Shown: positions 1 to 62,030 of the stretch, one piece after another | Numbering within the stretch: position 1 is the stretch's first letter | Layout of the letters: each line of letters opens with the position of its first letter | Virus record (IMG/VR): IMGVR_UViG_3300046167_000632 | Location: 1-62,030 of that record | Strand: one strand, 5' to 3' | DNA from: a virus | Taxonomy: Duplodnaviria > Caudoviricetes | DNA length: 62,030 nt | Position numbers and translations under genes: made by a program | Notes under the pieces: model-generated | The model's input: the letters and a program-made list of their open reading frames with translations, nothing else | Told to the model about the DNA's origin: nothing | The model's database searches: none

Positions 1-1
1 T

Positions 2-127
2 AGAATAGCAAAAACTAGAGAAAAAGGTAAACAAGCACTAGAAGATGGTAACACTTCAAAAGCTATGAGATTAAAGCGTAGAGAGAGAAGACTTAAAAAA
101 AGAATAGCTAAAAAATCTAATAAATAA
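2..127 (+). CDS. 3' end of a basic hypothetical protein (truncated by window start)
   Basis: Open frame RIAKTREKGKQALEDG...KKSNK* read by hand. Confidence 0.55.
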   Translation, partial: RIAKTREKGKQALEDGNTSKAMRLKRRERRLKKRIAKKSNK

Positions 128-186
128 AACAGATAGGACTGTATAAACCTAAAAAATAATATAAACGACAAAAAACTCAAAAAATT

Positions 187-492
187 ATGTCACAAAGATT
201 AAAAATTAATTATGAGCAATACGGAAGCAAAAAGACAGCTGTGTTTAACGCAGACGATATTTTTCGCGCTGTTTTTGTTCCAGATGGACTTGGAGATGAT
301 AAAGTGTATTTGTACACGTCAACTGGCTCTTATTTCATCGTACAAAGTGTAGGTTCAGATTTCGGTGTTAGTGCAATAGCTATAGAAAAAGCTATTAACG
401 ACGCTTTAACATCAAATCCAGGAGGTAGAGTTGTTGAAATCACACCAGCTGGTATGGAAGGTGTTGGAGATATAATCACAAACCCAAGTTAG
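187..492 (+). CDS. hypothetical protein
   Basis: 101-aa ORF with A-rich leader, followed by a hairpin. Confidence 0.7.
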   Translation: MSQRLKINYEQYGSKKTAVFNADDIFRAVFVPDGLGDDKVYLYTSTGSYFIVQSVGSDFGVSAIAIEKAINDALTSNPGGRVVEITPAGMEGVGDIITNPS

Positions 493-510
493 AAATGGTA
501 GACACAGTTA

Positions 511-533
511 GCAAGGGGTTAAACATCCCTTGC
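511..533 (+). terminator. stem-loop after ORF (possible terminator/stabiliser)
   Basis: GCAAGGG...CCCTTGC inverted repeat; no clear U-tract. Confidence 0.35.
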
Positions 534-589
534 AGTTGTGCTGCTAGAAAAAAGCATTAAATAAGATATTACCTTATAAAAAATAATAT

Positions 590-898
590 ATGGCATTTAA
601 ACTGGACAACCCACCTTATTCAAGTGATAACACACCTATATATAGGGTTGATATGGAAAATGGTGTTCTAGGTAAGGCCAATAAAAACGGTACCATAATA
701 TTAAACAATAATCTAAGCCCTTTTCAGGAACAAGATGTTATAGACCATGAAATGGTGCATATAGATCAAATGAGACGTGGTGATTTAGATTACGATGATA
801 ATTACGTTTATTGGAAGGGTAAAAAATATTCAAGAGCTCAAATGAGTGAAGGCTCTCCTAATTTAGCCTGGGAAAAAGAGGCGTATAGAAATTCATAA
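590..898 (+). CDS. small zinc-metallopeptidase-like protein
   Basis: HEMVH (HExxH) motif plus downstream WEKEAY glutamate. Confidence 0.6.
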   Translation: MAFKLDNPPYSSDNTPIYRVDMENGVLGKANKNGTIILNNNLSPFQEQDVIDHEMVHIDQMRRGDLDYDDNYVYWKGKKYSRAQMSEGSPNLAWEKEAYRNS

Positions 899-910
899 AT
901 AAACTAAAAA

Positions 911-1402
911 ATGGCAAAATTAAAAAACGAATCAAAACCGCCTTTTTACAAGACAGGGCCTATATACCTAACTGATGATGATCCCGCCGGACCTAGTAGT
1001 CCTAAAGCAACTAAATCTAGTAAAAAACCTGGCTTGCCAGGCTACCAGCCTCTTGGTGATGCCGATAAAATGAAAGGTGATAGTGTTGAAGCACAAGCGC
1101 TTAACACTATTAACGCTAAGGCTCAAAAAAAGATAAAAGCAGAGCATAAGAAACGTGATTTAGATACTAGATCCGTAAAAATAGGAGAAAAGATCGGAAT
1201 GGGCTATAAGGTTGTTGGTATAAATCCAAAAACAGGTGATGTTTTTAGTAGAAAAGGGAATAGATCTACGGTTTATAAAACCCCCAGAAGAGAAGCACAA
1301 AGATACTCACAATCGATAGGTCAAGGATATTCAGTTCCAATTACAACAGAAAAAATAAAATACGGCTACGACAGCAGTGGTAATATTTTTGAAGTAAAAT
1401 AA
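911..1402 (+). CDS. hypothetical basic protein
   Basis: 163-aa ORF in co-directional run. Confidence 0.65.
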   Translation: MAKLKNESKPPFYKTGPIYLTDDDPAGPSSPKATKSSKKPGLPGYQPLGDADKMKGDSVEAQALNTINAKAQKKIKAEHKKRDLDTRSVKIGEKIGMGYKVVGINPKTGDVFSRKGNRSTVYKTPRREAQRYSQSIGQGYSVPITTEKIKYGYDSSGNIFEVK

Positions 1403-1803
1403 TGAAAAAAATATTAGAATTTTTCAGTACTAAGGTCTTTAAGCAAGTTGGGGATGTAGTTGACAAACTATTTACCAGCGAAGAAGAAAGATTAAATGCT
1501 AGAAATGAAATATTCAAAGTACTACAAGATGCTCAGTTAGAGTTGCAAAAAATGCAGACTGAGATTATTGTAGCTGAAGCTAGCGGTAATTGGTTACAGA
1601 GAAGCTGGAGACCAATACTAATGCTTTCATTTGGTTTTATAATAATATATACAAAATTCATATCACAATTATCGGCACAACTGATAACACCTACGTTAGA
1701 ACCTCAATTCTGGGGTTTACTAGAAATAGGTATTGGAGGTTATGTGATAGGTAGAAGTGGTGAGAAAATAGTAGATAAGCTAGGACCTTTATTTAAGAAG
1801 TAA
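1402..1803 (+). CDS. holin, 3TM (GTA-holin-like) family
   Basis: 'EA.G.WLQRSWRP' motif, hydrophobic segments, GGYVIGRS.EK C-terminus. Confidence 0.75.
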   Translation: MKKILEFFSTKVFKQVGDVVDKLFTSEEERLNARNEIFKVLQDAQLELQKMQTEIIVAEASGNWLQRSWRPILMLSFGFIIIYTKFISQLSAQLITPTLEPQFWGLLEIGIGGYVIGRSGEKIVDKLGPLFKK

Positions 1804-1857
1804 TTAATAGGTAAACGGTGTAATTATATATAAAAATAAACAATTAAATTAAATAAA

Positions 1858-2115
1858 ATGGGAAAATTAACAGAAGAACAATTAAATTCAGTAAAAAAAT
1901 CACAAGCAAAAATAAACGCCATACTGCTTGAGATAGGTTTTTTAGAAACCAGAAAAGCTGAATTTTTAGGAGCACATTTTGAAGCTGCTAAAGCATTAGA
2001 GGAAATTAAAAAAGAGCTAAAAGAAGAATATGGTGATATAACCATCAATTTAGCTGATGGATCTTTTGACAAAGTGGAAGCTAAAGATACAAAAACTCTT
2101 GAAGTAGTTGACTAA
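1858..2115 (+). CDS. hypothetical coiled-coil protein
   Basis: 85-aa ORF, helical, 'LKEEYGDITINLADG'. Confidence 0.7.
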   Translation: MGKLTEEQLNSVKKSQAKINAILLEIGFLETRKAEFLGAHFEAAKALEEIKKELKEEYGDITINLADGSFDKVEAKDTKTLEVVD

Positions 2116-2342
2116 TGGGTTCTGTTATAAGAAAAATAAGTATAGGTTCAGACTATAAGAATGATGCAATGCATTACTCTGTAGGTCAAGAAGTATATGG
2201 CGGTCACAAGATAGCTTATATACTGCTGAGCGAAGAAGATAACTCTTATAATATACACATCAAAAAAAACAATGAGGTAATGCCATGGAAGAAGTTTAAT
2301 TCTAACATGGCAATATCCATTGAATACGATCTTCAGTATTAA
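2115..2342 (+). CDS. hypothetical protein
   Basis: 75-aa ORF coupled by TAATG overlaps at both ends. Confidence 0.7.
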   Translation: MGSVIRKISIGSDYKNDAMHYSVGQEVYGGHKIAYILLSEEDNSYNIHIKKNNEVMPWKKFNSNMAISIEYDLQY

Positions 2343-2947
2343 TGAGAAGTGTATACGACTTTATTGTAGAGCCAATAGGAGAGAGATACGACAACGAGTT
2401 AAAAATAGGTGATAAGAAATTAGTTTTAAATTCTAAAATAGAAAGTCACAAGTTTATAAATAATAAAGCTAGAGTGATATCTGTGCCAATAGCCTTCAAA
2501 ACCCCTATAAAAATAGGTGATGAGGTTATTATTCACCACAACGTATTTAGAAGATACTATAACCAAAAAGGTAAAGAGGTAAATAGTAGTAAGTACTTTA
2601 AAGATAATAAATATTTTTGTCAATTAGATCAAATATATTTGTATGGTAGGGATAACTCGTGGAAACCTTTTAATAATAGATGCTTTGTAGCGCCTGTACT
2701 TAATAAGGATGAGTTAGAGCTAAAGAAAGATAAAAACCATGTTGGAATACTAAAGTATGGTAATAGTTCCTTAGAAGCTCTTAAAATAAACGAAGGAGAT
2801 GTTATAGGCTTTACACCTAACAGCGAATTTGAATTTGTCGTTAACGATGAATTATTATATTGTATGAAATCAAAAGATATTGTAATTAAATATGAGCACG
2901 AAAAAAACAAAGCTCAGTATAATCCAAGCTGGGCAAAAAGCAGTTGA
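2342..2947 (+). CDS. GroES-like (tandem co-chaperonin fold) protein
   Basis: Two GroES-like halves: 'ARVISVP...IKIGDEVII' and 'GILKYG...INEGDVIGF...EFVVNDELLYCMKSKDI'. Confidence 0.55.
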   Translation: MRSVYDFIVEPIGERYDNELKIGDKKLVLNSKIESHKFINNKARVISVPIAFKTPIKIGDEVIIHHNVFRRYYNQKGKEVNSSKYFKDNKYFCQLDQIYLYGRDNSWKPFNNRCFVAPVLNKDELELKKDKNHVGILKYGNSSLEALKINEGDVIGFTPNSEFEFVVNDELLYCMKSKDIVIKYEHEKNKAQYNPSWAKSS

Positions 2948-3155
2948 GGAATTAATAAAGGTAGCTAAAGAGCCTATAGTAGATTCAGGTGACGACATAA
3001 CCGCTGACAGATTAAAAAATGCAGCAGCTACAAAAAAGCTAGCTATATTTGATGCTTTTGAAATACTAACACGTATTGAGGAAGAGAAAAGTATGATAAA
3101 CGACAACATTAAAGAAAAACCTTTTAAGGGTTTTGCGGAAGGGAGATCTAAGTGA
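2892..3155 (+). CDS. hypothetical protein, candidate terminase small subunit
   Basis: Helical 87 aa immediately upstream of and overlapping TerL; positional inference. Confidence 0.45.
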   Translation: MSTKKTKLSIIQAGQKAVEELIKVAKEPIVDSGDDITADRLKNAAATKKLAIFDAFEILTRIEEEKSMINDNIKEKPFKGFAEGRSK

Positions 3156-5380
3156 TGTACGAGCAAACATTAGTAAAAACGTTAGATGATTACATTAAGC
3201 CATCAGTTGTAAAGAAAAATAACAGACATAAGAAGTGGAGCTATGGTTACAATGAAGATCATGATATAGTTATAATAAGTAAAGACGGTACTTTAGGCGA
3301 AGTAGTACAAATACAAAACCTAGTTATAGGTTTGCCATCTGAACCTGAGAAAGTCTATAAGCGTTCAAATAAAAGAGCAGAGCAGAAGTGGGAAAAGTTA
3401 AACTACCCCAAAGAGCTATTGAAAATAAAAAGTGTGTTTGACTGGGAGAAATATCCTAACGCGTTTAAAGAAAAATGGTATGACTATATTGATGAAGAGT
3501 TTAAAAGACGTGAAGAAGGTTTTTGGTTCAAAAACAACGGTGTTGCTAATTATATTACTGGCACTCACTATATGTTCTTGCAGTGGTCCAAGATTGATGT
3601 TGGGGCAGCGGACTATAGGGAATCAAACAGATTATTCTTCATATTCTGGGAAGCTTGTAAATCAGATGTACGTTGCTACGGAATGTGCTATCTTAAGAAC
3701 AGACGGTCAGGGTTTTCTTTCATGGCGTCAAGCGAAGCGGTTAATCTCGCTACAATATCCACAGACTCAAGGTTCGGAATTTTATCAAAGTCTGGTCAGG
3801 ATGCAAAAAAGATGTTTACTGATAAAGTGGTACCCATCTCAGTTAATTATCCCTTCTTCTTCAAACCAATCCAGGACGGTATGGACAGGCCGAAGACGGA
3901 GCTCGCCTATAGAGTCCCAGCCTCCAAACTTACCCGTAAGAAACTCGACGAAGGTATTGCTTCCGAGGAGAGGCAAGGTCTTGATACCACGATCGACTGG
4001 AAGAACACCGGGGACAACTCGTACGATGGGGAAAAACTAAAGATATTAGTACATGATGAAAGTGGTAAATGGGAAAGACCTGACAATATATTAAACAACT
4101 GGAGGGTTACAAAAACATGTTTACGACTAGGTAAAAGAATTGTAGGTAAGTGTATGATGGGTTCAACATCAAATGCTTTAGATAAAGGTGGTGCTAATTT
4201 TAAAAAATTATATTATGCTTCAGACGTCAGGGAGAGAAACCGCAACGGGCAGACTAGCTCAGGACTATATTCTTTGTTCATACCTATGGAATGGAATTAC
4301 GAAGGATTCATCGACGCTTATGGAGTACCTGTATTCGATACGCCAAGTGAAAAGATTAAAGATCCAACAGGTGAGCTAATAACTACAGGAGTAATAGAGC
4401 ATTGGGAAAATGAAGTTGATGGTTTAAAAAACGATCAAGATGGTTTAAACGAATATTACAGACAATTTCCAAGAACTGAAAAGCATGCTTTTAGAGATGA
4501 AGCTAAACTATCTCTATACAACCTAACCAAGATATACGAGCAAATAGATTATAACGAAGAGGTTAAAAATAAAAGTCTAGTAACTAGAGGTAGTTTCCAC
4601 TGGAGAGGTGATGTTAAGGACACCGTGGTTGAGTTTAAGCCAAACAATAATGGTAGGTTTTATGTTTCATGGGTTCCATCAGCTAACCTACAGAATAATG
4701 TTATAGTAAAAAACGGGCTTAAATACCCTGGCAACGAACATATAGGTGCATTTGGGTGTGACAGCTACGATATATCAGGTACAGTTGATAAAAGAGGATC
4801 TAACGGAGCTTTACATGGTTTAACTAAATTTAATATGGACAATGCTCCATCTAATATGTTTTTCCTAGAATATATAGCTAGACCTCAAACAGCTGAGATA
4901 TTCTTTGAAGATGTGCTTATGGCTTTACATTTCTATGGTATGCCTATATTAGCTGAGAACAACAAACCTAGATTGTTATATTATTTAAAAAGAAGGGGTT
5001 ATAGAAACTTCTCTATCAATAGACCTGACAAGTTGTATAACAAACTTTCGGTTACTGAGAAAGAAATAGGTGGAATACCAAACTCTAGTGAAGATATAAA
5101 GCAAGCACACGCCGCGTCCATAGAGACATACATAGAAGATTATGTTGGTTTTACGGGTGAAGGTTACGGACAAATGTATTTACAAAGAACATTAGAGGAC
5201 TGGGCTAGATTCAATATTAATAATAGAACAAAGCATGATGCTACTATAAGTTCTGGTCTTGCTGCAATGGCTTGTAATAAAAACAAGTATTCACCAGCTT
5301 ATAAAACAGAAAAAAGAAAAGTTCAATTATCTTTCAACCGTTATGATAACAATGGAAATATTTCAAAAATAATAAAATAA
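3152..5380 (+). CDS. terL: terminase large subunit
   Basis: Walker-A-like KNRRSGFS, Walker-B LVHDESGK, motif III MGST, RNase-H-like FGCDSYD and C-terminal HDATIS. Confidence 0.9.
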   Translation: MMYEQTLVKTLDDYIKPSVVKKNNRHKKWSYGYNEDHDIVIISKDGTLGEVVQIQNLVIGLPSEPEKVYKRSNKRAEQKWEKLNYPKELLKIKSVFDWEKYPNAFKEKWYDYIDEEFKRREEGFWFKNNGVANYITGTHYMFLQWSKIDVGAADYRESNRLFFIFWEACKSDVRCYGMCYLKNRRSGFSFMASSEAVNLATISTDSRFGILSKSGQDAKKMFTDKVVPISVNYPFFFKPIQDGMDRPKTELAYRVPASKLTRKKLDEGIASEERQGLDTTIDWKNTGDNSYDGEKLKILVHDESGKWERPDNILNNWRVTKTCLRLGKRIVGKCMMGSTSNALDKGGANFKKLYYASDVRERNRNGQTSSGLYSLFIPMEWNYEGFIDAYGVPVFDTPSEKIKDPTGELITTGVIEHWENEVDGLKNDQDGLNEYYRQFPRTEKHAFRDEAKLSLYNLTKIYEQIDYNEEVKNKSLVTRGSFHWRGDVKDTVVEFKPNNNGRFYVSWVPSANLQNNVIVKNGLKYPGNEHIGAFGCDSYDISGTVDKRGSNGALHGLTKFNMDNAPSNMFFLEYIARPQTAEIFFEDVLMALHFYGMPILAENNKPRLLYYLKRRGYRNFSINRPDKLYNKLSVTEKEIGGIPNSSEDIKQAHAASIETYIEDYVGFTGEGYGQMYLQRTLEDWARFNINNRTKHDATISSGLAAMACNKNKYSPAYKTEKRKVQLSFNRYDNNGNISKIIK

Positions 5381-7796
5381 ATGATTTATACTAATACAAA
5401 TAGCTCTTTCCCTAGTCAGGTAGTACCAGATGCGGAAAAGCAAACTTTAGAGTATGGTTATGCTGTCGGTAGAGCTATAGAGAATGAATGGTTTAAAGGA
5501 GATAGAGGTACTAATATAGGTGGTAGATTTGCTAGCAATTGGCAATATTTTCATAAGTTAAGATTGTACGCTAGAGGAGAACAATCCGTTCAAAAGTACA
5601 AAGACGAGTTATCTATAAATGGTGACTTAAGCTACTTAAACCTAGACTGGAAACCTGTAGCTGTTTTATCTAAATTTGTTGACATTGTTGTTAATGGTAT
5701 GACAGATAAAGGCTATGAAATAAAATCATTTGCATCAGATCCTTTTGCTGTAAAAGAAAGAACACAGCACGCTACTGATCTAGCAGAGGATGCTTTTTCA
5801 CAGAACATAATACAAGAAGCTCAGCAAAACTTTGGTATAGATCTAAGTAGAACTAATACACCCAAAGACCAATTACCGAAAGAGCAAGGAAGAATTAGAG
5901 TTGCACATGCAACTTACATATAAGCAAGCTATAGAGATAGCTGAAGAGGAAGCTTATAAATAACGTACTAGATTATAACAAGTACGAAGAAGTTAAGAAA
6001 AGAGTAGCACACGATCTAGTTGTATTAGGTATAGGTGCTAGTAAAACTGACTTCAACTTAGCTAATGGAGTTACTGTTGACTATGTAGATCCAGTTAACT
6101 TAGTTCACTCTTACACAGAGGATCCAAACTTTGAAGATATATATTACGTTGGAGAAGTGAAAAGCGTACCGCTAGAAGAGGTTAAGAAACAATTTCCAAG
6201 CTTGACAGATAAAGATCTTATAGAGATACAGCAGTACCCAGGCGACTCTACCATGACTAGAAATTATAGCACTCAGGATGGTAACTATGACAATGTTCAG
6301 GTATTATACTTTGAGTATAAAACATACAGCAACCAAGTATTTAAGATAAAGCAAACTGATCAAGGTTTAGAAAAAGCTTTAGAAAAAGACGACACGTTTA
6401 ACCCACCTGAGAGTGATAACTTCAATAGAGTAAGTAGATCTATAGAAGTGTTATACAGTGGCGCTAAAATACTAGGGCTATGAAAAAATGCTAAAGTGGG
6501 AGCTTGCAGAAAATATGACTAGACCTTTTAGTGATCAAACTAGAGTTAATATGAATTATACTATATCTGCTCCTAGAATGTACAAGGGTAGAGTTGAAAG
6601 TATAGTTAGTAAGACTATTGGTTTTGCTGATATGATACAACTAACTCACTTAAAAATACAACAAGTATTAGCTCGTATGGTGCCAGATGGTGTGTTTGTT
6701 GATGTTGATGGATTAGCTGAGGTTGATCTTGGTAATGGAACAAATTATAATCCACAAGAAGCTCTTAATATGTACTTCCAGACTGGTAGTATAGTAGGTA
6801 GATCACTTACTCAAGATGGGGATATAAACAGAGGTAAAGTACCAATACAAGAACTACAAACATCGTCAGGTATAGGCAAGATACAAGCACTTATACAAAC
6901 TTATCAATATTACTTACAAATGATAAGAGACGTGACGGGTTTAAATGAAGCTAGAGACGGTAGTCAACCAGCGAGGGATTCATTAGTAGGTTTACAAAAA
7001 TTAGCTGCAGCTGCATCTAACACTGCCACAAAACATATATTACAGTCTCTAATGTATATAACCGTTAGAATATGTGAGAATATAAGTTTAAGAGCGGCAG
7101 ATATGTTAAACTTCCCTTTAACAAAAAATGCACTAATGAACTCCATAAGTAGTTTTAACGTAAATACGTTAGAGCAAGTAGAAAAATTAAACATGCATGA
7201 GTTTGGTATATTCTTAGACTTAGAGCCTGATGAAGATGAAAGACAAGTTCTTGAAAAGAATATCCAAATAGCATTGCAGTCTGGAGGTATAGATCTTGAA
7301 GACGTTATAGATTTAAGACAAATATCTAACATAAAGTTAGCTAATCAAATGCTTAAGATAAAACGTAAGCAAAAGATAGAGGCTGATAGAAAAACGCAAA
7401 TGGAGAATATACAGGCGCAATCTCAAGCCAATGCTAAAGCGGCTGAGAAAGCGGCTATGTCTGAAGTGCAGAAGCAACAAGCGTTAGCTCAAACAACTCT
7501 TCAAATAGAACAAGGGTAAATCTCAATTTGAAATGCAGCGTATGCAAGCTGAGGCTCAGATTAAGAAAGAGATAATGGCTGAAGAATTTAACTATAACGT
7601 TCAGTTAGCTAAAGTAAAAGCTGATGCTGAAAAAGGAAAAGAAAAAGATATAGAAGATCGTAAGGACGAAAGAACTAGAATACAAGCTACTCAGCAATCA
7701 GAGCTAATAGCACAACGTAAAAACGACGAGCTTCCAAAGAATTTCGAGTCTTCAAATGTTGACTCACTAAGCGGTTTTGGATTAGAACAATTCTAA
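5381..7796 (+). CDS. portal protein (split by several apparent sequencing frameshifts)
   Basis: Follows TerL; fragments 5381-5923, 6157-6483, 6488-7519 and 7533-7796 join into one ~800-aa protein with 'MIRDVTGLNEARDG' motif and Q-rich coiled tail. Confidence 0.85.
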
Positions 7797-7835
7797 CTTA
7801 GATAAAAAACTTTATTAATTTTATATTATTATATT

Positions 7836-8961
7836 ATGTCAGAACAAACAGTAAAACAAGAGGGTGAATTTAAATTAAAAAAAAGAAATACGCCTAAAAA
7901 ATTAGCTACACCAGAAAACAATATTACCAAGGTGAGCATGAAAGAACCTTTGATAGATACAGAGCCAGAGGTTACAAAAGTAGTAATAAAAGAAGATGAT
8001 TCGCCTGCTATTGAAAAGCCAGTGGCTGAAGTTATTGAAAGCGACTCGCCTATACAGTTAGTTGAAGAAACAGAAGAAGATGTTAAGGAGGTAGAAGCTG
8101 AGTACAAAGAAGCTATTAGAGATGAAAAAGTAATTGGTAAACCTTTACCAGAGAACATCGAAAAGTTAGTTTCTTTCATGGAAGAGACTGGTGGTAACAT
8201 AAATGATTACGTCAGGCTTAATGCTGACTACTCTAGTGTGGATAACGAAACACTATTAAAAGAATATTATAAACAAACAAAACCTTACTTAGAAGGTGAC
8301 GATATAAGTCTCATGCTAGAAGATTTTTCATATGACGAAGATCTAGATGAGGAAAGAGACATACGCAAGAAGAAACTTGCATTTAAAGAAGAAGTTGCAA
8401 AAGCTAGGAACTTTTTAGAGGAAACTAAGAGTAAATACTACGATGAGATCAAGTTGAAACCAGGCGTAACTCAAGACCAACAAAAAGCCACTGACTTTTT
8501 TAACCGATATAACGAAGAGCAGAAAGCTGGTAAAGCAAAACACTCGGAATTTTTAAAGCGTACTAATGAGCTGTTAACTGACGAATTCAAAGGTTTTGAT
8601 TTCAACGTTGGTGAAAGTAAGTTTAGGTATAGTGTAAAAAATCCGCGAAAGGTAGCAGAAGCACAATCTAATATCTCTGACTTCATTGGGACGTTCCTAA
8701 ATGATAAAGGAGAGGTTAAAGATACTAAAGGTTACCACAAAGCTTTATACGCTGCTAGAAACGCTGATACTAATAGCACAACATTTTTACGAGCAAGGCA
8801 AGGCTGATGCTGTTAAGGATGTTATGGTTAAATCAAAAAACATTTCATCAGAACCTAGAAAAACTAGCAGTGGTGATGTGTTTATTAATGGTTTAAAGGT
8901 TAAAGCTATTTCTGGTGCTGATTCTTCAAAATTAAAGATAAAAACAAGAAAATTTAACTAA
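7836..8961 (+). CDS. acidic scaffold-like protein (frameshift near 8770)
   Basis: E/D-rich N-terminus, between portal and capsid; fragments 7836-8807 and 8701-8961 join. Confidence 0.6.
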
Positions 8962-8975
8962 CAAAATTAAACAAA

Positions 8976-10419
8976 ATGAGTTTAACTCCACAATTTGGTT
9001 CATTGAAACCATCTCAAAAACAAGAGATTTTAGATAGCAATTATCTAAAGTTTAACGACGGTGCTGCTGGAACAGACACTTTTCGCACAACAATACCTAC
9101 CAGAGATCTACGAACAAGAAGTAGAGCGTTATGGAAACAGAACATTATCTGGATTCTTAAGAATGGTAGGAGCAGAAATGCCAATGAGTTCTGATCAAGT
9201 AATTTGGTCTGAGCAAAATAGATTACATATTTCTTACGAAGGATGTACTACTAACGGAACAACTACTATTGACTTACAACAAGATTTAGCACCAGCTGAT
9301 CCTAAAGATTACGTTGCTAATGTTATATCTGTAGGAGCTACTATTGTAGCTTTAGATGGAGCAGGAGTTGAAATAAAAGCTGTTGTAACTGCATCTGACT
9401 TAGCTACTGGTATAATTACCGTTGCCCCTTATACTGCTGCAGACATATCTGCTTTAGCAACTACAGGTGTAAAGGTATTTGTATTTGGATCTGAGTATGC
9501 AAAAGGTTCAAGCACACCTAACTATAGTGCTACTAACGTTAATGGATATGTATCTGTTGACCCTTCTTTCACACAATTCTCTAACTCACCAATCATCATC
9601 AGAAATAAATACGTTGTAAACGGATCTGATATGGCTCAAATCGGTTGGGTAGAAGTTGCTACTGAAGACGGAACATCTGGATATTTATGGTACTTAAAAG
9701 CTGAATCTGAAACAAGATTACGTTTTGAAGACTACTTAGAAATGTCTGTAGTAGAAGGAGAAAAAGCTGGAGCTGGATCTGCTGCTGCGGGTGCACAGTT
9801 TAAAGGTACTCAAGGTTTATTCGCTGCTATCGAAGATAGAGGTAATGTAAATGTAGGATTTACTGCTGCTGCAGGTCTTGATACTTTTGATGATATCTTG
9901 AAAAACTTAGATACTCAAGGAGCTATTGAAGAGAACATGTTATTCTTACAAAGACAAACGTCTTTAGATTTTGACGATATGTTAGCTGCAATCTCTGCAG
10001 GTGCTCAAGGTGGTACTGCTTATGGATTATTTGAAAACTCTGAAGAAATGGCATTGAACTTAGGTTTCTCTGGATTCAGAAGAGGTTCTTATGACTTCTA
10101 TAAGACTGACTGGAAATACTTAAACGACGCTTCTACGCGTGGTGGTATGACTGGACCTTCTTCAATCGAAGGTGTATTAGTACCAGCTGGAACTTCTACA
10201 GTTTATGACCAAGTATTAGGTACAAACATCAGACGTCCTTTCTTACACGTAAGATATAGAGCTTCTCAAGCAAATGACAGAAGAATGAAGCAATGGGTGA
10301 CTGGTTCTGCCGGTGGCGCTGCTACATCTGATCTAGATGCTATGGAAGTAAACTTCTTGTCTGAAAGATGTTTATGTGTACAAGGTGCTAACAACTTTGT
10401 ATTATTCAAAGGAGTGTAA
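8976..10419 (+). CDS. major capsid protein (frameshift near 9080)
   Basis: ~480 aa when joined, codon usage typical of highly expressed genes, followed by terminator; position after scaffold. Confidence 0.8.
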
Positions 10420-10438
10420 TCACTAACAAATGTAATTC

Positions 10439-10465
10439 TTACCCTCGTTGAACTGACGGGGGTAA
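10439..10465 (+). terminator. intrinsic terminator-like hairpin
   Basis: TTACCCTCGT-loop-ACGGGGGTAA downstream of capsid stop. Confidence 0.6.
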
Positions 10466-10501
10466 TTATTACTCTTATAAATTATTTAATTATATTATAT
10501 T

Positions 10502-11335
10502 ATGGCTACAAAAAAAGCACCAGCAAAGAAAGTTGAGGTTGCTCCTCAGCAAGAAATAGCAGTTAAAGCTGCTCCAAAAGTACAAAAACCAGCTAAACCA
10601 AGCTGGGAAATAAAAGATAGAACATATATATTAACTTCTAATAGATCACCGGTAACATTTACAATACCTAGTAAACATACTTCTAAACATGCTTTACTAT
10701 TTTTTGATAAAGAGAGTCGTGAACAAAAAGAATTAAGATATGCAACAAACCAATCTTCTCCATTTGTAAAAGAACAACAAGGAGAAGCTACTTTAGGTCA
10801 CATTATATTTAAAGACGGTTCGTTATTTGTTCCAAAAGAAAAACAAAATCTTCAGAAGGTGCTATCTATGTATCACCCATTAAAGAATAAGGTATACAAA
10901 GAATTAGACCAAGTAGAAATAGCTGAAGACGAATTAGATATATTAGAGATGCAAATTGAAGCTCTTAACGCAGCTAAAAACATGGATATAGATCATGCTG
11001 AAGCTATACTTAGGGTTGAAATAGGATCTAAAGTAACAACAATGAGTTCTAAAGAATTAAGAAGAGACTTATTGTTATTCGCTAAAATGAATCCAGCTTT
11101 ATTTATAGATCTAGCTAATGATGAGAATGTTCAATTAAGAAACTTCGCAATACAAGCTACTGAAAACAATATAATAGAACTGTCAAGTGATCAAAGATAT
11201 TTCACTTGGGCTACTAATGGTAGGAAATTAATGGAGGTTCCTTTTGACGAAAACCCATACTCTGCAATGGCTGCATTCTTTAAAACCGATGAAGGTGTAG
11301 AAGTTTACAGGTCAGTAGAGAAAAAGCTAAAATAA
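10502..11335 (+). CDS. conserved-type hypothetical protein downstream of capsid
   Basis: 277-aa ORF. Confidence 0.75.
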   Translation: MATKKAPAKKVEVAPQQEIAVKAAPKVQKPAKPSWEIKDRTYILTSNRSPVTFTIPSKHTSKHALLFFDKESREQKELRYATNQSSPFVKEQQGEATLGHIIFKDGSLFVPKEKQNLQKVLSMYHPLKNKVYKELDQVEIAEDELDILEMQIEALNAAKNMDIDHAEAILRVEIGSKVTTMSSKELRRDLLLFAKMNPALFIDLANDENVQLRNFAIQATENNIIELSSDQRYFTWATNGRKLMEVPFDENPYSAMAAFFKTDEGVEVYRSVEKKLK

Positions 11336-11354
11336 CATGTAATAATTAAAATAC

Positions 11355-11381
11355 GAGAGGTTGCAAAAAATGTAGCCTCTC
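11355..11381 (+). terminator. hairpin, possible terminator
   Basis: GAGAGGTTGCA-AAAAA-TGTAGCCTCTC. Confidence 0.5.
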
Positions 11382-11414
11382 ATATTAAACAAGTAAATTT
11401 AAAAATAAAAGAAA

Positions 11415-12143
11415 ATGGCTATAGACATAAACAAGGTTTATAAAGCTGTTCTAGTTGTACTGGAACAAGAAAAAAGAGGAGTGTTGACGCCTAACGAGTT
11501 CAACAAAATTGCTACTCAAGCACAGCAAGAAATTTTTACTCAATACTTTGATGATTTAAATCAACTACTTGGTATGCCTCAAACCTCATTAGCATACGCT
11601 GATAGGATGGCTTTATTAGATGAAAAAATATCTATATTTAAGAAAAACGAAAACGTTGAACTGATAAATAATATAGCTGAACCTTCGGAAACTGTTCAAG
11701 AATTAGGCTCTGTTATATACAACAGCCCTACTATAGGAGTGCCAGGTAGAGAGGCTCAAAGAATACAGCAATATGAGTTGTTTACAACAAATCAATCTCC
11801 TTTGACTGCACCTACAGAGTTCTACCCTGTGTACATATATGAAGGGAATAAAATAACAATGCACCCAGATAATTTAACAGGTAACAACACTACTGATAAA
11901 GTAATACAATTAAATTACTTGTACTTTCCAGCAGATCCTAAATGGGGATTTGACGTAGATACTGAACTAGGTCATTACGTATATAATGAGTTAGACTCTC
12001 AAGACTTTCAAATACATAAATCAGATCAACCATTGTTGATAGATAAAATACTTAGTTACGCAGGTGTAATGACTAAAGATCAATTTGTAATGTCTTTAGC
12101 TAACGGTAAAGAGCAACAAATAAACGCTAACGATCAAAAATAA
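11415..12143 (+). CDS. tail tubular/ring-type structural protein A1
   Basis: Paralogous to 12798-13614 (MAIDINKVY...TPNEFNK vs MAINVNTVY...TPSEFNK); position in tail module. Confidence 0.65.
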   Translation: MAIDINKVYKAVLVVLEQEKRGVLTPNEFNKIATQAQQEIFTQYFDDLNQLLGMPQTSLAYADRMALLDEKISIFKKNENVELINNIAEPSETVQELGSVIYNSPTIGVPGREAQRIQQYELFTTNQSPLTAPTEFYPVYIYEGNKITMHPDNLTGNNTTDKVIQLNYLYFPADPKWGFDVDTELGHYVYNELDSQDFQIHKSDQPLLIDKILSYAGVMTKDQFVMSLANGKEQQINANDQK

Positions 12144-12148
12144 TAAAC

Positions 12149-12785
12149 ATGGCAGTAACAGATACAAAAACAACAACAGCTTTTATAACGCTGAATGATA
12201 TAATAAATAACTTTATAATATCATACACTGGGCCTGGTAAGCTTATTCCAGATTCAAAAAGAACAGAAGTAATATTTCATGCTAGGCGTTGTCTTCAAGA
12301 ATTTGCTTATGAAACTTTAAAGAGTAAGTTTACAATAGAAGATACAACAATGCCGTCTTCAAATCAACTTAACCTGCCAAAAGACTTTGTAACTACAATT
12401 GAGGTAGGTGCTAAGCCAAACCCAGGAGATCCATTTGAGGTTTTTACTCAAGTAAAATATGATCCAGTAACACCAGGAACTTATGAAGATCCAGGATCTA
12501 ATAATTTTTCAATAGATTACGAATACAAGATTATGTATTTTAGTGTTTCTAACGCAAGTTATGGTGATTTTAAGTTAACGTATTTATCAAACGCTCTTAC
12601 GACGGATGAATCTGCTGCTATTCCAAAGCTAGCTGAAGAAGCTTTATACGCTTGTATGGTTTACGCTATACTAGCAAATAGAGAAAAAGACAAACCCAAA
12701 CTTACTACAAAGATTATTAATAGAAAAAATAGACAAATTAGAAAGATCAAAATCTAGATTAATTTTTACTAACTTTTCTGAATAA
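12149..12785 (+). CDS. tail ring-type structural protein B1 (frameshift near 12695)
   Basis: Paralogous to 13618-14730 (DIINNFI...KRT..IFHA.R...QEF.Y.TLKS; PKLAEEA). Confidence 0.6.
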
Positions 12786-12797
12786 AAACACACCAGT

Positions 12798-13614
12798 ATG
12801 GCAATAAATGTAAATACAGTGTATCAAACAGTTCTGTCAATACTCAACAAAGAGCAGAGAGGTTTTTTAACGCCATCAGAATTCAATAAGTTAGCTTCAC
12901 AGGTACAGTTAGATATATTTGAAAAGTATTTTGAAGATCTTAATCAGCAAATTAGAGTTCCTCAAGCTGACGATGATTATTCCGATAGGTTAATGAATCT
13001 TGATGAAAAAGTAGCTATATTCAAAACATTTGGTGTAGCTACATACAACAATTCCACTAACCCTAAATTAAAATCTTTCTCGCTACCCATTATAAATGAG
13101 TACGGTGATAATGTTGATTTTTATAGGTTAGGAACTGTAACTTATAACCCAGGATCATCTACTCCTATTGAAGTTCAAAGACTAACAAGAACTGAGTTTT
13201 ACAATATAGATAAATCAGATTTAACATTACCTACTGAAAACTTTCCTGTTTATTTATACGAAAACAGAGGTAATGCAAACAACCCCTGGTCAAGCCATTA
13301 ATAGCAATATACAGAATGTATTGTACGTAAAGCCTTTAAGTATAACTAGTGATATAGAGGTTGATTATATTAGAAAACCTATAGATCCTATATGGGGTTT
13401 TACAATTGGTACAAAAGGTCAATATATATTTACTAATAGTTATTATGACCCATCTAATGGTACAGGTTCTATAGACTTCGAACTTCACGAGTCAGAGCAA
13501 GTAAACGTTATATTAAGGATATTATCATATGCTGGTATAATAATAAGAGATCCACAGATAGTTCAAGCAGCTGCTAGAGAAGTTCAACAAAATGAAATAA
13601 ATCAAAAAAGCTAA
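12798..13614 (+). CDS. tail tubular/ring-type structural protein A2 (frameshift near 13290)
   Basis: Fragments 12798-13301 and 13273-13614 together match A1 end to end. Confidence 0.65.
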
Positions 13615-13617
13615 CAA

Positions 13618-14730
13618 ATGGGTTTAATTACAGAAAATAATGCACATTACTACTCTGGTCAACAAGAGTATGTTTCAGACTCAAACGCCTCAAATGTTAG
13701 TATAAAGTGGGTTGGAGACGTTGAGTTAAAGCCAACTATACAGGGCGCTCAAAATTCCAACTATCAGGTATTTATAAACAATCAACTCAAAACAGAGTTT
13801 ACAGACTATAACTTAGTTAATGGTTCTGTTGTTATCACGTCTTTGTTGGCAGGGGATGTAGTGATTATACAGCTTATAGAATCTGCTAGACAAGAGAATT
13901 ATGGATCTTATTCTTATATAAAGCTTGATGATATTATAAATAACTTTATAGTTGCTTACGTAGGTGATGGAAAACTAATACAAAGCTGTAAAAGAACTGA
14001 TTTAATTTTTCATGCTAAAAGAGCAATGCAAGAATTTAGTTATGATACTTTAAAAAGCATTAAATCGCAGGAATTAACTATACCACATAACTTGAGTATT
14101 GTGATACCACAAGACTACGTAAACTACGTTGGTATGTCTTGGTATGACAGTAATGGTGTTGGTCACAAAATCTACCCAACAACGCTAACAACTAATCCAC
14201 TTAAAAAACCAACACAGGACAATCAAGGTATACCAATTCAGGATAGTTTTGGAAATAATATACAAGGTACATCTGTGGTAGAAAAAAGGTGGAAAAATAA
14301 CTTTAATCAAGATATAAATTCAAGCAACATAGATTCTATTAATAACGGTGTGAGCAATGGTTATGGTTCTGCTTACGGCTTAAACCCTCAATACGCGAAC
14401 TCTAATGGTTGGTTTACTATAAACGAAAGAGAAGGTAAGTTTTCATTTTCTTCAAATCTAGTTGATAGATTAATAGTTTTAGAATATATATCTGATGGCT
14501 TAGCTTATGACTTAGACACTAAAGTTCCAAAGCTAGCAGAAGAAGCTATGTATGCATATATGTCTCATGCTGTTTTATCAGGTAGGGCTAACCAGCCAGA
14601 ATACATTGTCAATAGGTTGAAAAAAGAAAAATCTGCTAAACTAAGAAATGCTAAAATAAGATTATCTAACATAAAACCTAGCGAGATAGTTCAGGTTATG
14701 AGAGGTAAATCTAAATGGATAAAACACTAA
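13618..14730 (+). CDS. tail ring-type structural protein B2
   Basis: 370 aa; paralog of B1 with an extra N-terminal beta-rich domain. Confidence 0.65.
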   Translation: MGLITENNAHYYSGQQEYVSDSNASNVSIKWVGDVELKPTIQGAQNSNYQVFINNQLKTEFTDYNLVNGSVVITSLLAGDVVIIQLIESARQENYGSYSYIKLDDIINNFIVAYVGDGKLIQSCKRTDLIFHAKRAMQEFSYDTLKSIKSQELTIPHNLSIVIPQDYVNYVGMSWYDSNGVGHKIYPTTLTTNPLKKPTQDNQGIPIQDSFGNNIQGTSVVEKRWKNNFNQDINSSNIDSINNGVSNGYGSAYGLNPQYANSNGWFTINEREGKFSFSSNLVDRLIVLEYISDGLAYDLDTKVPKLAEEAMYAYMSHAVLSGRANQPEYIVNRLKKEKSAKLRNAKIRLSNIKPSEIVQVMRGKSKWIKH

Positions 14731-14736
14731 AATTAA

Positions 14737-17700
14737 ATGGCTAGTTTCAAGAATATTTTCATAAAGTCCAAGATGAATAAAGATCTTGACGATCGATTAT
14801 TACCTCAAGGAGAATATAGAAATGCAATAAATATACAAATTAGTAAATCAGAGTCTCAAGACGTAGGTGCTTTAGAAAACGTTTTAGGTAATGAAGTAGT
14901 TTTTGATCTTCAGTCTTTTAAAAAAGGTTCTGGTAGAGATCTTGTATGTATAGGTTACTTAGTATCTGAGGTTGACTCTAGTGTTTTTTTGTTTTTAACA
15001 GATAATACAATTGAAAATAACTCCAACGGAGTTTATGATCCTTCTGCTTCAAACTTTATAGTTAGATTAATTATATCACCAAATGCTTCCATACAAAGTG
15101 TAGCTTTAGTTCAAGGTGCTTTTTTAAATTTCTACGAGGGAAATCCTATACATGGTGTTAATTTATTAGAAGATCTTTTATTTTGGACTGATAATAGAAA
15201 TCAACCTAGAAAAATAAGAGTTAGCGCCGCAGCGGATTGGGGTGGTTACTACAGTATAGAAGATACAATATCTGTAGCAAAGTATATGCCTTATAACGCA
15301 CCTGTTCTTTGGCAAGAGAGTAGCGTGGTTGGTGAATATGAAACTACCATGAAAGATGTTGTTAGCGCAGTTTTACCAGACCCTACACTAGCTAATCCAT
15401 ATTACAATGCTAATTATCAAGGTGATCCTGATTACTTAGAGGATAAATTTGTTAGGTTTAGTTATAGATTTAAGTTTGATGACGGTGAGTATTCTGTATT
15501 TGCACCATTTACACAAGAGTGCTTTATACCAAAGCAAGATGGTTACTTTTTGTATACCAACGATGATGATAATGATATGTCAGCAGCTTATAGAAGTACT
15601 GTTGTTGATTTTATGGAAAACAAAGTAAATCAAATTGATTTATTAATAGATTTACCTAAAGTAGGTGATCCAAATTATGTAACAACTCTAGAGAATGTAA
15701 CTAGCCATTTTAAGATAGTAGAGATAGATATATTATATAAAGAATCAGATGGTTTAGCTGTAGCAGTTGTAGACACTATAACACCTGCTCAAATATCAGC
15801 TCAATTTGACTCAGCAAACCCTTCAAATACATATAAGTATACATACTCTGGAACAAAACCTTTTAGAACTCTTCCAGAAGATCAACTAATTAGAGTGTAT
15901 GACAAGGTTCCTGTAAAAGCTTTAGGTCAAGAGATAATAAGCAATAGGATTGTATACAGTAATTTTCAAACAAAACATACACCTCCGGTTGTAGAATATA
16001 ATGTTGGAGCAGGAGCTAAGAAAAGTTTTGATATAACAACAAGTCCAAATAACCAAACTTCGTGGACTACAAGCATAGTAGAATACCCAAATAGCACTTT
16101 AAAACAAAATAGAAACTACCAAGCTGGTTTTGTTTTTTCTGATAGATTTAGTAGAACCACATCTACTGTATTATCAAACTCATCAGACTCAACCGTTTCA
16201 GGGCCAAGCGCTACTCAGTTATCAACAGTTTATTCCGGGTACAACCCTTCAGGTGTAGACATAGGTCAATGGCCAGGTGATTCTTTGTTTATTGACGTAA
16301 AAGAAAAAATACAAACAACACCTATTAATTTAAATCTTTACCCCGGTGTATACAATGGAGATCCTAGTGACCCTAGTTATAATCCTCTAGGCTTTTATAC
16401 TTGGAAAGTTGTTGTAAAACAACAAGAGCAAGATTACTATAATGTATATCTTCCAGGAGCAATAACAGCATATCCAGAAGACGCTACTTTAGAAACGGGT
16501 TTAACTTCTCATATAACGTTATTAAACGACAATATAAATAAAGTACCTAGAGATTTATCTGAGGTAGGTCCTGATCAAAAACAGTTTAGAAGCTCTGTAA
16601 AGTTATTTGGTAGGGTTGAGAATTCAAACGTAACCGCAACAGGAGTAGCTCCTTATAAATTTGGAGTAGTTAATGAACAATATTATCCCTCAAGATCGTC
16701 TGATACGGTTTCTACAGTATCTAATATGTTTGATATGTTTAATATAGATCCCACAGGAACTATTCCTAATGAATACCCAGAGGCTTTTTACGAAGCGGAA
16801 TCAAATCCTTTGATTGGTAGAGTTAGCACATCAAATAAGTTTGGACAAATAGACCCAATAACAGGAAGTTTAACTTATAGTATACAAAATTTAGCTGTTT
16901 ACGAAACAGAGCCGATAGAATCTAGACTAGATATATACTGGGAAACTAGTAGTTCAGGTAAAATAAGTGATTTAAACGATCAAATAGATACAGATGGAAG
17001 CCAAACTATATTTAATATAGTAAATCTTGATTGGTATGTAAACGAATACTTTGGAATATATAGTGGGACCCCTTCCAGCCCAGAGCCCGGAGGAACAACA
17101 GATCAACCATCGGCAGCTAATGGTCTTCTTGGTAGATTTAGATCTGTTGTAACAGGTCAATTTCAATTTGAAGACTCCGTAGGAAATCCAATACAGACCA
17201 TAGTAAACCCATCTTTTACCGTAACTGACGCATCGCCAGGTGGAATAGATCGAACTTCTGATTTTGAATTAATACAGATAACAGGAACTCTTAACGGAGG
17301 AACAGGTAGTTACACTGATTATCAGGGAAATTCAACCCCTGCTTTAGCGGAAGACTCTTTTATAATAGTAAATAAAGCGTATAGAATATACACCTCTGTC
17401 AACGAAGATCAATTTGATTTTGTTGTTACAATAACTGGTACAGACGGAAATCCTACTATAATACCTCCACCACCTCCGTACACTCAGTTTTTTACATCAT
17501 TACCTACTCAAGGTGAAACAGAAGTAGACAACTTAGATACGATAATAGTAGGTGGTGAAACTTTTGGAGATGGAGCTATTTCTTGGGGACAAACTTCAAC
17601 AATAGTTGATTATGCTAAAGCGTGCCCTAACCCTCCTTCTTTACAAGTACCTATTGGATTAGCTACACAGCTTAAATTTTATGGATCTAATGGATCTAAT

Positions 17701-19320
17701 GCTTTATCTGCTGGTTTAAATAATCAAGAGGGTATTGTATGGAATATATCTGAGCAAACACAGGGTGGTAATACTGTTGCGATTTTTACAATAAACAATA
17801 GTGGGGAAATTAGTGACAGCCCGAGTAATCCTGCGCGTGGTGTTTATGATTTAGAAATAACCTTATCTGGCCCAGATAATTCATCTGATACTTGTTCTTT
17901 TCAATTAATTGTAGGTGAAACACCTGCTGATGGTAGCTTTAGTGTTAAAAACGACTTAACACTAAAAGCAAACTATGCTTATATACTAAGTGCTCACAAC
18001 TCAACAACTAATCCTTTTAGTCAATTAACTTCAGGTGCAGGGAATTCATTTACTGAAGTATATCCACTCTTACAAGATATTCCTAATACTGATCTTGTGT
18101 TTGCTCCTGCTTACATACCACCGGTTAATATTGGGCCACCGCCTCCACAAAACCCAAACGAAGGAACTACTACAACTGGATGTTCAGGTGTTCCCAATAG
18201 TCAAGACTATAATTACCTTGAAAGAAATAAAATACCTTCAGGAATAAATGCTAATTTAGCAGGTCCTTTAACTAAAGGTACAGCGTATATTAGCTTGCAG
18301 CCATATTTAGATGCAGCTAAAGGTAGTACAAACTCGACTCCTAACTTTGTAAATAACAACGATGTCTCTTGGGTTATAGAGTATAGAGTAGACTCTAGTT
18401 CACCGTGGGTAGCTGCAAAGGATATAGAAGGAAATGTATTGTCTTTTAACAGCGAAGTTAGTGGGTATGCAAGCCCTACTCAAATAAGTGGAAATACTGG
18501 TATTAATCAAACATTACCAGTACCTAACCCTCCATTTCCTCCAACGACTTCAGAAACAGATATAATTTATGGATCTTCTGAAGGACCTGGATTCGTAGGT
18601 AATTATGCTAATTGGATCAGGGTTGGTGCTGAAAATAACGCTAGCTCGGGAAGTTTCGGGGGAACTTTTGGTAGAGCAAAATATGGTAGATGGGCTGCTG
18701 TAGGTAAGAGCCCTTATTCAAGTGAATCAGATAAATTTGGTGAATACAGGGTTGTTGTGCAAAGAATAGGTGGAAACCAAGACAACTGTCAATCATGTGC
18801 TGCTATACCAGGGAGTTTGAATAATAGTCAAAACAACTTTGCAGGCGCTGGAGCTATTATTGAGACAGGGGATTTTTATTATGACTTAGGTCCTGAAGTT
18901 GCTTTTGGATATAAAATAAATCCAGCATTAAAAAGCAGTCACACTTTAGCTAAAGACGAAACAACTCACAATCAGGTAGTTTATGCTAGAGAAGGTGTGC
19001 ATAGATATGTTACTACTTTTTATACAGATGCTTCACTTCAAACCCCTTATACTGGATATACTCAAGTAAACACTACTACTGATAAATATTTATCTTATAT
19101 TTCTATAGAAAGTGACGGGCAAGATACAAACGGGTTCCCTTATACAACACCTTATAATTCAGGAACAAGTAGCTCGATTAACTCTGGATTAGCTTTAGCT
19201 GCGGAAGGAGCCGGTAGAGATAATGCTACAAACACTACATCTCAGAACTTAAGAACTTGGTCTTGCGAAATGAATCCAACAACTGGTTTAAAAGTAAAAG
19301 CATCTGCGCAACCTAGATAA
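14737..19320 (+). CDS. large tail stabilisation/nozzle-type protein with beta-rich insertions
   Basis: N-terminal 'MNKDLDDRLLPQGEYRNAINI' and 'DLLFWTDNRNQPRKI' resemble crAss-like tail stabilisation proteins. Confidence 0.65.
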   Translation: MASFKNIFIKSKMNKDLDDRLLPQGEYRNAINIQISKSESQDVGALENVLGNEVVFDLQSFKKGSGRDLVCIGYLVSEVDSSVFLFLTDNTIENNSNGVYDPSASNFIVRLIISPNASIQSVALVQGAFLNFYEGNPIHGVNLLEDLLFWTDNRNQPRKIRVSAAADWGGYYSIEDTISVAKYMPYNAPVLWQESSVVGEYETTMKDVVSAVLPDPTLANPYYNANYQGDPDYLEDKFVRFSYRFKFDDGEYSVFAPFTQECFIPKQDGYFLYTNDDDNDMSAAYRSTVVDFMENKVNQIDLLIDLPKVGDPNYVTTLENVTSHFKIVEIDILYKESDGLAVAVVDTITPAQISAQFDSANPSNTYKYTYSGTKPFRTLPEDQLIRVYDKVPVKALGQEIISNRIVYSNFQTKHTPPVVEYNVGAGAKKSFDITTSPNNQTSWTTSIVEYPNSTLKQNRNYQAGFVFSDRFSRTTSTVLSNSSDSTVSGPSATQLSTVYSGYNPSGVDIGQWPGDSLFIDVKEKIQTTPINLNLYPGVYNGDPSDPSYNPLGFYTWKVVVKQQEQDYYNVYLPGAITAYPEDATLETGLTSHITLLNDNINKVPRDLSEVGPDQKQFRSSVKLFGRVENSNVTATGVAPYKFGVVNEQYYPSRSSDTVSTVSNMFDMFNIDPTGTIPNEYPEAFYEAESNPLIGRVSTSNKFGQIDPITGSLTYSIQNLAVYETEPIESRLDIYWETSSSGKISDLNDQIDTDGSQTIFNIVNLDWYVNEYFGIYSGTPSSPEPGGTTDQPSAANGLLGRFRSVVTGQFQFEDSVGNPIQTIVNPSFTVTDASPGGIDRTSDFELIQITGTLNGGTGSYTDYQGNSTPALAEDSFIIVNKAYRIYTSVNEDQFDFVVTITGTDGNPTIIPPPPPYTQFFTSLPTQGETEVDNLDTIIVGGETFGDGAISWGQTSTIVDYAKACPNPPSLQVPIGLATQLKFYGSNGSNALSAGLNNQEGIVWNISEQTQGGNTVAIFTINNSGEISDSPSNPARGVYDLEITLSGPDNSSDTCSFQLIVGETPADGSFSVKNDLTLKANYAYILSAHNSTTNPFSQLTSGAGNSFTEVYPLLQDIPNTDLVFAPAYIPPVNIGPPPPQNPNEGTTTTGCSGVPNSQDYNYLERNKIPSGINANLAGPLTKGTAYISLQPYLDAAKGSTNSTPNFVNNNDVSWVIEYRVDSSSPWVAAKDIEGNVLSFNSEVSGYASPTQISGNTGINQTLPVPNPPFPPTTSETDIIYGSSEGPGFVGNYANWIRVGAENNASSGSFGGTFGRAKYGRWAAVGKSPYSSESDKFGEYRVVVQRIGGNQDNCQSCAAIPGSLNNSQNNFAGAGAIIETGDFYYDLGPEVAFGYKINPALKSSHTLAKDETTHNQVVYAREGVHRYVTTFYTDASLQTPYTGYTQVNTTTDKYLSYISIESDGQDTNGFPYTTPYNSGTSSSINSGLALAAEGAGRDNATNTTSQNLRTWSCEMNPTTGLKVKASAQPR

Positions 19321-19363
19321 CATATAAGCGGTAAAACACTTATAAACATGTAATATATATACT

Positions 19364-20920
19364 ATGGCACTAATAGAAGTAAAATACTATAACTCATTCA
19401 CCTTAAGGAAAAGTGTAGACTCAAACAGCGACATAAAATGGTTTGGTTCTAGAGGTATACCTCAATCTTTAGGTGGCTGGTACCAGACCGGTAATGTTCC
19501 AGAGGATGATAATGACCTAAACTGGGCTATTGAAGAGTCTAGAATTAGAGGCGGTTATAATAATACTTCAACTTCTTTAGGTGCTAAAGCTTACTTAGTA
19601 GAAGATGAGCCTAGTGGTAGTGTTAGAGGTAATGCTATGATATATTCAGGTATATATAACTCTAGAACAGGTATAAATCAAACAAATCAATTTTCTGTAG
19701 GTGAAGAAATAACTAAAGCAACTGATCCGGCTAACGGTAGTATACAAAAGCTATACGCCGAGGATTCTAATTTGGTTATATTTTCAGAGAAAAAAGTAAG
19801 TAGAGCTCTTATTGATAAAGACGCTATATATACGGCTGAAGGGGGAGGTACTTCTGTTAGTCAACTAAACCTAGTGATTGGTCAAATAATACCTTACGCT
19901 GGAAACTGGGGTATAGGAACAAATCCAGAAAGCTTTGCTGTATACGGTTATAGAAAATACTTTGTAGATAAGAACAGAGGAGCTGTTTTAAGGTTGTCTA
20001 GAGACGGTATAACTGAAATATCAAACTATGGTATGATTGACTGGTTTAGAGACAATCTGAGTATTGTAGACTCTTCAAGTTTTGGGCCAGGTAAAATAAT
20101 AGGTGGTTGGGATATATACACTAAGCAATATACTTTATCACTACAACCAAGCACGCCGCTTACATCAAGACCAGAGTTTGGTTCTTTAGAATATAGTACT
20201 CTTCAATTTGATGAAGCTGTTTTAGGTTGGCCTTCTTTTTATACGTTTAAACCTAGATTTACTTTTAGCCTAGCAAACAGAATGTACAGCATAGGTAATC
20301 AAGCTGGTAATTGGAACAAACTATATGTACACAACAGCACAAATGTTGATAGAGCTGAATTCTACGGAGAGTATAATAACTCAAAAGTAACTTTTGTAGT
20401 AAATCCAGAAGTAAGTACAAGTAAAGTTTTTAAAACAATAAGCTATGAAGGTAGTAATGGTTGGGAAGTTTCAGAATATGTTTCAGATGTTACAGGTGTT
20501 GATAGCTATGAGTTGGATAGTGGCGGAAATCCTATATGGATTTTACCACCTAGTTTAATAGATACTACAAACCCAATAAGTAGTTATTATGAAGGTGAAT
20601 ACATAATAAACCCTATACAATCAAGCTCCACATATAACGAGCCTGTTTATAGACCAGACTATGTTAGTACTTTTGGATCTAATAACCCGCCTTATAATAA
20701 AGAATATGCTGGTTTTGTTAGAAAAGAAAATAAATATTATGCTAATCTAGTAAATAATAGCGAAGGTCAAACAATGCCTGGAGAAATTATATTCGGAGAA
20801 GACATGACGGGTATAAAAGGTTACTATTGCACTGTGACTTTACAAAACGATAATAGTACTAACCCCGGTGGAGCTAAAGAGCTTTTTGCTGTAAATTCCA
20901 CTTTTGTCGTTAGTAGCTAA
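19364..20920 (+). CDS. tail stabilisation-type protein, C-terminal partner
   Basis: 'GIGTNPESFAVYG..YFVDKNRGAVLRLSRDGITEIS' and 'KVFKTISYEG' motifs. Confidence 0.6.
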   Translation: MALIEVKYYNSFTLRKSVDSNSDIKWFGSRGIPQSLGGWYQTGNVPEDDNDLNWAIEESRIRGGYNNTSTSLGAKAYLVEDEPSGSVRGNAMIYSGIYNSRTGINQTNQFSVGEEITKATDPANGSIQKLYAEDSNLVIFSEKKVSRALIDKDAIYTAEGGGTSVSQLNLVIGQIIPYAGNWGIGTNPESFAVYGYRKYFVDKNRGAVLRLSRDGITEISNYGMIDWFRDNLSIVDSSSFGPGKIIGGWDIYTKQYTLSLQPSTPLTSRPEFGSLEYSTLQFDEAVLGWPSFYTFKPRFTFSLANRMYSIGNQAGNWNKLYVHNSTNVDRAEFYGEYNNSKVTFVVNPEVSTSKVFKTISYEGSNGWEVSEYVSDVTGVDSYELDSGGNPIWILPPSLIDTTNPISSYYEGEYIINPIQSSSTYNEPVYRPDYVSTFGSNNPPYNKEYAGFVRKENKYYANLVNNSEGQTMPGEIIFGEDMTGIKGYYCTVTLQNDNSTNPGGAKELFAVNSTFVVSS

Positions 20921-20933
20921 ACAATTAAATTAA

Positions 20934-21338
20934 ATGCAATTAAATATTAGAAAATTAAAAGAGAGCGACTGGGAAACCTTATGTTCTTGGTGGGATCAAT
21001 GGCCTGAATGGCATAACCCACCTAGAGATTTTTTACCTGACAATGGTAAAGGAGGTTTAATGGTTGAAAAAGACGTGCCTATTGTGGCAGGTTTCATATA
21101 TTACACTAACTCTAAGGGAGCTTTATTGGAATGGGTTGTATCTAATCCAGATTACAAAGAAGCTGACAGAAAACACGCTATAGCGCTTTTAATAAATGCG
21201 GCTGAAGAAGTTTGTAAGAGCAACGGTGTAAAGTACATGTTCTCTATAGGTAGAAATAAATCATTAATAAATATACATGAAGAGCTTGGGTGGAAAGTAG
21301 ATCCTAGTCACTCTCATGAAATAGTAAAATTCTTTTAA
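20934..21338 (+). CDS. GNAT-fold acetyltransferase-like protein
   Basis: 'IRKLKESDWETL', 'EWVVSNPDY', 'LINIHEELGW' pattern; typical position before ejection proteins. Confidence 0.55.
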   Translation: MQLNIRKLKESDWETLCSWWDQWPEWHNPPRDFLPDNGKGGLMVEKDVPIVAGFIYYTNSKGALLEWVVSNPDYKEADRKHAIALLINAAEEVCKSNGVKYMFSIGRNKSLINIHEELGWKVDPSHSHEIVKFF

Positions 21339-21339
21339 T

Positions 21340-22044
21340 ATGGCAGTATTTTCAGCAATCGGCGGTGCGGTAGCATCAGGAGCAGCTAAGAAGGCAGGTA
21401 AAAGAGCTAGGGCAGACAAGCAAAGAGCTGAAGCTGAGTTAGAGTCTATAAAAAATTCAAGACAAGATATAACAAATCCCTTTGCTTCGACACAAGACCT
21501 TAGTAGTCTAGCATCTGATTTGAGTGGACAATTATCAAATCCTTTTGATGACTTAGGTGTAGCTACAAAAGCAGCCGAAATACAGATAGAACAAGCTGAT
21601 ATATCTCTAGCTAATACCTTAGATACTATAAGAGCTACTGGAGCTAGCGCCGGTGGAGCAACTGCCTTAGCTCAAGCGGCTTTACAAGGTAAGAAAGGTG
21701 TTGCTGCTAACATAGAACAACAAGAAGCTAATAACGAAAAACTAAGAGCTCAAGGAGAGCAAAACTTGATGAACGCTAAAATGTCTGAGCAGCAAAGATT
21801 ACAGAATATCGCTATATCAGAAGGTCAAAGAGTTCAAGCAGCTGACGCTGCTGGTCAACAATTTATGTTCCAGGCTGGTGAAAACAGGGTAAATATGGAT
21901 CTTGACAGGGCATCTGGTCAAATAGATCAAGCACGAGCACAAGAAGCTTCAGCTAACCAAGCTCAAGCTGCCGCTTGGAGTAACGCATTGACTTCAATAG
22001 GTGGTAATGTAACATCAGCAGCCGTTGGAGGTCTTTTTGATTAA
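21340..22044 (+). CDS. internal virion (ejection) protein
   Basis: A/G/Q-rich helical protein with G/A-rich termini. Confidence 0.6.
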   Translation: MAVFSAIGGAVASGAAKKAGKRARADKQRAEAELESIKNSRQDITNPFASTQDLSSLASDLSGQLSNPFDDLGVATKAAEIQIEQADISLANTLDTIRATGASAGGATALAQAALQGKKGVAANIEQQEANNEKLRAQGEQNLMNAKMSEQQRLQNIAISEGQRVQAADAAGQQFMFQAGENRVNMDLDRASGQIDQARAQEASANQAQAAAWSNALTSIGGNVTSAAVGGLFD

Positions 22045-22058
22045 TAAAAAAATAAAAC

Positions 22059-23633
22059 ATGAGTTATAGAAATCCACAAATAATAGTAGATAGATCAGCT
22101 GAGATATGGGCTCAAGGTGTTGCTAAAGTAGGTGATGTGCTAAACAGAGGTATAGAAGCCTATGCTACAGCTAAAAGAAAATCTGAAGATGCAAAGCGTA
22201 AAAGAGATGAAGCTAAAAACAGGTTTCTAGTAAACGCCGAAATAGAACAAGACAAAGATATAGTTAAAGCCGTAGGAGAAATAAAAGATACTAAAGTTAG
22301 AGATGTTTTTTCTAAGATATTCACTGAGAAAGGAGATGCTGCTATAAAAGCTCAAACTGAATTAGCAATGAATACAAATCTGTCTCAAATAGCTAGAAAG
22401 GAATATAGAAAAACTATAAGTGATTTCCAATCATACATGTTGAACAGTAAGGATCAAATAAATAATGTAATGGGTAGTGCTCAATCGTTTGATGAAAGAA
22501 CTATTGATCAAATAATAGCTGACGAAGCCCCTAGTAGCGGTGATGAGTTATCTAACTTGCTTGCTGTAATGGCTGTTAATGGTAAAAAATCTCCAGGCGT
22601 AGAAAGTAGTATAGATATAAGCGCTGATGGTGATAATTCAAATAGATTTAAAGTAAACTCTAGGATAAAAGTTGGTAGTCAAATTTACAATAAATTCAAA
22701 GAATCTGGTATGCTGGATGGCTATGAAGAATCTGATGGCTTTGTAAACGTATCTTTTGACAGAGATTTATCTGTATGGGACGGTTCTTTTTTCGAGCCTA
22801 TACCTGCTGAAAGTGATAGAAATAAAAATCTTCAAGAGTCTAATATATTTGATGATAAAAATAAACTTACTAAAGATTTTGTATATCAAAATGTAACTAC
22901 TAGGGTTGTAGGTGGTTTTGAATATACAGAGCAAGTTGTAAATAACGCTGCTATGGAAGACAATGTTGCTTACAGAGATTTAATAAAGTCAAATGCAAAA
23001 GGTATAATGTCTTATCCTATGAAGCAGCAAAAACAATTTATTACGGGAAGATTAAAATGGGATAAAGACACTGCTGATGCTTACGAAAATAGCCCAGTTG
23101 AAAAAAGAGAAGAGTTTTTAATAACCCAAATGATGGATAGAAACTTGAAGTCCTTGGGAACTGAAAGAAAAGCTACAGCTGAAGATGTTAAGAATTTAAA
23201 TATACCTGGTTTAAAAGTCAATGATCCAATATATACTAATAACATAGGTAAACCTAAAGCTGTAAAAGTTGAAAAACAAGAAGAGAAAGAAGAAAAAGGT
23301 TTTAAAGTAAAAGCTGCTGAAAGAGCTGTTAACGATCTTTTAGAAGATCCTATATCTTACTTAACAAACATTGGCGGTCCAGATGCTAGTGGAGTTGCTG
23401 ATAGAAATTACGATGAAGAAACTAAAATTCTTGAATTCTCTATGACAGATAAAAGCACTGGAAATAAAAAAATGAAAAAGTTTGATTTATCAGATAAATC
23501 TCAAGTTAAAAATTTAGCTAGAACATTGTTTAATTTTAGAGGTAATAAAAGTTTAGAGGTTTCTGAAAATATAGATAATGTAGTTGATAAGATATTTGAC
23601 TTTAACGAGACTGGCGATTTACCAATTTTTTAA
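22059..23633 (+). CDS. probable internal virion protein
   Basis: 524 aa between the small ejection protein and the giant protein. Confidence 0.55.
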   Translation: MSYRNPQIIVDRSAEIWAQGVAKVGDVLNRGIEAYATAKRKSEDAKRKRDEAKNRFLVNAEIEQDKDIVKAVGEIKDTKVRDVFSKIFTEKGDAAIKAQTELAMNTNLSQIARKEYRKTISDFQSYMLNSKDQINNVMGSAQSFDERTIDQIIADEAPSSGDELSNLLAVMAVNGKKSPGVESSIDISADGDNSNRFKVNSRIKVGSQIYNKFKESGMLDGYEESDGFVNVSFDRDLSVWDGSFFEPIPAESDRNKNLQESNIFDDKNKLTKDFVYQNVTTRVVGGFEYTEQVVNNAAMEDNVAYRDLIKSNAKGIMSYPMKQQKQFITGRLKWDKDTADAYENSPVEKREEFLITQMMDRNLKSLGTERKATAEDVKNLNIPGLKVNDPIYTNNIGKPKAVKVEKQEEKEEKGFKVKAAERAVNDLLEDPISYLTNIGGPDASGVADRNYDEETKILEFSMTDKSTGNKKMKKFDLSDKSQVKNLARTLFNFRGNKSLEVSENIDNVVDKIFDFNETGDLPIF

Positions 23634-23653
23634 CAATTAAAATAAAATAAAAT

Positions 23654-26600
23654 ATGTATACTTACAAAGATGCTTCATACACTGACGATCAGATAAAAAA
23701 AGCAGCTGAGCAATCTAATATGACTGTTAAAGAATATTTGAAAAAGCTAGAAGGAGATAAAGATCCTGAGCCTAAGATAAAAGACGGTGACTTGCTTGAT
23801 CCAAATTTTCAACAAGACGCTGCAGCGGGTGCGAATGCGGGGTCTCAACCAATGACAGCATCACAAGCGGGATATGTAGAAACAGAAGATACGGAATTAC
23901 TCTCGGAAGATACTTCTTCGGATTCAGTAAAAGTTAAACTACCTAAAGATAGAAAATACGGTAAAATTTTTGAAATTCCAAATTTTAAAAAACAATCACC
24001 TAAAGATATAGCTAATGCTTATAATCAAATGTATGGTGGTAAGGATGGTGGATTTGAATTTACTTCAAATGTAAATAACGTAACTATAAAAGCTTTAAAC
24101 GGTGAATCTATAACGGTAAATACTAAGGGTCTTTCAAATCCAATGGCTCAAGCGCGTATGAGGCAAGCTGATCCGTTCGATTTGTCAGGTAGTAAAACCT
24201 CTCCCCAGCAGGGTATTGGAGACGATCCCCAAGAAGTTATAAATAATTTTCTAAAAGAAAACTTCAATGAGGATTTAAATGTACAAAATCAAAAAAATAT
24301 TAAAAAATTTGAAAGTTCTATAACTGACAATATAGAGCAATTGGCTTATGATTATATTGAATCTGAAGATATTCCTTATGATCCCACTATGCCTATAAAC
24401 TCTTTAATGAAGTCAGATGGTTTTAGAGATTATGTAAGAAAAAACTCCGTTGAGAAATATGCTGAAAATAGAGACATATCAGGCTCTGGTTTTTTTGGTA
24501 GTATAAATTCTGAAGACATTGGCTTAACAGGTACTCAACCTGATAAATTAGTAGATAAAATGTTGCAAGACATGTCTGCTAAAGAAGAGCAATTAAATGA
24601 ATATAATATTATTGAGCAATATGTTAAACCGCTTAAAGAGTCTGGAAATTGGTTAGAAGCTAGTAACAGAGAGAAGTTGCAACATATAAATAGTATAAAA
24701 GACCCTAAACAAAAAGAACTTGCCAAGGTTAATGATAGATTAATTAAAATAAAAGAAAGCCTAAATCAACCTAATACAGGTGTTGGTGATGTGTCTCAAA
24801 GTGCTTTATCAGATGAATTTGAAAAACTAAAAGAAAGAGCTTCGCTTCTATTAAAACAAGCTATAGATGAAGATGCTGAGTTTTTATTTGCCTCAGACGG
24901 AACTAGAATTTCACCTGCATTAGCTAAAGCAAGTGGTGTAGATGTTGTTGATTTAACAAAAGACTATGATATAGCTAAAGTTGAGTTAAAAAAGAAACTA
25001 GATACCTCAGACTCTCAAACAATACAGAATGATTATAGAATACACTTAGCTGAATTTAGTGGTTTTCAAGAAGAGATAAATACTCGAAAGTTTGATATTA
25101 AAATCAAAGCTGGATTCATGCAAGAAGGTTCACCATTAGCCGAAAAATTATTTGATAGAGGTTATTCTATGATTGATACTAAAGGCAAGGAAACAACTTC
25201 AGAGTACGCAACAGAGGGTGTTATAAAAGGAGTTACGTTAAAAGACTTGATGGCAGTACAGCCTGGTTTTGCTACAGATGAAATAGTTATATCTAAGCCT
25301 GAAAGTAGACCAGGTGAAGCTACTATAACTATGAGTGATCTAGCTGGTTATGTAGCAAACACAAGACAAACTCAAAAAAGATTATCTACAGAACATGCTG
25401 CTTGGAAACAATTATATCTATTAAATGTAGATCCAGGTTCTATAAAAGCCAATGACATAGTTAGTCAAGGTGGTAATTTTATGGCGGGTGTATTAGATGC
25501 TTTGCCTGGACAAGGCAATGCTGGTTCTGATAGTTTTAGAAAAGATAATTTATTTAGAACAGATAGAGATGACTTGAATGATGCTGAAGCATTAATAAAT
25601 AAAGTAAACTCAACACTAGAACCAGATCAAAAGCCTTTTGAGTTATCTGCTGAGCAAATGGATTCTTTCAAGCAAGGGTTCGGAGAACAGTTTTGGACTG
25701 GTCTAGGTGGTTTTGTACCTATGATCGCGGAATTAGGTTTAGTTAGTGCCATGACTGGAGGTATGGGTAATTCTTTTGGTGTAGCTAACTACTTAAGTAA
25801 GTTAAAAAATGTAACCTACTTAGCTAAAACTGCTACAAAAGGCGCTACGCCTATATCTAGAGCTGTTGTAGCTGCTAAAGCTAAACAAGCTAAAATGAGT
25901 GTTGATGCGTATGTTAAGTCTCAAGGTTTAAGGAAGGCCACAGGTACTGCATTTAACAAGGCTCAAGCATTGTTTATTCAAGGAGCTCAAGAGGAAGGTA
26001 AGATGAAATTACTAAAATTTTTTGGCGTTGATATGCCTACTGGCGCAGGTGCTGGTTTTGTAATTGGTGGTCACGCTATGAGAAAAATATTACCTACTAA
26101 TGTGTTTAAAGGTTTCTCTGGAGCCGCAGCGATGAATACTGCTTTAGAAAAAGGTTTATACTCCGGTTTAGGTGGTGCTGCTGGCGCACAAACAGCTGCT
26201 CCATTAGAAGCCCTAATAGCTGACCTTCAAAACAAAAAATCTTTCGACACTTTTGTAGAGGAGAAGTATGGTGATATGGAAGACTGGGCTAAGCACGCTT
26301 TTATGGAGGCTTTGCAGTTTAGTGTGATTGGATTAACACATGCTAGTAAGGCTGACAGGAGCTTGACTATGCAGTCTAAAAGAAATCTATTACTTAGAAC
26401 AAACAAGGAAATAACTGACAGGTTAGAGAGAGGAGATGTAACAGATCAACTAGGTAACCAATTTCAATTAAGAAATGAATTAATAAATCAAATAAGAGTA
26501 GCTGAAAATAGAGAAAGATTCTTAGATAAAAATGTGTTGGCAGCGGAGACTCAAGGTTTGTTACAGAAATTTAACAAGCAATACAAAAAAGAAAATGGCA

Positions 26601-29600
26601 CAGATGCTTTTACTATGAATGTATCTACCAATGGTGAAGGCATGAAGCTAGGTGAAGGAGAATCAGCAGCCGTTACAAAACGTAATGGTAAACTACATGT
26701 GGATGTTGATGTGTCTAAAATGAATGAAGGTACACTTCCTCATGAAATATATCACGTTGTTTCGCGTTTAACTTTCGGTAAAGACGTAGGTGTACAAAAA
26801 GCACTACAAGAAGGATTAGCTAAGTCTGTTGGTAAAATGGATTTTGAAACTGTTGATCCAAGAACTGGAGAAATAAGAAATATAGAAAACTTACCTGAAG
26901 CAGTTAAAGAAGCTTACGAAAAAACACAAGATAAGGATTCAACTTTTGAGGAATTTAACGCTAACTTAATTGACTTGCTAAGTAGACCTGAAAATAGAGA
27001 CATGTTAATAGAAAACAACGTCTTAGGATCTCTAAAGCAAAATATAAATACTTTTTTAGAAAAATCTTTAACAGGTACTGCTTTAGAAAATACAAAGCTA
27101 GGTAAGGTTTTATTACCTGAACTAAATAATCCTGATGCTGTTGTCAAGTTTTTATCTAGACTAAGTAAAGACTTTGGTAAAGGTAACTATAGCCCAAAAT
27201 TAATAAAGCGATTTCAAGATATAGAAATAACTAAAGACGGTAAGAAACTAATTGAGAAACAGACTGGTAAGGTATTAAACATAGATAAAACTGCTCAAAA
27301 AGAGTTAAAACAAGAGTCTTTAGACCTATCTAATGCAAATAAAAAAGCTTTTGAAGAGTTTGAAGCAACTGGAAACAAATCGGATCTTATAGGTAAGGTT
27401 TATGAAAATAATCAAGGTTTAATACAAAGCTTTGTAAATAGAAAATTTGTAAAAGGATTAGGCGTATCAAGAGAGATGTTTGAAGGGGAGGTTGGATCAG
27501 AGATATACGATAAAATTCTCGGTACTTATTTAAAAAGAGATGCTAAATTAAAAGACGTGCCGTTTGGCGCTTATGCTAGACAAGCCTTGTTTGGTGGCGG
27601 TGCTTTTGGTGGAGGTAGACTTGGTAATATACTAAAAAGACTAGGCCAGCAAGGTGACTTATTTAATAAAGATCTTGAAAGTAAAGAAGCACAATCTGTG
27701 ATGTCTGAGGAGACTAGAGATTTTGATGAAAAAATTGTTTCGGAAAACAAAAAAACAGATCCTAAAGAACTACAATTAAGTATAGATGTTGTAAATGATT
27801 TAGTACCTGAAGTACAGAAAGATTTACAAGAAAAAAGCTTAACTAAAGAAACATATAAATCTTTAAGATTAGGGGAAAACGCTGCTAAAGCTCTAGCGAA
27901 GGCATACGATATACGTGAAAAAGATAAAACAACATCTGATGGTAAAAAGGTTAAAGGAGATTTACTACCAGAGTGGTTCACGGTACCCGCTAGAAACTTA
28001 CCCCAAGGTTCTATGGAAGGTTTTAGAAAATTAAGATCTGAGCTAAACAAAAATGCTCAAATGGTACTTAATATTTTACCTGAAGGTTACACGTTGGATA
28101 AAAAGTCTACAGGTGTGCCAAACTCTATACAAGAAGCATTTTACAATAAAAGAAAAATAGGTAGTAAGAACGTATATGAATTAAAGAAAAACATAAGTAT
28201 AAAGGATGTAAAAGATTTACTAAAAGAGCCAGAAGGTAAATTATATAGAGATAAACAAGTTCAACAGATAAAAGGCTTAGCGGAGTTAGTGTTTAGAGGT
28301 CTGGTGAATAACGTTGCTAGATCAAATATGAAAATAGAAGGAGCAACAGCTATAGAGTTACAGAAGTTAGCTGATGGTAAAAATCCTATGCTAGCTCAAC
28401 AGGTGCTAGGTAAATTAAAAAATACACCTGGACTAAACGAAGTTACTATTAAAAGATTAATTGGTAATTTTTTAGTAGATAGAGAAAAGTTAAGAGAAAC
28501 TAATCCTACTTTTGTAGAAAGATTTGAAAGCGAAATTATACAAGATAATATAGCTAAGGCTGAAGAAGGCAAAGCTGACGCTCCAACATTTAAGACTTCA
28601 GATAAAGCTGATATTAAAATAGCGGAGATAAATGGTGCGCCTAAAGGCGTTGATATAAGCAATATCATAGATGGCAACACCGGTAAGTCTATGCGTTCAA
28701 CAGAGACTTTTAAAAGAAAAACTGGTAAGTTTAAAAAAGGAGTATTTATAAAAGGTACTGAAGGTCCTGAGATGAAAAGATCTATATTTGATACAGCTAG
28801 ACTTGAAACCTTTTTAGATGGAATAAGTGAACTTTCAAAGTATTACCCTGAAGATTTACAGAAATATTTTACTAAAGAGGTTCTACTACAGTCGTTTGGA
28901 AGTACTAGTAGAGGTACCGCTAGAAATGTAGGTAAGGATGCTAGAAAAATAACCACAGAAGGTAAGTTGATGTCAGAGAGTGATCTTAGTAAAGGTCAGT
29001 ATGAAAGAATAACAGATAACCTAGGAAAGCTATATAAAGAAGGTGTATTTGATAATATAGAGCCTGGAGATTTTATGAGTGATGCACAGCAAAAGAATGC
29101 GTTACAAAAATTTCAAAATACCGGAGATATAAATGTTCTTAATAAATACATAAATTCTAAAGATAACGCATATAAATCAGATGTTTATTACGCTATGGGC
29201 GTTGCTAAGCAAAAATATTTATATGATGCTAAAACTTCAGCTGAATTCGAAAAAAGAGCAAAAGTTATATATCAATTAGCAGCTGAGAATAGTGGAGCTA
29301 CTTCTGGTTATGGTAGACAGTTTGTACCTATAATGGCTGTAAAGAAAACAGGTGAACCTGGTAGAATGAAGTTGGAACATTTAAAGTCCTCCTTAGAGCA
29401 GTCGATGCAAGAAGCTAAAGCTATTGTAGAAGGTAGATGGATGAAAGATGGTAAAAAAATAATGAACGACTATAAGGGTATTATATCTTTCAAAAAATAC
29501 CTAGACGTAATAGACAAGTTAGGTGGTGTTACAAATACTTCTGGTTTAGCTAGGATGGTTTTAGATTTCGAAAACTTAAAAGACTACGTAACTGTTGAAA

Positions 29601-32600
29601 GTGGTTTTAAAGAAACTCTATACGATAAATTAATGACTGATAATGCTCAGCGTGTTGGAGCAAAATTAAGAGAGCTAAATGTGCCGTGGATGAAAGACAA
29701 GGTTGCTGCAATATCTCTAGAACCTAGTAAATCTAATGAAGTTTTACTAAAAAGTTCTTTAGATAATAAAGCAGATGTTAAGTCTAGCTGGAAAGCCAAC
29801 GTTGAGTTGTCTAAGAAAGCAGGTACTTTAGACAATAAAAACTCTAGTAATGCTGAATTACTTGAAAATTTAAAAAATAGAGATAAAGCTATTAGCTTAG
29901 CTCAGAAGAAATTAAAAGAAACTAAAAAAGCTAGAGTCTTTGATTTTGATGATACGCTAGCTAGAACTAAAAGCAACGTGCTGTATACAATGCCTAATAA
30001 TGAAGGAGGTTTCAGCAAAGGTTCTACTAAATTAAAAGCTATATTTATGGTTGGTGGTCCTGGCGCTGGTAAAACAAACGTAGGTAAAGGACTACAGCTA
30101 GGTAGAAGAGGTTATAAAGTAGTTAATCAAGATATAGCTCTTGAAGCTATGAAAACAGAATCCGGATTACCTGCTAATGAATCAAACTATACAGCTGAGC
30201 AAAGATCAATTAGGTCTAAGTTAGGTTCTGCCGCTAGAAAAGCAGCTGTAGCTAAGTTCGATAAGTATGCCGCTAATGGAGACGGTATGGTAATTGATGG
30301 CACTGGCGCTTCATATAACGCTACTACTAAAAAGATAAAAGCATTACAAGAAAAAGGCTATGAAGTACATATGGTTGTAGCTAACACACCGTTAGAAACA
30401 GCATTAGAAAGAAACAGAGCTAGAAAAGAAAGATCACTAGAAGATTTTATTGTAGAAAAAACTTATAACCAAGTTCAAGAAAGTTTAGCTAAATATAGAG
30501 AGGATTTTGGAGATCGTTTATACGAAATAAATACTGAAGCTATAGAGTACGGAAAACCACTTCCAGGTGATTTCCTGCAAGGAGTTTACAAAGGAATAAA
30601 CGCTAACAAAGTAGGTAAAGTAGATGCTGCTACATTTGCTAAAGAAGCGGGTAATATGGAAGCTCAAGGAGCTCAATGGGATTTCTCTGAGTTTAGTAAG
30701 GTGATGCAAGGTAGCAAAGGACCTTTATTCGAAGTAGCTAAGTCTATAAGTGAAAGCCCAGGTGAAAGAGATATGTTCGTATTAACAGCTAGACCAGCAG
30801 ATGCAGCTCCAGCTATAAAAAGTTTTTTAAAAGAACTAGGTTTAGATATACCGTTAGAAAACATAACAGGTTTAGCAAATGGAGCTCCATCGGCTAAAGC
30901 TAACTGGATGCTTAAGAAAGCAGCTGAAGGTTATAATGACTTTTACTTTGCTGATGATCACTTAGGTAATGTTAAAGCTGTTAAAGATGTATTAAGTGTA
31001 GTAGATGTTAAAAGCAAAGTACAATTAGCATTAGCACAGAAAAAGCTAGGAAAAACATTTAATGATATAATACAGGAAAAAACAGGTATAGCTTCAGAAA
31101 AAGTTTTTGGAGAAGCTAAAGCTGAAATAATGGGTAAAAGCAAAGGTAAGTTTGATGTATTTATATCACCAACCGCTGAAGACTTTGCTGGTCTACTATA
31201 CAAGACTTTACCAAAAGGTAAAAAAGGTGAAAATGCTCTTAAGTTCTACAAAGAAAACTTATTCGATCCATTTGCTAGAGCTGAGGACAATATTACTAGA
31301 GATCAAGTAGCATTAAGTAATGATGTTAGAGCTTTAAAAAATAGACTGGGTATAATACCTAAGAAACTAAGAAAGAAAAATGAAACAGGTTTTACTAACG
31401 AGCAGGCTTTAAGAGTTCGTATGTGGACAAAAATGGGTTTAGAAGTTCCTGGCTTAAGCAAGTCTGATACTAGCTGAACTTAATAAAGTCATAAAAGATA
31501 ACCCAACATATGAAGCTTTTGCAAATGAACTTCTATCAACAACTAAAGGTGATGGTTGGGCTGAACCAGGCGAAAGGTGGCTTAGCGGTACATTGACTAG
31601 TGATGCTATGGCATTACTTGGTAAAGTAAAAAGAGCTAAGTACTTGGAGCAGTGGAAGCAAAATAAAGATGAAATATTCTCAAAAGCTAATTTAAATAAA
31701 CTAGAAGCAGCTTATGGTAAGAAGTACAGGAAAGCATTAGAAAAGACCTTAGAAAGGATGCAGTCTGGAAGAAATAGAAATTCTAAAAACACGGCTGGCG
31801 ATAGAGCTTTAGATTATATAAATAACTCTGTTGGTGCTATAATGTTTTTAAATACAAGATCAGCTGTTTTACAAACAATTTCTAGTATAAACTTTATAAA
31901 CTGGACAGATAATAATCCTTTAAAAGCTGGCGCTAGACTAGCGGATGTAAAGCAATATTCTAAAGATTTCTTAGAGATAATGAATTCTGACTACTTAGTA
32001 GCTAGACGTGATGGATTAAAATTAAATGTAAGTGAGGCTGAAATAGCTGCAGATACAGGCGCTAAGGGTATAATAAATACAATACTAAAAAAAGGTTTTG
32101 TATTTACTAAATACGCTGATAGTTTTGCTATAGCTTCAGGTGGTGCTACTTTTTATAGAAATAGAATAAACACTTATAAAAAGCAAGGGCTATCTGAGAT
32201 AGAAGCTAAAGAAAAAGCTTTTATAGACTTTAAAGAAATATCTGAAGAATCTCAACAATCATCTAGAACAGATAAGATAAGTCAACAACAGGCTAGTAAC
32301 TTAGGTAGAGTTATTTTAGCTTTTGCTAATACACCAATGCAGTATGCTAGGTTGCAGAAAAAAGCTATGTTAGACCTCGCTAATAGAAGAGGGGATTGGA
32401 GAGAACATACATCTAAAATAGTTTACTACGGATTTGTACAAAACTTAATATTTAATGCAATACAAAATGCTTTATTTGGTTTAGCCTTCGCTGACGATGA
32501 GCAAGATGAAAAGTTACTGTCTAAATCAGGAAGAGTTGCTAACGGTATGGCTGATTCATTACTTAGAGGTACTGGTATACCAGGAGCAGTAGTTGCTTCA

Positions 32601-33029
32601 GTAAAAAATGCTCTTATGGTTATAAATAGTGAGTCTGATAAAAAAAATCCTAAGTATTCTAAAGCTATTAAAGAAATAGTTAGCATGTCTCCAACCATAT
32701 CATCTAAATACAAGAAGCTAGTAAATGCGTCAAAAGCAGCCGAATATGGAGCTTTTGACAACATGGAGTTTAGTTTAGATAATCAAGCATATATGGCTAT
32801 AGCTAATGTTATTTCAGCTACAACAAACGTTCCAGTTGATAGAGCTTTACGTAAAGCACAGAATATAGAAGGTGCTTTAAATGAAGACTATGATACATGG
32901 GAAAGAATAGCTATGGCAGCTGGTTGGCAAGATTGGGAGTTAGGTATAGGAAAAAAGAAAAAGAGTAAGAAAAAGAAAACTACAAAAAAGAAGAAACAAT
33001 CCGGAGGAATAACATTTGACGAATTTTAA
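23654..33029 (+). CDS. giant polyvalent virion protein (~3,100 aa; frameshift near 31475): metallopeptidase, sigma-2-like segment, HAD phosphatase with nested P-loop kinase
   Basis: HEIYH (26741), FDFDDT (29942), GGPGAGKT (30053), LTARP (30782), FADD (30950); 31593-33029 continues the frame. Confidence 0.8.
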
Positions 33030-33039
33030 AAAATATATT

Positions 33040-33198
33040 ATGAGTGAACAATCACCTTTATTAGGAAAAATAAGCGCGGCTTGTAAGTCTGCGGCAAAAA
33101 GTAAATTTAAAGTATGGCCATCTGCGTATGCCTCAGGCTGGGGAGTTCGATGCACAAAAGCTGGAGGACCAGGTAAATTTGGTAAAAAGAAAAAATAA
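33040..33198 (+). CDS. small basic protein (KFKVWPSAYAS family)
   Basis: ATG at 33040 preferred over the TTG start; motif recalled from marine phage small proteins. Confidence 0.6.
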   Translation: MSEQSPLLGKISAACKSAAKSKFKVWPSAYASGWGVRCTKAGGPGKFGKKKK

Positions 33199-33474
33199 AT
33201 GTATATACAGCAATCACCATTTAGTAAAAAAAGTAAAGTCAAGGGTGGAGGTACTAAGAAAGTATGTCTGCCAGCGGCTAAAGTAAGATCAATGAGCTCT
33301 AGTGAGAAAAGTAAAGTGGTTTCTGCTAAAAAGTCGGCTGCTAGCTCTGGTGAATACAAAAGGTCTAGCAAGTCTAATGTTAAAGGTGCTAGAAAACCTG
33401 GAGCTACACTAAGAGATTGGTTTGAAAAAGAAAATTGGATAAACGTAGAAACAGGTGAACCTTGTGGAAAATAA
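33199..33474 (+). CDS. small basic Cys-containing protein
   Basis: 'LRDWFEKENWINVETGEPCG' and 'KVCLP' motifs. Confidence 0.6.
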   Translation: MYIQQSPFSKKSKVKGGGTKKVCLPAAKVRSMSSSEKSKVVSAKKSAASSGEYKRSSKSNVKGARKPGATLRDWFEKENWINVETGEPCGK

Positions 33475-33480
33475 ATAACT

Positions 33481-33762
33481 ATGACTAATAAATTATCAGA
33501 AAGTACTCAAGTAACTTTAGACTTAAAAACAATAGGTATAATAGTTGGTGGAGCTATATCTTTAGCTTCAGTATATTTTGCTTTGCAATCAGATATACAG
33601 CTAGCTAAAGAACTGCCAAAACCTCCTATAGATAGAACAGAATATGATTTAAAAGATCAACTTATTCGTGAAACTATCATAAACATAAATGAAAAAGTAG
33701 ACAATAACAGTAAAAAACTAGACAAAATAGATGAAAAGCTATTTGAGATCATAAACAAATAA
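33481..33762 (+). CDS. membrane-anchored coiled-coil protein (possible lysis accessory)
   Basis: Single TM segment followed by a coiled coil. Confidence 0.55.
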   Translation: MTNKLSESTQVTLDLKTIGIIVGGAISLASVYFALQSDIQLAKELPKPPIDRTEYDLKDQLIRETIININEKVDNNSKKLDKIDEKLFEIINK

Positions 33763-33764
33763 TC

Positions 33765-34085
33765 ATGAAAAGTATTTTAATTTTAATCGCATTTATATTA
33801 TCTTTTAACTTGTTTTCACAAGAGCCAACATTGCTCTATATGAATTCAGACTGGAACCACAACAATGATTACGAGTTTTTAAAATTAATAAAGGGTGCGA
33901 AGATATTGGAAGTAGACTACGATTCACAGCCTAAAAAATTTAAAGAAGCTATAAGCTCTGTACCTGCTATAATATTGTTTGATAAAAACAAGAAATTAAA
34001 AAAAATATGGCAAGCTGGTTTGACAATGAGATTAACTGTAGATCCTAAAGAAATACAAGAAGTTATAAATGAATTAAATAAATAG
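33765..34085 (+). CDS. secreted thioredoxin-like-fold protein lacking CxxC
   Basis: Signal peptide; 'NSDWN', 'ISSVPAIILF' (cis-Pro loop-like). Confidence 0.5.
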   Translation: MKSILILIAFILSFNLFSQEPTLLYMNSDWNHNNDYEFLKLIKGAKILEVDYDSQPKKFKEAISSVPAIILFDKNKKLKKIWQAGLTMRLTVDPKEIQEVINELNK

Positions 34086-34130
34086 GAACAAATATAATGG
34101 GCGTACCATACCCAACGTTCCTGTAACCAA

Positions 34131-34160
34131 GAAAGGGCCCTCATACGAGAGCCCTTTTTT
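34131..34160. terminator. intrinsic terminator between convergent arms
   Basis: AAAGGGCCCTC-ATAC-GAGAGCCCTTTTTT. Confidence 0.75.
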
Positions 34161-34248
34161 AATTACTTATACAGAAACGTGTATAGCATATTGAGTTTTT
34201 TATACACATTAGTTTTTATATGTATAAAAAAGTCATAACTTTTAGCAT

Positions 34249-35967
34249 TTAACCATCACAAGCTAAACAATCTTCACTCATAGCTTGCTGAGCTATATCG
34301 CCGCGTAAAACAGATTCTGTTCTAGTATAGTACAAGGTTTTAACACCTTTTTTCCAAGCATCAAAATGAACTTTGTTTAACCATTTAGGAGTAGCCTCAG
34401 ATGGAAAAGCTAAGTTTAAACTAACTGACTGATCTACATACTGTTGCCTAAGACCAGCTTGATTAACTAACTCTAGTTGATTAATCTCTTTAAAAGTTTT
34501 AAAAACTTCTTTAACTGGAATGCTGTGACCCATAGTAACATTATCCAGAGCATCGATATCCTGTATGCTACCTCCATCAGCCAATATTTTACTCCACGTT
34601 TCATTTGTATTTAGTTTGTGTTTCTTTAATAATTTAACTAACGTCGGGTTCTTCCTAATAAAAGTCCCTTTTGAACTTTGCTCCGTAAAAACATTCGCAG
34701 CCCACGGCTCAATACCAGGAGACACGTTGCCGCTAAGCTTGCTATTAGAAACGGTAGGAGCAATAGCACGCAAATGAGTATTACGCATACCGGTACCAAC
34801 ACACCATAAAGGCTCTCCGTAAATTTCTGCCAGATCTCTCGAGGCTCTTTCACTTTCGATCTTAATTTGCGAAAATATTTTCCTAGTTTCAAACTGTGCA
34901 AGTAAGCCTTCAAAAGGTATACCTCTTTCTTGGAGATATGTATGCCATCCAAGGACTCCCAAGCCCAAAGCACGCCCTTTTGTTGCTGATCTAACACTAT
35001 TCTCGAAACCTCTAAGTCCTTTTGCTCTTTGTATAAATTCTTCCATAACACCATCAAGAAAGTAAATGGCGTCATATATAAGGTTAGTATCTTTCCATTC
35101 GTCATATTTTGCTAAATTTAATGATGATAAACAACATACAAAACTGTGATTCTCATCTGTTGTTAATGTTATTTCTGAACATATGTTAGTCATATGAACT
35201 TTTAGTCCGTTATCTTTATATGCTGCTGGATTTGCTTTGTTAACATTTCCTTTAAACATAATATACGGCTCTCCAGTTGCTTTTCGTTTTCTAAGTAATT
35301 TACTCCATCTAGATCTCGCTTCCTTATCTCCTTGTTCAAGCTTACGCATAAACTTATCACCAATAACTGCGCACTGATGTAGGTTAAGCGATTGTCTGTT
35401 AACATCTCCTTTAGGTTCCCTGATTTCAAGCCACTCCTCGAAGTCATCATGTTCAATGTTGATATTAACTGAGGCAGCTCCACGACGGACACTCCCTTGA
35501 TTAGTTGCAAGAATTGTTGAGTCATATATCTTGCAGAAAGGTACGACTCCGTCTGATGTTCCATTACCTGTAATTCTAGCGCCGGCGGGTCTGATTTGAT
35601 TTATACCGATACCTACTCCACCGCCATGCTTAGCGAGTAGCATCATCTCTAGATTTTTCTGTCCTATGTCTTGTATAGAGTCAGCAACGTCGATACCAAA
35701 GCAACTAATAGGAAGACCGCGATCTGTACCAGTGTTGGAAAGGACAGGAGAAGCAAGACAAAGCCAACCATTCCAAATATAATTAAAAAAGGTTTCAGCC
35801 ATCTCCGGCTTATAAAGTCTACGAGCAACTGTTTTAGCGACTCTTTGGTATGCCTCTCTAGGCGTTTCTCCGTCAAGTAAATATCCCCCGGATATTGTCT
35901 TTTTGTATACGTCCGTATTACCCCACGCAGGGTAATCTTCTCCTTTTTTCCATTCATTATTCCACAT
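34249..35967 (-). CDS. nrdA: ribonucleotide reductase class I alpha subunit
   Basis: PISCF, TNICSEI, APTVSNS motifs and C-terminal CLACDG; probable start MWNNEW at 35967. Confidence 0.95.
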   Translation of the reverse strand: MWNNEWKKGEDYPAWGNTDVYKKTISGGYLLDGETPREAYQRVAKTVARRLYKPEMAETFFNYIWNGWLCLASPVLSNTGTDRGLPISCFGIDVADSIQDIGQKNLEMMLLAKHGGGVGIGINQIRPAGARITGNGTSDGVVPFCKIYDSTILATNQGSVRRGAASVNINIEHDDFEEWLEIREPKGDVNRQSLNLHQCAVIGDKFMRKLEQGDKEARSRWSKLLRKRKATGEPYIMFKGNVNKANPAAYKDNGLKVHMTNICSEITLTTDENHSFVCCLSSLNLAKYDEWKDTNLIYDAIYFLDGVMEEFIQRAKGLRGFENSVRSATKGRALGLGVLGWHTYLQERGIPFEGLLAQFETRKIFSQIKIESERASRDLAEIYGEPLWCVGTGMRNTHLRAIAPTVSNSKLSGNVSPGIEPWAANVFTEQSSKGTFIRKNPTLVKLLKKHKLNTNETWSKILADGGSIQDIDALDNVTMGHSIPVKEVFKTFKEINQLELVNQAGLRQQYVDQSVSLNLAFPSEATPKWLNKVHFDAWKKGVKTLYYTRTESVLRGDIAQQAMSEDCLACDG

Positions 35968-36233
35968 TATGTAATTAAGTGTATTAACCAGGCTATTAAC
36001 CCATTTATATTTAAAGCTACTAAGTTCCATTGTTTCCTAGAGCTTGTCTGTATTACTACTAATATAAATCCTACTATATAAAGTTTTGGATCTATAGTCC
36101 ATTGAGCAGCGATTAAAAAACCACTGCCCATATACCCTGCCCTAGTTGCTAATCTCTTCCAAGGAGTTAACCGCTTTTGCCTCACTAGCTTGTTTAGCAG
36201 CCTGTTCCTTAACTCTTTCGATCGCTTTATCAT
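35967..36233 (-). CDS. small membrane protein (start uncertain)
   Basis: Hydrophobic segments; stop overlaps nrdA start. Confidence 0.5.
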   Translation of the reverse strand: MIKRSKELRNRLLNKLVRQKRLTPWKRLATRAGYMGSGFLIAAQWTIDPKLYIVGFILVVIQTSSRKQWNLVALNINGLIAWLIHLIT

Positions 36234-36372
36234 AATCTGGCATTTGTTTAATTGTTTCTAATACACCTATAGCTATTGTAGCTGTCTGGTTTAATTCACT
36301 TATTAGTTTTTGATTGATCAAGCCTAAGGTCTCAATCTTATTCTTCATCTCAATCAGAGTCTGTTCTTTCAT
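36142..36372 (-). CDS. hypothetical coiled-coil protein
   Basis: 76-aa ORF. Confidence 0.55.
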   Translation of the reverse strand: MKEQTLIEMKNKIETLGLINQKLISELNQTATIAIGVLETIKQMPDYDKAIERVKEQAAKQASEAKAVNSLEEISN

Positions 36373-36410
36373 ATAACTGTTTTATAATTTCATTTTTATT
36401 TAATTCTATT

Positions 36411-37379
36411 TTACCAAATGTCTTCGTAGTCTTCATCTTCTCCAGCTTTTGAATAATCAGTCGGCCTAATAGCGAAAAAATCAGTATGAGTGACGCCCCC
36501 GGTAAGATGGTAAAACCAATCAAGATTAGCTGCTGCTTTCTCGTCATACGCGAAGTAGTTGCCCAAGTCGACATAACCAAGTTCCACAAGTTTTTCATTT
36601 GTTCTCTTTTTTATAAAATGCTTTAGATCATTAGCTGATATACCTTCTATATCGCCCATCTCAAACATCTTCTCAATGTATTTAATCTCTAAGTCAACCA
36701 TTGTCTCTGCTGCCTTTACAACATCCTCTCTACACAAGTTAAGTAACTGATTGTCTTCCTGACACATATGCCTAAATAATTGACAACCCATTTTGCTATG
36801 CAATGATTCGTCTCTTACAGACCATTTCATTTGCTGCCCAATTCCTTTAAGTAGATTACGTAACTGAAAAGAATACAACACTGCAAAGGCAGAATAAAGA
36901 CTAACACCTTCAGCGAAGGCTGAAAATATAGCAAGAGATTTAGCAATACCAGTTGTATTGTTGCCATCGTAAGAAACGAGGTTATCAAAACGATCTGCCG
37001 TAGCAGGTTCGTGTAAAAATGCTTCATAATCTTCTAATTTTAAAGTTTCATTTAAATAACTATAAGCTACTGCGTGTACAGTCTCTTGCGAGCCAAACAT
37101 CATTGCCATTTGCTGGATCTCGTGTTTAGGAAACCATCCAACAACTTTCTGAGTCCAATAGTCTGACACTGCGCATTCCGTCTGAGCAAACCCAAGTAAA
37201 ATGTTTCCGACGAGATGTTTTTCTTTTTCGTTAAGTTTTTCATTCCAATCTTTTATATCGCTTTGCATTGAGATCTCAGTATGTAACCAAAATGCTTGTG
37301 CTTGTTTTAACCAACCCTCAGTGTAGTACTCAGGGTATTCAAATGGCTTGTATGCTATTCTTTCATCAAATAATCCCAT
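36411..37379 (-). CDS. nrdB: ribonucleotide reductase class I beta subunit
   Basis: ETVH and DESLH metal ligands, FAEGVSL, TDFF C-terminal motif. Confidence 0.95.
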   Translation of the reverse strand: MGLFDERIAYKPFEYPEYYTEGWLKQAQAFWLHTEISMQSDIKDWNEKLNEKEKHLVGNILLGFAQTECAVSDYWTQKVVGWFPKHEIQQMAMMFGSQETVHAVAYSYLNETLKLEDYEAFLHEPATADRFDNLVSYDGNNTTGIAKSLAIFSAFAEGVSLYSAFAVLYSFQLRNLLKGIGQQMKWSVRDESLHSKMGCQLFRHMCQEDNQLLNLCREDVVKAAETMVDLEIKYIEKMFEMGDIEGISANDLKHFIKKRTNEKLVELGYVDLGNYFAYDEKAAANLDWFYHLTGGVTHTDFFAIRPTDYSKAGEDEDYEDIW

Positions 37380-37816
37380 TATGTTTTTGTAAATTGTTTT
37401 ATTGTTTCTAATTCATTTTTCCAAGCATCTATATGAGCCAATATTACGGGCTTAGTAGTAGACTTAGATACGTTCTTCATATCGTAAAGCACATTGTCTA
37501 TAAATAATCTTACGCTTTCTATTACTAAGTCCTTGTCCATTATTTAAATACCTTTAGTGATATATCAAAAAATGGTATATAAAGTACGTGTATTGAAAAT
37601 TCTTCCTCTACGTAAGATCTAAATCCAAGCAATACGCCTGGGTAAAAACCTACTTCTATTATCCAAGCTGTTTCTTCTTCGTTTTCTTTCATGTGCATAT
37701 AATATTATATCTTTTATGTAATTGTTCTATATCTATTGATCTTACTTTGCCTTTTACCTCCCAGCTCCATTTAACCCATTTGTCAATCTTTCTCTCTGCA
37801 TACCTTTGTCTAGCTA

Positions 37817-38272
37817 TTATTTTCTTTTCGAAAGGATTAGCTCTATCGTTCTGTCGCATTCTTTTTGATTTTGTGGTTTATATAATGTAACTGTTGGAAA
37901 CTGGTTCATAACTAATCTTTTGAATAACTTCCATCTCATTGGAAAAGACTCGTTAGCTCTACCTTTTGTTTCTATTATAAAATCATCTCCTATGAAATCA
38001 GGTGTGTACTTAATAGGTAATATACGTTTACATCCTCTATTTTTGTATTCACCTTTTCCATTTGATTGTCTTTCATATACTTCATTTTCAAAATGAAAGC
38101 CACTCAGTAGTACAAATGTTTCTCCTTCGTACTTGGCTTTTATCTTAGCTTTTTTTAACGCCATATACATATAACGTTCTAAGCCTGAAGCAAATTTGAT
38201 CCCGTCATAAGTAACTTTCTTACTTACAACAGGACCTCTTTTCTTTTTAAAAGGTCTCTTACCTCTTATCAT
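37817..38272 (-). CDS. T7 endonuclease I-like PD-(D/E)XK nuclease
   Basis: FASGLE...YE...YTPDF...IIETKG. Confidence 0.8.
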   Translation of the reverse strand: MIRGKRPFKKKRGPVVSKKVTYDGIKFASGLERYMYMALKKAKIKAKYEGETFVLLSGFHFENEVYERQSNGKGEYKNRGCKRILPIKYTPDFIGDDFIIETKGRANESFPMRWKLFKRLVMNQFPTVTLYKPQNQKECDRTIELILSKRK

Positions 38273-38618
38273 GATAACCGATTACTTCATAGTTAACGTC
38301 TAAGTCTCCTAAGTTGTCGTAATGTAAACCGCTATTACCGTTTTGTGATATAACCTTCATTCTTTCATCTTCATAAGCATGATGCTTTAACATCAACTCT
38401 TCAACCTCATCTGACAAGCAGCGTTTAGCAGCTTCAATATATAATAATGCATCCATTAACTCTTCTTGAACATCTACTAAAAACCTATTAAGATCTTTCT
38501 CTTGGCCCTCTATCTCTTGCATCATTGTAGCTCCATACTTTTTCTGACCTACCAAACTACGTTCATCCATTTTTCTAAGTACTTTTCGTACTATTTCATC
38601 CTTTGTTTTTATTTTCAT
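38259..38618 (-). CDS. all-alpha NTP pyrophosphohydrolase-like protein
   Basis: 'GQKKYG...QEELMDALLY' acidic helical motif. Confidence 0.55.
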   Translation of the reverse strand: MKIKTKDEIVRKVLRKMDERSLVGQKKYGATMMQEIEGQEKDLNRFLVDVQEELMDALLYIEAAKRCLSDEVEELMLKHHAYEDERMKVISQNGNSGLHYDNLGDLDVNYEVIGYHDKR

Positions 38619-38620
38619 AA

Positions 38621-39370
38621 TTATAAGCTTTCTTGTTTAACAAATGTTCCATTAACCATTTTACCCTGTCTAGACTTTATAACGTTATACGCGCTGTCTA
38701 TACATTTTTCTATGCTATAGCCTCTAAGCTCTGCTAAGTTAGTTAATACAACAACCATATCGCCAATAGCATCTATTACTTCAGGTTCATCGTTCTTTAA
38801 TATAGCCTGAGCAAGCTCACCAGCCTCTTCCATAAGTTTCACAAACTGAGTTCTGGCATCACCTGATTTATATATACCCTTGTCTCTAGCCCATTGACGT
38901 ATATCATCAAACCTGTTTGATTCTGTATTTTGCTCTATAAACTTATTAGCGTATGCTTTATTATATATATAACATCTGTTTACGTTAAACATAGATGTTC
39001 TAGCGTTTTTAACTATCCAGTCAATAGTTTGATTGTCTAAGCTAAATACTCCATTATTGGTTGACCATTTTAAGCCTATATTATCCATAAGTTGTCCTTT
39101 AAGCTTATTTAAAGGCACTGGAAATGTTGATGTTTGTTCTGTTGCGTTTATATTCATTTGATTAAATAGTTTTTTATATGGTTTTATATCTACTTTGTAG
39201 CCATAAGACTTTTGAAGTTCTATTTCCTTGTCAGATATATAATCTATATCATCGCTAGTAAGTAGAACTTCGTATTCGTCTGGTCTGTAACCCTGTTGGA
39301 TAGTTACCCGACTATTAAGATCACGTGTAACACCGATCTTTTTACCAGGTATGTGGTATAAATAATACAT
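38621..39370 (-). CDS. MazG-like NTP pyrophosphohydrolase with GIY-YIG-like N-terminus
   Basis: C-terminal KLMEEAGEL...DAIGD; N-terminal YYLYHIPGKKIGVT..L..R; probable start at 39370. Confidence 0.75.
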   Translation of the reverse strand: MYYLYHIPGKKIGVTRDLNSRVTIQQGYRPDEYEVLLTSDDIDYISDKEIELQKSYGYKVDIKPYKKLFNQMNINATEQTSTFPVPLNKLKGQLMDNIGLKWSTNNGVFSLDNQTIDWIVKNARTSMFNVNRCYIYNKAYANKFIEQNTESNRFDDIRQWARDKGIYKSGDARTQFVKLMEEAGELAQAILKNDEPEVIDAIGDMVVVLTNLAELRGYSIEKCIDSAYNVIKSRQGKMVNGTFVKQESL

Positions 39371-39374
39371 AATT

Positions 39375-40016
39375 TTATAGTTTATTATTATATAGGTGCA
39401 TGTTATGAGCGTGGTGATAATACCAGCCCGTTTCAATAGACAGCCTGTCTGCAACCATTTCCTGCAATGATGCAAATTGATACTGATCATTACAGAAACC
39501 GTACCAGATGTCATTAGAACGCATATAAACTGACATACACAGTCTATTGTTTATGATCGTAAATTGCACAGCATAAGTACATGGCGTGTCATAACCGTAG
39601 TCACTTATTTCTTTAGCATCATATATAGATATAGCTGCTTGTCTAGTGCTTGGATCTCTTCTAAGTATATCAACGACATTATCTAATTGATTTCTACGCT
39701 GCCATTGGTAACCATAATTAGAATTAACCTTACGATCTTCATTTGCCATACGTTCCCATATAGGTGGTATACTACCATATAATTCTCCTAATTTGTCAAT
39801 ACTAGGATCACCAGATAAATACCAAGCCCATTCAGCTGCGGCGTATTTTTTATTCCACTTACGTTCAACATTTGTTATAACTTTATCTGAAGGATTATCT
39901 ATATAAAAACCACAGTTGAATATAGCCCTTGTATCACCAAAGTCAATACCTTTTTGCAGTATTTCATCTATAACACCTTCATATGCTTCATTAGCATTGT
40001 TAAATCTTGTTTTCAT
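39375..40016 (-). CDS. thymidylate-synthase-superfamily enzyme, T4 gp42-like dCMP hydroxymethylase type
   Basis: NSNYG, PCT, MRSNDIWYGFCND (Asp at the dUMP/dCMP specificity position), NMHLY. Confidence 0.75.
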   Translation of the reverse strand: MKTRFNNANEAYEGVIDEILQKGIDFGDTRAIFNCGFYIDNPSDKVITNVERKWNKKYAAAEWAWYLSGDPSIDKLGELYGSIPPIWERMANEDRKVNSNYGYQWQRRNQLDNVVDILRRDPSTRQAAISIYDAKEISDYGYDTPCTYAVQFTIINNRLCMSVYMRSNDIWYGFCNDQYQFASLQEMVADRLSIETGWYYHHAHNMHLYNNKL

Positions 40017-40254
40017 ATTTATTGTAATAATATTTATAGTAGCTGTACATCTTGATCCATATATCTAACTTTTTATAGTTGTTTGGATCTGTACTAGTCT
40101 TACCGTTATTTAGTATCTCTATAGTCCATCTAGACTCTCTTATAGCTACTGGCGATATGTATATTTGGTTTCTTACACACCATCTCATAGCTTCAGCCTC
40201 TTCGTTTGTCGGAGTATAATCACCCATATCCCATGGTGACTTTTTCTTACCCAT
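40000..40254 (-). CDS. hypothetical protein
   Basis: 84-aa ORF coupled to neighbours. Confidence 0.6.
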   Translation of the reverse strand: MGKKKSPWDMGDYTPTNEEAEAMRWCVRNQIYISPVAIRESRWTIEILNNGKTSTDPNNYKKLDIWIKMYSYYKYYYNKYENKI

Positions 40255-41976
40255 TTATTCCCAAGGCATTTTATCAGCTGATACATCTAAAGGTTCATGA
40301 GGTAGAAAACAACCTGATCTTGGTTCCCATTTAAAATGTGCTTCAGCTCCGTTCTCACCGAGGTTTTGAAACTTTATTTTAAGCACCTTAGCTTTAACTG
40401 TTTTGTTCTCATAATCTCTATGTACTAACAAACCGTGATAAGATGCATCGTACCATTCACCACCACCTTTAATGTTATACATTGTAGGCTCTTCAATCTT
40501 ACCATCTTTGTCTTTGTACATTTTAGTTGGATGCGCTACGATAAATACAAGTACATCAAACTTCTTAGCAAATGTTTCTATCTTAGTGAGATACTCCATT
40601 GTATAACGGTTAACATCCTCTGTCTTACAGTCTACGTCTCTAACTTTATTAAACGGATCAATAACTAGGCATTTAATACCTTTACGTTTAACTAGCTCAG
40701 CAGCTTTTTTAAGCACTGACTCTAGGGTATAACGTTCCATATCAATGTGAAAGTAATTACTATTACAATGATCTGCTATTTGATTCCATTTATCTCCACC
40801 GATATCTTCTTTAGTTGGCATACCTTGCCAAGTCTTACGCATTAATTTATGAGCGTGTAGATATGTCGGTACATTCTCTGGAGATGCGAAAGCTGTTTTC
40901 CAACCGTAGTTTGCGTTATAGCCAACAACCATTTGATCCACAAAATCCGACTTCCCTGAAGAAGGTATTCCAGTGACAGTAATAAATTGACCAGTATACG
41001 TAGAAAATATATCGTCAAAGTTCTGTAAACCAATTTGGAAGCCAGGCTTAAAACCATTACGAACAAAGTCAGTGACTTCATCCTCGATATCTCTGAACGT
41101 AGTAACGTTTTCAAGAGGTACGGGCCTCGCGCCAGTGATTCTTTCTGTAAGTTTTTCTTTGCCATATTTTTGTAAGTATTCATTTGCGTCTTTACAGTCT
41201 TCAAATGTTGATAGAAAACAAACCTCAGATCCTAGCCTTCTAATTAACTCTGTCTGCAATGCTTGTCCAGCTTCGTCAGAGTCTACAGCTAATATAATCT
41301 TTTCTTTATCTTCAAAGTAATCAATACAACTATCTAAGTAGTCTAAGTTGTTAGAGTTAAGTGTAGCACCATTTGGAACTGATATAGCGTTTGTGATACC
41401 TGCTTCATGCAGCGCTAACACGTCCATCTCGCCCTCTACTATAACACAATATTCATAGCCTACAATACTATCTATATTATAAAAGACTTTCTCAGCCCCT
41501 TTATATAATTTAAAGTTCTTTCTTCCATCTCGGTATTTAACGTTTGTTAACTCACCGCCCATAAAATAATTGAACTTTATAACATTCTCGGTTTTACCGG
41601 TCTGTGGCATCCACTCAGGACCCTCACTGATTTGTAAATCAATAAGAGTCTGAGCTGATATACCTCTTGCTTCAAACCATCCTATAACCTTATCACTTAC
41701 AAACTCAGGTTTTTCTGGATTTGTTTTGACTTCAGGTTTTATATATACTTTCTCAGCTTTACCTTTACGCTGATAGGTGTGTAATTGAAATGATTTGTTA
41801 CAGTTGTGACAAGTACCGAGACCCCGTTCCCAATCATAAGAAGCACATTTTGCTTTTTGATTTTTGGGTTTCCTATTGTGAGAGCATAAAGGGCATGTAC
41901 CCTGTTTTTTACCCTCTTCTAGGCCATGCTGATTGAAATTTTCAATAGCAAATCCATTGATCTCTGTTGTCTGCAT
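40255..41976 (-). CDS. primase-helicase (T7 gp4/Twinkle-like)
   Basis: N-terminal CPLC...CHNC zinc finger, TOPRIM EGEMD/DSD, GIPSSGKS Walker A, VIDP, VAHP. Confidence 0.92.
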   Translation of the reverse strand: MQTTEINGFAIENFNQHGLEEGKKQGTCPLCSHNRKPKNQKAKCASYDWERGLGTCHNCNKSFQLHTYQRKGKAEKVYIKPEVKTNPEKPEFVSDKVIGWFEARGISAQTLIDLQISEGPEWMPQTGKTENVIKFNYFMGGELTNVKYRDGRKNFKLYKGAEKVFYNIDSIVGYEYCVIVEGEMDVLALHEAGITNAISVPNGATLNSNNLDYLDSCIDYFEDKEKIILAVDSDEAGQALQTELIRRLGSEVCFLSTFEDCKDANEYLQKYGKEKLTERITGARPVPLENVTTFRDIEDEVTDFVRNGFKPGFQIGLQNFDDIFSTYTGQFITVTGIPSSGKSDFVDQMVVGYNANYGWKTAFASPENVPTYLHAHKLMRKTWQGMPTKEDIGGDKWNQIADHCNSNYFHIDMERYTLESVLKKAAELVKRKGIKCLVIDPFNKVRDVDCKTEDVNRYTMEYLTKIETFAKKFDVLVFIVAHPTKMYKDKDGKIEEPTMYNIKGGGEWYDASYHGLLVHRDYENKTVKAKVLKIKFQNLGENGAEAHFKWEPRSGCFLPHEPLDVSADKMPWE

Positions 41977-41993
41977 TTAATTTAATTTAATTG

Positions 41994-42101
41994 TTAATCT
42001 CCATCTCTACAATGAGGACATATGTCGCAGAATTCAAATTCTTCTATGTCCATTCCAGCATGACAAATCTGACACGCTGTCTCTCCGTTATTTCTATACA
42101 T
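41994..42101 (-). CDS. 35-aa zinc-finger peptide (not in ORF track)
   Basis: MYRNNGETACQICHAG...FCDICPHCRDGD*, start overlaps upstream stop. Confidence 0.55.
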   Translation of the reverse strand: MYRNNGETACQICHAGMDIEEFEFCDICPHCRDGD

Positions 42102-42412
42102 TAGAACGGTAAATCATCTTCTTGAGCAGTTAACTGTGGAGCCGCTTGTTGCGGTTGACCATCTCTAGGCGCTGCAGCAACATTGTCACCATTAGTCCAT
42201 ACAACTTTTACATTACCTAAATAAACCTTTGGAGCTTTAGCCTCACGTTCTTCCTTAGACTGTTCTACTACTACAGGTCCTTGGTTACCGTAGTTATCAA
42301 CTTCATCGTTGATTGTTATTGTAATTGGTAAATAGTTACCTTTTTTACCCTTGTAGATCTTGTCTTTAGGTATTTCATTTAAGTTGATGTTTGCTTTAAT
42401 AATACTTGCCAT
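42101..42412 (-). CDS. ssDNA-binding-like protein
   Basis: Short beta-rich protein with Q/P linker and acidic DDLPF tail. Confidence 0.65.
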   Translation of the reverse strand: MASIIKANINLNEIPKDKIYKGKKGNYLPITITINDEVDNYGNQGPVVVEQSKEEREAKAPKVYLGNVKVVWTNGDNVAAAPRDGQPQQAAPQLTAQEDDLPF

Positions 42413-42424
42413 AATTTCCTTTTG

Positions 42425-43165
42425 TTATAAAGTCTTGTTAATAAAAAATTGTTGTGGATCGAAATCCGGTGTTTCGTAGAACAGTTTGTACTGATCTACA
42501 GCTCTTTGTACTTTATCTAAACCGCTTTCATAGAAAGCATCTGAACAGTCGAATATTCCTATTTGATGTGTGTTCTTATCTATAGCTATAAACACTAAGT
42601 CATAGCCGAACAGTCTTCGATAAATGTACGCTTGACTGTCGTAGTTATAACGAAAAGCTGAGCTTCTGAATTTTGATATATCACTTGTTGTTTTAAGATC
42701 AATAACTAATTTCTCATCGTGGTTAACGATATCTGCTTTACCTTTCCACCATAACCCTTCAATCTGTTTAACTCCAGGTTGTTCATACTCGACATTAATA
42801 CCATTGATTAGATCCATACAAACTTTGTTCTGTTTCATTGTATCAATTAGTAATTCTGTCTTGTCTACCTCGTGTTGTAGTAGACACATTTCACCGCCTG
42901 AAATCTCCTTATAAGCCTTTGTATTTCTTGTCGTAGATTCCACTATTTTAAAATTCTTTAGTTTATCTGGCTCTAATATAGCCGTGTGGAAATAACCACC
43001 AACTAAGAAATTAATATTAGTACCTTGACGTTGGTTAAGGGCTAAAGGGTTTTTTAACAATGTAGATATATCAGAATTACTTCTAAACTGTTGACCAAAC
43101 TCTCCATAGTAATGCTCATCTATTTTAAGCTTTTCTAATATATCTTTTCTTGTTAAATCATCCAT
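42425..43165 (-). CDS. RecE/DUF3799-like PD-(D/E)XK exonuclease
   Basis: G..FHTAILEP, KGKAD, IDLKTT, Y..QAYIY. Confidence 0.8.
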   Translation of the reverse strand: MDDLTRKDILEKLKIDEHYYGEFGQQFRSNSDISTLLKNPLALNQRQGTNINFLVGGYFHTAILEPDKLKNFKIVESTTRNTKAYKEISGGEMCLLQHEVDKTELLIDTMKQNKVCMDLINGINVEYEQPGVKQIEGLWWKGKADIVNHDEKLVIDLKTTSDISKFRSSAFRYNYDSQAYIYRRLFGYDLVFIAIDKNTHQIGIFDCSDAFYESGLDKVQRAVDQYKLFYETPDFDPQQFFINKTL

Positions 43166-43166
43166 A

Positions 43167-43718
43167 TTATAAAGTTGTTAATTTAGTTTCTATCTCTTTA
43201 GAGATACTGTATTTAGCTTTTATAGCTGATAACTTACCTCCTTTTTTAATAAACTCCACTGCTTTTGGATAAGCTGGATCTTTTTCTGAGGTTAACGTGT
43301 TTTTAGCTTTCGGTGCTTTACCGTGAGTGTTCGTTGCATCACTGTCCGCAGTGTCGTCAATCAAGAATAGATTACCTAACGCGTATTTTTTTGCGTACGA
43401 GGATGCACTACCAAATTGCTGAGGTACATTCATACCTTTTTGATTTAAGTCTACGCCAACTATAGCAGTAGCGTGTATAGCATTATCACCGTCACTAATT
43501 GTAGCGGTTGACTGCATCATTGGTAATGGATCAACACTGATAATTTCTTCATTGATTCTTACACTAACTCCTAACTCTAACAGAAAGGGTTTTATTGCTT
43601 CTAGGATGTCTTCGGCTGATCTGAAGTTGTACTTGCCGAATGAATTAAACCTACTTTTCTTCGATTTAAATCTTGTCTGGACTGACGCCAGTTTGTCATT
43701 TAAGGTATTTAATTTCAT
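43167..43718 (-). CDS. ERF-family single-strand annealing protein
   Basis: NSFGKYNFRSAEDI and Q.FGSASSYAKKYAL...DD..DSD. Confidence 0.85.
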   Translation of the reverse strand: MKLNTLNDKLASVQTRFKSKKSRFNSFGKYNFRSAEDILEAIKPFLLELGVSVRINEEIISVDPLPMMQSTATISDGDNAIHATAIVGVDLNQKGMNVPQQFGSASSYAKKYALGNLFLIDDTADSDATNTHGKAPKAKNTLTSEKDPAYPKAVEFIKKGGKLSAIKAKYSISKEIETKLTTL

Positions 43719-43781
43719 ATTAGTCTATACATATATAATTACATATTAATTTTAAGTTTTACATAAATTTTTTCACTTAAC

Positions 43782-44561
43782 TTACAGGAAGTCAATCACT
43801 TGCGAGCTATCTACATTGGCTATTAACTTGTCTATTGCAGCCTTTTTTATCTCAGATATTCGCACATAATTACTAACTCCAGTTATATTCAACTTAACAG
43901 CTATTTCTTTAGCTGAGTGCTTGTCACAGTCCATACCGTAACTCAGTCTTACTACTTCATACTCAGCATTGCTTAAGTATTGTTTCATTATACCCATAAG
44001 ATATGCATTCATTAAATCTATATTGTAAGATTCAGATTCATCCGCAACATCATAACTCATTTCAACATCGTCGTTCTTATAAGTATTACTTTTACTTGTA
44101 TGCTTATTATCTAATGAAGCAAACATACTAGTTATAAATATTTTACTTAAGTCTTCGTTGTCGGGATTTTTACGTATCTCGTTTAGTTTATGCTCTGGTA
44201 TTCTCATACCGCCTTTGTTTATATCTATTCTTCTACGTATTGCACCTTTAATTCTCTTACTTAAAAATGATTTTAAAGTTTTTTCAACATCAGGTGATTC
44301 ATCTATAACTAACCAATCTATTTTATTTACAGCCTTGATTAATGCTTCGTTACCTATTTGTATTAAGTCATTAATACTTAGTATTCCAGAGGCTTGATCG
44401 CTGGTTGAAAACTTTCTAGCTAAATTTTCTACTAAAGGCATAAACTTTATTATAAGTTCGTCTTTAGTGTATTCATCCCAGAACTTACCTTCAAGATTAG
44501 CTATAGATGTTTTAACATCTGTTTTATATCTTATATAATTCTGTACATTATATTTCTTCAT
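43782..44561 (-). CDS. sigma70-family RNA polymerase sigma factor
   Basis: Region 2 'LVENLARKF...DLIQIGNEALIKAV', 'MRIP', region 4 'VVRLSYG...SAKEIA...RISEIK.AIDKL'. Confidence 0.85.
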   Translation of the reverse strand: MKKYNVQNYIRYKTDVKTSIANLEGKFWDEYTKDELIIKFMPLVENLARKFSTSDQASGILSINDLIQIGNEALIKAVNKIDWLVIDESPDVEKTLKSFLSKRIKGAIRRRIDINKGGMRIPEHKLNEIRKNPDNEDLSKIFITSMFASLDNKHTSKSNTYKNDDVEMSYDVADESESYNIDLMNAYLMGIMKQYLSNAEYEVVRLSYGMDCDKHSAKEIAVKLNITGVSNYVRISEIKKAAIDKLIANVDSSQVIDFL

Positions 44562-44654
44562 ATTGATCTATTTTTTCAAAAGCTTTAGCCATTAAATTAT
44601 CGTTAGCGTAATGTATATTACCTATCTTAGCCATCCACTCGTTAAAGTCTTGTC

Positions 44655-45275
44655 TCATAATTGTTGGTTTAATAATTCTTTTTCTTTCTTCAATGTATTG
44701 TTCATGTTTCTGTATATAGTTCTAGTTGAGCAATCAAGCAAACCAGCTAGACCGCTTATAGTTATTTTCTTGCCAAACTCGTTAATATCTAACATACATT
44801 GGTAAATTGCTTCACTATCTACATTACTAGTTTTACCTATTAACTTACCGACTATACTTAGTTTCTCACTGACAGTCAGCATGTTATGATCTTTAAATAT
44901 AACTTTACGTAATTTATTTCTAGGTGGTTCATCAAGATCACTCATTAATACATCATATACTATTTTTTCATAGTGCCAAGAGCTAATATCAAAGGTAACA
45001 AATCCATTTTTTTTATCACATATAACTTTAGCCATGTTATCAAACTGATCTTGATTCATAGTGGTATTTAAATACCATAAAACATACAAATGCCATTTAA
45101 GACTTTTGTAAGAGGTTATCTTAGCGTTGGTGTTAAATAATGTGTAGCATTCATAAGTACCATTTTCAAAGAACATATACTTTTCAGTTTCTATAGTAGG
45201 TATATCGCTTATAGGGTCTTGTCTATATACGATGCCTCTGTTTACTAAATATTTTATGTTTCTTGTATATGACAT
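44655..45275 (-). CDS. DNA-binding protein with C-terminal helix-turn-helix
   Basis: 'ITISGLAGLLDCSTRTIYRNM' HTH; palindrome overlaps its start codon. Confidence 0.65.
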   Translation of the reverse strand: MSYTRNIKYLVNRGIVYRQDPISDIPTIETEKYMFFENGTYECYTLFNTNAKITSYKSLKWHLYVLWYLNTTMNQDQFDNMAKVICDKKNGFVTFDISSWHYEKIVYDVLMSDLDEPPRNKLRKVIFKDHNMLTVSEKLSIVGKLIGKTSNVDSEAIYQCMLDINEFGKKITISGLAGLLDCSTRTIYRNMNNTLKKEKELLNQQL

Positions 45276-45311
45276 TAGCCCCTTACTATATAATCTTATG
45301 GGCTGTTGTCA
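45270..45311. promoter_or_regulatory. spaced palindrome copy A (operator/origin-like)
   Basis: TGACATTAGCC-N20-GGCTGTTGTCA. Confidence 0.7.
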
Positions 45312-45370
45312 CAGTACCCTTTTTCTTAGTTTTATTTTTTTTAAGATTTTCAATCTTATCCTTCATGCCT

Positions 45371-45868
45371 CTAAAGTTGGTTGTCAAGTTGTGTACGTAT
45401 AATTTTCTGCTCATCTTTATTTTTTATTTTGTGTTTTTCATTTTCATAATAGTTCCAGTATGCTGATATACTATCGTCTTGCACCTTGTATTCTTCTGGC
45501 ATACATTGAGGAGGTTCTGTAAAAGTACCCACCGGCATACCTAGAGGTAATTGTTTTAAAACTTCTTTGCATTTCTTAATTGTTAAATGTGTTTTGTTAT
45601 ATCTTTTAGTATATTCTTCTCCTAATGCTAGCATGTGTTTATACAACCACATATACTGTTTAGCATTTTGCCTACACCATATAGTCGATGGATGATTATA
45701 ATGCGCTTTCTTATACGGAACTTCTACCATAGGGTAATTTAGTTCCGCATAATGATGATGCGCAGTACAAAGCATCTGAGCTGATTCTAAGATCATCTTA
45801 ACTACATGCTTATTGTATTGTATTCTAGCAGCTTTAACTGGATCTCTGTGTAAATAAAATATATTCAT
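45371..45868 (-). CDS. pyrimidine-dimer DNA glycosylase-like protein
   Basis: MNIFYL...KHVVKMILESAQML...H.NHP..IW pattern. Confidence 0.7.
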   Translation of the reverse strand: MNIFYLHRDPVKAARIQYNKHVVKMILESAQMLCTAHHHYAELNYPMVEVPYKKAHYNHPSTIWCRQNAKQYMWLYKHMLALGEEYTKRYNKTHLTIKKCKEVLKQLPLGMPVGTFTEPPQCMPEEYKVQDDSISAYWNYYENEKHKIKNKDEQKIIRTQLDNQL

Positions 45869-45949
45869 AATTACTCGTAATGTTTATCTAATAAAATCAT
45901 AGCTACTTCCTTGCTTATCATGTTTTCGTTATATAATTTCCATATTAAC

Positions 45950-46777
45950 TTACTCATAATTTCTAATTGTTTTGAAGAACGGATGCCTGTAGCTATTAGC
46001 CTTAGTACGTTCGAAGTAAGTAAAGGTAGCACGCTGACCTATGTAGTCATTAATGTTAATGAGTATGTCTGCTAAATCCTTGTAGTTGTAGCCTTTGCCT
46101 GGTGGACAACCAAACCGTACACCTTCGTCATCTAGCATTATAAACTTACCAAGCGTGCCTTGTCGCTTACCTTTACCTTCTACGTAGTCTACAATAGTAG
46201 CTTCAGTGTCGTGAAAGTCTTTGAACTTTTGTAAGTTATAAGAACGTTTTTGTTCATATCTTTTATTCAGTCTAAGTATAGAGCCTTCATAGCCCTGAGC
46301 CAAGTGTACATTATGTAACATCTTAGCTTCATCATAACTACTGACTAATGTATTTTTAATAAGAGTTAATGAAGCAGCTATAGGTAGATTTGTAGTCAGC
46401 CAATTAAATCTTTGTTCATACACAGGACCTTCCGCAATAGTATCATAAACATGATACTGTACAAGGTGTTGTGCATTTCTCATATCGTCTTCAGTTGGAG
46501 TTTGTTTTCTAACTAAAGATATAATTTTCTCAAAGTCATTGCTCAACGCGTGGTTGTAAAGCTCACCGTCTAGTACAGTGAACGGATGTTTAGAAAAGAA
46601 GTCTTGTAGATCATAAGTTATATGTCTTACATTTTTGAACTCCTTACCTGTACGTGAGTAAGCACCGTCTTTGGTAAATATACAACGCACGCCATCTAGC
46701 TTAGGTTGTAAGAAAACTTTCTCGGACCAGTCGACAGGTTTCTTGTCTACTTTGTATGCGAGCATAGGTTTTATCAT
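45950..46777 (-). CDS. ATP-dependent DNA ligase
   Basis: QPKLDGVR, LDGELY, YEGSILR, KFK, RHP motifs. Confidence 0.92.
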   Translation of the reverse strand: MIKPMLAYKVDKKPVDWSEKVFLQPKLDGVRCIFTKDGAYSRTGKEFKNVRHITYDLQDFFSKHPFTVLDGELYNHALSNDFEKIISLVRKQTPTEDDMRNAQHLVQYHVYDTIAEGPVYEQRFNWLTTNLPIAASLTLIKNTLVSSYDEAKMLHNVHLAQGYEGSILRLNKRYEQKRSYNLQKFKDFHDTEATIVDYVEGKGKRQGTLGKFIMLDDEGVRFGCPPGKGYNYKDLADILININDYIGQRATFTYFERTKANSYRHPFFKTIRNYE

Positions 46778-47028
46778 AATTCTTTTATTTTATTTTCTAA
46801 GTATTTTATTTTTCCATGTATAAGAGCAGCTTTAGCATAATCTTCTTGTTCTTCAGCTCTCTTTAATTCTCCCTTCCAATGGTATATCTCTTCAAGCACT
46901 AGTTCCTTTGTCTCTTGCTCGACACTAACATTAAATTGCTGATCCCATTCGTCTTGCTTTTTTTGTAAAGCAGTTAGAATAATATCAGCAACTTTGTTAG
47001 CTAGAATATCTAACTCTTTGTCTGTCAT
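46774..47028 (-). CDS. hypothetical protein with UVR-like C-terminal helix pair
   Basis: 'LKRAEEQEDYAKAALIHGKIKYL'. Confidence 0.6.
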   Translation of the reverse strand: MTDKELDILANKVADIILTALQKKQDEWDQQFNVSVEQETKELVLEEIYHWKGELKRAEEQEDYAKAALIHGKIKYLENKIKEL

Positions 47029-47262
47029 TTAGTTAGCGTAGTTAAACTTGTAAACTGGTAAAATATATTTGTTAATAAATTTACCTTTAGACTGTGAAGA
47101 TCTTAAACCTTCAAAGACATGATTCGGTACGCCTTCGTAATTATAGCGACCGCCATTGTTAAACGTAAGAGTAAGTCTGTAGTTATCGTACTTGTAACTT
47201 GCTCTGTCAATTGCTGTAGAGTTAACATCTACAGTCTGCATTGGTAATACTAATCTGTTCAT
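47029..47262 (-). CDS. KTSC-domain protein
   Basis: STAI...Y...L.LTFNNGGRYNYEGVP...L.SSQSKGKFIN. Confidence 0.85.
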   Translation of the reverse strand: MNRLVLPMQTVDVNSTAIDRASYKYDNYRLTLTFNNGGRYNYEGVPNHVFEGLRSSQSKGKFINKYILPVYKFNYAN

Positions 47263-47327
47263 AAGTGTTTAATTTAATTGTTAATATTTAGTTTATTATC
47301 CATTAGTGAATAAATTTTGTTTGTAAA

Positions 47328-47933
47328 TTAATGAAATACTAATCCTACTTTTACAGTGTTGTTAAACCATCTTGTAGCATGTAGGTCAATAGAAGACGCA
47401 TCAGTATAGCCAGCGCTATTAAGGTCATCGTTACTTTTAAATATTTTGGTATGCCTGTGTTTTCTTTCATCTATTAAATGTTTTTGTTTCCCTGAGTCAG
47501 AGAAGATTATATCATAATTATCTGGTAATGAGGTTTTTAACATCATATCAATCATATTAGTGTAACTGTAAAACCGTACGTTAGGATTGCTATTAGCAAT
47601 GTCGATCCACTTTTTTAGATATGCGCGAGAGTAATAATCGCCGCTATCATGGACTCTGACGTAATCAGGTTTCTTCTTACGTATTTCAGCGTTCATAGCA
47701 TCAACAAACATGTCAGTTTTGCTGAGTTGATAACGCTTTTCAAACGCAGGTTTTACGTTACTCCAGATGTAGGCTCCTTTCTTGGCATAACAGAATTTAA
47801 CACAACTGTCAGCCATGGGGCACGTCAGTTTCCCGCTAGCAGATTTGTAGGCAGGAATACCGAAGTTAAAGACCCGAAGCCCGAGTTCTTTTGATGTCTT
47901 TTTTAATTTAGTATTTTGAGTCAGTAAGTTCAT
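47328..47933 (-). CDS. gp88-like Cys-cluster protein
   Basis: TCPMADSCVKFCYAKKG and RVHDSGD motifs. Confidence 0.7.
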   Translation of the reverse strand: MNLLTQNTKLKKTSKELGLRVFNFGIPAYKSASGKLTCPMADSCVKFCYAKKGAYIWSNVKPAFEKRYQLSKTDMFVDAMNAEIRKKKPDYVRVHDSGDYYSRAYLKKWIDIANSNPNVRFYSYTNMIDMMLKTSLPDNYDIIFSDSGKQKHLIDERKHRHTKIFKSNDDLNSAGYTDASSIDLHATRWFNNTVKVGLVFH

Positions 47934-47935
47934 AG

Positions 47936-48199
47936 TTAATCTAGTAATACCATATATGCTTCAACGTTATTCTTGCGAAACCAAGATAATGCTTTATGAA
48001 ACTCGTTAATTTGTTTTTCAGTAACTGTTTTAGGTGCTACCTCCATTACATATTGACTACCCATTATGAAGTCATACATTGATAGCTCGACAGCACTAAG
48101 CTCGTAGCTATCTCCACTGAAAGGGTTTGTTACTAATTCACCTTTGTCGTAAATCATACCTTTAAACCACTTAGGTACTGTTTGTTCTTTAGTTTTCAT
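47936..48199 (-). CDS. hypothetical early protein
   Basis: 87-aa ORF ending AYMVLLD. Confidence 0.65.
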   Translation of the reverse strand: MKTKEQTVPKWFKGMIYDKGELVTNPFSGDSYELSAVELSMYDFIMGSQYVMEVAPKTVTEKQINEFHKALSWFRKNNVEAYMVLLD

Positions 48200-48857
48200 T
48201 TTTTAATTCTTTAAATATTAATTCACCTTTAATGGCTCTTTCGATAGTTAGACCATAATGATTAGCTACAATCTCATACCTTGCTCTGTCTTTAATTATT
48301 TGACTAGCATAGTTTAAGTACCTATAGTCTTCATCTACTGTTAGATTTATAGCTCCTATATATAGTTTAGGTAGATCTTTGTTAAACTGATCGTCTTGAG
48401 AGATCATCTCTATGTATTGCAGTGTATTTATAGGGTTAACTACTTTATGGCTATAACCTTCATCAAGTAGCTCATCTATAATTTCGTCTTCGATTCTACA
48501 TAATAGATCTTCGTAGTGTCTAGTGATAGCATCTTCAACAAAGTCATAGTTGTCACAGTATATCTGATTGTAGTCAGGTATTGCTTCGTATAACACATCT
48601 GTAAGTTCGCTTTCATAGTAGTATACGTCTTCACTAACATTTATACTTTTGTCATTAGCAGTAGCAATCCACACAGAGTAACCATCAGCTGTTGATTCTT
48701 CGTATACACTGAAGTCAGGGTTTCGCCATTGATCAGTTATTTCACATTCGTAGTGTGCAAGCACTTGGTTTCTAGCGTGCTCATCATCGCAACCTTCGAT
48801 CCAGCCTTTTTCAGCCATTTTCTCAGTTATTAACTTATCTGTTATATACTTAGTCAT
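48189..48857 (-). CDS. acidic hypothetical protein
   Basis: 222 aa, D/E-rich. Confidence 0.7.
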   Translation of the reverse strand: MTKYITDKLITEKMAEKGWIEGCDDEHARNQVLAHYECEITDQWRNPDFSVYEESTADGYSVWIATANDKSINVSEDVYYYESELTDVLYEAIPDYNQIYCDNYDFVEDAITRHYEDLLCRIEDEIIDELLDEGYSHKVVNPINTLQYIEMISQDDQFNKDLPKLYIGAINLTVDEDYRYLNYASQIIKDRARYEIVANHYGLTIERAIKGELIFKELKNEN

Positions 48858-49098
48858 CTGTCTCTGATATTAAAATGTTATCACCATGTTTAAAATCCCA
48901 TGTAGAAACTCTAAAGAATTCTATATCAGCCCATGTATATAACGAGCTAACGTCACCTATAGTCAAGTCACTGTAGAACGTAGTGCTGTTTAACTTTGCT
49001 ATAATTAGTCTTACAGATGTACTGTATTTTTCTTCTTGCGAAGCTAGAGCTTCTTTGATTTCAGGCCTTAGCCTTTCGTAAATTGTTAATCTTGCCAT
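48850..49098 (-). CDS. hypothetical early protein
   Basis: Directly downstream of repeat copy 49113-49154. Confidence 0.65.
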   Translation of the reverse strand: MARLTIYERLRPEIKEALASQEEKYSTSVRLIIAKLNSTTFYSDLTIGDVSSLYTWADIEFFRVSTWDFKHGDNILISETDD

Positions 49099-49151
49099 TT
49101 TTATTTATTTAATTACATTTATATTATCCAACTTTATTTTAATTTTGTTTG

Positions 49152-49249
49152 TAACTAGTGAGGAATCGAACCTCATACCCGTCGGTAGCCATAGTCATTA
49201 TATGCTCGTGAAGACGTTTACATATTTCAGTACTAAACCTGACCTAGTT
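49152..49249 (-). ncRNA. tRNA-like RNA 1 (non-canonical)
   Basis: AACTAG/CTAGTT acceptor-like stem; TGAGG-TTCGATT-CCTCA T-arm; TACC-GACG-GGTA hairpin; no D stem or anticodon arm. Confidence 0.65.
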
Positions 49250-49334
49250 GCCGGCTATTATGTGATCGTTAATCGTATCTGTCGCCATCGGTTTTCTTAT
49301 TTAGATAGAGCTATATACCGTAAAACTCTTTTAG

Positions 49335-49425
49335 TAACTAGTTGAGGAATCGAACCTCAATACTCGTCAGTAGTATGCGCACCACGATCGAGCTAATGCC
49401 CCGGTAATCGCAACCATACCTAGTT
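49335..49425 (-). ncRNA. tRNA-like RNA 2 (non-canonical)
   Basis: Same acceptor stem and T-arm as RNA 1; TACT-GACG-AGTA hairpin; different central hairpin. Confidence 0.65.
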
Positions 49426-49618
49426 GCCGCTAGCTATTCGCTTATGTGTAGTCATCGAGCCGACGTCACGCTGTACCTCGTCGTTAGACTTCTCGCTGTG
49501 CTTAGTCGCCTTTAATCATACCTAATTAAGCTACTCGTCTAGCTATTTACTACCTTAGAGGATCTTCGTTAGCTTAACCACTTAAAATACCGTAGCCGTA
49601 CTAAGCCCTCCACCGTGT

Positions 49619-50071
49619 TTATATTCTTTTATATAATACACCATCAACTTCGATTACATCTTGCACTGAGTCTAAGTCGTAGTTTCTTATTAAGTATTTT
49701 TCTAGATACACTAATCTAGCAAGGCCGTTAGTTATTTTTACTCTTTGTACACCTGTGCAAGAGCTCACATTTAACTCGCTATTGTCACTAAGTGTCATAT
49801 AATAACTAGTTGTTGGTCTTTGAGGATTTATTTGGTAGCAAGATAAATCATTAAACCTACTTCTTATTATTTTACGAACCATACCTGATTTGTATGTAGC
49901 GAATTTACATAAACCATACTTTTTGTGGTTAAGTTGAAACGTTCTAGTTCCGTTTTTACGCTGTGTATTTGTAGTTACATCAGTTAGTAGTGGGTACTTA
50001 GCAAGCATTAACTCTACATACTTGTCTTCTAGCTCTTTTCGGCGAGCTTGCCAATGTGTTAGTGTATTCAT
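49619..50071 (-). CDS. hypothetical early protein
   Basis: Probable ATG at 50071 (MNTLTHW). Confidence 0.65.
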   Translation of the reverse strand: MNTLTHWQARRKELEDKYVELMLAKYPLLTDVTTNTQRKNGTRTFQLNHKKYGLCKFATYKSGMVRKIIRSRFNDLSCYQINPQRPTTSYYMTLSDNSELNVSSCTGVQRVKITNGLARLVYLEKYLIRNYDLDSVQDVIEVDGVLYKRI

Positions 50072-50072
50072 A

Positions 50073-50261
50073 TTATCTTCGTCTTTGTGATTTATGTACA
50101 AGCGCACTTAGCTCTTGACTTACTATTTGAATTGTATTACCTGTTTTATGGTAAGTAATTGGAACATAAGAATGTTTTTTTACTTCAGAACAGGGTGGAC
50201 ATGTCTTATATCCTAAGTTTAATCGGTAAGGGTGGACTTCGTCGCCGCATTTACAGTACAT
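50073..50261 (-). CDS. small zinc-finger protein (DksA/TraR-like C4 pattern)
   Basis: CKCG....RL..G..TCPPC; follows repeat copy 50281-50322. Confidence 0.55.
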   Translation of the reverse strand: MYCKCGDEVHPYRLNLGYKTCPPCSEVKKHSYVPITYHKTGNTIQIVSQELSALVHKSQRRR

Positions 50262-50307
50262 AGTTTATTATTTTTATTTGTTACATATATATTATCCAGT
50301 AGTAATT

Positions 50308-50733
50308 TTATTTTGTTTGTAAATAATTTAATACACTTGACCAATCAGGAAATTTATCACTACCAAACTGTATAAGTTCGCCACTGAACTCACCCGCACC
50401 GTTAGCCGTTCTGTCATCTATCAAGTAATCTCCACTTAATAAGTTTTTGTGGTTAGATAAGATCAACTTTTTATAAGCGTGTTTACCTAAGTGTTTACTT
50501 ACCCACATTCTCTTATGAGTCCATGATTCAGGCATACCCCATGGAGCAGTGGATAGTATATAAACATCAAAGCCATCGGTTTCGCATAACTTTTTAAATG
50601 CTTCAACCGCATAACCTATAGGTCGTAAGTCTTTAAATATATTTGAGTGCCAACCTGTTCTATTTAGCTCGGTTTGTAGATCAACAAGGACACCGTCCAT
50701 GTCTATGTATATTATCTTATTCTTGTTTTTCAT
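50308..50733 (-). CDS. 5'(3')-deoxyribonucleotidase (HAD, NT5C-like)
   Basis: IDMDGVL, ILST.P, K..W, LIDDR. Confidence 0.85.
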   Translation of the reverse strand: MKNKNKIIYIDMDGVLVDLQTELNRTGWHSNIFKDLRPIGYAVEAFKKLCETDGFDVYILSTAPWGMPESWTHKRMWVSKHLGKHAYKKLILSNHKNLLSGDYLIDDRTANGAGEFSGELIQFGSDKFPDWSSVLNYLQTK

Positions 50734-50923
50734 AATACTTTCTCTTAGTAGACATATACATTTTCTCGATAGCTAAGAACATAACCATATCGTGGAGTTC
50801 GTTATATTCATCTCCGTTAACGGGTTGATCTGCTATTTGCCAATCAATACTGTCTTCCATTAATTCCTTAGTTACGTCAGCAATACCTTGTGCTATTTCG
50901 TCTATTTCTTTCATCTTACTCAT
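50717..50923 (-). CDS. hypothetical acidic protein
   Basis: 68-aa ORF. Confidence 0.55.
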   Translation of the reverse strand: MSKMKEIDEIAQGIADVTKELMEDSIDWQIADQPVNGDEYNELHDMVMFLAIEKMYMSTKRKYYEKQE

Positions 50924-51046
50924 ATATTATTTCATCTAGTAGTTCATCTTTGTCAAATCCGTTATCAAGTGCAAGTTGAAATGCGTCAACACCATACTTT
51001 TCATTGAATTGCTTTATAGTTAATTTATTTGTTTTAAACTTATTCA

Positions 51047-51301
51047 TTACTTTTGGTTTAATATTGTTACTTCAACCCAACCTTTTTCTGAATGGTTAGC
51101 TTCACATTTAACACCAGCTTTAGTTAGTTCATCTTCTAGTTTTATCGCTGCATCCCATAAACTTGGTTCTGGTATCTCATCATGGTCATCGTCATAGAAC
51201 ACATCACCTCTACACTGAAAAAACCTATCGTCGTAGTCATTTTCTACGTATTCGAAATCCCATCCGTTAATTCTAGTATCTTGTTTCATCCACTCTTTCA
51301 T
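51047..51301 (-). CDS. hypothetical acidic protein
   Basis: 84-aa ORF. Confidence 0.6.
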   Translation of the reverse strand: MKEWMKQDTRINGWDFEYVENDYDDRFFQCRGDVFYDDDHDEIPEPSLWDAAIKLEDELTKAGVKCEANHSEKGWVEVTILNQK

Positions 51302-51428
51302 ATCTATAATTGATTTATTAGTTCTTGTACTTCATTAAACAGCATTTCATCTATCTGTTTTCTTGAATAGTGGTCTTTATACGCTTCGTATACTAAATCC
51401 CACGGGTTTTTAACTGGTTCGTCGTTCA

Positions 51429-51641
51429 TTATAAGAATTTTTTAACTTGTTCTTTGATTAATAATATATCTTTATCTGTTATGCGCATAGCTTGATCATA
51501 GTCTACGGTGTTCTGTATTATATCACTAAAGCTTTCCCACATCTTAAGATCCATTTGCATAGCAATAGAATCTATACTTTCCTCTGACAAACTTTGTTGA
51601 TCTTCTTGGATCTCATGCCATTTTTTTACTGAATCGCTCAT
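51429..51641 (-). CDS. hypothetical protein
   Basis: 70-aa ORF, coupled start/stop. Confidence 0.55.
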   Translation of the reverse strand: MSDSVKKWHEIQEDQQSLSEESIDSIAMQMDLKMWESFSDIIQNTVDYDQAMRITDKDILLIKEQVKKFL

Positions 51642-51844
51642 TAGTCTTGGTATTTTTTAAGTGTCATACTGTTTACTTTATCTATGATCTCGTTACCTAC
51701 TAAAGTAAAATAACCAGGTGCATATATAGATCTTTTACCATCAGCTTCAGCTGCTAATACATCTTTTTCTGCTTCTTCGATAGCGTGTTTTAACGCTGTT
51801 TGGATGAAATACTTTTCAAATCCATTAAATTTAGTTTTACTCAT
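51641..51844 (-). CDS. hypothetical protein
   Basis: 67-aa ORF, coupled start/stop. Confidence 0.6.
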   Translation of the reverse strand: MSKTKFNGFEKYFIQTALKHAIEEAEKDVLAAEADGKRSIYAPGYFTLVGNEIIDKVNSMTLKKYQD

Positions 51845-52110
51845 TATAGTGTCTTTTTTATTATTAGTAATTGCTTTGTGTCAAACTTCTTGTGAGTTTC
51901 TTGCCACATACGGTTGTGGGTGAACTTTCTAGCTTTTGCGAAGTTAGATTTCTGACGAGTTGTAATACTATTGTATTCTTTGTCAGTTAGTCCACCACAT
52001 ACACCGTTTGCTCGAACAGCACGTCTATGCCCGTCTGCTCGTGATTTTTTCTGTAGTTCCGAGTAAGCTAGTAGCTCTTTCATAGTTCTCGGGTTAGATA
52101 CTACGTCCAT
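51844..52110 (-). CDS. hypothetical basic protein
   Basis: 88-aa ORF. Confidence 0.55.
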   Translation of the reverse strand: MDVVSNPRTMKELLAYSELQKKSRADGHRRAVRANGVCGGLTDKEYNSITTRQKSNFAKARKFTHNRMWQETHKKFDTKQLLIIKKTL

Positions 52111-52295
52111 ATACTCTCAGGTTTTTGAATATAAGTTAAACCTTTGTAGTTGAACCATTGAGTTATACCTTCTCTGTCTTCATCCTCGTTATAGATGAAA
52201 GCAAACTTTCTAGGTAGATTACCTACAGTATAGCCTTTGAAGACAACACCGTTGAGTTTTATTGTACTTGAATTTTTAAATTTAATTTTCTGCAT
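52101..52295 (-). CDS. hypothetical early protein
   Basis: First gene after repeat copy 52313-52354. Confidence 0.6.
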   Translation of the reverse strand: MQKIKFKNSSTIKLNGVVFKGYTVGNLPRKFAFIYNEDEDREGITQWFNYKGLTYIQKPESIWT

Positions 52296-52827
52296 AGTTT
52301 ATTATTTATTATTTACATTTATATTATCCAATAGAAATATTATTTTGTTTGTAATTTTCTACTTGTATATCTCATTTATTAGATCTTGTACTAACATGTC
52401 TTCAGTCTCTTCCTCTGCAGGAATACAGTCCGTTTCTACAAATAGCTCGATCTTACGAACAGTTTGTTTTTTGCTTAAATAGCTACTTATAAATTTAAAG
52501 TAACTTATAGTTTCTTCTGACCAATAGAATAGACTCATACTACTTGAATTTAGCAGCGACTTCTTGTATTTCTACTTTGTCTTGATGATCTAATCCACTA
52601 GTTTGACTTGCGTACATTCTTAGTACATAGTGTACAAAGGTACAATCGCTTTCTGTAAGTTGTATATTTCTCATAATTAGTTTTTTATCGCCCAAGCAGC
52701 AGCGCTACCTAGTTTAGTTAATACTTTGTTTGCTTTTTTTAGTACTAATAGTACTTTGTGTGAAAATTTTATCATTGTTATTAGTTTATTATATTATCCA
52801 ATAGTTATTATTATTTGTTTGTAATTC

Positions 52828-53100
52828 TTAATCGCCTGTATACTCACCTGAGTATGTATTAGAATACCAATCTCTTCGCGCTTCGTGCACTAGATCTTGT
52901 ATTTGTAATAGATCTTGTCTTTGATCGATCAAGTGATCTATTTCATCTCGCATATCTTGCTCGCTTAGTTTAGTAAACATACTTGTTTCTAAGCCATCTA
53001 GTAAGTTTCTGTCATTGCAGTGATAGTTATCGTACTTGATACCATTCCAAGTCTCGCTTAGTATATAAGTATACTCTATATTTCTGTAAGTTTTAGTCAT
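52828..53100 (-). CDS. hypothetical early protein
   Basis: 90-aa ORF; stop abuts next repeat copy. Confidence 0.6.
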   Translation of the reverse strand: MTKTYRNIEYTYILSETWNGIKYDNYHCNDRNLLDGLETSMFTKLSEQDMRDEIDHLIDQRQDLLQIQDLVHEARRDWYSNTYSGEYTGD

Positions 53101-53240
53101 TATTAGTAGATTTATAAAAGTTAATTCTTGTAAGTATCTCGCATCGAGAGATCTTACCTTCCACTTGTAATAGTATATCGCTTGACATATCTATTTTTTT
53201 ACCATTAGGTAGATTTAGTATAAATTGCATAGTTTATAGT

Positions 53241-53360
53241 TTAGTAGAAGTCATAGTATATATCTATTACTTGAGATCTTTGATCACTAGTTAGTTCGTT
53301 AAAGTCTTTCTTGAATATTCTTCTTGATATTTTTAGTAAGGTATATGATTTTGTACACAT
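53241..53360 (-). CDS. 39-aa early peptide (not in ORF track)
   Basis: MCTKSYTLLKISRRIFKKDFNELTSDQRSQVIDIYYDFY*; similar to 55186-55356. Confidence 0.55.
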   Translation of the reverse strand: MCTKSYTLLKISRRIFKKDFNELTSDQRSQVIDIYYDFY

Positions 53361-53382
53361 AGTTTTATTATTTATTAGTTAG

Positions 53383-53458
53383 TAGTCGTTGGTGGAATCG
53401 AACCACCTCACAAAGTAGAGCTCACGTAGTCAAAATGCAGAGTGAAACCGTTACGACT
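53383..53458 (-). ncRNA. tRNA-like RNA 3 (non-canonical)
   Basis: AGTCGT/ACGACT acceptor-like stem; GGTGG-TTCGATT-CCACC T-arm; GGTT after the 5' strand as in RNAs 1 and 2. Confidence 0.6.
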
Positions 53459-53475
53459 TGTTTGATCTGAGAGTA

Positions 53476-53703
53476 CTATTTTTCTAGTACTTCTCGAGCG
53501 ATCACTGGTACACTAGTTGAAGAAGTGTAAGACTTGTACTTAATGAAGCACGCCATATTTTCCAGTTTAGACTTCATTACTTCATACACTTTATCGTGAT
53601 TGTAGGTAACTGTTTTACCATTTTTGAAGTTGACAGTGATTAACTGATTTTTACCGATTAGAGATTTTCTGATTACAAATCTTTTTGAAATTAAAGTTGA
53701 CAT
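53476..53703 (-). CDS. early protein, paralog of 54857-55087
   Basis: About 51/75 identical residues by hand count; has its own promoter repeat. Confidence 0.8.
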   Translation of the reverse strand: MSTLISKRFVIRKSLIGKNQLITVNFKNGKTVTYNHDKVYEVMKSKLENMACFIKYKSYTSSTSVPVIAREVLEK

Positions 53704-53790
53704 AGTTAAAATTATTTAGTTATTATTATTATTATTATTAGTTTGTTACATTTATATTATCCAAATGGAATATTATTTTGTTTGTAAAAT

Positions 53791-53958
53791 TTATATAGTT
53801 TTAAAAGTTATAAAGTTTTTAGTTAATAGTTTTGGAATATCAATATTAGAAGGATTATTAATAATTTTAAGTTTATTATTTAAAGTTATAATATTAATAT
53901 AATTATTAGTTAATAAGTTAGTAGTTTGTTTAATTTGGTATTTATTTATTAAAAACAT
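53791..53958 (-). CDS. 55-aa ORF with G-less coding strand (not in ORF track)
   Basis: MFLINKYQIKQTTNLL...FITFKTI*; fills the space between two repeat copies; 2 G in 168 nt. Confidence 0.55.
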   Translation of the reverse strand: MFLINKYQIKQTTNLLTNNYINIITLNNKLKIINNPSNIDIPKLLTKNFITFKTI

Positions 53959-54198
53959 AGTTATTATTTTTTAAAGTTTATTATTATTATTTATTTTCAT
54001 TAATATTATCCAATACTTAATTTATTTTGTTTGTAAAAGGTGTATAATTATTTATTAGTAAAAATAGTTACAGAAGTATAATACTCTTTCTCTTCTTGTA
54101 CAATACAGAAAGTTTCTCGTAGGACGGAGTCTACTCTTCCGATCTTGTTTCAGAATCAGGCCTGCAATGGAACACTAAACTTAGTTTCTCAAAAAGTG

Positions 54199-54241
54199 TG
54201 ACATTTGCCTATTAGATTAAGATAGTAACAGGCTATTGTCA
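54199..54241. promoter_or_regulatory. spaced palindrome copy B
   Basis: TGACATTTGCC-N21-GGCTATTGTCA. Confidence 0.7.
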
Positions 54242-54245
54242 CAGT

Positions 54246-54395
54246 TTACAGATGCTCATCAACTAGCATGTTGAGATCATCCCACAGTTTTCCAGTTTGT
54301 TTAGTATCATACACATCATAGATTGTATATACTTTATTGTCCACTGTCAATTCATAAAGATCATTGTCTTGATCAATTTTAAATGATACTACCAT
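54246..54395 (-). CDS. 49-aa acidic early peptide (not in ORF track)
   Basis: MVVSFKIDQDNDLYEL...LVDEHL*. Confidence 0.5.
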   Translation of the reverse strand: MVVSFKIDQDNDLYELTVDNKVYTIYDVYDTKQTGKLWDDLNMLVDEHL

Positions 54396-54559
54396 TGTTT
54401 TCTAGGATTAAATTTGATTTGTACAACATATTCATTTTTCTCTTGATCATCATCTCTGTGATCACAATATTCTGAGAAGTCTATTATTTTTGATTGATCC
54501 AGTGTATCATAAAATTTGTTGAGGTTTGAGATCCCTGTGATCATTTTTTCTATTATCAT
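54389..54559 (-). CDS. 56-aa early peptide (not in ORF track)
   Basis: MIIEKMITGISNL...NPRKQW*, preceded by AAT-rich leader. Confidence 0.5.
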   Translation of the reverse strand: MIIEKMITGISNLNKFYDTLDQSKIIDFSEYCDHRDDDQEKNEYVVQIKFNPRKQW

Positions 54560-54560
54560 A

Positions 54561-54620
54561 ATTATTAGTTTTATTATTATTAGTTTATTATTATTAGTTT
54601 ATTATTATTAGTTTATTATA
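54561..54620. repeat. 14-bp tandem repeat, ~4 copies
   Basis: (ATTATTATTAGTTT)n forming the leader of the 54559 ORF. Confidence 0.75.
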
Positions 54621-54778
54621 TTATTTAGTTGTGCTAAATTTTGTTTTAGGTTTTGAATATTATTAATTGAAATTAGGTGATTTTTTAGATAATTGTTTTT
54701 TAAGTGTTCTGGTGTAATTGTAGTTGAAGGGTGAAATAGATTTTTGTGAGTTAAGATTTGGTTGATTAATTTTTGCAT
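54608..54778 (-). CDS. 56-aa ORF with G-poor coding strand (not in ORF track)
   Basis: MQKLINQILTHKNLFHP...AQLNNIIN*; follows repeat copy 54808-54849; 3 G in 171 nt. Confidence 0.55.
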   Translation of the reverse strand: MQKLINQILTHKNLFHPSTTITPEHLKNNYLKNHLISINNIQNLKQNLAQLNNIIN

Positions 54779-54856
54779 AGTTGTTAATTATTTAAGTTAT
54801 TATTTATTTACATTTATATTATCCAAGTTGGATTTCGTTTTGTTTGTAGTAAGATC

Positions 54857-55087
54857 TTAATCAGTTATGATTAATGATCTTGTAACTACAGGCATTGAAG
54901 TTGATGAAGTGTATGATTTATACTTAGCCCAACAGTTCATTGTTTCAAGTTTTGGTTTCATAACATTGTATACATCGTCGTGATTGTACTTTGAAACTTT
55001 TCCGTTTTTGAATGTTACTTCAATGATTTGATTTTTTCCGATTAATGATTTGCGAACAACAAATCTTTTTGATTTTAAGATTGACAT
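54857..55087 (-). CDS. early protein, paralog of 53476-53703
   Basis: Shared SKRFV.RKSLIGKNQ and KYKSYTSSTS blocks. Confidence 0.8.
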   Translation of the reverse strand: MSILKSKRFVVRKSLIGKNQIIEVTFKNGKVSKYNHDDVYNVMKPKLETMNCWAKYKSYTSSTSMPVVTRSLIITD

Positions 55088-55185
55088 AATTTATTTATTT
55101 TATTTAGTTATTATTAATTATTTATTTCATATATATTATCCATTATATATATTATTTTGTTTGTAAGTAGTTTACGATAATTCGA

Positions 55186-55356
55186 TCAAGATTTCCTGGA
55201 TAGATCGAAATCGTTACGAGCTGCCCAAGCCTTGAGCTCAGGGATTGGACCGAAGAAGATCTCTTCGACTGATCCGCGTTGATCATGATCAAGCTCCGCG
55301 TAAAGCTTTTGGTGAAGACTCATTGAGATCTTATCAATTGTGGTAAGGTATGACAT
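55186..55356 (-). CDS. 56-aa first gene of the early arm (not in ORF track)
   Basis: MSYLTTIDKISMSLHQKLYAELDHDQRGSVEEIFFG...SRKS*; between two repeat copies. Confidence 0.6.
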   Translation of the reverse strand: MSYLTTIDKISMSLHQKLYAELDHDQRGSVEEIFFGPIPELKAWAARNDFDLSRKS

Positions 55357-55483
55357 ATTTTGTGATTTAGATGTAGAGCTTAATTGCTTACATATATATT
55401 ATCCATGATCATATGTGTTATGTTTGTGAAATCAGCTCTACGAAAATGATCGATGATCACAGTATGGATCGATCCTACGAGGC

Positions 55484-55517
55484 AAAACGTAAAACGTAAA
55501 ACGAAAAACGTAAAAAA
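55484..55517. repeat. 7-bp tandem repeat AAAACG(T/A) x4
   Basis: aaaacgt aaaacgt aaaacga aaaacgt in the divergence region. Confidence 0.75.
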
Positions 55518-55616
55518 TGTGGGGCCGTGGGCTAAATGAAAATGATTTTGTGATCAGGGGCCGTTGGTGAAAAAAGAGGTGTAACACTTTTACCCCTATA
55601 TATCTAACGAAAACTA

Positions 55617-55658
55617 TGACATTAGCCTTATAGAGTATATAGTAAGGGGCTATTGTCA
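55617..55658. promoter_or_regulatory. spaced palindrome copy C
   Basis: TGACATTAGCC-N20-GGCTATTGTCA; spacer is the reverse complement of copy A's spacer over CCTTACTATATA. Confidence 0.7.
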
Positions 55659-55715
55659 CATTATTGTAAAAAATAGCTGTTTTATGTGAGTATATATACT
55701 ATAATAAATAGAATT

Positions 55716-56033
55716 ATGGCTAAACCAAAGAAAAAGGGAGGACCTATACAAAAGTTATCACCTACTGGGCGTGCTAGAAAGGCTGCTAGAGACGTGTGTT
55801 ATGCTAAAGGATGGGTATGGAACAAAGATAATGGTACATGCTCTAAATCTGGAGAGGGAACATCGACAAATGCTTTGCAGAGAAAAGAGAAAAAGGCAGA
55901 AAATCAAAGAATAGGGCAGAATAGTAGCACAGATATACACCATATTGGTGGTAAATTAGGTAAAACTAAAAGAGTACCAACTGGTAGCAACAGAGGAGAT
56001 AGCGGAGATGGCACAAAGAACGACAGAGAATAA
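55716..56033 (+). CDS. basic protein with HNH-like C-terminus
   Basis: 'TDIHHIGG...RVPTGSNRG'; probable ATG at 55716. Confidence 0.5.
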   Translation: MAKPKKKGGPIQKLSPTGRARKAARDVCYAKGWVWNKDNGTCSKSGEGTSTNALQRKEKKAENQRIGQNSSTDIHHIGGKLGKTKRVPTGSNRGDSGDGTKNDRE

Positions 56034-56048
56034 TCAAAAAAATAAAAC

Positions 56049-58158
56049 ATGGCAATAATATATTCATATCCAGTAGCATCAGCTGTTGAAGCTGGTGATC
56101 TAGTGATAGGTACTGATACAACTGGTAAGCAAACAAAAAACTTCACGCTGCAGTCGATAGTTGACTTGGTACCTGATAATGTAAACGGTACAGTAGGTAC
56201 TATACCAGTATTTACAGGAACTAAAGCTATAGGTGATTCTTGGATTATTCAGACCCTTAACCCAAGTGTAAGCTCTGGAAAACTGGTATATGTTGAGGGC
56301 AGCCTTGGTGTAGACGCATCGGCAACTGTTGCTGAATTTTTTGAGGTTGGTGGAAGTGCTAATATACTTGGTAGTCTAACTGTTGGCGTGAACCCATATC
56401 CAAACATGCCAAACTCTCATCTAAAAGCACCTGCATTAACCGCGGTAAAAGCAACATATGGCTCTACAGATGTAAGAGAAGGTATAGTTTATATAGGTGG
56501 TTGGATTGATGATGCTTCTGGTGGTTCCACTTATTCTGACTATACATTAAATTTGTATACAAAAAATCAGTTTGATGATCCAGTCACTTTTACCGACGCT
56601 AAGGCTTTTGAATATAAGTTTAACGATGGCTACGTATTCGCTAGAATTCAGGCAGAAGACTATGCTGGCGGTAATATAAATCCTTTATGGGAAATAGGTG
56701 ATGTAGAATCAGAGAATACCACATATGCGTGGAGAGTTAATTTTGGTAACTACGCTGAGTTCTCTAGTAAATACCTCGGTGTTACGGCTTTTAAGGTAAC
56801 ACCTTCAAGTGTTGAAGTAAATACACCACTAGCTTTAACAGATGATATCGATATGAACGCGTCTGGTAAAATAATAGATCTATTAGACCCTACAGATCCG
56901 CAAGATGCAGCAACAAAAAGTTATGTTGATGCTGGTAACACTGGTCAAGTAACAGGAACAGGCACAAACGGATCTTTACCACTATGGTCAGATGGGCCAA
57001 ACGGGGTGTTAGGTAACTCTGCTATTAAACAACATATGGGTAACAATATTACTATAGGGTCACCTAACGTTGGTTCACAAGGTAACTATACTTTATCTGT
57101 GGGTAACGGCAATGACTTTGCTAGTGGCGCAGCAAGAGTTTTAGCTGTAGGTAACGAAAATGGCTTTGCTAGTGGCACAGCAAGAGTTTTAGCTGTAGGA
57201 CTTGGTAACGTTGTGATGGACCCGACAGGTGTTGTGGACTCAGCTATTATAGGTTTATCTAATCAAGTTCAAGGTAGTTATTCATTAACTGTTGGGCAAA
57301 ACAATCAAACGAATAGCGGAACTAGCTTTGTGGCTGGTATTGATAATATTACTTCTTCAGGCGTTCCAAGACAATTTGTAATTGGTAGAGAAAACGCTGT
57401 AGATTCTATTGACACTATTGTTTTAGGTGACAGAAATATAGTTACAGAAACAGGTGATGGTTTTGGGTCTATGATGGTGTTTGGGCACTTAAACGATGTA
57501 AAAGGTGATCGTATACTTTGTTTAGGTACGTCTAATATTGTAAACAGCGACAATCAAGGAGCTTATATTATTGGTGCTGGTAGTAGTTCTACTGCTGATA
57601 GAACATATTCAGTTGGTCAACAAAATGCAATTACTGGCAATGAGTCCTATGCTTTTGGAAAGTCTAATACAATCGCAGCTTCTGCATCTGTGGCCGTTGG
57701 TACTAACAATAGTATATCTGCTGTTGAAAAAGCATATGCATTTGGTTTTGGAAATGATAATATTAATTTTAAATCATTTGCAATAGGGGATAATAACGAT
57801 GTTTTAAGTGCACAAAGAACTTATTTAATTGGTAGAGAAAATAAACCCGCTACGGACAATACATTATTCTAGGGCAATACTCTGACCCTAGTGTTCTTAG
57901 GACGAGTAACATAAACTGGTAGGATCAACCGTAGCTTTCGGGGTTGGGGTAAACAATGGAATAAGACGAACAGCTTGGGAGTTCAGGGGCAAACCAACAT
58001 CCACAGGCGATACAAGTGCGGGTGACTCTATGCAGATTATGGCGTGGGCTTTGCTCTATAGCACTTCTTATGCGGATGACACGGCGGCAGCGGCAGGTGG
58101 AGTTGAAGTAGGACAATTATATAGAACTGGAAGTACAGTTAAAATAAGAATGACATAA
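56049..58158 (+). CDS. tail fibre / receptor-binding protein with YadA-like beta-roll repeats (C-terminus frameshifted)
   Basis: DPTDPQDAATKSYVD stalk motif; repeated 'xxxG..N' units; end YADDTAAAAGGVEVGQLYRTGSTVKIRMT* in another frame. Confidence 0.75.
57102..57199 (+). repeat. 48-bp in-frame tandem duplication in tail fibre
   Basis: GNGNDFASGAARVLAV / GNENGFASGTARVLAV, near-identical DNA. Confidence 0.85.
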
Positions 58159-58168
58159 AATAAAACAA

Positions 58169-58483
58169 ATGGCAAATTGGAAAGTATTAGAAATGAATCA
58201 CCAAGTATCAGATGGGTATGTAGTGGAAGTTACTACGGTGTGCGAGAAAAAAGACGGTCCTGGTTATGCTCGTAAAGTGTTTATTAGTGAATACGAAGGT
58301 GTACCGGGGACTGGCTATATTCCCTACGAAGATCTTACTGAAGAAGTGGTATTGAGCTGGGTTAAAGATGATTTAGGGGCTGGGGTTGTTTTACAAACAG
58401 AAACAAATATAGACGCGGCAGCTTTAGCTAACAAGGAAGCTATTGTGAATCCCCCGCTTAAGAGTGGGGTACCATGGGTATAA
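58169..58483 (+). CDS. tail-fibre-associated small protein
   Basis: 'YIPYEDLTEEVVLSWVK...GVPW' motif; follows the fibre. Confidence 0.6.
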   Translation: MANWKVLEMNHQVSDGYVVEVTTVCEKKDGPGYARKVFISEYEGVPGTGYIPYEDLTEEVVLSWVKDDLGAGVVLQTETNIDAAALANKEAIVNPPLKSGVPWV

Positions 58484-58609
58484 AAAATAAACAACTTAAT
58501 AACGCCTACTAGTGTAACGCTTGAAATAAAATAGTAAAAAACACATAAAAAGAGTAATAATAAAATTACTAGTTATATTACAATCAAATAAAATTTAATC
58601 AAATAAACT

Positions 58610-60163
58610 ATGGATGCAATAGTTAAAAATCTAAACTTCGGAGAGAAGGCTAGAAAAAACGTCTATGAGGGTATAGACAAGTTAACAAAAGCTGTAAGCT
58701 CTACATTAGGTGCTAGCGGTAAATGCGTTATGCTAGAAGATCACACTGGTAAACCAATAATAACAAAAGACGGTGTTACAGTGGCAGAGTCAGTTATATT
58801 AAGAGATCCAGTTGAAAACATGGGAGCTACGCTTTTAAAAGAAGCGGCTCGTAAAACTGTTAAAGAGGCTGGCGATGGTACAACTACAGCTACAGTACTT
58901 GCTCATGCAATACTTACTGAGGCTTACGAAGTCTTAGATAAAACAAATAGTAGAGATTTAAAAGAAGGTATTGACAAGTCTGTTGAAGCTGTTGTAGATT
59001 ACTTAAAAGAGAACTCTGTAGAAGTAACTGATGACATGCTAGATCAAGTAGCTACTATATCAACCAACAACGATCCTGAATTAGGTAAGATAATTGGTGA
59101 TGCTTTTAGGTTAGTTGACTTAACAGGTGTTGTCGTAATGGAACCTACAGAAGATAATGAAACTTCGGTTGAATTAGTCGAAGGTGTAGAGTATGACAAA
59201 GGACTTGTAAACTCACATTTTGTAACAAGCAAAACAAAAAGAGCTGCAGAACTTGAAAACGCTTTAGTGTTAATAGTAGAATCACCAGTTGAGTCTATAA
59301 GAAAAATACAAAGTGTTTTAGAATATGTTATAAAGAATAACAAGGCTTTATTAGTCATAGCTGATTGTGAACAAAGCGTTATATCGGCACTGGCAATGAA
59401 TAAGGTTAAGGGTAATATAAAAGTAAACGTCATAAACGCACCTACATATGGTGTAAGCAAAAAAGATACATTAAATGACTTAGCACTATTAACTGGCGCT
59501 ACAGTTATAAATGAAGATCTTGGAGATGATATGGACCTTATACAACCAGAATATCTAGGAAGTTGCTTAAAAAGCATTACAACAGACCTAGAGACTATAA
59601 TACAAGTAGAGGATAATAATCCAGATGTAGAAAAACTAGTCAAAGACTTAAGACATCAAATAGAAACAACTAAAAATCCTAACGAGATAATAAGACTAGA
59701 AAGAAGACTTGGTAGAATATCGGCTAAGGTTGCTATTGTCAAGGTTGGGGCAAATTCTGAAATAGAATTAAAAGAAAAACAGGATAGGGTTGAAGACGCT
59801 ATCTGTGCTACTAAAGCCGCAATAAAAGAAGGTATTGTTTCTGGTGGTGGCATTGCACTCCTAAATGCATCAAACAAAATAAAAGCAAAAACAGTAGGGG
59901 AGAAAGTTTTATTGAAGGCAATAAAGGCTCCATTTAAAACAATACTAAGTAATGCCGGTATAGATAAATACGACAAGCCTGATGCTGATGGTAAAGGATT
60001 AAACGTGGTTACAGGAAATATGGTAAATATGATAGACTCAGGAATTATCGATCCTTTACTAGTAACTAAAAGCGCTTTAAGAAACGCGGCTTCTGTAGCA
60101 TCAACAATACTATCTACTGATTGTGTAATTAATAACTTGAGGATTGATGATAGCAATAGGTAG
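58610..60163 (+). CDS. groEL: chaperonin GroEL
   Basis: [44 protein letters not shown]. Confidence 0.97.
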
Positions 60164-60407
60164 GAATTTAATAATAAACAAACATAAAGTAGGTACTGCT
60201 AAAACAAAAGGTGGTTTACTACTTGCTGAATCTCAAAGAGAGGATATACGATATATACAAGCTGACGTTGTTAGTGTTGGTAATGAGGTTGAAGGTATTA
60301 AAACTGGAGATCAAATATACTACGATAAACACGCTGGGCACGGTATAGAGCATAATGGTGAAAAATATCATATTATAAGATTTCAAGACGTAGTTGTTGT
60401 TTTATGA
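60147..60407 (+). CDS. groES: co-chaperonin GroES
   Basis: KTKGGLLL mobile loop, VVSVG, IKTGDQI; adjacent to groEL. Confidence 0.85.
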   Translation: MIAIGRNLIINKHKVGTAKTKGGLLLAESQREDIRYIQADVVSVGNEVEGIKTGDQIYYDKHAGHGIEHNGEKYHIIRFQDVVVVL

Positions 60408-60847
60408 AAAGGCTAGAAGCAAGGGACATAAAAGATATGAACTTGTTGAAACACTATCGAGTAATAAGACGGTGGGCTTGCAGGAACAACAACCTTAATG
60501 ATGCTGATTTAGAGCTATTAATATATCTTGATTGTATGGACCTATTTTCAAAGCACGACTTTGAAATGGGTGTATACTCTTATAGTTGGGATAACAGGCG
60601 TTGGAACAGGCTTTTAAAAGAGGGTTGGATAACAGTTTGGCGCCATAGAAACAGGAAAGATATAAAATATAGTATATACAAGGTATCTTTCAAGTGTAAG
60701 CAACTTATAAATAGAATATACAAAGTAATGCTAGGTGAAGAAGATATACCGACAGGTAAATCAAATAGCATTATAACAGGAGAAACTTACACTGATAAAG
60801 TGTTAAGAACGTCAATAAGAAACATTAATAGAGATAAAAATAGATAA
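60404..60847 (+). CDS. hypothetical protein, possible winged-helix
   Basis: 'LNDADLELLIYL...RLLKEGWI' pattern. Confidence 0.55.
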   Translation: MKRLEARDIKDMNLLKHYRVIRRWACRNNNLNDADLELLIYLDCMDLFSKHDFEMGVYSYSWDNRRWNRLLKEGWITVWRHRNRKDIKYSIYKVSFKCKQLINRIYKVMLGEEDIPTGKSNSIITGETYTDKVLRTSIRNINRDKNR

Positions 60848-60848
60848 T

Positions 60849-61190
60849 ATGTACACACCACTAGATTTAAATGCTAAGCAAGAGGCTAACCTAAATGAAG
60901 GATTAAAAGCAGCTATAGAAGCTAAAGAAGGTAAAGGTGCACCAACTCAAATGGGTTATGACGCACCAGCAAAGCAGGTTGTAGTAGACCCTATGACAGG
61001 GATGCCTACGCAACAAGAAGAGATGACAAACGTGCCACCTCAACAATATAACACAATGGGTAATGCTAGGCCAATTTTTTCAAAACAAGCACAATTGTAT
61101 TCTGAAAAAATAAATGGTACGTTTCCAGAAAGACAAAATTCAGTTTTTGCTTCGCCTGTGTTTAAGAAAGATTGTAATAAAAAATACTAA
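60849..61190 (+). CDS. hypothetical low-complexity protein
   Basis: 113-aa P/Q-rich ORF. Confidence 0.55.
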   Translation: MYTPLDLNAKQEANLNEGLKAAIEAKEGKGAPTQMGYDAPAKQVVVDPMTGMPTQQEEMTNVPPQQYNTMGNARPIFSKQAQLYSEKINGTFPERQNSVFASPVFKKDCNKKY

Positions 61191-61191
61191 T

Positions 61192-61392
61192 ATGAAAGAC
61201 ATTAAACAATTAAAAGTAGATTTAGCCGGTCAAGTAGGTGAAAACGCTATATGGGATGGACCTCTAAGTAAAGAAGGTTTTCCAATGGGTAAAGGATCTA
61301 GTTCAGGTTCTCAAGGTATGGAGGTTAGTAAAGCCGACTGTGGTTGCGACTCTGTAAAAGGACCTATCACTTCAAGAGCTAAGGCATATTAA
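61192..61392 (+). CDS. hypothetical protein
   Basis: Probable start MKDIKQLK at 61192. Confidence 0.5.
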   Translation: MKDIKQLKVDLAGQVGENAIWDGPLSKEGFPMGKGSSSGSQGMEVSKADCGCDSVKGPITSRAKAY

Positions 61393-61395
61393 TAA

Positions 61396-61755
61396 ATGAA
61401 GTTTAAGTACTTTACTTACGATGAGTTTGATTGCCCAAGCCTAAAAGGTAGTGGTAAAAAAGTGAGTGATGAGCTAATAAGCATGCTAGATATTGTTCGT
61501 AAAAAGTACGGTAAGTCAATAACTATAAACTCAGGGTATAGAACACCTGAGAGAAATGAAAAAGTAGGTGGTAAACCTGGTTCATCTCATTTAAAAGGAT
61601 TAGCAGTTGATATTGCGTGTAAAAACTCTACAGATAGATTAAAACTGACAAGTGTATTACTAGAGGTTGGATTCAGTAGAATAGGTATGGGCTCAACATT
61701 TATACATGTAGATATAGATAAAGATAAATCACAAAACGTCCTTTGGACATATTAA
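61396..61755 (+). CDS. peptidase M15 family (endolysin-like)
   Basis: INSGYR, SSHLKGLAVD (SxHxxGxAxD), FIHVD. Confidence 0.88.
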   Translation: MKFKYFTYDEFDCPSLKGSGKKVSDELISMLDIVRKKYGKSITINSGYRTPERNEKVGGKPGSSHLKGLAVDIACKNSTDRLKLTSVLLEVGFSRIGMGSTFIHVDIDKDKSQNVLWTY

Positions 61756-61756
61756 T

Positions 61757-62030
61757 ATGAGATCACCTCTTAATATAACAGAAAGCTCGTACGAGAAAAG
61801 AAACAAAAAAATGCGTTCAAAGCATAAGGCTGAAACTGGTAAGACACTAGGTAGAAGGTTGACTGAAGGCACAAGCTCCAGAAGGGTTAGTTTTGCCTGC
61901 AGGTTTCGCTGGAATGTCAGGTGCCATGAAGAACGCTAAAGGAGAACCTACTCCATATGCTAAAGCTCTTAAAAAATGGGGTTTTGGAAGTAGAGAATCT
62001 GCTAGAAACTTCTGTCAAAAAAATAAATCT
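61757..62030 (+). CDS. small basic protein (frameshift near 61905; runs off window)
   Basis: RRVSFACRF joins GMSGAMKNAKGEPTPYAKALKKWGF in another frame. Confidence 0.55.

Follow-up and report, generated by a model that had tools for sequence, protein, structure and literature searches.

Why would a phage place a P-loop kinase inside a HAD phosphatase, and carry the pair in one giant protein encoded at the end of its virion operon? The question arises at a locus in IMG/VR virus record IMGVR_UViG_3300046167_000632, all 62,030 nucleotides of which we analysed and refer to as the window. A sequence-only reading of this DNA had described a kinase lying between the two halves of a HAD domain, had likened the combination to the end-healing polynucleotide kinase-phosphatase (Pnkp) of T4, and had proposed that the activity is delivered at injection. 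The phage is marine and belongs to a lineage of abundant uncultured podoviruses that are kin to phages of Flavobacteriia, the host class to which its terminase relatives point. No tRNA genes were found in the window.

A kinase nested in a HAD phosphatase

The module (nt 29906-31036) is a domain-in-domain two-enzyme unit in which the catalytic motifs of both enzymes are intact. Its kinase falls in the AAA_33/PNK/zeta clade of P-loop kinases. Motif I supplies the predicted nucleophile D2097 and the predicted acid/base D2099 of the HAD, and the remaining HAD motifs follow the kinase (Table 1). All eight motifs named in the sequence-only reading lie where it placed them, and the nested architecture stands as it was described: both catalytic sets are conserved, and in the model the two HAD halves combine in one fold. 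The cassette contains the P-loop lysine K2140, the Asp of its NQD motif (D2160), a DGTG motif and the lid ERNRARKER with R2253, R2257 and R2260. Over aa 2128-2270 it matches Pfam AAA_33 (E 2.9e-14, 54 bits, cut-off 27) and Pfam Zeta_toxin (E 4.4e-11, 43 bits, cut-off 22.3). Across 25 aligned nested homologs (43-82% identity), D2097, D2099, T2378/A2379/R2380, K2415 and D2434/D2435 of the HAD are invariant, as are D2160 and R2253/R2257 of the kinase. No part of the giant protein is better conserved than the module; against 17 full-length homologs, mean identity is 76-79% over the kinase stretch, ~10% over the N-terminal 2,000 aa and 30-54% over the C-terminal parts.

Table 1. Coordinates of the giant gene, its module and motifs, and the ligase gene in the window
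Feature	Nucleotides	Strand	Residues	Remarks
Giant ORF, part A	23654..31477	+	2607 aa	final gene of the virion operon
Gly-rich hydrophobic segment	25691..25768	+	aa 680-705	Kyte-Doolittle scan only
HExxH (HEIYH)	26741..26755	+	aa 1030-1034	candidate zincin peptidase
HAD N-part	29906..29995	+		strand S1 with motif I DFDDT, and first flap strand
VFDFDDT	29936..29956		aa 2095-2101	
Kinase cassette	29996..30613	+	aa 2115-2320 (~206 aa)	tip of flap hairpin
GGPGAGKT	30053..30076		aa 2134-2141	
VVNQD	30119..30133		aa 2156-2160	
VIDGTG	30290..30307		aa 2213-2218	
ALERNRAR	30401..30424		aa 2250-2257	
HAD C-part	30614..31036	+		second flap strand; motif II T-A-R, motif III K2415, motif IV D2434-D2435
LTARP	30782..30796		aa 2377-2381	
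KANW	30896..30907		aa 2415-2418	
FADD	30947..30958		aa 2432-2435	
One-base frameshift (approximate site)	31469	+		part A ends at TGA 31475-31477
Giant ORF, part B	31470..33029	+	519 aa + stop	conserved C-terminal domain
ATP-dependent DNA ligase	45950..46777	-	275 aa	sole ligase found

An AlphaFold model of the nested module (pLDDT 88.6, pTM 0.77) brings the two HAD halves together. Both are predicted to form a single domain, with motif I on model strand E8-13 and the kinase between the two flap strands; HAD matches cover model residues 5-377, so that the halves make one fold. The predicted seat of the kinase, the tip of the flap hairpin, is the C1-cap site as defined in passages of PMC8069645. 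Full-text literature searches returned no description of a full P-loop kinase at a HAD C1-cap site.

Motifs, models and phrog_415 are the basis for assigning the HAD, because sequence searches gave nothing significant: PF00702 reaches E 0.03 and 15 bits on the window HAD, under its cut-off of 26.4; insert-free HADs have no significant match in Pfam or NCBIfam; a profile of 18 insert-free homologs retrieves nothing significant for the HAD among PDB sequences; and tblastn of the homolog P0202 against isolate phages returns nothing significant. In four of four insert-free homologs the one PHROG that covers the HAD is phrog_415, labelled 'polynucleotide kinase', which spans their full length (E 1.6e-6 to 0.042). 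The top fold match of the HAD in the nested model is the T4 Pnkp phosphatase (5uj0_B, Z 13.2, rmsd 2.3, 126/142 residues). The model of an insert-free homolog gives Z 13.1 for the T4 Pnkp phosphatase, 12.5 for Pnkp1 (4xrp) and 12.1 for T4 1ltq, generic HADs reaching at most 11.3 and the P domains of P-type ATPases only 9-10. This plain HAD has a minimal cap only and matches C0-type Pnkp phosphatases best; HADs of C0 type are, in passages of PMC8069645, those that act on macromolecules. Its nearest relatives in the Atlas are stand-alone viral HADs of ~200 aa.

A cassette exchanged among near-identical HAD alleles

The kinase is a discrete cassette that has been repeatedly gained, lost or exchanged among near-identical HAD alleles, and in other phages other domains fill the same flap site. 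Homologs inspected for presence or absence of the insert, a check named in the sequence-only reading, include natural forms of both kinds. A clear case is the pair P0006 and P0186, which have 99-100% identity downstream of the HAD; what sets them apart is a clean swap between a 4-residue turn and the ~206-aa kinase cassette. Among 150 cluster representatives, 64 are nested and 57 have the HAD without the kinase; 15 score for the kinase only, one of them a cut nested form, leaving 14 true cases. The kinase and HAD occur apart in six, a different insert of ~140 aa occupies the same site in four, and four are N-truncated. Linkage of the two domains takes three arrangements, namely nested, with the kinase ~1,000 aa upstream, and as a HAD-then-kinase tandem. 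In a tree of 132 HAD C-halves, starred branches force at least 8 changes of the 'nested' label and parsimony 12, and the window HAD is sister (98, starred) to the HAD of the insert-free P0181.

Alternative inserts at the flap hairpin measure about 45, about 140 and about 150 aa, and the ~140-aa insert of relatives has an Atlas lead to ART-PolyVal (score 0.85). An intein was considered as the identity of the cassette and rejected: by eye, its junctions in P0006/P0186 have neither an N-terminal Cys/Ser/Thr nor a C-terminal His-Asn. The module is present in at least 511 to 576 IMG/VR stretches, and 696 homologous cluster representatives are found at E <= 1e-30; none of the isolates in the phage collection carries it.

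Likeness to Pnkp enzymes and other systems

The kinase most resembles those of Pnkp enzymes. Its top fold match is the kinase of Clostridium thermocellum Pnkp (4gp6_A, Z 16.8, rmsd 2.9, 164/171 residues), which is also its top match among PDB sequences (E 0.005) and has the ERNxxRxxR lid in common with it. The significant part of that sequence alignment covers the C-terminal half only, and in C. thermocellum Pnkp (4gp6/4gp7) the kinase has a metallophosphoesterase and a ligase-like domain as its fusion partners, with no HAD. Aligned by hhalign with T4 PseT (Prob 79%, E 1.6e-5), the kinase pairs D2160 with T4 D35, the general base, and R2253/R2257 with T4 R122/R126, the lid arginines. Aligned with T4 Arg38 is L2163, a nearly invariant Leu; this Arg, three residues past the Asp, is essential in T4, where the terminal nucleotide's 3'-phosphate binds to it. 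On the phosphatase side, the T4 residues concerned are Arg176, which follows motif I and is essential, and Arg213, which follows motif II. N2108 aligns with Arg176, in an alignment that covers motif I only; an invariant R2380 follows motif II (T-A-R), and the Arg213 region of T4 lies outside the hhalign alignment.

The PNKP-like reading offered from the sequence therefore survives in part. What stands is that both domains have Pnkp enzymes as their best folds; what speaks against it is that the residues aligned with T4 Arg38 and Arg176 are Leu and Asn, and that the sequence link of the HAD goes no further than motif I. An insert-free alignment run against T4 PseT with hhalign aligns motif I alone (Prob 11%), and membership of the T4 Pnkp family at the sequence level was dropped, since HAD homology to T4 ends there. 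Matches to the NCBIfam Pnkp models are all far under their cut-offs.

T4 Pnkp and the module both join a P-loop kinase and a DxDxT HAD phosphatase on one polypeptide, but in T4 the kinase is N-terminal in a free enzyme of 301 aa, whereas here it sits inside the HAD flap of a protein of ~3,125 aa. The domains are also differently oriented, with an rmsd of 21.5 Å when both are aligned together, and T4 has by annotation partner RNA ligases, of which none was found here. Pnkp1 of Capnocytophaga gingivalis (4xrp), a member of Flavobacteriia, likewise combines a kinase with a HAD phosphatase and matches across both domains (Z 13.3). Its domains, however, are in tandem, and it works in complex with a ligase and Hen1 (Pnkp1-Rnl-Hen1 RNA repair), partners that were not found here. 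For the position of the insert there is a likeness to the P-type ATPases, whose nucleotide-binding N domain is set mid flap hairpin of a HAD-fold P domain, at the C1-cap site (described in passages of PMC8069645). That N domain, which is no P-loop kinase, phosphorylates the Asp of the HAD itself, a relay neither shown nor required for the module.

Proposed function, delivery and competing explanations

The ORF that carries the module had been taken for the whole gene, which proved wrong. A one-base frameshift cuts the gene; homologs are uninterrupted at this point, and homology of the window resumes in the +1 frame and runs on through part B (Table 1). The intact protein would have ~3,125 aa, homologs having 2,900-3,300 aa, with a hypervariable, mosaic stretch of ~2,080 aa at its N-terminus. 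The gene lies downstream of terminase and PHROG 'virion structural protein' genes, all on one strand. Syntenic giant genes in Elemovirus are annotated 'structural protein', the syntenic gene of MW202828 encodes a 3859-aa protein, and the part B domain is common to a 2482-aa 'structural protein' of Tenacibaculum phage Gundel_1. BLASTP of the giant protein against the 3859-aa protein shows no similarity, and tblastn of its N-terminal 1982 aa against isolate phages finds nothing; because of these null results, no homology with giant proteins of cultured relatives can be demonstrated, save for the Gundel_1 C-terminal domain. We infer delivery at injection from the last position in the virion operon and from the 'structural protein' label given in isolates to giant genes that are syntenic or homologous in part.

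The giant protein is also like the polyvalent proteins (Iyer et al. 2017, PMC5512222) in being multidomain, encoded with late or virion genes, mosaic and modular, and in joining unrelated enzymes with an HExxH motif. The polyvalent signature domains (LPD, MuF, ART-PolyVal and MPTase) have no Pfam match in P0001, P0181 or part B. The word 'phosphatase' is absent from the main text of that article; its supplementary architecture lists may include kinase-HAD combinations.

Our leading reading, which we hold tentatively and at somewhat less than even confidence, is that the module is a virion-delivered nucleic-acid end-healing pair in which the HAD is basal and the kinase an add-on. The giant protein would be packaged and would enter the cell with the DNA, in the manner of polyvalent proteins (Iyer et al. 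2017). There, ahead of all phage gene expression, the phosphatase would strip 3'-phosphates from broken RNA or DNA and the kinase would phosphorylate its 5'-OH ends. Healed ends could then be sealed by the small ATP-dependent DNA ligase of the phage or by a host ligase. The phosphatase would be the basal activity, with the kinase completing end healing in phages that have the cassette.

The ligase content of these genomes bears on this reading. The sequence-only reading had noted a DNA ligase and no RNA ligase, and searches of the window with PF09414 and RtcB bear it out. No Rnl1, Rnl2 or RtcB was found in the window; the search with PF09511 (Rnl1) is uninformative, its control being without any match. 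No RNA ligase was found in seven long records of nested type either (RtcB 0/7), which with the window makes eight kinase-bearing genomes. PF09414 matches in two of the seven were rejected as RNA ligases, the same ORFs scoring higher with PF01068 (DNA ligase). By inference, the 275-aa DNA ligase is a candidate sealing partner. In eleven of eleven long plain-HAD phage records, ten of which have a completeness of 90% or more, neither a kinase homolog nor an AAA_33 match occurs at any position; the window control of this search matches at E 1.3e-17. The predicted phosphatase thus works without a 5'-kinase in many phages, and since the kinase is optional, both in these records and in the 57 of 150 representatives with the HAD alone, an obligatory pathway that heals both ends is weakened.

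In a stronger form of the end-healing reading, the flap hairpin would be a socket into which recombination swaps whole effector domains (kinase, ART-like and others), and the kinase would act as a C1 cap over the phosphatase site, so that the 3'-phosphate and the 5'-OH at one nick or break are healed in one binding event by an enzyme that arrives preformed with the DNA, and nucleic-acid-cutting defences are defeated before gene expression. The analog would be the ATP-binding N domain over the P domain in P-type ATPases. We consider this form rather improbable. Against the end-healing reading as a whole it counts that unrelated inserts use the same hairpin, and nesting may therefore mean a permissive loop rather than functional coupling.

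A permissive loop is also the premise of an explanation that we judge unlikely but deserving of weight, in which kinase and HAD are two independent effectors. The kinase would be a zeta-like small-molecule enzyme (acting on a UDP-sugar, NAD or similar) that disturbs the envelope or the metabolism of the host upon entry, a role that Iyer et al. 2017 (PMC5512222) propose for zeta-like kinases in polyvalent proteins. The HAD would be unrelated to it, and recombination would place cassettes in a flap hairpin that simply tolerates them. The Zeta_toxin score of 43 bits, the first Foldseek rank of zeta 3q8x (VIA zeta Z 14.6, PezT 13.5) and the HMMER alignment of the window's DGTG...GYE to the matching zeta stretch, in the Walker B strand area, all speak for a zeta-like enzyme. 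A zeta-type P-loop (GxxGxxKT, here GGPGAGKT) and the catalytic Asp D2160 are present as well; for a domain carried within so large a protein, no cognate antitoxin of epsilon/PezA type would be anticipated. Independence itself is favoured by the other inserts that the flap site takes and by the representatives with one of the two domains alone, 14 with the kinase and 57 with the HAD. However, the GTGR of zeta is GTGA here (PezT has GTLR in HMMER), in agreement with the 25-homolog consensus, and passages of PMC6362051 have the GTXR motif binding UNAG (UDP-GlcNAc) through its Arg. The C-terminal extension of zeta/PezT is absent, the kinase being ~190 aa against ~270 aa, and the lid motif and the best structure and sequence matches are Pnkp-type. 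Three kinase-HAD linkages are moreover hard to explain without a functional tie between the domains.

The pair could instead handle nucleotides or signals, with the HAD as a nucleotidase, or as a phosphatase of small phosphorylated metabolites or of signals used in defence, and the kinase acting on nucleosides or nucleotides, so that nucleotide pools are reshaped or a phosphorylated signal is removed early in infection. Stand-alone kinase homologs adjoin an NT5C-type 5'-nucleotidase (Melnitz) and a cytidylyltransferase and DUF6267 (HTVC008M), and have weak PHROG thymidylate kinase matches; no RNA-repair context was seen beside those of HTVC008M, Melnitz and Atu_ph07. The stand-alone viral HADs nearest to the plain HAD point the same way, as do adenylate, dephospho-CoA, gluconate and deoxynucleoside kinase folds at Z 10-12, but these folds score 4-6 Z units under the Pnkp kinase. 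The C0-type match of the plain HAD favours macromolecular substrates (passages of PMC8069645), and there is no evident reason to place a metabolic enzyme in a giant virion-operon protein. We consider this explanation quite improbable. We hold it very improbable that host proteins are the targets and that the two domains are a protein kinase and a protein phosphatase which, for instance, reverse or impose abortive-infection phosphorylation. C0 HADs do include protein phosphatases such as MDP1 (passages of PMC8069645; MDP-1 1u7o, Z 10.0), and protein-modifying domains are frequent in polyvalent proteins according to parts of PMC5512222, but protein-phosphatase HADs score 3 Z units under T4 Pnkp, and the kinase is of P-loop and not Hanks type, with no protein-kinase family matched in Pfam or NCBIfam. 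Decay, inertness or an assembly artefact is scarcely credible. The frameshift does truncate the ORF in this contig, but it lies ~430 nt downstream of the module, whose catalytic residues are invariant, which surpasses the rest of the protein in conservation, and which is intact in at least 511 IMG/VR stretches and in hundreds of database proteins.

If virion-delivered end healing is true, it would provide counter-defence before phage gene expression in a lineage that is abundant in metagenomes. Whatever the substrate, a kinase in the C1-cap site is of interest to protein scientists, and the near-isogenic natural pairs with and without the cassette lend themselves to tests of how one domain can enter another with neither being destroyed. 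The use of one site by alternative inserts suggests that giant phage proteins have a general means of diversifying the enzymes they carry.

The N-terminal region of the giant protein has further features of its own. Its HExxH motif, a possible zincin peptidase as read from the sequence, is also present in four of four giant homologs read full length. The Gly-rich hydrophobic segment listed in Table 1 may be a membrane segment, as may a second one at aa 786-804.

Architecture and fold of the module

The anatomy of the module is secure. Every HAD and kinase motif named in the sequence-only reading was located at its position in the window's giant protein (see table). The kinase, which that reading had typed as zeta-toxin/AAA_33, passes the curated cut-offs of both Pfam families at aa 2128-2270 (AAA_33, E 2.9e-14; Zeta_toxin, E 4.4e-11), and judged by these profile matches its assignment is statistically solid. 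The HAD was undetected by curated sequence models (PF00702 gave only E 0.03), and was therefore tested by other means. When aa 2085-2470, the module, are aligned with 24 homologs sharing 43-82% identity, HAD residues D2097, D2099, T2378-A2379-R2380, K2415 and D2434-D2435 are invariant, as are the kinase P-loop G/K (K2140), N2158, D2160, D2215-G-T-G, R2253, N2254, R2257, E2259 and R2260.

Coordinates of module motifs, window genes and the giant genes of related phages
Feature	Amino acids	Nucleotides	Remark
HAD motif VFDFDDT	2095-2101		
Kinase cassette	2115-2320	29996-30613	
Kinase motif GGPGAGKT	2134-2141		
Kinase motif VVNQD	2156-2160		
Kinase motif VIDGTG	2213-2218		
Kinase motif ALERNRAR	2250-2257		
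HAD motif LTARP	2377-2381		
HAD motif KANW	2415-2418		
HAD motif FADD	2432-2435		
Small ATP-dependent DNA ligase		45950-46777	
GroEL-like chaperonin; protein with C-terminal MazG domain; sigma-factor-like protein		58610-60163; 38621-39514; 43782-44561	chaperonin listed first; Cpn60 E 2.2e-59
MW202828 giant gene	3859 aa	741-12320	end of structural operon, as in window
Elemovirus giant gene	3694 aa	18719-29803	annotated 'structural protein'; end of structural operon
Gundel_1 giant gene	2482 aa	5563-13011	upstream of portal gene

An AlphaFold2 model of the module, made with this 25-sequence alignment, has a pLDDT of 88.6 and a pTM of 0.77. In a structural search against representatives, HAD chains align across model residues 5-377, and the N-terminal strand bearing motif I and the C-terminal 140 aa thus belong to one fold; the split halves, expected to fold together, do so in the model. 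The HAD best matches the 3'-phosphatase domain of T4 Pnkp (5uj0_B; Z 13.2, rmsd 2.3 Å, 126/142 residues). The kinase sits between model strands 24-30 and 234-240, which together make up the hairpin after S1. A review places the C1-cap site in the middle of this 'flap' hairpin and locates the nucleotide-binding domain of P-type ATPases there (PMC8069645); the window likewise carries an inserted domain at this site, in its case a kinase.

Homologs with and without the kinase

HMMER, run on 1.84 billion cluster representatives, returned 2,556 proteins at E <=1e-3 and 696 at E <=1e-30, and a word-index search limited to long proteins yielded over 115 (1,400-3,360 aa, 68-87% identity over the module), many from contigs of ~60 kb. 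The insert is present in some homologs and absent from others. When the best 150 representatives were sorted with local HMMs, one each for the kinase and the N- and C-parts of the HAD, 64 were nested as in the window, 57 had a HAD without kinase (five of them with an extra ~45-50 aa at the insert site), 15 had a kinase only (including P0242, a C-truncated nested form), 6 had both domains apart, 4 were N-truncated fragments starting within the kinase, and in 4 another insert, of ~140 aa, occupied this site. The representatives were ranked by their similarity to a nested query, and the proportions are not population frequencies. Among the six 'apart' forms the kinase lies ~1,000 aa upstream in four and directly follows the HAD in two; the HAD of P0124, with its kinase upstream, additionally carries a ~150-aa insert.

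Nested P0006 and plain P0186 are 99-100% identical across ~800 aa from the HAD on and have identical upstream flanks, but a four-residue turn in one is cleanly swapped for the ~206-aa kinase cassette in the other. In a maximum-likelihood tree built from 132 HAD C-halves, the nested state requires 12 changes, at least 8 of them forced by starred branches, and the window's HAD groups as sister (98*) with the HAD of the insert-free homolog P0181. The clean swap and the repeated changes of state therefore mark the kinase as a cassette mobile between HAD alleles. Transfer would most simply proceed by homologous recombination in the conserved flanks, and the HAD is evidently functional with or without the kinase.

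Other inserts at the hairpin tip measure ~140 aa (P0198, P0215, P0223, P0225), ~150 aa (P0124) or ~45-50 aa (P0250, P0253, P0254, P0259, P0260). The ~140-aa insert had no match in a Pfam scan; it has an H..Y..E-like pattern, and a likeness to ART-PolyVal and AcrIF11-type ADP-ribosyltransferases (protein Atlas, 0.85) offers a lead only. A short [KRQ][FY]S[KR] motif flanks modules upstream of the HAD (24/131) and downstream (52/129), greatly in excess of the chance expectation of ~0.018 per 35 aa, and in kinase-only proteins it often recurs on either side of the kinase; the window's module borders (aa ~2083 and ~2462) have LAQKKL on either side in its place. The motif could be a recombination joint or a protease site.

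Relatives of the two domains and possible function

By fold, the kinase best matches that of C. thermocellum Pnkp (4gp6_A; Z 16.8, rmsd 2.9, 164/171 residues); PSTK (Z 15.8), the putative kinase 2rhm (15.5) and zeta toxin (14.6) come next, with T4 Pnk (13.9-14.2), PezT (13.5) and Pnkp1 (13.3) lower. C. thermocellum Pnkp is also its best PDB sequence match (E 0.005) and has the same ERNxxRxxR lid. When the family alignment is compared with T4 PseT, hhalign (Prob 79%, E 1.6e-5, 141 columns) pairs D35 with D2160 and R122/R126 with R2253/R2257, but R38, a nucleotide-binding arginine of T4, faces a Leu (L2163). The window aligns well with zeta around the Walker B strand, but GTXR, the motif that binds UDP-GlcNAc (PMC6362051), is GTGR in zeta and GTLR in PezT and GTGA in the window. 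Foldseek places zeta at rank 1 (E 1e-7), closely followed by C. thermocellum Pnk and T4 Pnk. From these matches, GTGA and L2163, the kinase is therefore a member of the PNK/zeta/AAA_33 clade that lacks both the known UNAG determinant and one T4 nucleotide-binding arginine.

Cultured, unrelated phages have stand-alone or differently fused kinase homologs at 33-37% identity: that of Melnitz-3 adjoins an NT5C-type HAD nucleotidase gene, that of HTVC008M is flanked by DUF6267 and a cytidylyltransferase, and that of Atu_ph07 forms the middle part of a protein of 778 aa (phrog_12810).

For the phosphatase we also modelled a natural insert-free homolog, P0202 (HAD part pLDDT 75-91). It matches the T4 Pnkp phosphatase best (Z 13.1), with Pnkp1 from the Capnocytophaga RNA-repair complex second (12.5) and T4 Pnkp at full length third (12.1); generic HADs reach Z <=11.3, and the lead of Pnkp in this model, ~2 Z units, is modest. 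The sole PHROG covering the HAD, phrog_415 ('polynucleotide kinase'), matches 4/4 insert-free homologs (E 1.6e-6 to 0.042). According to PMC8069645, HADs with minimal caps, MDP1 and PNKP being named, are those accepting macromolecular substrates.

Because the nearest solved relatives of both domains are Pnkp enzymes, and the domains are linked in three arrangements, we lean, tentatively, towards a 3'-phosphatase and 5'-kinase acting on broken nucleic acids. The phosphatase would be the basal function, acting on 3' ends, and the kinase an accessory that would act on 5' ends. The PNKP likeness proposed from sequence holds for those relatives, whereas against T4 hhalign covers only motif I of the HAD and the kinase lacks a counterpart of R38. 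It is rather unlikely that the two are effectors independent of each other, the kinase being zeta-like, acting on small molecules and sitting in a permissive loop: the Zeta_toxin match and the Foldseek ranking favour such a kinase, but the Arg of the UDP-GlcNAc-binding motif is replaced by Ala. We give less credence still to a nucleotide or signal-metabolite pair, find protein substrates improbable, and hold an inert or artefactual module to be the most improbable of all.

Eleven long plain-HAD IMG/VR records, of which 10 are at least 90% complete and three have terminal repeats, contain no kinase homolog and no AAA_33 match, the window being detected as positive control. As the sequence-only reading had it, the window encodes a DNA ligase, with no Rnl2-type ligase or RtcB found; RtcB is also absent from 7 long nested-type records. 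PF09414 matches in two of these 7, considered as RNA ligases, are DNA-ligase ORFs. The small ATP-dependent DNA ligase occurs in the window, 7/11 plain-type and 6/7 nested-type records, and its presence therefore does not track the kinase. The kinase-less plain-HAD phages and the negative searches for Rnl2-type ligase and RtcB are evidence against an obligatory heal-and-seal pathway.

Full-text literature searches found no description of a P-loop kinase inserted in a HAD cap or of a virion-delivered or ejected polynucleotide kinase-phosphatase, excerpts of the 'polynucleotide kinase' and 'polyvalent protein' literature (including PMC7824862) describe no such module architecture, and the module is absent from all isolates of the phage collection. 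The pair is of a known kind, Pnkp-like, here inside a polyvalent-type giant phage protein; new is the unprecedented domain-in-domain, cassette-swapping architecture.

The giant gene and its phage

Against 17 full-length nested homologs, identity is ~10% over the first 2,000 aa (effectively unalignable), averages 76-79% (maximum 93%) at aa 2101-2300, the kinase, is ~60% at 2301-2500 and 30-54% beyond. For the N-terminal 2,080 aa (nt 23654-29900) the best relative is P0181, a plain HAD protein (40% identity over 2,148 columns). The module is thus the most conserved part, uncoupled from the rest of the protein, and the giant gene is a recombinational mosaic.

Homologs extend ~520 aa past the last residues of the ORF. 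One extra base at ~31469 precedes its stop (31475-31477), and the homologous reading resumes in the +1 frame at nt 31470-33029; close homologs such as P0002 (3128 aa) are unbroken here. Since the site (31460-31481) has no homopolymer run or slippery heptamer, we take the base as a sequencing error or recent mutation. The continuation matches the 'structural protein' of Tenacibaculum phage Gundel_1 (26% identity, E 8e-6) over the C-terminal part of that protein. The MW202828 giant protein shows no detectable similarity to its counterpart in the window, and a Pfam scan of it gave neither kinase nor HAD, leaving Gundel_1 as the sole one of the two to share the window's C-terminal domain.

An HExxH (HEIYH) at aa 1030 (26741-26755), which recurs in the four giant homologs inspected over their whole length, and hydrophobic stretches rich in Gly at aa 680-705 (25691-25768) and 786-804 suggest a zincin peptidase and membrane-active segments, like those of ejection/polyvalent proteins. 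No signature Pfam domain of the polyvalent class was detected in the window protein, P0181 or the continuation; the mosaic, multi-enzyme build nevertheless fits the concept set out in Iyer et al. 2017 (PMC5512222).

The window, 62,030 bp long, is one IMG/VR virus record with an estimated completeness of 96%. Its large terminase is nearest to that of uncultured 'Caudoviricetes sp.' MW202828 (63% identity), followed by Flavobacterium Elemovirus phages (~44%); the remaining matches are from Cellulophaga, Tenacibaculum and Maribacter phages. On the + strand the terminase precedes several PHROG 'virion structural protein' genes and the giant ORF (23654..31477, 2607 aa), after which the coding strand flips to replication and nucleotide-metabolism genes. 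Further window genes encode RNR subunits, thymidylate synthase, Erf, an exonuclease and a primase-helicase.

Follow-up and report, generated by a model that had tools for sequence, protein, structure and literature searches.

Thymidylate synthase (TS) homologues differ in substrate and product according to individual active-site residues. In the part of PMC13326640 available to us, N177D directs these enzymes to dCMP, L143D/E gives a hydroxymethyl instead of a methyl product, and D169N yields a 5-hydroxy-dCMP synthase. The available text of PMC6400193 describes the hydroxymethylase signature as an Asp three residues before the catalytic Cys (Cys-3), a Ser-x-Tyr motif and an absent C-terminal tail, and reports that T4 gp42 activity is abolished by D145N. 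The same text attributes the ribonucleotide preference of MilA to K133 and A176, the A176S/K133R double mutant carrying the dCMP-type pair. In metaviromes, TS domains, position 177 and PRA-PH domains have been tied to cytosine-modified contigs by an association approach (MetaGPA, eLife 2021, PMC8670742, as far as the available portion goes).

We analyzed a stretch of 62,030 nucleotides from a tailed-phage genome (Caudoviricetes; IMG/VR record IMGVR_UViG_3300046167_000632), here called the window. Positions 38259-40016 hold exactly three tightly packed genes (ThyA-like, ORF2 and ORF3), which are listed below together with the domains of ORF2 and a more distant gene.

39375..40016, minus strand: ThyA-like gene, 213 aa; predicted dCMP C5-hydroxymethylase of the T4 gp42 type, with the C-terminal tail almost absent.
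38621..39370, minus strand: ORF2, 249 aa, three domains; MazG-type NTP pyrophosphohydrolase at the C-terminus, a candidate dCTP to dCMP enzyme.
39191..39370, minus strand: N-terminal domain of ORF2 (aa 1-60), possibly GIY-YIG-like.
38936..39148, minus strand: middle domain of ORF2 (aa 75-145), a confidently modelled alpha/beta unit.
38624..38929, minus strand: MazG domain of ORF2 (aa 148-249), from Pfam and fold matches.
38259..38618, minus strand: ORF3, 119 aa, a conserved helical protein for which a MazG identity is not supported.
50308..50733, minus strand: HAD-type 5'(3')-deoxyribonucleotidase-like gene (phrog_2643 '5'-3' deoxyribonucleotidase', 6.9e-11; phrog_420, 1.4e-19).

Our preferred reading, with a probability of roughly 0.6, is that the ThyA homologue is a dCMP C5-hydroxymethylase of the T4 gp42 type that is fed by ORF2, and that some or all cytosines of the genome are 5hmC and shielded from restriction. 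Judging from the sequence, the pathway most likely leads to 5hmC, and the phage probably replaces cytosine in its DNA, which is a known anti-restriction strategy. Homology, the active-site signature, gene order, selection and the missing restriction-site avoidance are what the data show, whereas we infer what each enzyme acts on and makes, the entry of the modified nucleotide into DNA and its protective effect. For modification of the virion DNA, the argument is circumstantial and draws on sequence signatures together with a comparison of restriction sites.

The ThyA-like protein scored 98.7 bits with PF00303 over residues 12-212 (cut-off 24.3; E 4.2e-28), which is far beyond chance, and matched phrog_160 at 8.8e-44. 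When aligned at E. coli positions 58, 94, 143, 146, 147, 166, 169, 177, 207 and 209, it reads E-Y-D-C-T-R-D-D-H-Y and is identical to T4 gp42 at all ten catalytic and specificity positions compared; E. coli ThyA reads EYLCHRDNHY and the dUMP hydroxymethylase SPO1 gp29 reads EYDCNRDNHY. The catalytic Cys (E. coli C146, T4 C148), Glu58, Arg166, His207 and Tyr209 are all kept. An earlier note on this DNA had described the 'thyA' as gp42-like, with an Asp at the specificity position and an NSNYG motif, and the alignment bears this out: both peptides it quoted lie within the 213-aa ORF on the minus strand. E. coli 'GLPFN' aligns with 'GFCND' in the window and 'GFRND' in T4 gp42, so that the window has Asp where E. 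coli has Asn177 (T4 D179; Asp also in MilA, Asn also in SPO1 gp29), and NSNYG matches T4 gp42 letter for letter (E. coli, 'GPVYG'). This motif contains S99-N-Y101, and the catalytic Cys ends the segment D143-T-P-C146 (cf. T4 D145, S94 and Y96). At the positions of MilA K133 and A176, the window protein has Arg125 and Ser167, the dCMP-type pair (Arg/Ser). The tail after Tyr209 of the H-x-Y motif counts 4 residues in the window, 28 in T4 and 55 in E. coli. At the level of sequence, wherever a residue is published as separating dCMP hydroxymethylases from thymidylate synthases, the ThyA homologue is of the gp42 type.

The same residues bear on two other possible products. A dCMP methylase, by which 5-methylcytosine would be made at the nucleotide level, appears improbable. 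Asp177 alone converts a thymidylate synthase to a dCMP methylase, according to references cited in the available part of PMC8670742, but the window protein has Asp at position 143 and not the Leu of methyl products, keeps the water-holding Ser-x-Tyr pair, and lacks the C-terminal tail by which the site is closed for hydride transfer. With Asp in place of Leu at Cys-3, 5hmC is the predicted product over 5mC. A flavin-dependent 5-hydroxy-dCMP synthase of the RB69 gp48 / DLP3 gp80 type is hardly credible: those enzymes have Asp177, an acidic residue 143 and a short tail in common with the window, but the diagnostic D169N exchange is absent. Asp169 is retained in the window where RB69 gp48, the control in the same alignment, has Asn, which excludes the newly described 5-hydroxycytosine route, and genes of an arabinose or other sugar pathway are absent from the window.

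The signature extends well beyond the window. Asp177 and Asp169 occurred in 129/129 representatives of at least 190 aa from the best 150 50%-identity cluster representatives, Asp at C-3 in 120 and Thr147 in 118 of these 129, and the full 12-residue signature with the 4-residue tail in 115 of the 120 closest, counts that are biased because they were drawn from best matches to the window protein. The earlier note had proposed a phylogeny with ThyA, gp42 and a dUMP hydroxymethylase; our FastTree, biased by the same sampling, placed the window and T4 gp42 in one clade (support 0.978), with SPO1 gp29, RB69 gp48 and E. coli ThyA outside it. It is very improbable, in our estimation, that the enzyme is an ordinary thymidylate synthase giving dTMP to an AT-rich phage beside its ribonucleotide reductase. 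Such a role would suit the sole TS-family gene of a genome without ThyX, near the ribonucleotide reductase genes, as well as the label 'thymidylate synthase' assigned by PHROGs and some other sources. Against it, Asn177, Leu143, His147 and the tail of canonical ThyA are replaced in the window by Asp, Asp, Thr and no tail, the nearest representatives uniformly carry Asp177, and the best NCBIfam TS equivalog reached 77.9 bits against a cut-off of 327.

The ThyA-like gene is under purifying selection, with a median dN/dS of 0.158 and a maximum of 0.242 (58 of 80 loci with an ungapped 213-codon ORF). We considered a truncated or intron-split thyA, as the Pfam match ends at profile position 214 of 266, yet the gene is not broken, since the short form is the rule across the clade and is under this selection. 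One search returned 7822 related proteins at E <= 1e-10, and IMG/VR holds 219 related stretches. A nucleotide search of a phage collection with the window gave short matches only, in a DUF1064 gene. Among the matches listed by a literature search, there was no paper tying Cellulophaga or Flavobacterium phages to cytosine modification.

The second gene of the cluster, ORF2, adjoins the ThyA-like gene in 80/80 related loci. Its start is most likely the ATG at 39370, 4 nt past the ThyA-like stop, rather than 39514. The earlier note had placed two adjacent MazG-type proteins here, and this held for ORF2, which matched PF03819 (28.8 bits; cut-off 22), PF01503 (PRA-PH; 23.9 bits, cut-off 21.3) and phrog_1992. 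Its AlphaFold model (pLDDT 87.9) has three domains. The C-terminal domain has the four-helix MazG fold: its best match was 1vmg, onto which VIA-align placed 81 residues with Z 9.7 and an rmsd of 2.5 A (profile match, E 1.9e-8), and the ten best VIA-align matches were MazG, HisE or related NTP pyrophosphatases (Z 8.5-9.7), the MazG domain having filled the Foldseek and VIA-align result lists for ORF2. Foldseek matches include the mouse and human dCTPase DCTPP1, alongside enzymes with other substrates. ORF2 carries the acidic motifs EEAGE and EVID, with E181, E182, E185 and D200 invariant in 63 sequences, which corresponds to what we take to be the MazG metal-binding motif, E-E-x-x-E ... E-x-x-D. 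The MazG domain could supply dCMP from dCTP.

The remainder of ORF2 is less readily assigned. The N-terminal domain is modelled with a strand-strand-helix-strand-helix topology, and all of 41 homologues keep a Tyr, a Gly, Arg21 and Glu49; both features would fit the beta-beta-alpha-beta-alpha core and the conserved Tyr/Gly/Arg/Glu of GIY-YIG nucleases. Its Pfam matches were sub-threshold only (T5orf172, 0.095; MUG113, 0.13), to families that we take to be members of the GIY-YIG clan, and hhalign against T4 SegA and SegF gave no support; on the model, the domain is possibly GIY-YIG-like. The middle domain had no Pfam match at E <= 10.

For ORF3, the MazG assignment of the earlier note found no support. 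No Pfam or NCBIfam family matched at threshold, PHROGs matches were limited to families of unknown function, and the alignment with ORF2 had an hhalign probability of 0.4%. A profile search of the PDB returned nothing relevant, and none of the protein-atlas neighbours has a family assignment. Neither ORF2 nor ORF3 had a significant BLAST match to T4 gp56. The AlphaFold model of ORF3 from 60 sequences, of low confidence (pLDDT 61.8), contains two long helices, and the same number of sequences defines a conserved core, K-Y-G ... D-V-Q-E-E-L-M-D-A-x-L-Y. ORF3 was found in 73/80 loci and also has a homologue in an Elemovirus without a ThyA homologue. A profile search of a 5.8-billion-protein set found at least 7999 relatives, with a Pfam domain in 0 of the best 120.

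With regard to genome context (34% GC), ribonucleotide reductase follows a few genes downstream of the ThyA-like gene. No other thymidylate synthase or ThyX was found in the window. An ordinary thyA, too, is usually found near ribonucleotide reductase and without another thymidylate synthase.

Genes that would carry a modified nucleotide into DNA were sought in the window. No dNMP kinase and no stand-alone P-loop turned up, tblastn with the kinases of Bacteroides phage BF503P2 and RB69 was negative, and so were the searches for DNA polymerases A and B. An AAA_33/zeta-like kinase domain within a 2607-aa ORF was considered as the missing hm-dCMP kinase and set aside as a conserved partner, being present in 2/33 other ThyA-positive genomes. 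The HAD deoxyribonucleotidase-like gene is a possible accessory in nucleotide-pool remodelling, and its tie to the cluster is one that we infer. If no kinase is encoded, 5hm-dCMP might be made while little or none enters DNA, and the module would then remodel or drain the dCTP/dCMP pool, possibly with the 5'-nucleotidase. In E. coli, the cognate kinase was required for more than trace incorporation of the modified base, although a TS homologue expressed alone still left the modified base detectable in the DNA (PMC13326640, available part). The absence of restriction-site avoidance in the ThyA-positive clade alone, detailed below, argues against a mere effect on the pool. Altogether, we regard such an effect as rather unlikely, and we know of no benefit of a free hm-dCMP pool.

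The preferred reading, a genome containing 5hmC, would be consistent with the distribution of palindromes. GATC occurs 246 times in the window against 190 expected (O/E 1.29), and the median O/E in 70 related ThyA-positive loci is 1.19 (range 0.97-1.58). The lowest C-containing palindrome of the window is CATG (O/E 0.64), which like GGCC (0.66) is mildly depleted, and 4-bp palindromes are not purged in the window or in the 70 related loci. GenBank relatives without PF00303, by comparison, have a GATC O/E of 0.00-0.57 in 7/7 cases, with complete loss of at least one site in 4/7 and no full elimination in 3/7, a comparison confounded by the hosts of these phages, which differ. Site depletion and modification are not mutually exclusive, given that a 20-kb stretch of hmC-containing T4 has 24 GATC against 62 expected. 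The missing avoidance is one circumstantial support for a modified genome. No Pfam match to a Dam, N6/N4 or C5 DNA methyltransferase was found in the window.

It is also possible, if unlikely, that 5hmC is only an intermediate whose hydroxymethyl group is decorated after replication by a phage enzyme that escaped recognition, as glucosyl-, arabinosyl- and carbamoyl-transferases do elsewhere. Hypermodification follows in most characterised 5hmC phages (available parts of PMC13326640 and PMC8670742), a carbamoyltransferase lies beside the closest cultured homologue (that of BF503P2), and many early ORFs of the window have no family (e.g., 44655-45275, 48189-48857 and 49619-50107). Less favorable to a decorated base is that no glycosyltransferase or carbamoyltransferase was found among the 48 window ORFs run against Pfam or PHROGs, in agreement with the earlier note, which had seen no glycosyltransferase. 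Moreover, tblastn of the window detected no homologue of T4 gp56, of T4 beta-glucosyltransferase or of a carbamoyltransferase (BF503P2 query). A gp88-like protein had been put forward as a speculative hypermodification candidate. GP88 is confirmed as PF17338 and has no solved relative; it was rejected as a fixed partner, because only 5/33 near-complete ThyA-positive relatives (and 0/7 ThyA-negative ones) carry it.

Returning to the gp42-type hydroxymethylase with 5hmC in the genome, the steps could be as follows. Cys146 would attack C6 of dCMP while Asp177 reads and protonates the cytosine ring, and C5 would receive a one-carbon unit from methylene-tetrahydrofolate in a folate-dependent step. 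The exocyclic methylene would be quenched by water, not hydride, to give 5-hydroxymethyl-dCMP, as suggested by the absence of the sealing C-terminal tail together with Asp143 and Ser99-x-Tyr101. The MazG domain of ORF2 would most likely convert dCTP to dCMP, both feeding the hydroxymethylase and draining the competing canonical dCTP, which is the role of gp56 in T4. As no phage dNMP kinase or DNA polymerase is recognisable, the entry of 5hm-dCMP into DNA would have to depend on the kinases and the replicase of the host. Some or all cytosines would then be 5hmC, and the genome would be shielded from restriction enzymes.

A bolder version is doubtful. It holds that an abundant lineage of aquatic Flavobacteriia phages practises a minimal cytosine replacement with a tail-less hydroxymethylase, relying entirely on host kinases and replicase, and that ORF2 is bifunctional, its GIY-YIG-type nuclease domain cutting unmodified (host) cytosine DNA and its MazG domain converting dCTP to dCMP. 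One polypeptide would in that case do what in T4 is divided between an endonuclease and gp56. Should the modification itself be real, 5hmC would be carried by a group of uncultured aquatic phages that is both large and widespread, with a gene set much smaller than that of the T-even phages. These genomes would behave differently in restriction-based, bisulfite and nanopore workflows, and the modification would bear on how restriction and modification-dependent defences of the hosts shape infection. At 213 aa and without a tail, the enzyme would rank among the smallest hydroxymethylases and be a compact candidate for the production of 5hm-dCMP. Relatives that carry the gene differ in restriction-site purging from those that lack it, a contrast that would offer a cheap genomic proxy for base modification.

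Compared with described systems, the window has all three elements of the 'cytosine modification network' given in the available part of the MetaGPA study (PMC8670742), namely a TS with Asp177 and a non-His residue 147, PRA-PH/MazG, and an ATP-dependent ligase with OB_2; unlike in that network, the scanned ORFs include neither a carbamoyltransferase nor a dCMP deaminase as a partner. The closest cultured homologue is the 226-aa copy of the 'deoxycytidylate 5-hydroxymethyltransferase' of Bacteroides phage BF503P2 (44% identity, full length). This copy, whose putative function comes from annotation, shares the window signature and the short-tail clade (support 0.978). Its neighbours are a carbamoyltransferase, a P-loop kinase, a second Asp177 TS homologue and a dUTPase, the same make-up as in a known pathway based on 5hmC. 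Around these genes of the Bacteroides phages, no ORF2 homologue was found to a distance of 8 kb, and the pairing of the ThyA-like gene with ORF2 is thus not universal.

The best-scoring solved relative is MilA, the CMP 5-hydroxymethylase of Streptomyces rimofaciens (PDB 5b6d / 5jnh; E 4.4e-21). MilA resembles the window protein in its Asp at the 177 and 143 positions and its Thr following the Cys, but differs in the ribonucleotide-type K133/A176, a length of 325-342 aa in the solved chains and a long C-terminal extension. T4 gp42 (PDB 1b49 / 1b5e / 6a9a) is ~25% identical overall to the window protein and shares its fold family, the NSNYG and MRSND...F-x-ND motifs and the lack of a TS C-terminal tail. 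Two arginines of T4 are replaced in the window, Arg220 by Asn and R124, the second of the phosphate-binding ones, by Gln. Unlike T4, the window genome is without a gp1-type kinase, a gp56 homologue, glucosyltransferases and a phage polymerase.

In phage S-2L, a MazG-like enzyme feeds PurZ, much as the MazG domain of ORF2 would feed the hydroxymethylase. ORF2 has no detectable sequence similarity to T4 gp56 and carries two extra N-terminal domains, one of them possibly GIY-YIG-like. Its C-terminal domain shares the MazG/all-alpha NTP pyrophosphatase fold with DCTPP1 and the S-2L enzyme, according to the solved matches, and its position beside a putative base-modifying enzyme parallels the systems of T4 gp56, the MazG-family dCTP pyrophosphatases and S-2L.

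Both peptides quoted in the earlier note were found in a 213-aa ORF (39375-40016, minus strand), the ThyA-like gene, whose product matched Pfam Thymidylat_synt at E = 4.2e-28. We aligned it with annotated records of E. coli ThyA, T4 gp42 (the T4 dCMP hydroxymethylase), SPO1 gp29 and two Bacteroides phage homologues. At the specificity site, G-L-P-F-N177 of E. coli corresponds to G-F-C-N-D177 in the window and G-F-R-N-D179 in T4, and NSNYG is exact in both the window protein and T4 gp42 (GPVYG in E. coli). The note's sequence facts, Asp in place of Asn177 and a T4-like NSNYG, were therefore right. The window signature comprises E58, S99-x-Y101 (opposite E. coli Y94), D143, C146, T147, R166, S167, D169, D177, H207 and Y209, and T4 gp42 has the same residue at every one of these positions. 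According to the accessible part of PMC13326640, Asp at 177 confers dCMP specificity, and at position 143 Leu accompanies a methylated product, whereas an Asp or Glu accompanies a hydroxymethylated one. The available text of PMC6400193 describes T4 Asp145, three residues ahead of the Cys, as activating the added water, and Ser94 and Tyr96 as holding a second catalytic water; activity was lost in the D145N, S94N and Y96F mutants. Positions 177 and 147 also had the strongest residue association with cytosine-modified contigs in metaviromes, in the portion of PMC8670742 available to us. We suggest, with a probability of about three in four, that the ThyA-like protein is a dCMP hydroxymethylase.

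Other activities of the family can be weighed against controls in the same alignment, all of which carried their published residues. For a plain thymidylate synthase, E. coli ThyA shows L143, H147 and N177 in place of the window's D143, T147 and D177; the dUMP hydroxymethylase SPO1 gp29 has D143 and N177. A dCMP methylase would share Asp177, with Leu rather than the window's Asp at 143. A 5-hydroxy-dCMP synthase is also compatible with D177, as in RB69 gp48 (E143, N169, D177), but Asn replacing Asp169 is the mark of the newly found flavin-dependent enzymes of this type in the accessible text of PMC13326640, and the window has D169. The best solved relative by sequence was MilA, a CMP hydroxymethylase (E = 4.4e-21 vs 1.3e-12 for T4 dCMP hydroxymethylase). 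Its ribonucleotide preference is attributed to K133 and A176 in the part of PMC6400193 at hand; the window carries Arg and Ser at these positions, the combination typical of dCMP enzymes.

Only 4 residues follow the H-x-Y motif in the window protein, compared with 28 in T4 gp42 and 55 in E. coli ThyA. The accessible section of PMC6400193 reports the T4 enzyme to be active without the C-terminal tail that in thymidylate synthase seals the site for hydride transfer. The protein had 8632 relatives at E <= 0.001 among 1.84 billion cluster representatives. In the 129 of the best 150 that reached at least 190 aa, a sample biased to like sequences because it consists of best matches to the query, Asp177 and Asp169 were universal (129/129), Asp three residues before the Cys occurred in 120, Thr147 in 118, and tails of 4-20 residues were common. 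A FastTree phylogeny of 135 sequences, drawn from best matches and biased in the same way, placed the window in a 22-member clade (support 0.978), with tails of at most 25 residues in 21 members and a 226-aa Bacteroides phage copy among them. T4 gp42 joined this clade at a node of 0.978 support, ahead of SPO1 gp29, RB69 gp48 and E. coli ThyA, in line with the gp42-like assignment. Of the 120 nearest representatives of clusters at 90% identity, 115 kept the full 12-residue signature and 4-residue tail, and dN/dS had a median of 0.158 over the 58 of 80 related IMG/VR loci with an ungapped 213-codon ORF, so the gene is intact and under selection. A truncated thyA was ruled out, since the 213-codon form is kept in relatives and dN/dS reached at most 0.242.

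The span 38259-40016 holds two further genes, ORF2 (38621-39370, minus strand) and ORF3 (38259-38618, minus strand), which the earlier note had read as two adjacent MazG-type proteins; this was confirmed for ORF2 but not for ORF3. The frame listed for ORF2 encodes 297 aa and overlaps the ThyA-like gene, and homologues together with an ATG at 39370 indicate a real product of ~249 aa. ORF2 adjoins the ThyA-like gene in 80/80 related loci, and its AlphaFold model (63 sequences, pLDDT 87.9) has three domains. The C-terminal domain (aa 148-249) was assigned to the MazG/HisE-type four-helix pyrophosphohydrolases by Pfam, PDB profile search (1vmg, E = 1.9e-8) and fold search (1vmg, Z = 9.7; the ten best rows all MazG/HisE superfamily). 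Its acidic motifs are invariant in the 63 sequences, and Foldseek also matched DCTPP1, a dCTPase, and the MazG-like enzyme of S-2L. Sequence and model thus identify a predicted MazG/HisE-type pyrophosphohydrolase, with dCTP as a candidate substrate only. The N-terminal 60 residues are modelled as strand-strand-helix-strand-helix, with Tyr, Gly, Arg21 and Glu49 invariant in homologues. The two best Pfam matches, both sub-threshold, were T5orf172 (0.095) and MUG113 (0.13), which we take to be GIY-YIG-clan families. Because these are sub-threshold and hhalign gave no match to T4 SegA or SegF, a putative GIY-YIG-like nuclease domain is a lead rather than a result. No Pfam family matched the middle domain at E <= 10, and it carries no assignment.

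ORF3 has at least 7999 relatives and a strongly conserved helical core. It fell into no family at Pfam or NCBIfam thresholds, showed no profile similarity to ORF2 or solved MazG proteins, and its structure model is of low confidence. A homologue is present in an Elemovirus that is without a ThyA homologue. ORF3 homologues (window 38259-38618, minus strand, and related loci L003-L082) have an optional C-terminal insert with conserved G-Q-N-G-N-D-G-L-H-Y.

The cluster sits within the minus-strand early or replication arm, in the order primase-helicase, 84-aa ORF, ThyA-like gene, ORF2, ORF3, DUF1064 nuclease-like gene, three small ORFs, and ribonucleotide reductase beta and alpha. These genes look like one operon, because each stop codon overlaps the next start or is separated from it by 2-4 nt. 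By large terminase, the nearest GenBank relative is an uncultured spring podovirus at 63% identity, followed by Elemovirus phages of Flavobacterium at 44% and by phages of Maribacter, Cellulophaga and Tenacibaculum at 33-42%. All seven GenBank relatives found in this way were without a PF00303 gene and without PF03819 MazG, so the ThyA-like/MazG module is an accessory of the window's lineage. The window, at 62,030 bases, covers an entire IMG/VR virus record and is estimated to be 96% complete. Other features of the genome are as follows.

2342-2947, plus strand: GroES-like chaperonin gene (phrog_13932)
5381-5923, plus strand: portal gene piece 1, 180-aa ORF (positions 3-166 of phrog_6547)
6157-6483, plus strand: 108-aa ORF between the portal pieces
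6488-7519, plus strand: portal gene piece 2, 343-aa ORF (positions 395-725 of phrog_6547)
19364-20920, plus strand: structural protein with crAss-phage 'muzzle' C-terminal domain (PF25729, 1.6e-11)
23654-31477, plus strand: 2607-aa ORF with AAA_33/Zeta_toxin-like P-loop kinase domain (residues 2128-2270, ~30041-30472)
45371-45868, minus strand: 165-aa protein, pyrimidine-dimer DNA glycosylase family (PF03013 23.4 bits, cut-off 23; phrog_624 4e-47)
53476-53703 and 54857-55087, minus strand: two paralogous 75-76-aa ORFs of very similar sequence
58610-60163, plus strand: GroEL-like chaperonin gene (phrog_5725, 5.5e-134)

The muzzle domain may point to a remote relationship with crAss-like podophages. 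The split portal gene (the profile has 827 positions) could be due to frameshifts, insertion or sequencing errors. Both chaperonin genes also occur in Elemovirus relatives, the PF03013 gene adjoins an OB_2-containing ATP-dependent ligase, and the paralogous pair lies in the AT-rich 52-56 kb region separating the divergent gene arms.

In the proposed pathway, the ORF2 MazG domain would convert dCTP to dCMP and PPi, the ThyA-like enzyme would place the CH2-THF methylene on C5 of dCMP and then hydrate it to 5hm-dCMP, and host kinases and the host replicase would carry this into DNA. We lean towards the whole pathway, ending in virion DNA with 5-hydroxymethylcytosine (5hmC), less firmly than towards the enzyme itself. 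The window genome has no ThyX, family A or B polymerase, stand-alone P-loop kinase, or Dam, N6/N4 or C5 DNA methyltransferase, and tblastn of the window with the BF503P2 and RB69 kinases and T4 gp56 gave no match. Remodelling of the nucleotide pool without incorporation would fit the accessible part of PMC13326640, where incorporation in E. coli was trace without a cognate kinase and clear with one. The AAA_33/zeta-like kinase domain is out as a constant partner, since the equivalent giant ORF carries it in only 2/33 other ThyA-positive genomes (those with a ThyA-like gene). Further hypermodification would require a decorating enzyme; as the earlier note had observed, no glycosyltransferase was found (48 window ORFs scanned against Pfam or PHROGs; tblastn with T4 beta-glucosyltransferase), and tblastn with the BF503P2 carbamoyltransferase gave no match. 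GP88 (PF17338), the earlier note's speculative candidate, was likewise dropped as a constant partner, occurring in 5/33 other ThyA-positive genomes and 0/7 ThyA-negative relatives.

As a genomic proxy for base modification, the counts of 4-bp palindromes were set against their Markov expectation. No C-containing palindrome was purged in the window, the lowest observed/expected ratios (O/E) being 0.64 for CATG and 0.66 for GGCC, and GATC was over-represented (246 vs 190 expected, O/E 1.29). In the related ThyA-positive loci of 9 kb or more (70 in all), the lowest medians were 0.70 (CATG) and 0.72 (GGCC), and GATC had a median of 1.19 (range 0.97-1.58), whereas it was depleted in 7/7 ThyA-negative relatives (O/E 0.00, 0.27, 0.00, 0.57, 0.42, 0.49 and 0.40). 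Whole sites were eliminated in four of the seven (W01, W02, W03 and W06) and none completely in the other three: the spring podovirus had CCGG 0/26 and GATC 0/199 expected, Elemovirus CATG 0/149, CCGG 0/12, CGCG 0/11 and GGCC 0/27, Panino was without CCGG, CGCG and GATC, and phi38:1 without CGCG. This complete loss is an unusually clean restriction-avoidance signal. The second of the two relatives devoid of GATC had 0/263 expected, and the genomes with absent palindromes measure 60-77 kb. The contrast is as expected if the ThyA-positive lineage were shielded by a genome-wide base change, with the real caveats that the hosts differ, that three comparators lost no site entirely, and that a 20-kb piece of hmC-containing T4 had 24 GATC vs 62 expected.

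The closest cultured homologue of the ThyA-like protein is from Bacteroides phage BF503P2 (44% identity). In the stretches 2651-5927 and 8001-8681 of that phage, genes annotated 'hypothetical' encode a carbamoyltransferase (3.4e-34 to Carbam_trans_C) and a P-loop protein of the AAA_28 family, with a pair of Asp177 TS homologues and a dUTPase as neighbours. This set matches the TS-plus-carbamoyltransferase pairing that, in the available portion of PMC8670742, experimentally converts 5hmC to 5-carbamoyloxymethylcytosine; by association, the match connects the short-tail clade with 5hmC chemistry. BF503P2 probably makes carbamoylated 5hmC, a product absent from its record.

Compared with known systems, the window is mildly unusual in its near-absent C-terminal tail, its three-domain MazG fusion, and its apparent lack of a kinase, polymerase or decorating enzyme. 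The supplement alignments of PMC6400193 and PMC13326640, or the lists of contigs in PMC8670742, may already cover its lineage. The enzyme itself belongs to a known kind, because TS-family dCMP hydroxymethylases with the Asp177/Asp143 signature (accessible parts of PMC13326640 and PMC6400193) and the joint presence of TS and PRA-PH/MazG domains on viral contigs with modified DNA (that of PMC8670742) are in print, and homologues in GenBank phages are already annotated as deoxycytidylate hydroxymethyltransferase.

What the first reader, a model, noticed from the sequence alone, without database searches (positions are those of the whole stretch)
49250..49618. Larger duplicated ncRNA unit upstream of tRNA-mimics 1 and 2
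Seen: this GC-richer tract has no credible ORF. The leaders of both mimics share ordered blocks on the minus strand: TACGGTAT (49587, 49315), ATAGCT, GGCGAC (49505, 49281), TAACGA (49481, 49266), CACATAA (49442, 49258), ATAGC..CGGC. These are separated by inserts of different length, and the longer copy has a GCTTAGT/ACTAAGC pairing. Conserved short blocks with variable inserts are typical of a structured RNA core. Inference: a ribozyme-like or protein-binding domain coupled to the tRNA-like domain, conceptually like Y RNAs or tRNA-adjacent ribozymes, but not matched to either.
Basis: partly seen in the sequence, partly recalled or inferred. Interest (0 to 1): 0.75.

Follow-up and report, generated by a model that had tools for sequence, protein, structure and literature searches.

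The report
Modular phage RNA array with tRNA-like ends
The tract is not one RNA unit copied twice but a chain of different structured-RNA modules, one of them a widespread and apparently undescribed phage motif, that end in two tRNA-like elements behind a small zinc-finger gene.

Summary
Their local alignment is at chance level, and only the order of the blocks is unusual. Only the 3' halves of the two tRNA-like elements are clearly homologous.

Leader 1 has two parts. One is a hairpin (Y, 49556-49612). The other is a three-helix motif (X, 49426-49548) with invariant internal loops and a variable tip. X occurs in 89 IMG/VR phage contigs and shows strong covariation (93% of cells paired against 22-40% in slid controls). 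It matches no Rfam family. A covariance model finds it only once in the window.

Leader 2 (W, 49251-49329) is a different conserved block. In relatives it sits in series with X.

X directly follows one small zinc-finger gene family in 54 of 84 cases. A same-strand tRNA-like element or tRNA-Met follows it within 500 nt in 68 of 72 cases.

Best reading: this is the untranslated tail of a short early transcription unit, made of swappable RNA modules. The tRNA-like elements probably act as processing and stability handles, and X probably binds a protein. Function is inferred, and expression could not be checked.

The parts
50287..50299 (-). promoter-like motif (CTGGATAATATAT, a 2-mismatch variant of TTGGATAATATAA) about 25 nt before the zinc-finger gene
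   Evidence: 18 matches with up to 2 mismatches in the window, 0 of 100 shuffles reach 18. The five exact copies are all on the minus strand in 49119-54826.
50073..50261 (-). 62-aa zinc-finger gene (CxC...CxxC, basic C-terminus). Its family directly precedes motif X in most relatives.
   Evidence: 54 of 84 X instances, gap -1 to about 3 nt; 58 distinct members; invariant C3, C5, C21, C24. No Pfam, PHROG or NCBIfam family.
49619..50107 (-). 162-aa ORF of unknown function, lying between the zinc-finger gene and the RNA array in this phage and in 5 relatives
   Evidence: L002-L006, 45-95% identity; no family
49556..49612 (-). module Y: hairpin directly after the stop codon.
   Evidence: fold. Conserved in L002-L006. 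In L004 the inner stem differs from the window only by one-sided changes that keep it paired through G-U pairs (no compensatory change), and its loop has another sequence.
49426..49548 (-). module X: P1, a 7-nt/6-nt internal loop (ACGAGUA / GAAUNG), P2, an internal loop (AUUAG / ACA) and P3
   Evidence: covariance model R1 scores 68.5 bits, E 1.6e-14, and is the only hit in the window. Covariation on 60 sequences. 89 IMG/VR contigs carry the 18-nt 5' strand.
49448..49521 (-). P3 of X with a nested insert (module Z).
   Evidence: P3 ranges from an 8-nt GGGAAACC hairpin to about 140 nt. The same insert base (ATGATTAAAGGCG...CGGCTCGATGA) also occurs in L044, L085, L058 and L042, and outside X in L066, L061 and L092.
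49335..49425 (-). tRNA-like element 1 (type A): acceptor AACUAG/CUAGUU, UAUGG, variable body, hairpin UACU-GACG-AGUA, T arm UGAGG-UUCGAUU-CCUCA, then A73 and C
   Evidence: Not called a tRNA by ARAGORN or Rfam.
49251..49329 (-). module W (leader 2): AGAGUUUUACGGUAUAURGCUCU hairpin, a GAAAACCGA block and a GGC...GCC-closed insert
   Evidence: conserved in 7 relatives plus the window. No covariation: 0 of 13 predicted pairs show a compensatory change.
49152..49249 (-). tRNA-like element 2 (type A). Its body carries a hairpin with the conserved 16-nt loop UAAACGUYUUCACGAG.
   Evidence: The closing stem of the 16-nt loop differs between the window, L004, L006, L014 and L053 while staying paired.
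49119..49131 (-). exact copy of the promoter-like motif TTGGATAATATAA, 20 nt after tRNA-like element 2 and before the next gene (48850-49098)
   Evidence: No minus-strand intrinsic terminator in 48700-50400.

Best explanation
The tract 49152-49612 (minus strand) is the untranslated 3' part of a short early transcription unit. The unit runs: promoter-like motif at 50299, zinc-finger gene, a 162-aa ORF, then the RNA array. The array is a chain of independently folding RNA modules in the order Y hairpin, X motif with a nested insert in its tip, tRNA-like element A1, W block, tRNA-like element A2. It is not one unit copied twice.

Shown:
- X is a real, strand-specific RNA structure found in many uncultured relatives of flavobacterial podoviruses.
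- X sits directly behind the zinc-finger gene's stop codon in most relatives.
- A tRNA-like element or a real tRNA-Met nearly always follows X on the same strand.
- The same small hairpin modules recur at the tip of X, in the body of tRNA-like elements, or free-standing.

Inferred mechanism:
- The array is transcribed with the upstream genes.
- The tRNA-like elements mimic the acceptor/T-arm half of tRNA, so host RNase P cuts at their 5' side and RNase Z or exonucleases trim after A73. This would release stable pieces.
- The tRNA-like elements and X serve as scaffolds that carry exchangeable hairpins.
- The invariant loops of X include an AGUA/GAA arrangement that I recall as typical of loop-E (bulged-G) motifs. 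They probably bind a protein. The adjacent zinc-finger protein is the first candidate.

The second tRNA-like element most likely arose by partial duplication or recombination between type-A elements. The close relative L002 has a single hybrid element whose junction lies inside the shared CTAC(Y)GACG stretch.
For: Structure of X:
- 93.3% of 889 cells are paired, against 22.5-39.5% when the 3' partners are slid by 1-3 columns. There are 162 cells with changes on both sides, reached by 0 of 500 shuffles. Ten of 15 pairs show compensatory change.
- Pair 18-111 is G-U in 55 of 60 sequences, which fits RNA of this strand only.

Spread:
- 89 viral contigs carry the 18-nt 5' strand.
- The model finds one copy per locus, 90 hits over 96 sources.
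- Of the 10 loci fetched without using X (L002-L011), 6 have it.

Not previously filed:
- Rfam 15 gives nothing in the window.
- Rfam gives only tRNAs and sub-threshold tmRNA hits in relatives.

Linkage:
- The zinc-finger gene is directly upstream of X in 54 of 84 instances.
- A same-strand T-arm element follows within 500 nt in 68 of 72 cases, and none lies on the opposite strand. The background is 0.10 T-arm motifs per kb of strand.
- The first downstream element is type A in 29 cases, tRNA(CAU) in 13, type B in 12, type C in 10, type D in 3, other in 1 and none in 4.

tRNA-likeness of type A:
- Exact GGTTCGATTCC T-loop.
- Acceptor 87.8% paired; the four-pair hairpin 100% paired with 16 doubly changed cells.
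- The trailer after the acceptor is A then C (ACTAA or ACAAA in type A). The ACTA form is the one behind the tRNAs of the cultured relative Maribacter phage Panino and behind most phage tRNA(CAU) genes in the loci.

Transcription unit: promoter-like motifs at 50287-50299 and 49119-49131, with no terminator between them.

The two units are different.

Hybrid element in L002.
Against: - No expression data.
- Thermodynamic folds of the window's own sequences are no better than shuffles.
- W has no covariation. The acceptor of type A is almost invariant: one compensatory change in 34 sequences.
- The type-A elements match neither the tRNA nor the tmRNA model, even at E up to 10. Most have 11 rather than 12 stacked pairs, so processing by RNase P or RNase Z is an assumption.
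- L005, a close relative, lacks the T arm altogether, so the tRNA-like element is dispensable at least there.
- The conservation of the X loops is partly by construction, because the loci were fetched with the 18-nt 5' strand and the 3' strand was picked by a pattern.
- Nothing shows that the zinc-finger protein binds RNA. It has no family and its model is poor (pLDDT 63).
Confidence: 0.55

Rival explanations
1. The whole array, possibly with the neighbouring modules seen in relatives, acts as one large multi-domain RNA. It would resemble the phage RNAs GOLLD and ROOL, which lie near tRNA islands and assemble into cages. The tRNA-like elements would be structural parts and would not be cut out.
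For: - GOLLD and ROOL are encoded in phages, often near tRNA islands. One GOLLD lies downstream of a Met-tRNA in a marine sample, and tRNAs can sit inside GOLLD's variable region (passages of PMC12286853).
- Here too the array is in a marine phage beside tRNA-Met in relatives.
- A minimal tRNA-like element is nested inside P3 of X in L070, L074, L075 and L080, where cutting it out would split X.
- Many module tips are GAAA tetraloops.
Against: - No Rfam GOLLD or ROOL match in the window or in 24 relatives' loci, even at E up to 1.
- Module content and order differ widely between close relatives. L002 and L005 lose 184 nt or more. That is hard to reconcile with one fixed architecture.
- No long-range pairing was found.
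Confidence: 0.17
2. X is mainly a cis-acting tail of the zinc-finger gene's mRNA. After RNase P cuts at the downstream tRNA or tRNA-like element, the stable X hairpin is left as the mRNA's 3' end and protects it, or it controls read-through into the stable-RNA genes. On this reading the tRNA-like elements are only entry sites for processing.
For: - X starts at or within 3 nt of the stop codon in the largest cluster of cases.
- No room for a promoter, and no terminator, lies between the gene and the array.
- X can be followed directly by a real tRNA(CAU), in 13 of 72 cases.
Against: - Plain 3' protection does not need about 27 invariant loop nucleotides.
- In the window and 5 relatives another ORF and hairpin Y separate the zinc-finger gene from X. 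X is also found behind at least 7 other gene clusters (30 of 84 instances).
- It does not explain the conserved hairpins carried inside the tRNA-like elements.
Confidence: 0.15
3. One reading: one larger ribozyme-like or protein-binding domain, coupled to a tRNA-like domain, is present in two copies that differ by inserts.
For: - The collinear chain of five shared 6-mers is reached in only 4 of 1000 shuffles.
- Both leaders end in CACATAA...TAGC...CGGCAACTAGG.
- The 3' halves of the two tRNA-like elements are about 90% identical.
Against: - The model of X has one hit in the window and none in leader 2.
- The alignment score is at chance level, 463 of 1000 shuffles.
- X and W occur in series before a single tRNA-like element in L006, L038, L065 and L072.
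- Only 1 of 72 arrays, the window's own, has two type-A elements in tandem.
- No ribozyme family matches.
Confidence: 0.06
4. The tract is the decaying remnant of a phage tRNA island, made of tRNA pseudogenes and spacer debris with no function of its own.
For: - The cultured relative Panino has 15 annotated tRNAs at a tRNA island with the same ACTA trailer.
- The window has no tRNA at all.
- L005 has lost the T arm.
Against: - Compensatory changes keep the helices of X and the hairpin of type A.
- Each tRNA-like type keeps its own acceptor sequence across many contigs, while the body changes by whole modules rather than by point decay.
- X is phage-restricted and found in 89 contigs.
Confidence: 0.05

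Closest known systems
GOLLD and ROOL RNAs (large ornate phage and prophage RNAs near tRNA islands)
   Same: Both are phage-borne, lie next to or interleaved with tRNA genes (one GOLLD lies downstream of a Met-tRNA in a marine sample), combine conserved and variable parts, and have unknown function (passages of PMC12286853).
   Different: No match to their Rfam models. Here the conserved core, X, is only about 55-60 nt plus an insert. Module order varies between close relatives, and multimer formation is untested.
tmRNA tRNA-like domain alone, as in mycobacteriophage DS6A ('TLD only')
   Same: In both, a phage encodes an acceptor/T-arm mimic with no anticodon arm. In relatives of the window, element types B and C match the Rfam tmRNA model end to end at 33.4-42.6 bits (gathering score 47) and carry G3-U70 with A73. 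Such a molecule was reported to inhibit tmRNA, perhaps by titrating SmpB (passage of PMC4131195).
   Different: The window's own elements (types A and E) have C3-G70 or U3-A70 and get no tmRNA or tRNA hit. Type A has an extra GACG hairpin before the T arm.
Bacterial Y-RNA-like YrlA (a tRNA-like domain joined to a Ro60-binding stem)
   Same: Both are modular RNAs in which a tRNA mimic is joined to a protein-binding module (abstract of PMC4201824 seen in the listing; details recalled).
   Different: No Rfam Y-RNA or YrlA hit. The phage has no TROVE/Ro60 gene. The acceptor of the window's elements is a free end and is not continued into a stem.
Self-cleaving ribozymes next to phage tRNAs (HDV-like 'theta' ribozymes; recalled, not looked up)
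   Same: Both are small conserved structured RNAs adjacent to tRNA genes in phages, with a possible role in maturation.
   Different: X lies 5' of the tRNA-type element and matches no ribozyme family in Rfam. Cleavage is untested.
Anonymous candidate structured RNAs from IMG/VR (PMC10690425)
   Same: That survey mined intergenic regions of IMG/VR and reports 8495 candidates, including 'tRNA or tRNA-like' ones (passages). X or the tRNA-like elements may be among them.
   Different: The main text describes none with this architecture.

Membership tests
tRNA (Rfam RF00005; ARAGORN) | Full cloverleaf recognised by tRNA finders (D arm, anticodon arm with a 7-nt loop) | tested here: not met
   ARAGORN finds 0 genes in the window. 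Rfam gives no tRNA hit at the gathering score or at E up to 10.
tRNA (Rfam RF00005; ARAGORN) | T arm with a GTTCRANYC loop, stacked on a 6-7 bp acceptor stem, then a discriminator base | tested here: met
   Exact GGTTCGATTCC at 49162, 49346 and 53394 on the minus strand. Acceptor pairs are 87.8% paired over 34 type-A sequences. A73 follows.
tmRNA tRNA-like domain (Rfam RF00023) | Match to the tmRNA model over both ends; G3-U70 with A73 | tested here: not met
   Window: no hit at E up to 1; type A has C3-G70. Relatives' types B and C reach 33.4-42.6 bits, below the gathering score of 47.
Y RNA / YrlA | Rfam model match, and a Ro60 (TROVE) gene in the same genome | tested here: not met
   No Rfam hit. 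PF05731 is absent from the 96%-complete phage record, while the control genomes gave hits.
GOLLD / ROOL | Match to the Rfam covariance models | tested here: not met
   No hit in the window, in 16 loci at the gathering score, or in 8 loci at E up to 1.
GOLLD / ROOL | Phage-encoded, beside tRNA genes | tested here: met
Known self-cleaving ribozymes (hammerhead, twister, HDV-like and others in Rfam) | Model match | tested here: not met
Known self-cleaving ribozymes (hammerhead, twister, HDV-like and others in Rfam) | Site-specific self-cleavage | not testable with these tools
   Needs in vitro transcription of 49420-49560.
Tandem duplication of one leader-plus-mimic unit | Both leaders alignable, or both hit by one model | tested here: not met
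   Alignment at chance level, 463 of 1000 shuffles. One hit of the X model in the window.
Tandem duplication of one leader-plus-mimic unit | Both tRNA-like elements are homologous | tested here: met
   37 nt at about 90% identity, 0 of 1000 shuffles. Both align in the type-A family.

The most novel reading that the evidence does not exclude
These phages may run a natural 'RNA scaffold and cargo' system. X and the tRNA-like elements would be stable carriers, matured by the host's tRNA-processing enzymes, that display a swappable library of aptamer-like hairpins. Together with the tmRNA-like, alanine-identity elements of relatives, these hairpins would titrate host factors such as SmpB, AlaRS, ribonucleases or defence proteins early in infection. 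The co-transcribed zinc-finger protein would bind the invariant loops of X.
Probability: 0.2. Interest if true: 0.9.

Novelty: new variant of a known kind. Interest (0 to 1): 0.72.

Why it matters
- **New motif.** X appears to be a new, well-supported RNA motif. It is confined to phages: 89 viral contigs, against 1 true hit in one genome for each of 185,579 species, and that hit lies on a 6.7-kb contig.
- **Coupled parts.** X is tied to a new small zinc-finger protein family and to several families of tRNA-like RNAs.
- **Early genes.** This gives a concrete system for asking why phages place ornate RNAs beside tRNA genes, an open question for GOLLD and ROOL.
- **tmRNA-like elements.** The relatives' elements may also show that phage inhibition of ribosome rescue, so far hinted at by one mycobacteriophage, is common in marine flavobacterial phages.
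- **Annotation.** Such tracts should not be called tRNA genes or left as empty spacers.

Tried and rejected
- **Single-sequence folding** of both units and all three tRNA-like elements gave z-scores from -0.79 to +0.69, so it is uninformative.
- **blastn of the tract against GenBank phages** gave no match. The 37-nt 5' part of X gave four partial chance hits at E of 2 or more.
- **Cultured relatives:** the X model gave nothing in three of them (MW202828, Maribacter phage Panino, Flavobacterium phage elemoE), without a positive control in that call. My first trailer pattern was off by one base and found nothing. The corrected pattern found six annotated tRNAs in Panino only.
- **Zinc-finger protein:**
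  - Pfam, PHROGs and NCBIfam gave nothing significant.
  - A PDB profile search gave 0 hits.
  - tblastn against GenBank phages gave 0 hits.
  - The 177 relatives in the protein search are unnamed or called hypothetical, apart from two rows labelled 'UPF0212 family' by JGI.
  - The AlphaFold model has pLDDT 63.2, too poor for a fold search.
  - The protein atlas suggested zf-dskA_traR at 0.88, which is a lead only. Zero of 40 family members match that Pfam family, so I dropped it.
- **W structure:** no covariation.
- **DNA-level element (origin or recombination site):** rejected because of the strand-specific G-U pair and the gene-sense orientation in all cases.
- **Literature:** searches for a description of such phage RNAs found none. 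The supplements of PMC10690425 could not be read.
Full report
**Setting**

The window is an IMG/VR virus record of 62,030 bases, estimated 96% complete.
- Its terminase and virion proteins match PHROG families.
- A structural protein is 45-51% identical to those of an uncultured podovirus, Maribacter phage Panino, Flavobacterium 'elemo' phages and Cellulophaga phages. It is therefore a relative of flavobacterial podoviruses.
- DNA runs that hold the stretch are marine, seawater or freshwater metagenomes.
- Genes around the finding lie on the minus strand. The tract is the 520-bp gap between ORF 49619-50107 and ORF 48850-49098.

**Check of the observation**

- The tract is G+C-richer than its flanks and has no minus-strand ORF of 30 aa or more.
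- ARAGORN calls no tRNA in the window. Rfam gives nothing at its gathering scores, nothing at E up to 10 within 48900-49900, and only two unrelated weak hits elsewhere at E up to 1.
- Three exact GGTTCGATTCC T-loop motifs lie on the minus strand: two in the tract and one at 53394-53404.
- Statistics:
  - The two leaders do not align better than shuffles. The score is 16.5 against a mean of 16.4, and 463 of 1000 shuffles score at least as high.
  - Their ordered chain of five 6-mers is reached by only 4 of 1000 shuffles.
  - The two tRNA-like elements share 37 nt at about 90% identity (0 of 1000 shuffles).
- Single-sequence folding is uninformative.

**Relatives**

| How the loci were found | Loci or contigs |
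|---|---|
| The neighbouring 162-aa protein | 5 (L002-L006) |
| The conserved 3' part of the tRNA-like element | 5 more (L007-L011) |
| An 18-nt stretch of leader 1, GACGAGTAGSTTAATTAG | 89 viral contigs |

The 18-nt pattern occurs in only 4 contigs among one genome for each of 185,579 prokaryote species. Only one of these, on a 6.7-kb contig, is a true match to the model (59.5 bits). The other three are partial. GenBank phages have no match.

**What leader 1 is**

Directly after the stop codon comes a hairpin, Y (49556-49612). It is conserved in L002-L006.

Motif X follows at 49426-49548.
- I aligned 60 sequences (59 of the 71 distinct instances of 125 nt or less, plus the window).
- They support three stacked helices, P1, P2 and P3.
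  - 93.3% of cells are paired, against 22.5-39.5% in slid controls.
  - 162 cells are changed on both sides, reached by 0 of 500 shuffles.
  - 10 of 15 pairs show compensatory change.
- Between the helices lie invariant loops: ACGAGUA opposite GAAUNG, and AUUAG opposite ACA. From memory, the AGUA/GAA arrangement is that of loop-E (bulged-G) motifs, which often bind proteins. That is a recalled resemblance, not a test.
- One pair is G-U in 55 of 60 sequences, so the structure belongs to RNA of the gene-sense strand.
- P3 ranges from an 8-nt GGGAAACC hairpin to about 140 nt.
- In the window, P3 holds a nested insert (49448-49521).
- Caveat: part of the loop conservation is by construction, because the loci were fetched with the 5' strand and the 3' strand was picked by a loose pattern. 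Six of the 10 loci fetched by other means also carry X.

**What leader 2 is**

A covariance model of X, run with filters off, finds one copy in the window at 68.5 bits. The next hit scores 18.7 bits and lies in coding sequence. Nothing is found in 49250-49335.

Leader 2 is a different block, W (49251-49329).
- It is conserved almost letter for letter in seven relatives and always stands just before a type-A tRNA-like element.
- In L006, L038, L065 and L072 the order is X, then W, then one tRNA-like element. X and W are therefore neighbours in a series, not copies.
- W shows no covariation.
Y occurs without any ACTAAGC nearby in 4 of 5 relatives.

**The tRNA-like elements**

Both elements of the tract belong to one family, type A, with 34 distinct sequences. 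Its parts, in order, are:
- the acceptor AACUAG(G), pairing with CUAGUU;
- U-N-N-GG;
- a body that varies by whole hairpins;
- a four-pair hairpin with an invariant GACG loop, 100% paired, with 16 doubly changed cells;
- a canonical T arm;
- then A and C.

The shortest members have no variable body and are about 52-54 nt from acceptor to A73 (the 63- and 65-nt sequences include flanks). The body of element 2 carries a 16-nt loop, UAAACGUYUUCACGAG. Its closing stem differs between phages while staying paired.

A third element of another type (E) lies at 53383-53458.

A scan of all loci gave 159 distinct T-arm elements. They fall into type A, three types with G3-U70 and A73 (B, C and D), type E and real tRNA(CAU) genes. 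In most of them the acceptor is followed by the trailer ACTA, though type A often has ACAA and one tRNA(CAU) class has CCTA. The 3' ends of annotated tRNAs in the cultured relative Panino have the ACTA trailer.

Types B and C match the Rfam tmRNA model end to end at 33.4-42.6 bits, below the gathering score of 47. A 'tRNA-like domain only' tmRNA is on record for mycobacteriophage DS6A. Such a molecule was reported to inhibit tmRNA, perhaps by titrating SmpB (passage of PMC4131195). The window itself has none of these types.

**Architecture and linkage**

- Of 72 distinct X instances with at least 500 nt of downstream sequence, 68 have a same-strand T-arm element within 500 nt, and none has one on the opposite strand. 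The background is 0.10 T-arm motifs per kb of strand.
- The first downstream element is:

| First element after X | Cases (of 72) |
|---|---|
| Type A | 29 |
| tRNA(CAU) | 13 |
| Type B | 12 |
| Type C | 10 |
| Type D | 3 |
| Other | 1 |
| None within 500 nt | 4 |

- Only the window has two type-A elements in a row.
- Twenty-nine of 32 type-A elements have X within 450 nt upstream.
- Upstream of X, 54 of 84 instances have one family of 62-64-aa zinc-finger proteins, with a gap of about -1 to 3 nt. In the window this gene is 50073-50261, and the 162-aa ORF and Y lie between it and X.
- The protein family has invariant cysteines and a basic tail. It has no known family or solved relative. It occurs only in environmental data.
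- A promoter-like motif, TTGGATAATATAA, occurs five times exactly on the minus strand in 49119-54826. A variant lies just upstream of the zinc-finger gene, and an exact copy lies 20 nt after tRNA-like element 2. No minus-strand terminator lies between them. The array is therefore most simply the tail of a unit that starts at about 50299.

**Module exchange**

- The same small hairpins recur at the tip of X, in the body of tRNA-like elements and free-standing. Examples are ACCGCGGCGAAAGCAAAGGU and a GAAAUAGGAG...CACACUAAC hairpin.
- A minimal tRNA-like element is even nested in P3 of X in L070, L074, L075 and L080.
- L002 is the closest relative, with a neighbouring protein 95% identical. It has a single hybrid type-A element that joins the 5' part of element 1 to the 3' part of element 2, inside the shared CTAC(Y)GACG stretch. 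It lacks W. So either the window gained 184 nt or L002 lost them by recombination.
- L005 has lost the T arm altogether.

**Interpretation**

Shown:
- X is a strand-specific structured RNA motif that is new to Rfam.
- The two leaders are different modules.
- The array is tightly linked to the zinc-finger gene and to T-arm elements.

Inferred:
- The array is co-transcribed with the upstream genes.
- It is cut by RNase P and RNase Z at the tRNA-like elements.
- X and the tRNA-like elements act as carriers of exchangeable hairpins.
- X binds a protein, perhaps the zinc-finger protein.

The main rivals are a single large GOLLD/ROOL-like RNA (passages of PMC12286853) and a purely cis-acting mRNA tail.

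Expression could not be examined.

**Novelty**

- Literature searches found no description of this motif or architecture.
- A survey of IMG/VR lists 8495 anonymous candidate RNAs in supplements that I could not open (passages of PMC10690425), so X may already have an anonymous identifier.
- I rate it a new variant of a known kind: structured RNAs at phage tRNA islands, and tRNA mimics.

Noticed in passing
window 53383-53458 (minus): A third tRNA-like element of another type (acceptor AGUCGU/ACGACU, T arm GGUGG-UUCGAUU-CCACC, then A-CUAA). It lies directly after a 75-aa ORF and before the next gene. The same type occurs in L002, L006, L065, L072 and L089.
   Followed up: partly
window 49119-55406 (minus): The promoter-like motif TTGGATAATATAA occurs exactly at 49119, 52319, 52789, 53752 and 54814. 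Near-variants lie at 50287, 54001, 55131, 55394, 37654 and 39076. All are on the minus strand, about 20-25 nt before start codons, and 0 of 100 shuffles reach the count. It fits neither the sigma-70 consensus used by the scan nor, as I recall it, the Bacteroidetes promoter consensus.
   Followed up: partly
window 50073-50261 (minus); 58 distinct relatives in L002-L094: A new family of 62-64-aa zinc-finger proteins (CxC-x15-17-CxxC, conserved YSY(V/I)PI motif, C-terminal WRRK). It has no Pfam, PHROG, NCBIfam or PDB relative and is found only in viral and metagenome data. It is almost always followed at once by motif X.
   Followed up: partly
L008, L009, L012, L017, L022, L024, L031, L056, L069, L085 and others: tmRNA-like elements that consist of the tRNA-like domain only. 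They carry G3-U70 and A73, and a swappable hairpin takes the place of the mRNA-like part. Rfam tmRNA scores are 33.4-42.6 bits, below the gathering score of 47. They may inhibit trans-translation. The window has none.
   Followed up: partly
L070, L074, L075, L078, L080: A 46-47-nt minimal tRNA-like element (acceptor, a CUACGGUACUAAGG loop and a T arm) is nested in the tip (P3) of motif X.
   Followed up: no
L005:3501-3700: A close relative (neighbouring protein 89% identical) in which the type-A tRNA-like element is cut off after about 18 nt and joined to the 3' part of the promoter-like region. It is a natural deletion, or an assembly fault.
   Followed up: no
window 23654-31477 (plus): A 2607-aa ORF in the structural gene block. 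I did not analyse it.
   Followed up: no
window 58610-60163 (plus): A phage-encoded GroEL-like chaperonin (PHROG 5725, E 5.5e-134).
   Followed up: no
window 34065-34170 (minus): A weak Rfam match to MicX (30.2 bits against a gathering score of 75, E 0.009), next to the ribonucleotide reductase gene. Probably chance.
   Followed up: no
PP540027.1 27557-27889 (L108): In Maribacter phage Panino a 'tmRNA' is annotated that overlaps the annotated tRNA-Asp and tRNA-Thr genes and a small CDS. The annotation looks doubtful.
   Followed up: no

Follow-up and report, generated by a model that had tools for sequence, protein, structure and literature searches.

What does a dense crowding of the palindrome GATC do at the start of the early region of a phage that carries no visible gene to methylate it? 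The window analysed here, the whole stretch of 62,030 bp, represents the 62-kb podovirus-like genome of an uncultured marine flavobacterial phage (about 4% of which may be absent from it). Relatives of its large terminase (TerL, 3152-5380) have Flavobacterium and Cellulophaga as hosts, and its own host probably belongs to the Bacteroidota/Flavobacteriia; host-family figures below refer to the likely family, that of a MAG titled Flavobacteriaceae, sampled as 151 genomes. A sequence-only reading had proposed that the GATC sites form a methylation-sensitive origin or switch, or else a sponge for restriction enzymes that is tolerated because cytosine is modified.

The hand counts behind that proposal were exact: 13 GATC in 55184-55555 (cluster 1), 8 in 54275-54542 (cluster 2) and 5 in 52893-52938 (cluster 3), within a recounted total of 34 in 52890-55555, together with six AGCT (55219, 55235, 55292, 55304, 55377 and 55434). 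Its background rate was also right, base composition predicting 195.7 GATC per 62030 bp (1 per 317 bp); the genome holds 246. Its premise that phages avoid such palindromes fails here, since GATC has an O/E of 1.30 genome-wide, the highest of the 16 palindromic 4-mers; the avoided palindromes of this genome are CATG (O/E 0.64) and GGCC (0.66).

The clusters are not chance. None of 2000 dinucleotide-preserving shuffles of each segment matched the observed count (means 3.01, 2.07 and 0.94, maxima 9, 7 and 4 for clusters 1, 2 and 3), and relative to local dinucleotide shuffles GATC ranked second, second and first among the 256 four-mers (z 5.7, 4.1 and 4.3). In 300 genomes drawn from a third-order Markov (M3) chain, which preserves the genome-wide GATC frequency, the peak per 372 bp was 6.4 ± 0.8 and never above 9, so that 13 occurred in 0/300; a count of 8 was met in 31/300, and cluster 2 taken alone is only marginal genome-wide. 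The interval 51400-55560, 6.7% of the genome by length, contains 43 of the 246 GATC (binomial p 8e-9), and none of the genome's four densest clusters is more than about 4 kb from the divergence point. The local second-order expectation N(GAT)N(ATC)/N(AT), whose trinucleotide counts are themselves inflated by the GATCs, comes to 7.7, 4.6 and 3.6 for clusters 1-3; the excess by this measure is only 1.4-1.8-fold, which counts against reading the sites as a selected array.

The clusters are set among nine near-identical promoter-like repeats of about 40 bp, TTACAAACAAAATAA-N(8-10)-TTGGATAATATAAATGTAA, on the minus strand of 49080..55440, whose ATATTATC cores start at 49121, 50289, 52321, 52791, 53754, 54003, 54816, 55133 and 55396. 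Each is followed by one to three small ORFs assigned to no family, and ten small ORFs scanned against Pfam and PHROGs gave nothing above cut-offs. We infer that these promoters and ORFs are early, a label taken from position, and that the ORFs are expressed. The promoters at 54816 and 55133 are also preceded by GATC sites, at distances of 4-25 bp. The alternation of clusters with C-free tracts that had been described is real: the genome's five longest C-free runs (53842-53955, 53763-53840, 54558-54633, 54635-54708 and 54710-54775) are located there. The tracts 53763..53955 and 54558..54775, C-poor on the plus strand, contain no GATC, and the mRNAs of the minus-strand ORFs 53791-53958 and 54608-54778, respectively, would therefore be G-free.

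Cluster 1 (55184..55555) contains five TGATCA (55280, 55286, 55406, 55454 and 55551), two AGATCT and a TGATCG (55447), without clear two-block symmetry, and includes five of the 75 TCGA of the genome. It is the genome peak both for G/C-containing 4-bp palindromes (30 per 340 bp vs 9.6 ± 3.4) and for 6-bp palindromes (14 vs 3.2 ± 1.9). Its core, 55168-55505, has no counterpart among 123 IMG/VR loci, an atypical G+C content of 0.39-0.45 and a CpG O/E of 1.44 vs 0.67 ± 0.27 for the genome, in the top 1% of windows. As had been stated, the sites fall in coding and non-coding DNA alike. Six of the 13 lie in the first early ORF (55186..55356, minus strand), which encodes 56 aa of no known family and forms GATC at 6/8 dipeptides able to encode it, and another six are non-coding and 5' of this ORF. 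The first early promoter has one site in its spacer and four just upstream, within 80 bp, which supports part of the sequence-only interpretation. The former, GATC 55407 (ATGATCAT), sits in a divergent minus-strand copy of the early promoter (TTCACAAACA...TGGATAATATATATGTAA, 55385..55432); the latter form a non-coding quartet (55448, 55455, 55467 and 55471, within 55440..55480) comprising TGATCGATGATCA and the 10-bp palindrome GGATCGATCC. Beyond lies a conserved divergence-point block (55481..55700) with AAAACGT-type repeats, two GGGGCCGT(G/T)GG copies, the inverted repeat TGACATTAGCC...GGCTATTGTCA and GATC 55552; close relatives align to the window from 55506 onward at 85-87%.

Cluster 2, half of whose eight sites are TGATCA, lies within a 609-bp stretch (54248-54856) that is absent from the closest relative. 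It spans two minus-strand early ORFs without any CpG: 54389..54559, whose acidic 56-aa product has no relative that we found and which uses five of seven possible sites (including ATG-ATC and GGG-ATC) to form 5 GATC, and 54246..54395, with 3 GATC and 49 aa including 10 Asp, which recurs in the relative L092 at 92% amino-acid identity. The opposite CpG content of clusters 1 and 2, both rich in GATC, speaks against a single donor signature. Cluster 3 packs its five sites into 46 bp of the minus-strand ORF 52828-53100 (product ...IDHLIDQRQDLLQIQDLV...); they are retained in L090, L089 and L091 (94-98% nucleotide identity), and the homologue in L094, 44% identical, has four GATC, three at new positions and one shared. 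The fourth-ranked cluster, four GATC in a minus-strand 70-aa ORF (51429..51641), corresponds to 2, 0 and 0 GATC in close relatives.

Synonymous choices favour GATC, as the sequence-only reading had suggested checking, and the enrichment survives codon as well as Markov correction. Resampling with genome codon usage gave 1.87, 2.28 and 2.09 GATC in the cluster ORFs against 6, 5 and 5 observed (p <2e-4, 0.005 and 0.008). Across 17 small early ORFs, wherever the next codon starts with C, Asp is written GAT (19 times) and never GAC (33/18 elsewhere); where the preceding codon ends in G, Ile is written ATC, ATA or ATT 10, 5 and 0 times (17/38/23 elsewhere), even though ATC is a rare Ile codon (75 of 925 in large genes). 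A weaker version of the bias is seen in 34 large genes (157 GATC vs 120 ± 7.8). Asp-rich protein sequence by itself would account for some 2 GATC in every 56 aa, a figure several times the mean of large genes; the excess is thus partly due to protein sequence, with codon choice adding to it.

The flanks of the sites are also biased. Nine of the genome's 21 TGATCA fall within 54370-55556 (p 8e-11), and this hexamer accounts for 11/43 early GATC contexts vs 10/203 elsewhere; with AGATCT, the palindromic hexamers reach 20/43 vs 39/203. GATCWT is only mildly enriched (26/43 early sites vs 79/203 elsewhere, p 0.011). Among 25 distinct non-coding sites from the window and related contigs, T at -1, A at +4 and T at +5 each occur in 17, in a single orientation. 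Against a selected array, the flanks of coding sites are mixed, and no family-wide conservation of an ATGAT motif was found.

Comparison with relatives, in which the clusters might have been absent, divides the matter: they recur in eight metagenome contigs that share the first cassette (8-14 GATC each), whereas 30 of 56 anchored relatives, compared over the homologous 780 bp, have no GATC there. These eight contigs encode homologues of ORF 55186..55356 at 88-100% identity, with variable sites peaking at codon position 3 (13 vs 8 and 5); GATC positions in this ORF are conserved no better than others (variable at 4/24 vs 22/132), a further point against a selected array. The spacer GATC 55407 is shared by 8/9 aligned sequences (the window and seven contigs, L138 being the exception). 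The 260 bp upstream hold 6, 6, 5, 7, 6, 0, 6 and 6 GATC in the eight contigs, although in five of them (L133, L134, L136, L139 and L140) this stretch is largely unalignable with the window version (similarity 0.57-0.61); two such unalignable versions occur among the contigs, each containing 5-7 TGATCAT sites. The closest IMG/VR relative has 130 bp where the window has 338 bp and is missing the ORF, yet carries three ATGATCA motifs at the same place, and L014 has an unrelated first cassette with 7 GATC plus 2 upstream. Four complete relatives show scattered maxima of only 5-7 GATC per 400 bp, which again counts against a selected array. In the close clade (L010 and L089-L096), the excess is on the early side only: summed counts are 129 GATC vs 72.5 expected in the early 3.5 kb and 128 vs 130 in the late 6 kb.

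What might write or read these sites? The remark that no methyltransferase gene is visible agrees with our six-frame searches of the phage, in which nothing matched PF02086, PF05869 or PF01555 at E<=1, nor was PF00145 matched; MutH/Sau3AI, DpnII and SeqA domains were not found in the phage either, and this failure to find a reader weighs against a selected array. Among the 151 host-family genomes SeqA (PF03925) occurs in none, while D12-class (Dam-family) methylases are present in 42, a count of presence irrespective of sequence specificity; this patchy spread could fit a lineage-specific pattern. GATC cutters are found in two (DpnII type) and five (MutH/Sau3AI type) of the same 151.

GATC clusters read by Dam and SeqA are found at gammaproteobacterial oriC and the dnaA promoter, and IS10, Mu mom and pap have Dam-sensitive promoters. 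The window resembles these systems in crowding GATC around and inside a promoter at a local density far above background, where density rather than exact position could matter. It differs in that the phage has neither Dam nor SeqA, the latter being absent from all sampled genomes of the likely host family, in that the host phylum is Bacteroidota rather than Gammaproteobacteria, and in that sites reach kilobases into coding DNA. In the pac site of phage P1, which consists of TGATCA/G hexamer blocks, adenine methylation by Dam controls cleavage. Cluster 1 recalls pac in that roughly 300 bp, in part genic, contain several TGATCA/TGATCG hexamers; unlike pac, it lies away from the terminase gene in a phage without Dam, and its GATC is not conserved in terminase-sharing relatives. 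A reader need not depend on methylation: Gbn (SCO1839), a small nucleoid-associated protein of Streptomyces, binds GATC followed by (A/T)T independently of methylation and mostly lowers expression (PMC9239103). The non-coding sites of the window and contigs are likewise mostly GATCAT, but Gbn is described there as specific to Actinobacteria, and its sites are scattered over the genome rather than clustered. A study of subcluster B3 mycobacteriophages reports an unexplained, roughly fourfold over-use of GATC and GGATCC (PMC4841201). There too GATC is over-represented rather than avoided and the host has no known Dam, but that excess is genome-wide and explicitly not regional, whereas the window has a 1.3-fold excess overall and its striking part is local.

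The explanation that we prefer, tentatively and at somewhat less than even confidence, is that selection has built up an array of sites with a GATC core, for binding or methylation, which would act on early transcription through a putative reader. On this view some reader of double-stranded DNA would recognise the clustered sites, which are often TGATCA or GATCAT and are most concentrated in the promoter-proximal 4 kb or so of the leftward early transcription unit. Such an array would start with oriented repeats of TGATCAT, placed directly before the first early promoter and within its spacer, and run on into the first small early genes through synonymous codons that create GATC; the density of sites would count, and their exact position would not. 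Occupancy or methylation may then act in cis on the early promoters, affecting timing, strength or shut-off. As candidates for the reader we would name a Dam-family methylase of the host paired with a factor sensitive to methylation, or else a small Gbn-like protein of phage or host that binds DNA. We observe enrichment, biased codon use, the placement of sites with respect to promoters, and recurrence with turnover; the protein that reads the sites and its effect on transcription are what we infer from them. A more specific version strikes us as unlikely: that a GATC density code on the first-expressed DNA, written between genes and, by synonymous codons, inside them, serves through occupancy or adenine methylation, possibly joined by hydroxymethyl-cytosine within these palindromes, as a host-sensing timer of the nine early promoters.

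It is possible, although we rather doubt it, that the clusters are a functionless by-product of recently acquired foreign genes for Asp-rich acidic proteins, in which GAT-C junctions and unadapted donor composition yield GATC. The two densest segments lack counterparts in the 123 IMG/VR loci and are skipped by the closest relative, segment 55168-55505 is atypical in CpG and G+C, phase-0 GAT-Cxx supplies 13 of the 19 coding sites of the four Asp-rich cluster ORFs, amino acids alone predict about 2 GATC per ORF, and GATC positions are not specially conserved. Such an origin fits poorly with the synonymous resampling, which falls below the observed counts, with the choice of the rare codon ATC 10/15 times exactly where GATC results, with the six non-coding sites of cluster 1 that form an oriented repeat upstream of the ORF, with the opposite CpG content of clusters 1 and 2, and with the 5-7 sites kept by each non-homologous upstream version. 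A cis element of DNA metabolism at the divergence point, whether an origin of replication or a P1-like pac site, appears improbable. Five TGATCA and a TGATCG within 55280-55556, the neighbouring AAAACGT repeats and G/C-rich direct repeat conserved in relatives, and the location in the only large divergent intergenic region would suit it, but 30/56 anchored relatives have no GATC there and the closest has 130 bp in place of 338 bp, the phage is without Dam, the large terminase gene is about 9.7 kb off on the circular map, and clusters 2-4 sit 1.3-4 kb deeper in the early genes. The contig ends of five relatives are uninformative on termini.

The phage may modify its cytosine. A minus-strand gene at 39375..40016, adjoining a MazG-domain gene, encodes a thymidylate-synthase-fold protein (PF00303 at 4e-28, catalytic Cys146 invariant in the alignment) that resembles dCMP hydroxymethylases, with CMP 5-hydroxymethylase (5b6d/5jnh) as its best PDB matches and an annotated deoxycytidylate 5-hydroxymethyltransferase as its best phage match (43.8% identity). 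The residue that selects uracil in thymidylate synthase is Asn, and Asp marks cytosine-specific hydroxymethylases; at this column the window has Asp (RSNDIWYGFCND, compared with RSNDVVFGFRND in the T4-type dCMP hydroxymethylase and RSVDVFLGLPFN in the RB68 td protein), which makes modified cytosine in the phage DNA plausible. This gene and the peak of short G/C-containing palindromes in cluster 1 are what would favour the proposed sponge, a decoy for GATC-specific restriction enzymes on the first-exposed DNA that cytosine modification renders harmless. We nevertheless regard it as very improbable and know of no precedent. There would be little for it to absorb, because GATC cutters are so rare in the 151-genome sample; the other 203 genomic GATC would be just as exposed; and CATG and GGCC are still avoided, which would be unnecessary were modification generally protective. 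Nor does GATC need to be tolerated, since it is avoided nowhere in the genome. Least credible to us is a signal at the RNA level, in which an endoribonuclease would end early expression by cutting early mRNAs at GAUC, while G-free mRNAs escape, much as T4 RegB is a sequence-specific endoribonuclease acting at GGAG. The alternation of GATC-rich and G-free cassettes and the codon bias within transcribed ORFs are in line with it, but leftward early mRNAs do not extend to five of the sites (55448-55552), which precede the first promoter, and the palindromic nature of the enriched hexamers suggests duplex DNA rather than RNA.

In enterobacteria and the phages that infect them, regulation by GATC clusters is a classic theme and requires Dam, SeqA or a methylase encoded by the phage. 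Comparable crowding is found here in a phage of Flavobacteriia without any of the three, and, to judge from synonymous codon choice and turnover, it is apparently maintained at the DNA level, with selection apparently acting on the DNA itself at the start of the early-gene region. Should the clusters prove to be a by-product, they would provide a clean example of acidic accessory genes and mosaic cassettes mimicking a motif signal, of relevance to scans of phage genomes for restriction-site statistics. If the density code with its timer were true, a Bacteroidota phage would have an epigenetic early switch that uses neither a methylase of its own nor SeqA. If a reader of the preferred array exists, a 100-bp fragment would offer a concrete handle for finding it, and the array would represent a new way to time or protect early phage transcription in the Bacteroidota, where phage regulation is almost unstudied.

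GATC is clustered on the early side of this genome beyond what chance, base composition and protein sequence would give. A recount returned exactly the GATC and AGCT numbers of the sequence-only reading, with 13 GATC at 55184-55555, eight at 54275-54542 and five at 52893-52938, and its claim that base composition does not explain them outlasts dinucleotide shuffles, third-order Markov simulation and codon resampling. Dinucleotide-preserving shuffles reached the observed count of each segment in 0 of 2000 runs, and GATC ranked first or second in deviance from local shuffles among the 256 four-mers per segment; the excess falls to 1.4-1.8-fold under a local second-order expectation. Genomes simulated from the third-order model, which preserves overall GATC frequency, held at most nine GATC in any 372 bp against the 13 observed (0/300); 31 of the 300 attained eight, which makes the second cluster marginal by itself. 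Ranked by density, the genome's top four clusters (13, 8, 7 and 6 GATC per 400 bp) sit no more than 4.1 kb from the divergence point, every one on its early side, and 43 of the 246 GATC fall in 51400-55560, which is 6.7% of the genome (p 8e-9). The premise that phages avoid such palindromes fails here for GATC, whose genome-wide observed/expected ratio (O/E), 1.30, exceeds that of every other palindromic four-mer; CATG and GGCC are depleted. CATG is depleted in all five genomes compared (the window and relatives G001, G002, G004 and G005; O/E 0.45-0.64) and GGCC in most (0.45-0.84), which is likely the trace of host restriction systems cutting these sites.

The 62,030-bp window comprises an entire IMG/VR virus record, with an estimated completeness of 96%, and belongs to a phage whose large terminase is about 44% identical to those of podoviruses of Flavobacterium (the vB_FspP_elemo group), Cellulophaga, Tenacibaculum and Maribacter, and 63% identical to that of an uncultured record; 52000-56500 has no DNA-level match by blastn in 50,697 phage records. 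The rightward genes, from about 55.7 kb across the record ends to 33 kb, are structural, and those for replication and nucleotide metabolism occupy a leftward block between about 50 and 34 kb (ribonucleotide reductase, primase-helicase, ERF, ligase, a sigma-like protein and a thymidylate-synthase-fold protein). A GroEL-like chaperonin gene (58610-60163, plus strand) is related to genes in at least 592 viral stretches. Similar phage-like contigs sit in metagenome-assembled genomes (MAGs) whose labels name widely different phyla, apparently through mis-binning.

The presumed early region (49-55.4 kb) is so named from its layout alone. It holds nine copies of a promoter-like repeat of about 40 bp (49080-55440, minus strand; TTACAAACAAAATAA-N(8-10)-TTGGATAATATAAATGTAA), each preceding one to three small ORFs without family assignment. 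The repeat is strongly conserved, its core GATAATA being found in 49 of 52 relatives, and its spacing departs, to our knowledge, from both standard sigma-70 promoters and the Bacteroidetes consensus. Ten small ORFs scanned against Pfam and PHROGs gave sub-threshold noise only. ORF 54389-54559 (minus strand), in the second cluster, has no relative in IMG/VR, where the first early ORF (55186-55356, minus strand) has just one doubtful match of 28 residues. The 56-aa product of the latter found no usable match in the ESM Atlas, its AlphaFold monomer is all-helical with a mean pLDDT of 69, too weak for a fold search, and the guess, made from its sequence pattern, of a ribbon-helix-helix protein repressing its own promoter stays unsupported. 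A pair of early paralogues, encoding proteins of 75 and 76 aa (53476-53703 and 54857-55087, minus strand), is represented by relatives in 43 viral contigs. Many of these contigs stop within about 250 bp past the gene, and breakage of assemblies at the repeated promoters and paralogues is the probable cause. An inverted repeat, TGACATTAGCC and GGCTATTGTCA separated by 20 nt, occurs in three copies (55610-55660, 54192-54243 and 45267-45315, minus strand) and is conserved in relatives. Four AAAACGT-type repeats and then two GGGGCCGT(G/T)GG copies occupy 55481-55580, and many relatives carry similar A-rich ACGT repeats beside a G/C-rich block at the divergence point. Between early cassettes lies a tRNA-like 3' part (GGTGGTTCGATTCCACC; 53385-53460, minus strand) that neither ARAGORN nor Rfam called; ARAGORN found no tRNA, and Rfam gave no match in the whole window at the gathering threshold and none at E<=1 in 52000-56200.

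The alternation of GATC clusters with C-free tracts, also remarked on in the sequence-only reading, is real. The genome's five longest runs without C are found on the plus strand at 53763-53955 and 54558-54775, opposite ORFs 53791-53958 and 54608-54778, which thus have no cytosine in the template strand, G-free mRNAs and a reduced amino-acid alphabet. The thymidylate-synthase-fold ORF (39375-40016, minus strand) has CMP 5-hydroxymethylase as its best structure matches and shares 44% identity with a Bacteroides phage protein whose annotation is deoxycytidylate 5-hydroxymethyltransferase. It has Asp at a column that is also Asp in T4-type dCMP hydroxymethylase and Asn in RB68 td protein; in thymidylate synthase we take that Asn to be the uracil-selecting residue. 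The next ORF (38621-39514, minus strand) has a MazG pyrophosphatase domain at its C terminus. Judged from these sequences, 5-hydroxymethyl-cytosine in the phage DNA is plausible, and the C-free tracts together with the hydroxymethylase-like gene suggest that early templates might be free of modified C. The earlier proposal that C is modified thereby gains plausibility, although it does not explain the GATC enrichment.

Comparison with relatives gave a divided answer: the density recurs in eight contigs carrying the first cassette and in the nearest clade, but the homologous 780 bp has no GATC at all in 30 of 56 relatives. Among 123 IMG/VR loci nothing aligns with 54300-54700 or 55200-55500. 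The closest relative (flanks 94% identical in nucleotides) jumps from 54247 to 54857 and replaces 55168-55505 with 130 bp that keep three ATGATCA motifs. The eight contigs, from a metagenome scan (88-100% amino-acid identity), have five to seven GATC per ORF and 6, 6, 5, 7, 6, 0, 6 and 6 in the upstream 260 bp, stretches that in five of them (L133, L134, L136, L139 and L140) cannot for the most part be aligned with the window's version. Across these contigs the first early ORF behaves as coding, its third codon position being the most variable, and GATC positions are no more conserved than their surroundings in its alignment. The oriented extension TGATCAT(TT) is common to 25 distinct non-coding sites. 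In the nearest clade an excess appears on the early side (129 GATC, 72.5 expected) and none on the late side (128, 130 expected). Among four complete relatives the maxima are scattered and reach five to seven. In 198 pooled promoter-bounded cassettes, with homologous ones counted repeatedly, no other four-mer is strongly enriched in as many cassettes as GATC (13), whose pooled O/E is 1.52 (rank 13/256). A more distant relative, L014, has an unrelated, G+C-richer first early ORF with seven GATC about 160-520 bp to the early side of the anchor, and two further sites in adjoining non-coding DNA; in the close-clade locus L094, a homologue of the third-cluster ORF (44% identical) has four, three at new positions. 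Family-wide ATGAT-type iterons were rejected, with 0-1 per 260 bp in most of 52 relatives, as was an overall gain of GATC in the window over close relatives (window-only/relative-only sites 14/8, 8/7, 11/7 and 9/14); only 48-55.6 kb against the close-clade loci L010/L090 gave 11 versus 2, by a hand partition of events. As read from these alignments, GATC density recurs while positions turn over, in one lineage only.

That the clusters are a by-product of acidic, foreign cassettes is a rather unlikely explanation. Synonymous resampling with the genome's own usage gives 1.9-2.3 GATC in the three main ORFs against 5-6 observed (p <2e-4, 0.005 and 0.008), so the excess is due in part to Asp-rich protein sequence and for the rest to codon choice. 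Before a C-starting codon, Asp is GAT 19/0 in 17 small early ORFs against 33/18 elsewhere; after a G-ending codon, Ile is ATC 10/15 against 17/78, ATC making up 75 of the 925 Ile codons in large genes. Large genes show a weaker bias (Asp 105/21 against 532/261; 157 GATC against 120 ± 7.8). Palindromic hexamers are richer on the early side, where TGATCA is the context of 11 of 43 GATC against 10 of 203 elsewhere; 54370-55556 holds nine of the genome's 21 TGATCA, and 55168-55505 is the genome maximum for G/C-containing 4-bp and 6-bp palindromes (12 GATC, 6 AGCT, 5 TCGA, 4 TGATCA, 2 AGATCT and 2 ATCGAT). A target at the RNA level is scarcely credible. The first early promoter has a GATC in its spacer, with another four within 80 bp upstream.

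A restriction decoy is very improbable: among 151 genomes sampled from the family of a MAG titled Flavobacteriaceae, reached through a GroEL scan of genome contigs, DpnII-type enzymes occur in two and two-domain MutH-family (Sau3AI-like) proteins in five, so GATC restriction is rare. D12 methylases, found in 42, make a host Dam-type methylase possible but patchy, and SeqA, found in none, leaves a SeqA mechanism unsupported. The phage itself yielded no D12, phage-Dam, N6/N4 or C5 methylase, which bears out the remark that no methyltransferase gene is visible, and no MutH/Sau3AI, DpnII or SeqA domain; a screen for genes in the window and genome G159 and absent from the relatives G001 and G002 gave no plausible DNA-binding reader candidate. 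An origin or pac element is improbable, and the contig ends are uninformative on physical termini, with six of six records 'linear' and the anchor at scattered positions. A methylation-independent GATCWT-binding protein is described in Streptomyces (PMC9239103), and a GATC-rich phage lineage is recorded without explanation (PMC4841201); in the literature searched, including these and PMC10644984, we found no account of Bacteroidota phages whose early genes hold regional GATC clusters, and nothing on promoters or methylation of elemo or Cellulophaga podoviruses. Dam/SeqA clusters, the P1 pac site and the sites of the Streptomyces binder Gbn resemble the present array in how it might work, but it fails or leaves open their defining features and is therefore filed under none of them. 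Our tentative reading, possible rather than probable, is that the clusters form a selected array of GATC-core sites for a reader of duplex DNA with an effect in cis on early transcription; we infer both the reader and the transcriptional effect.
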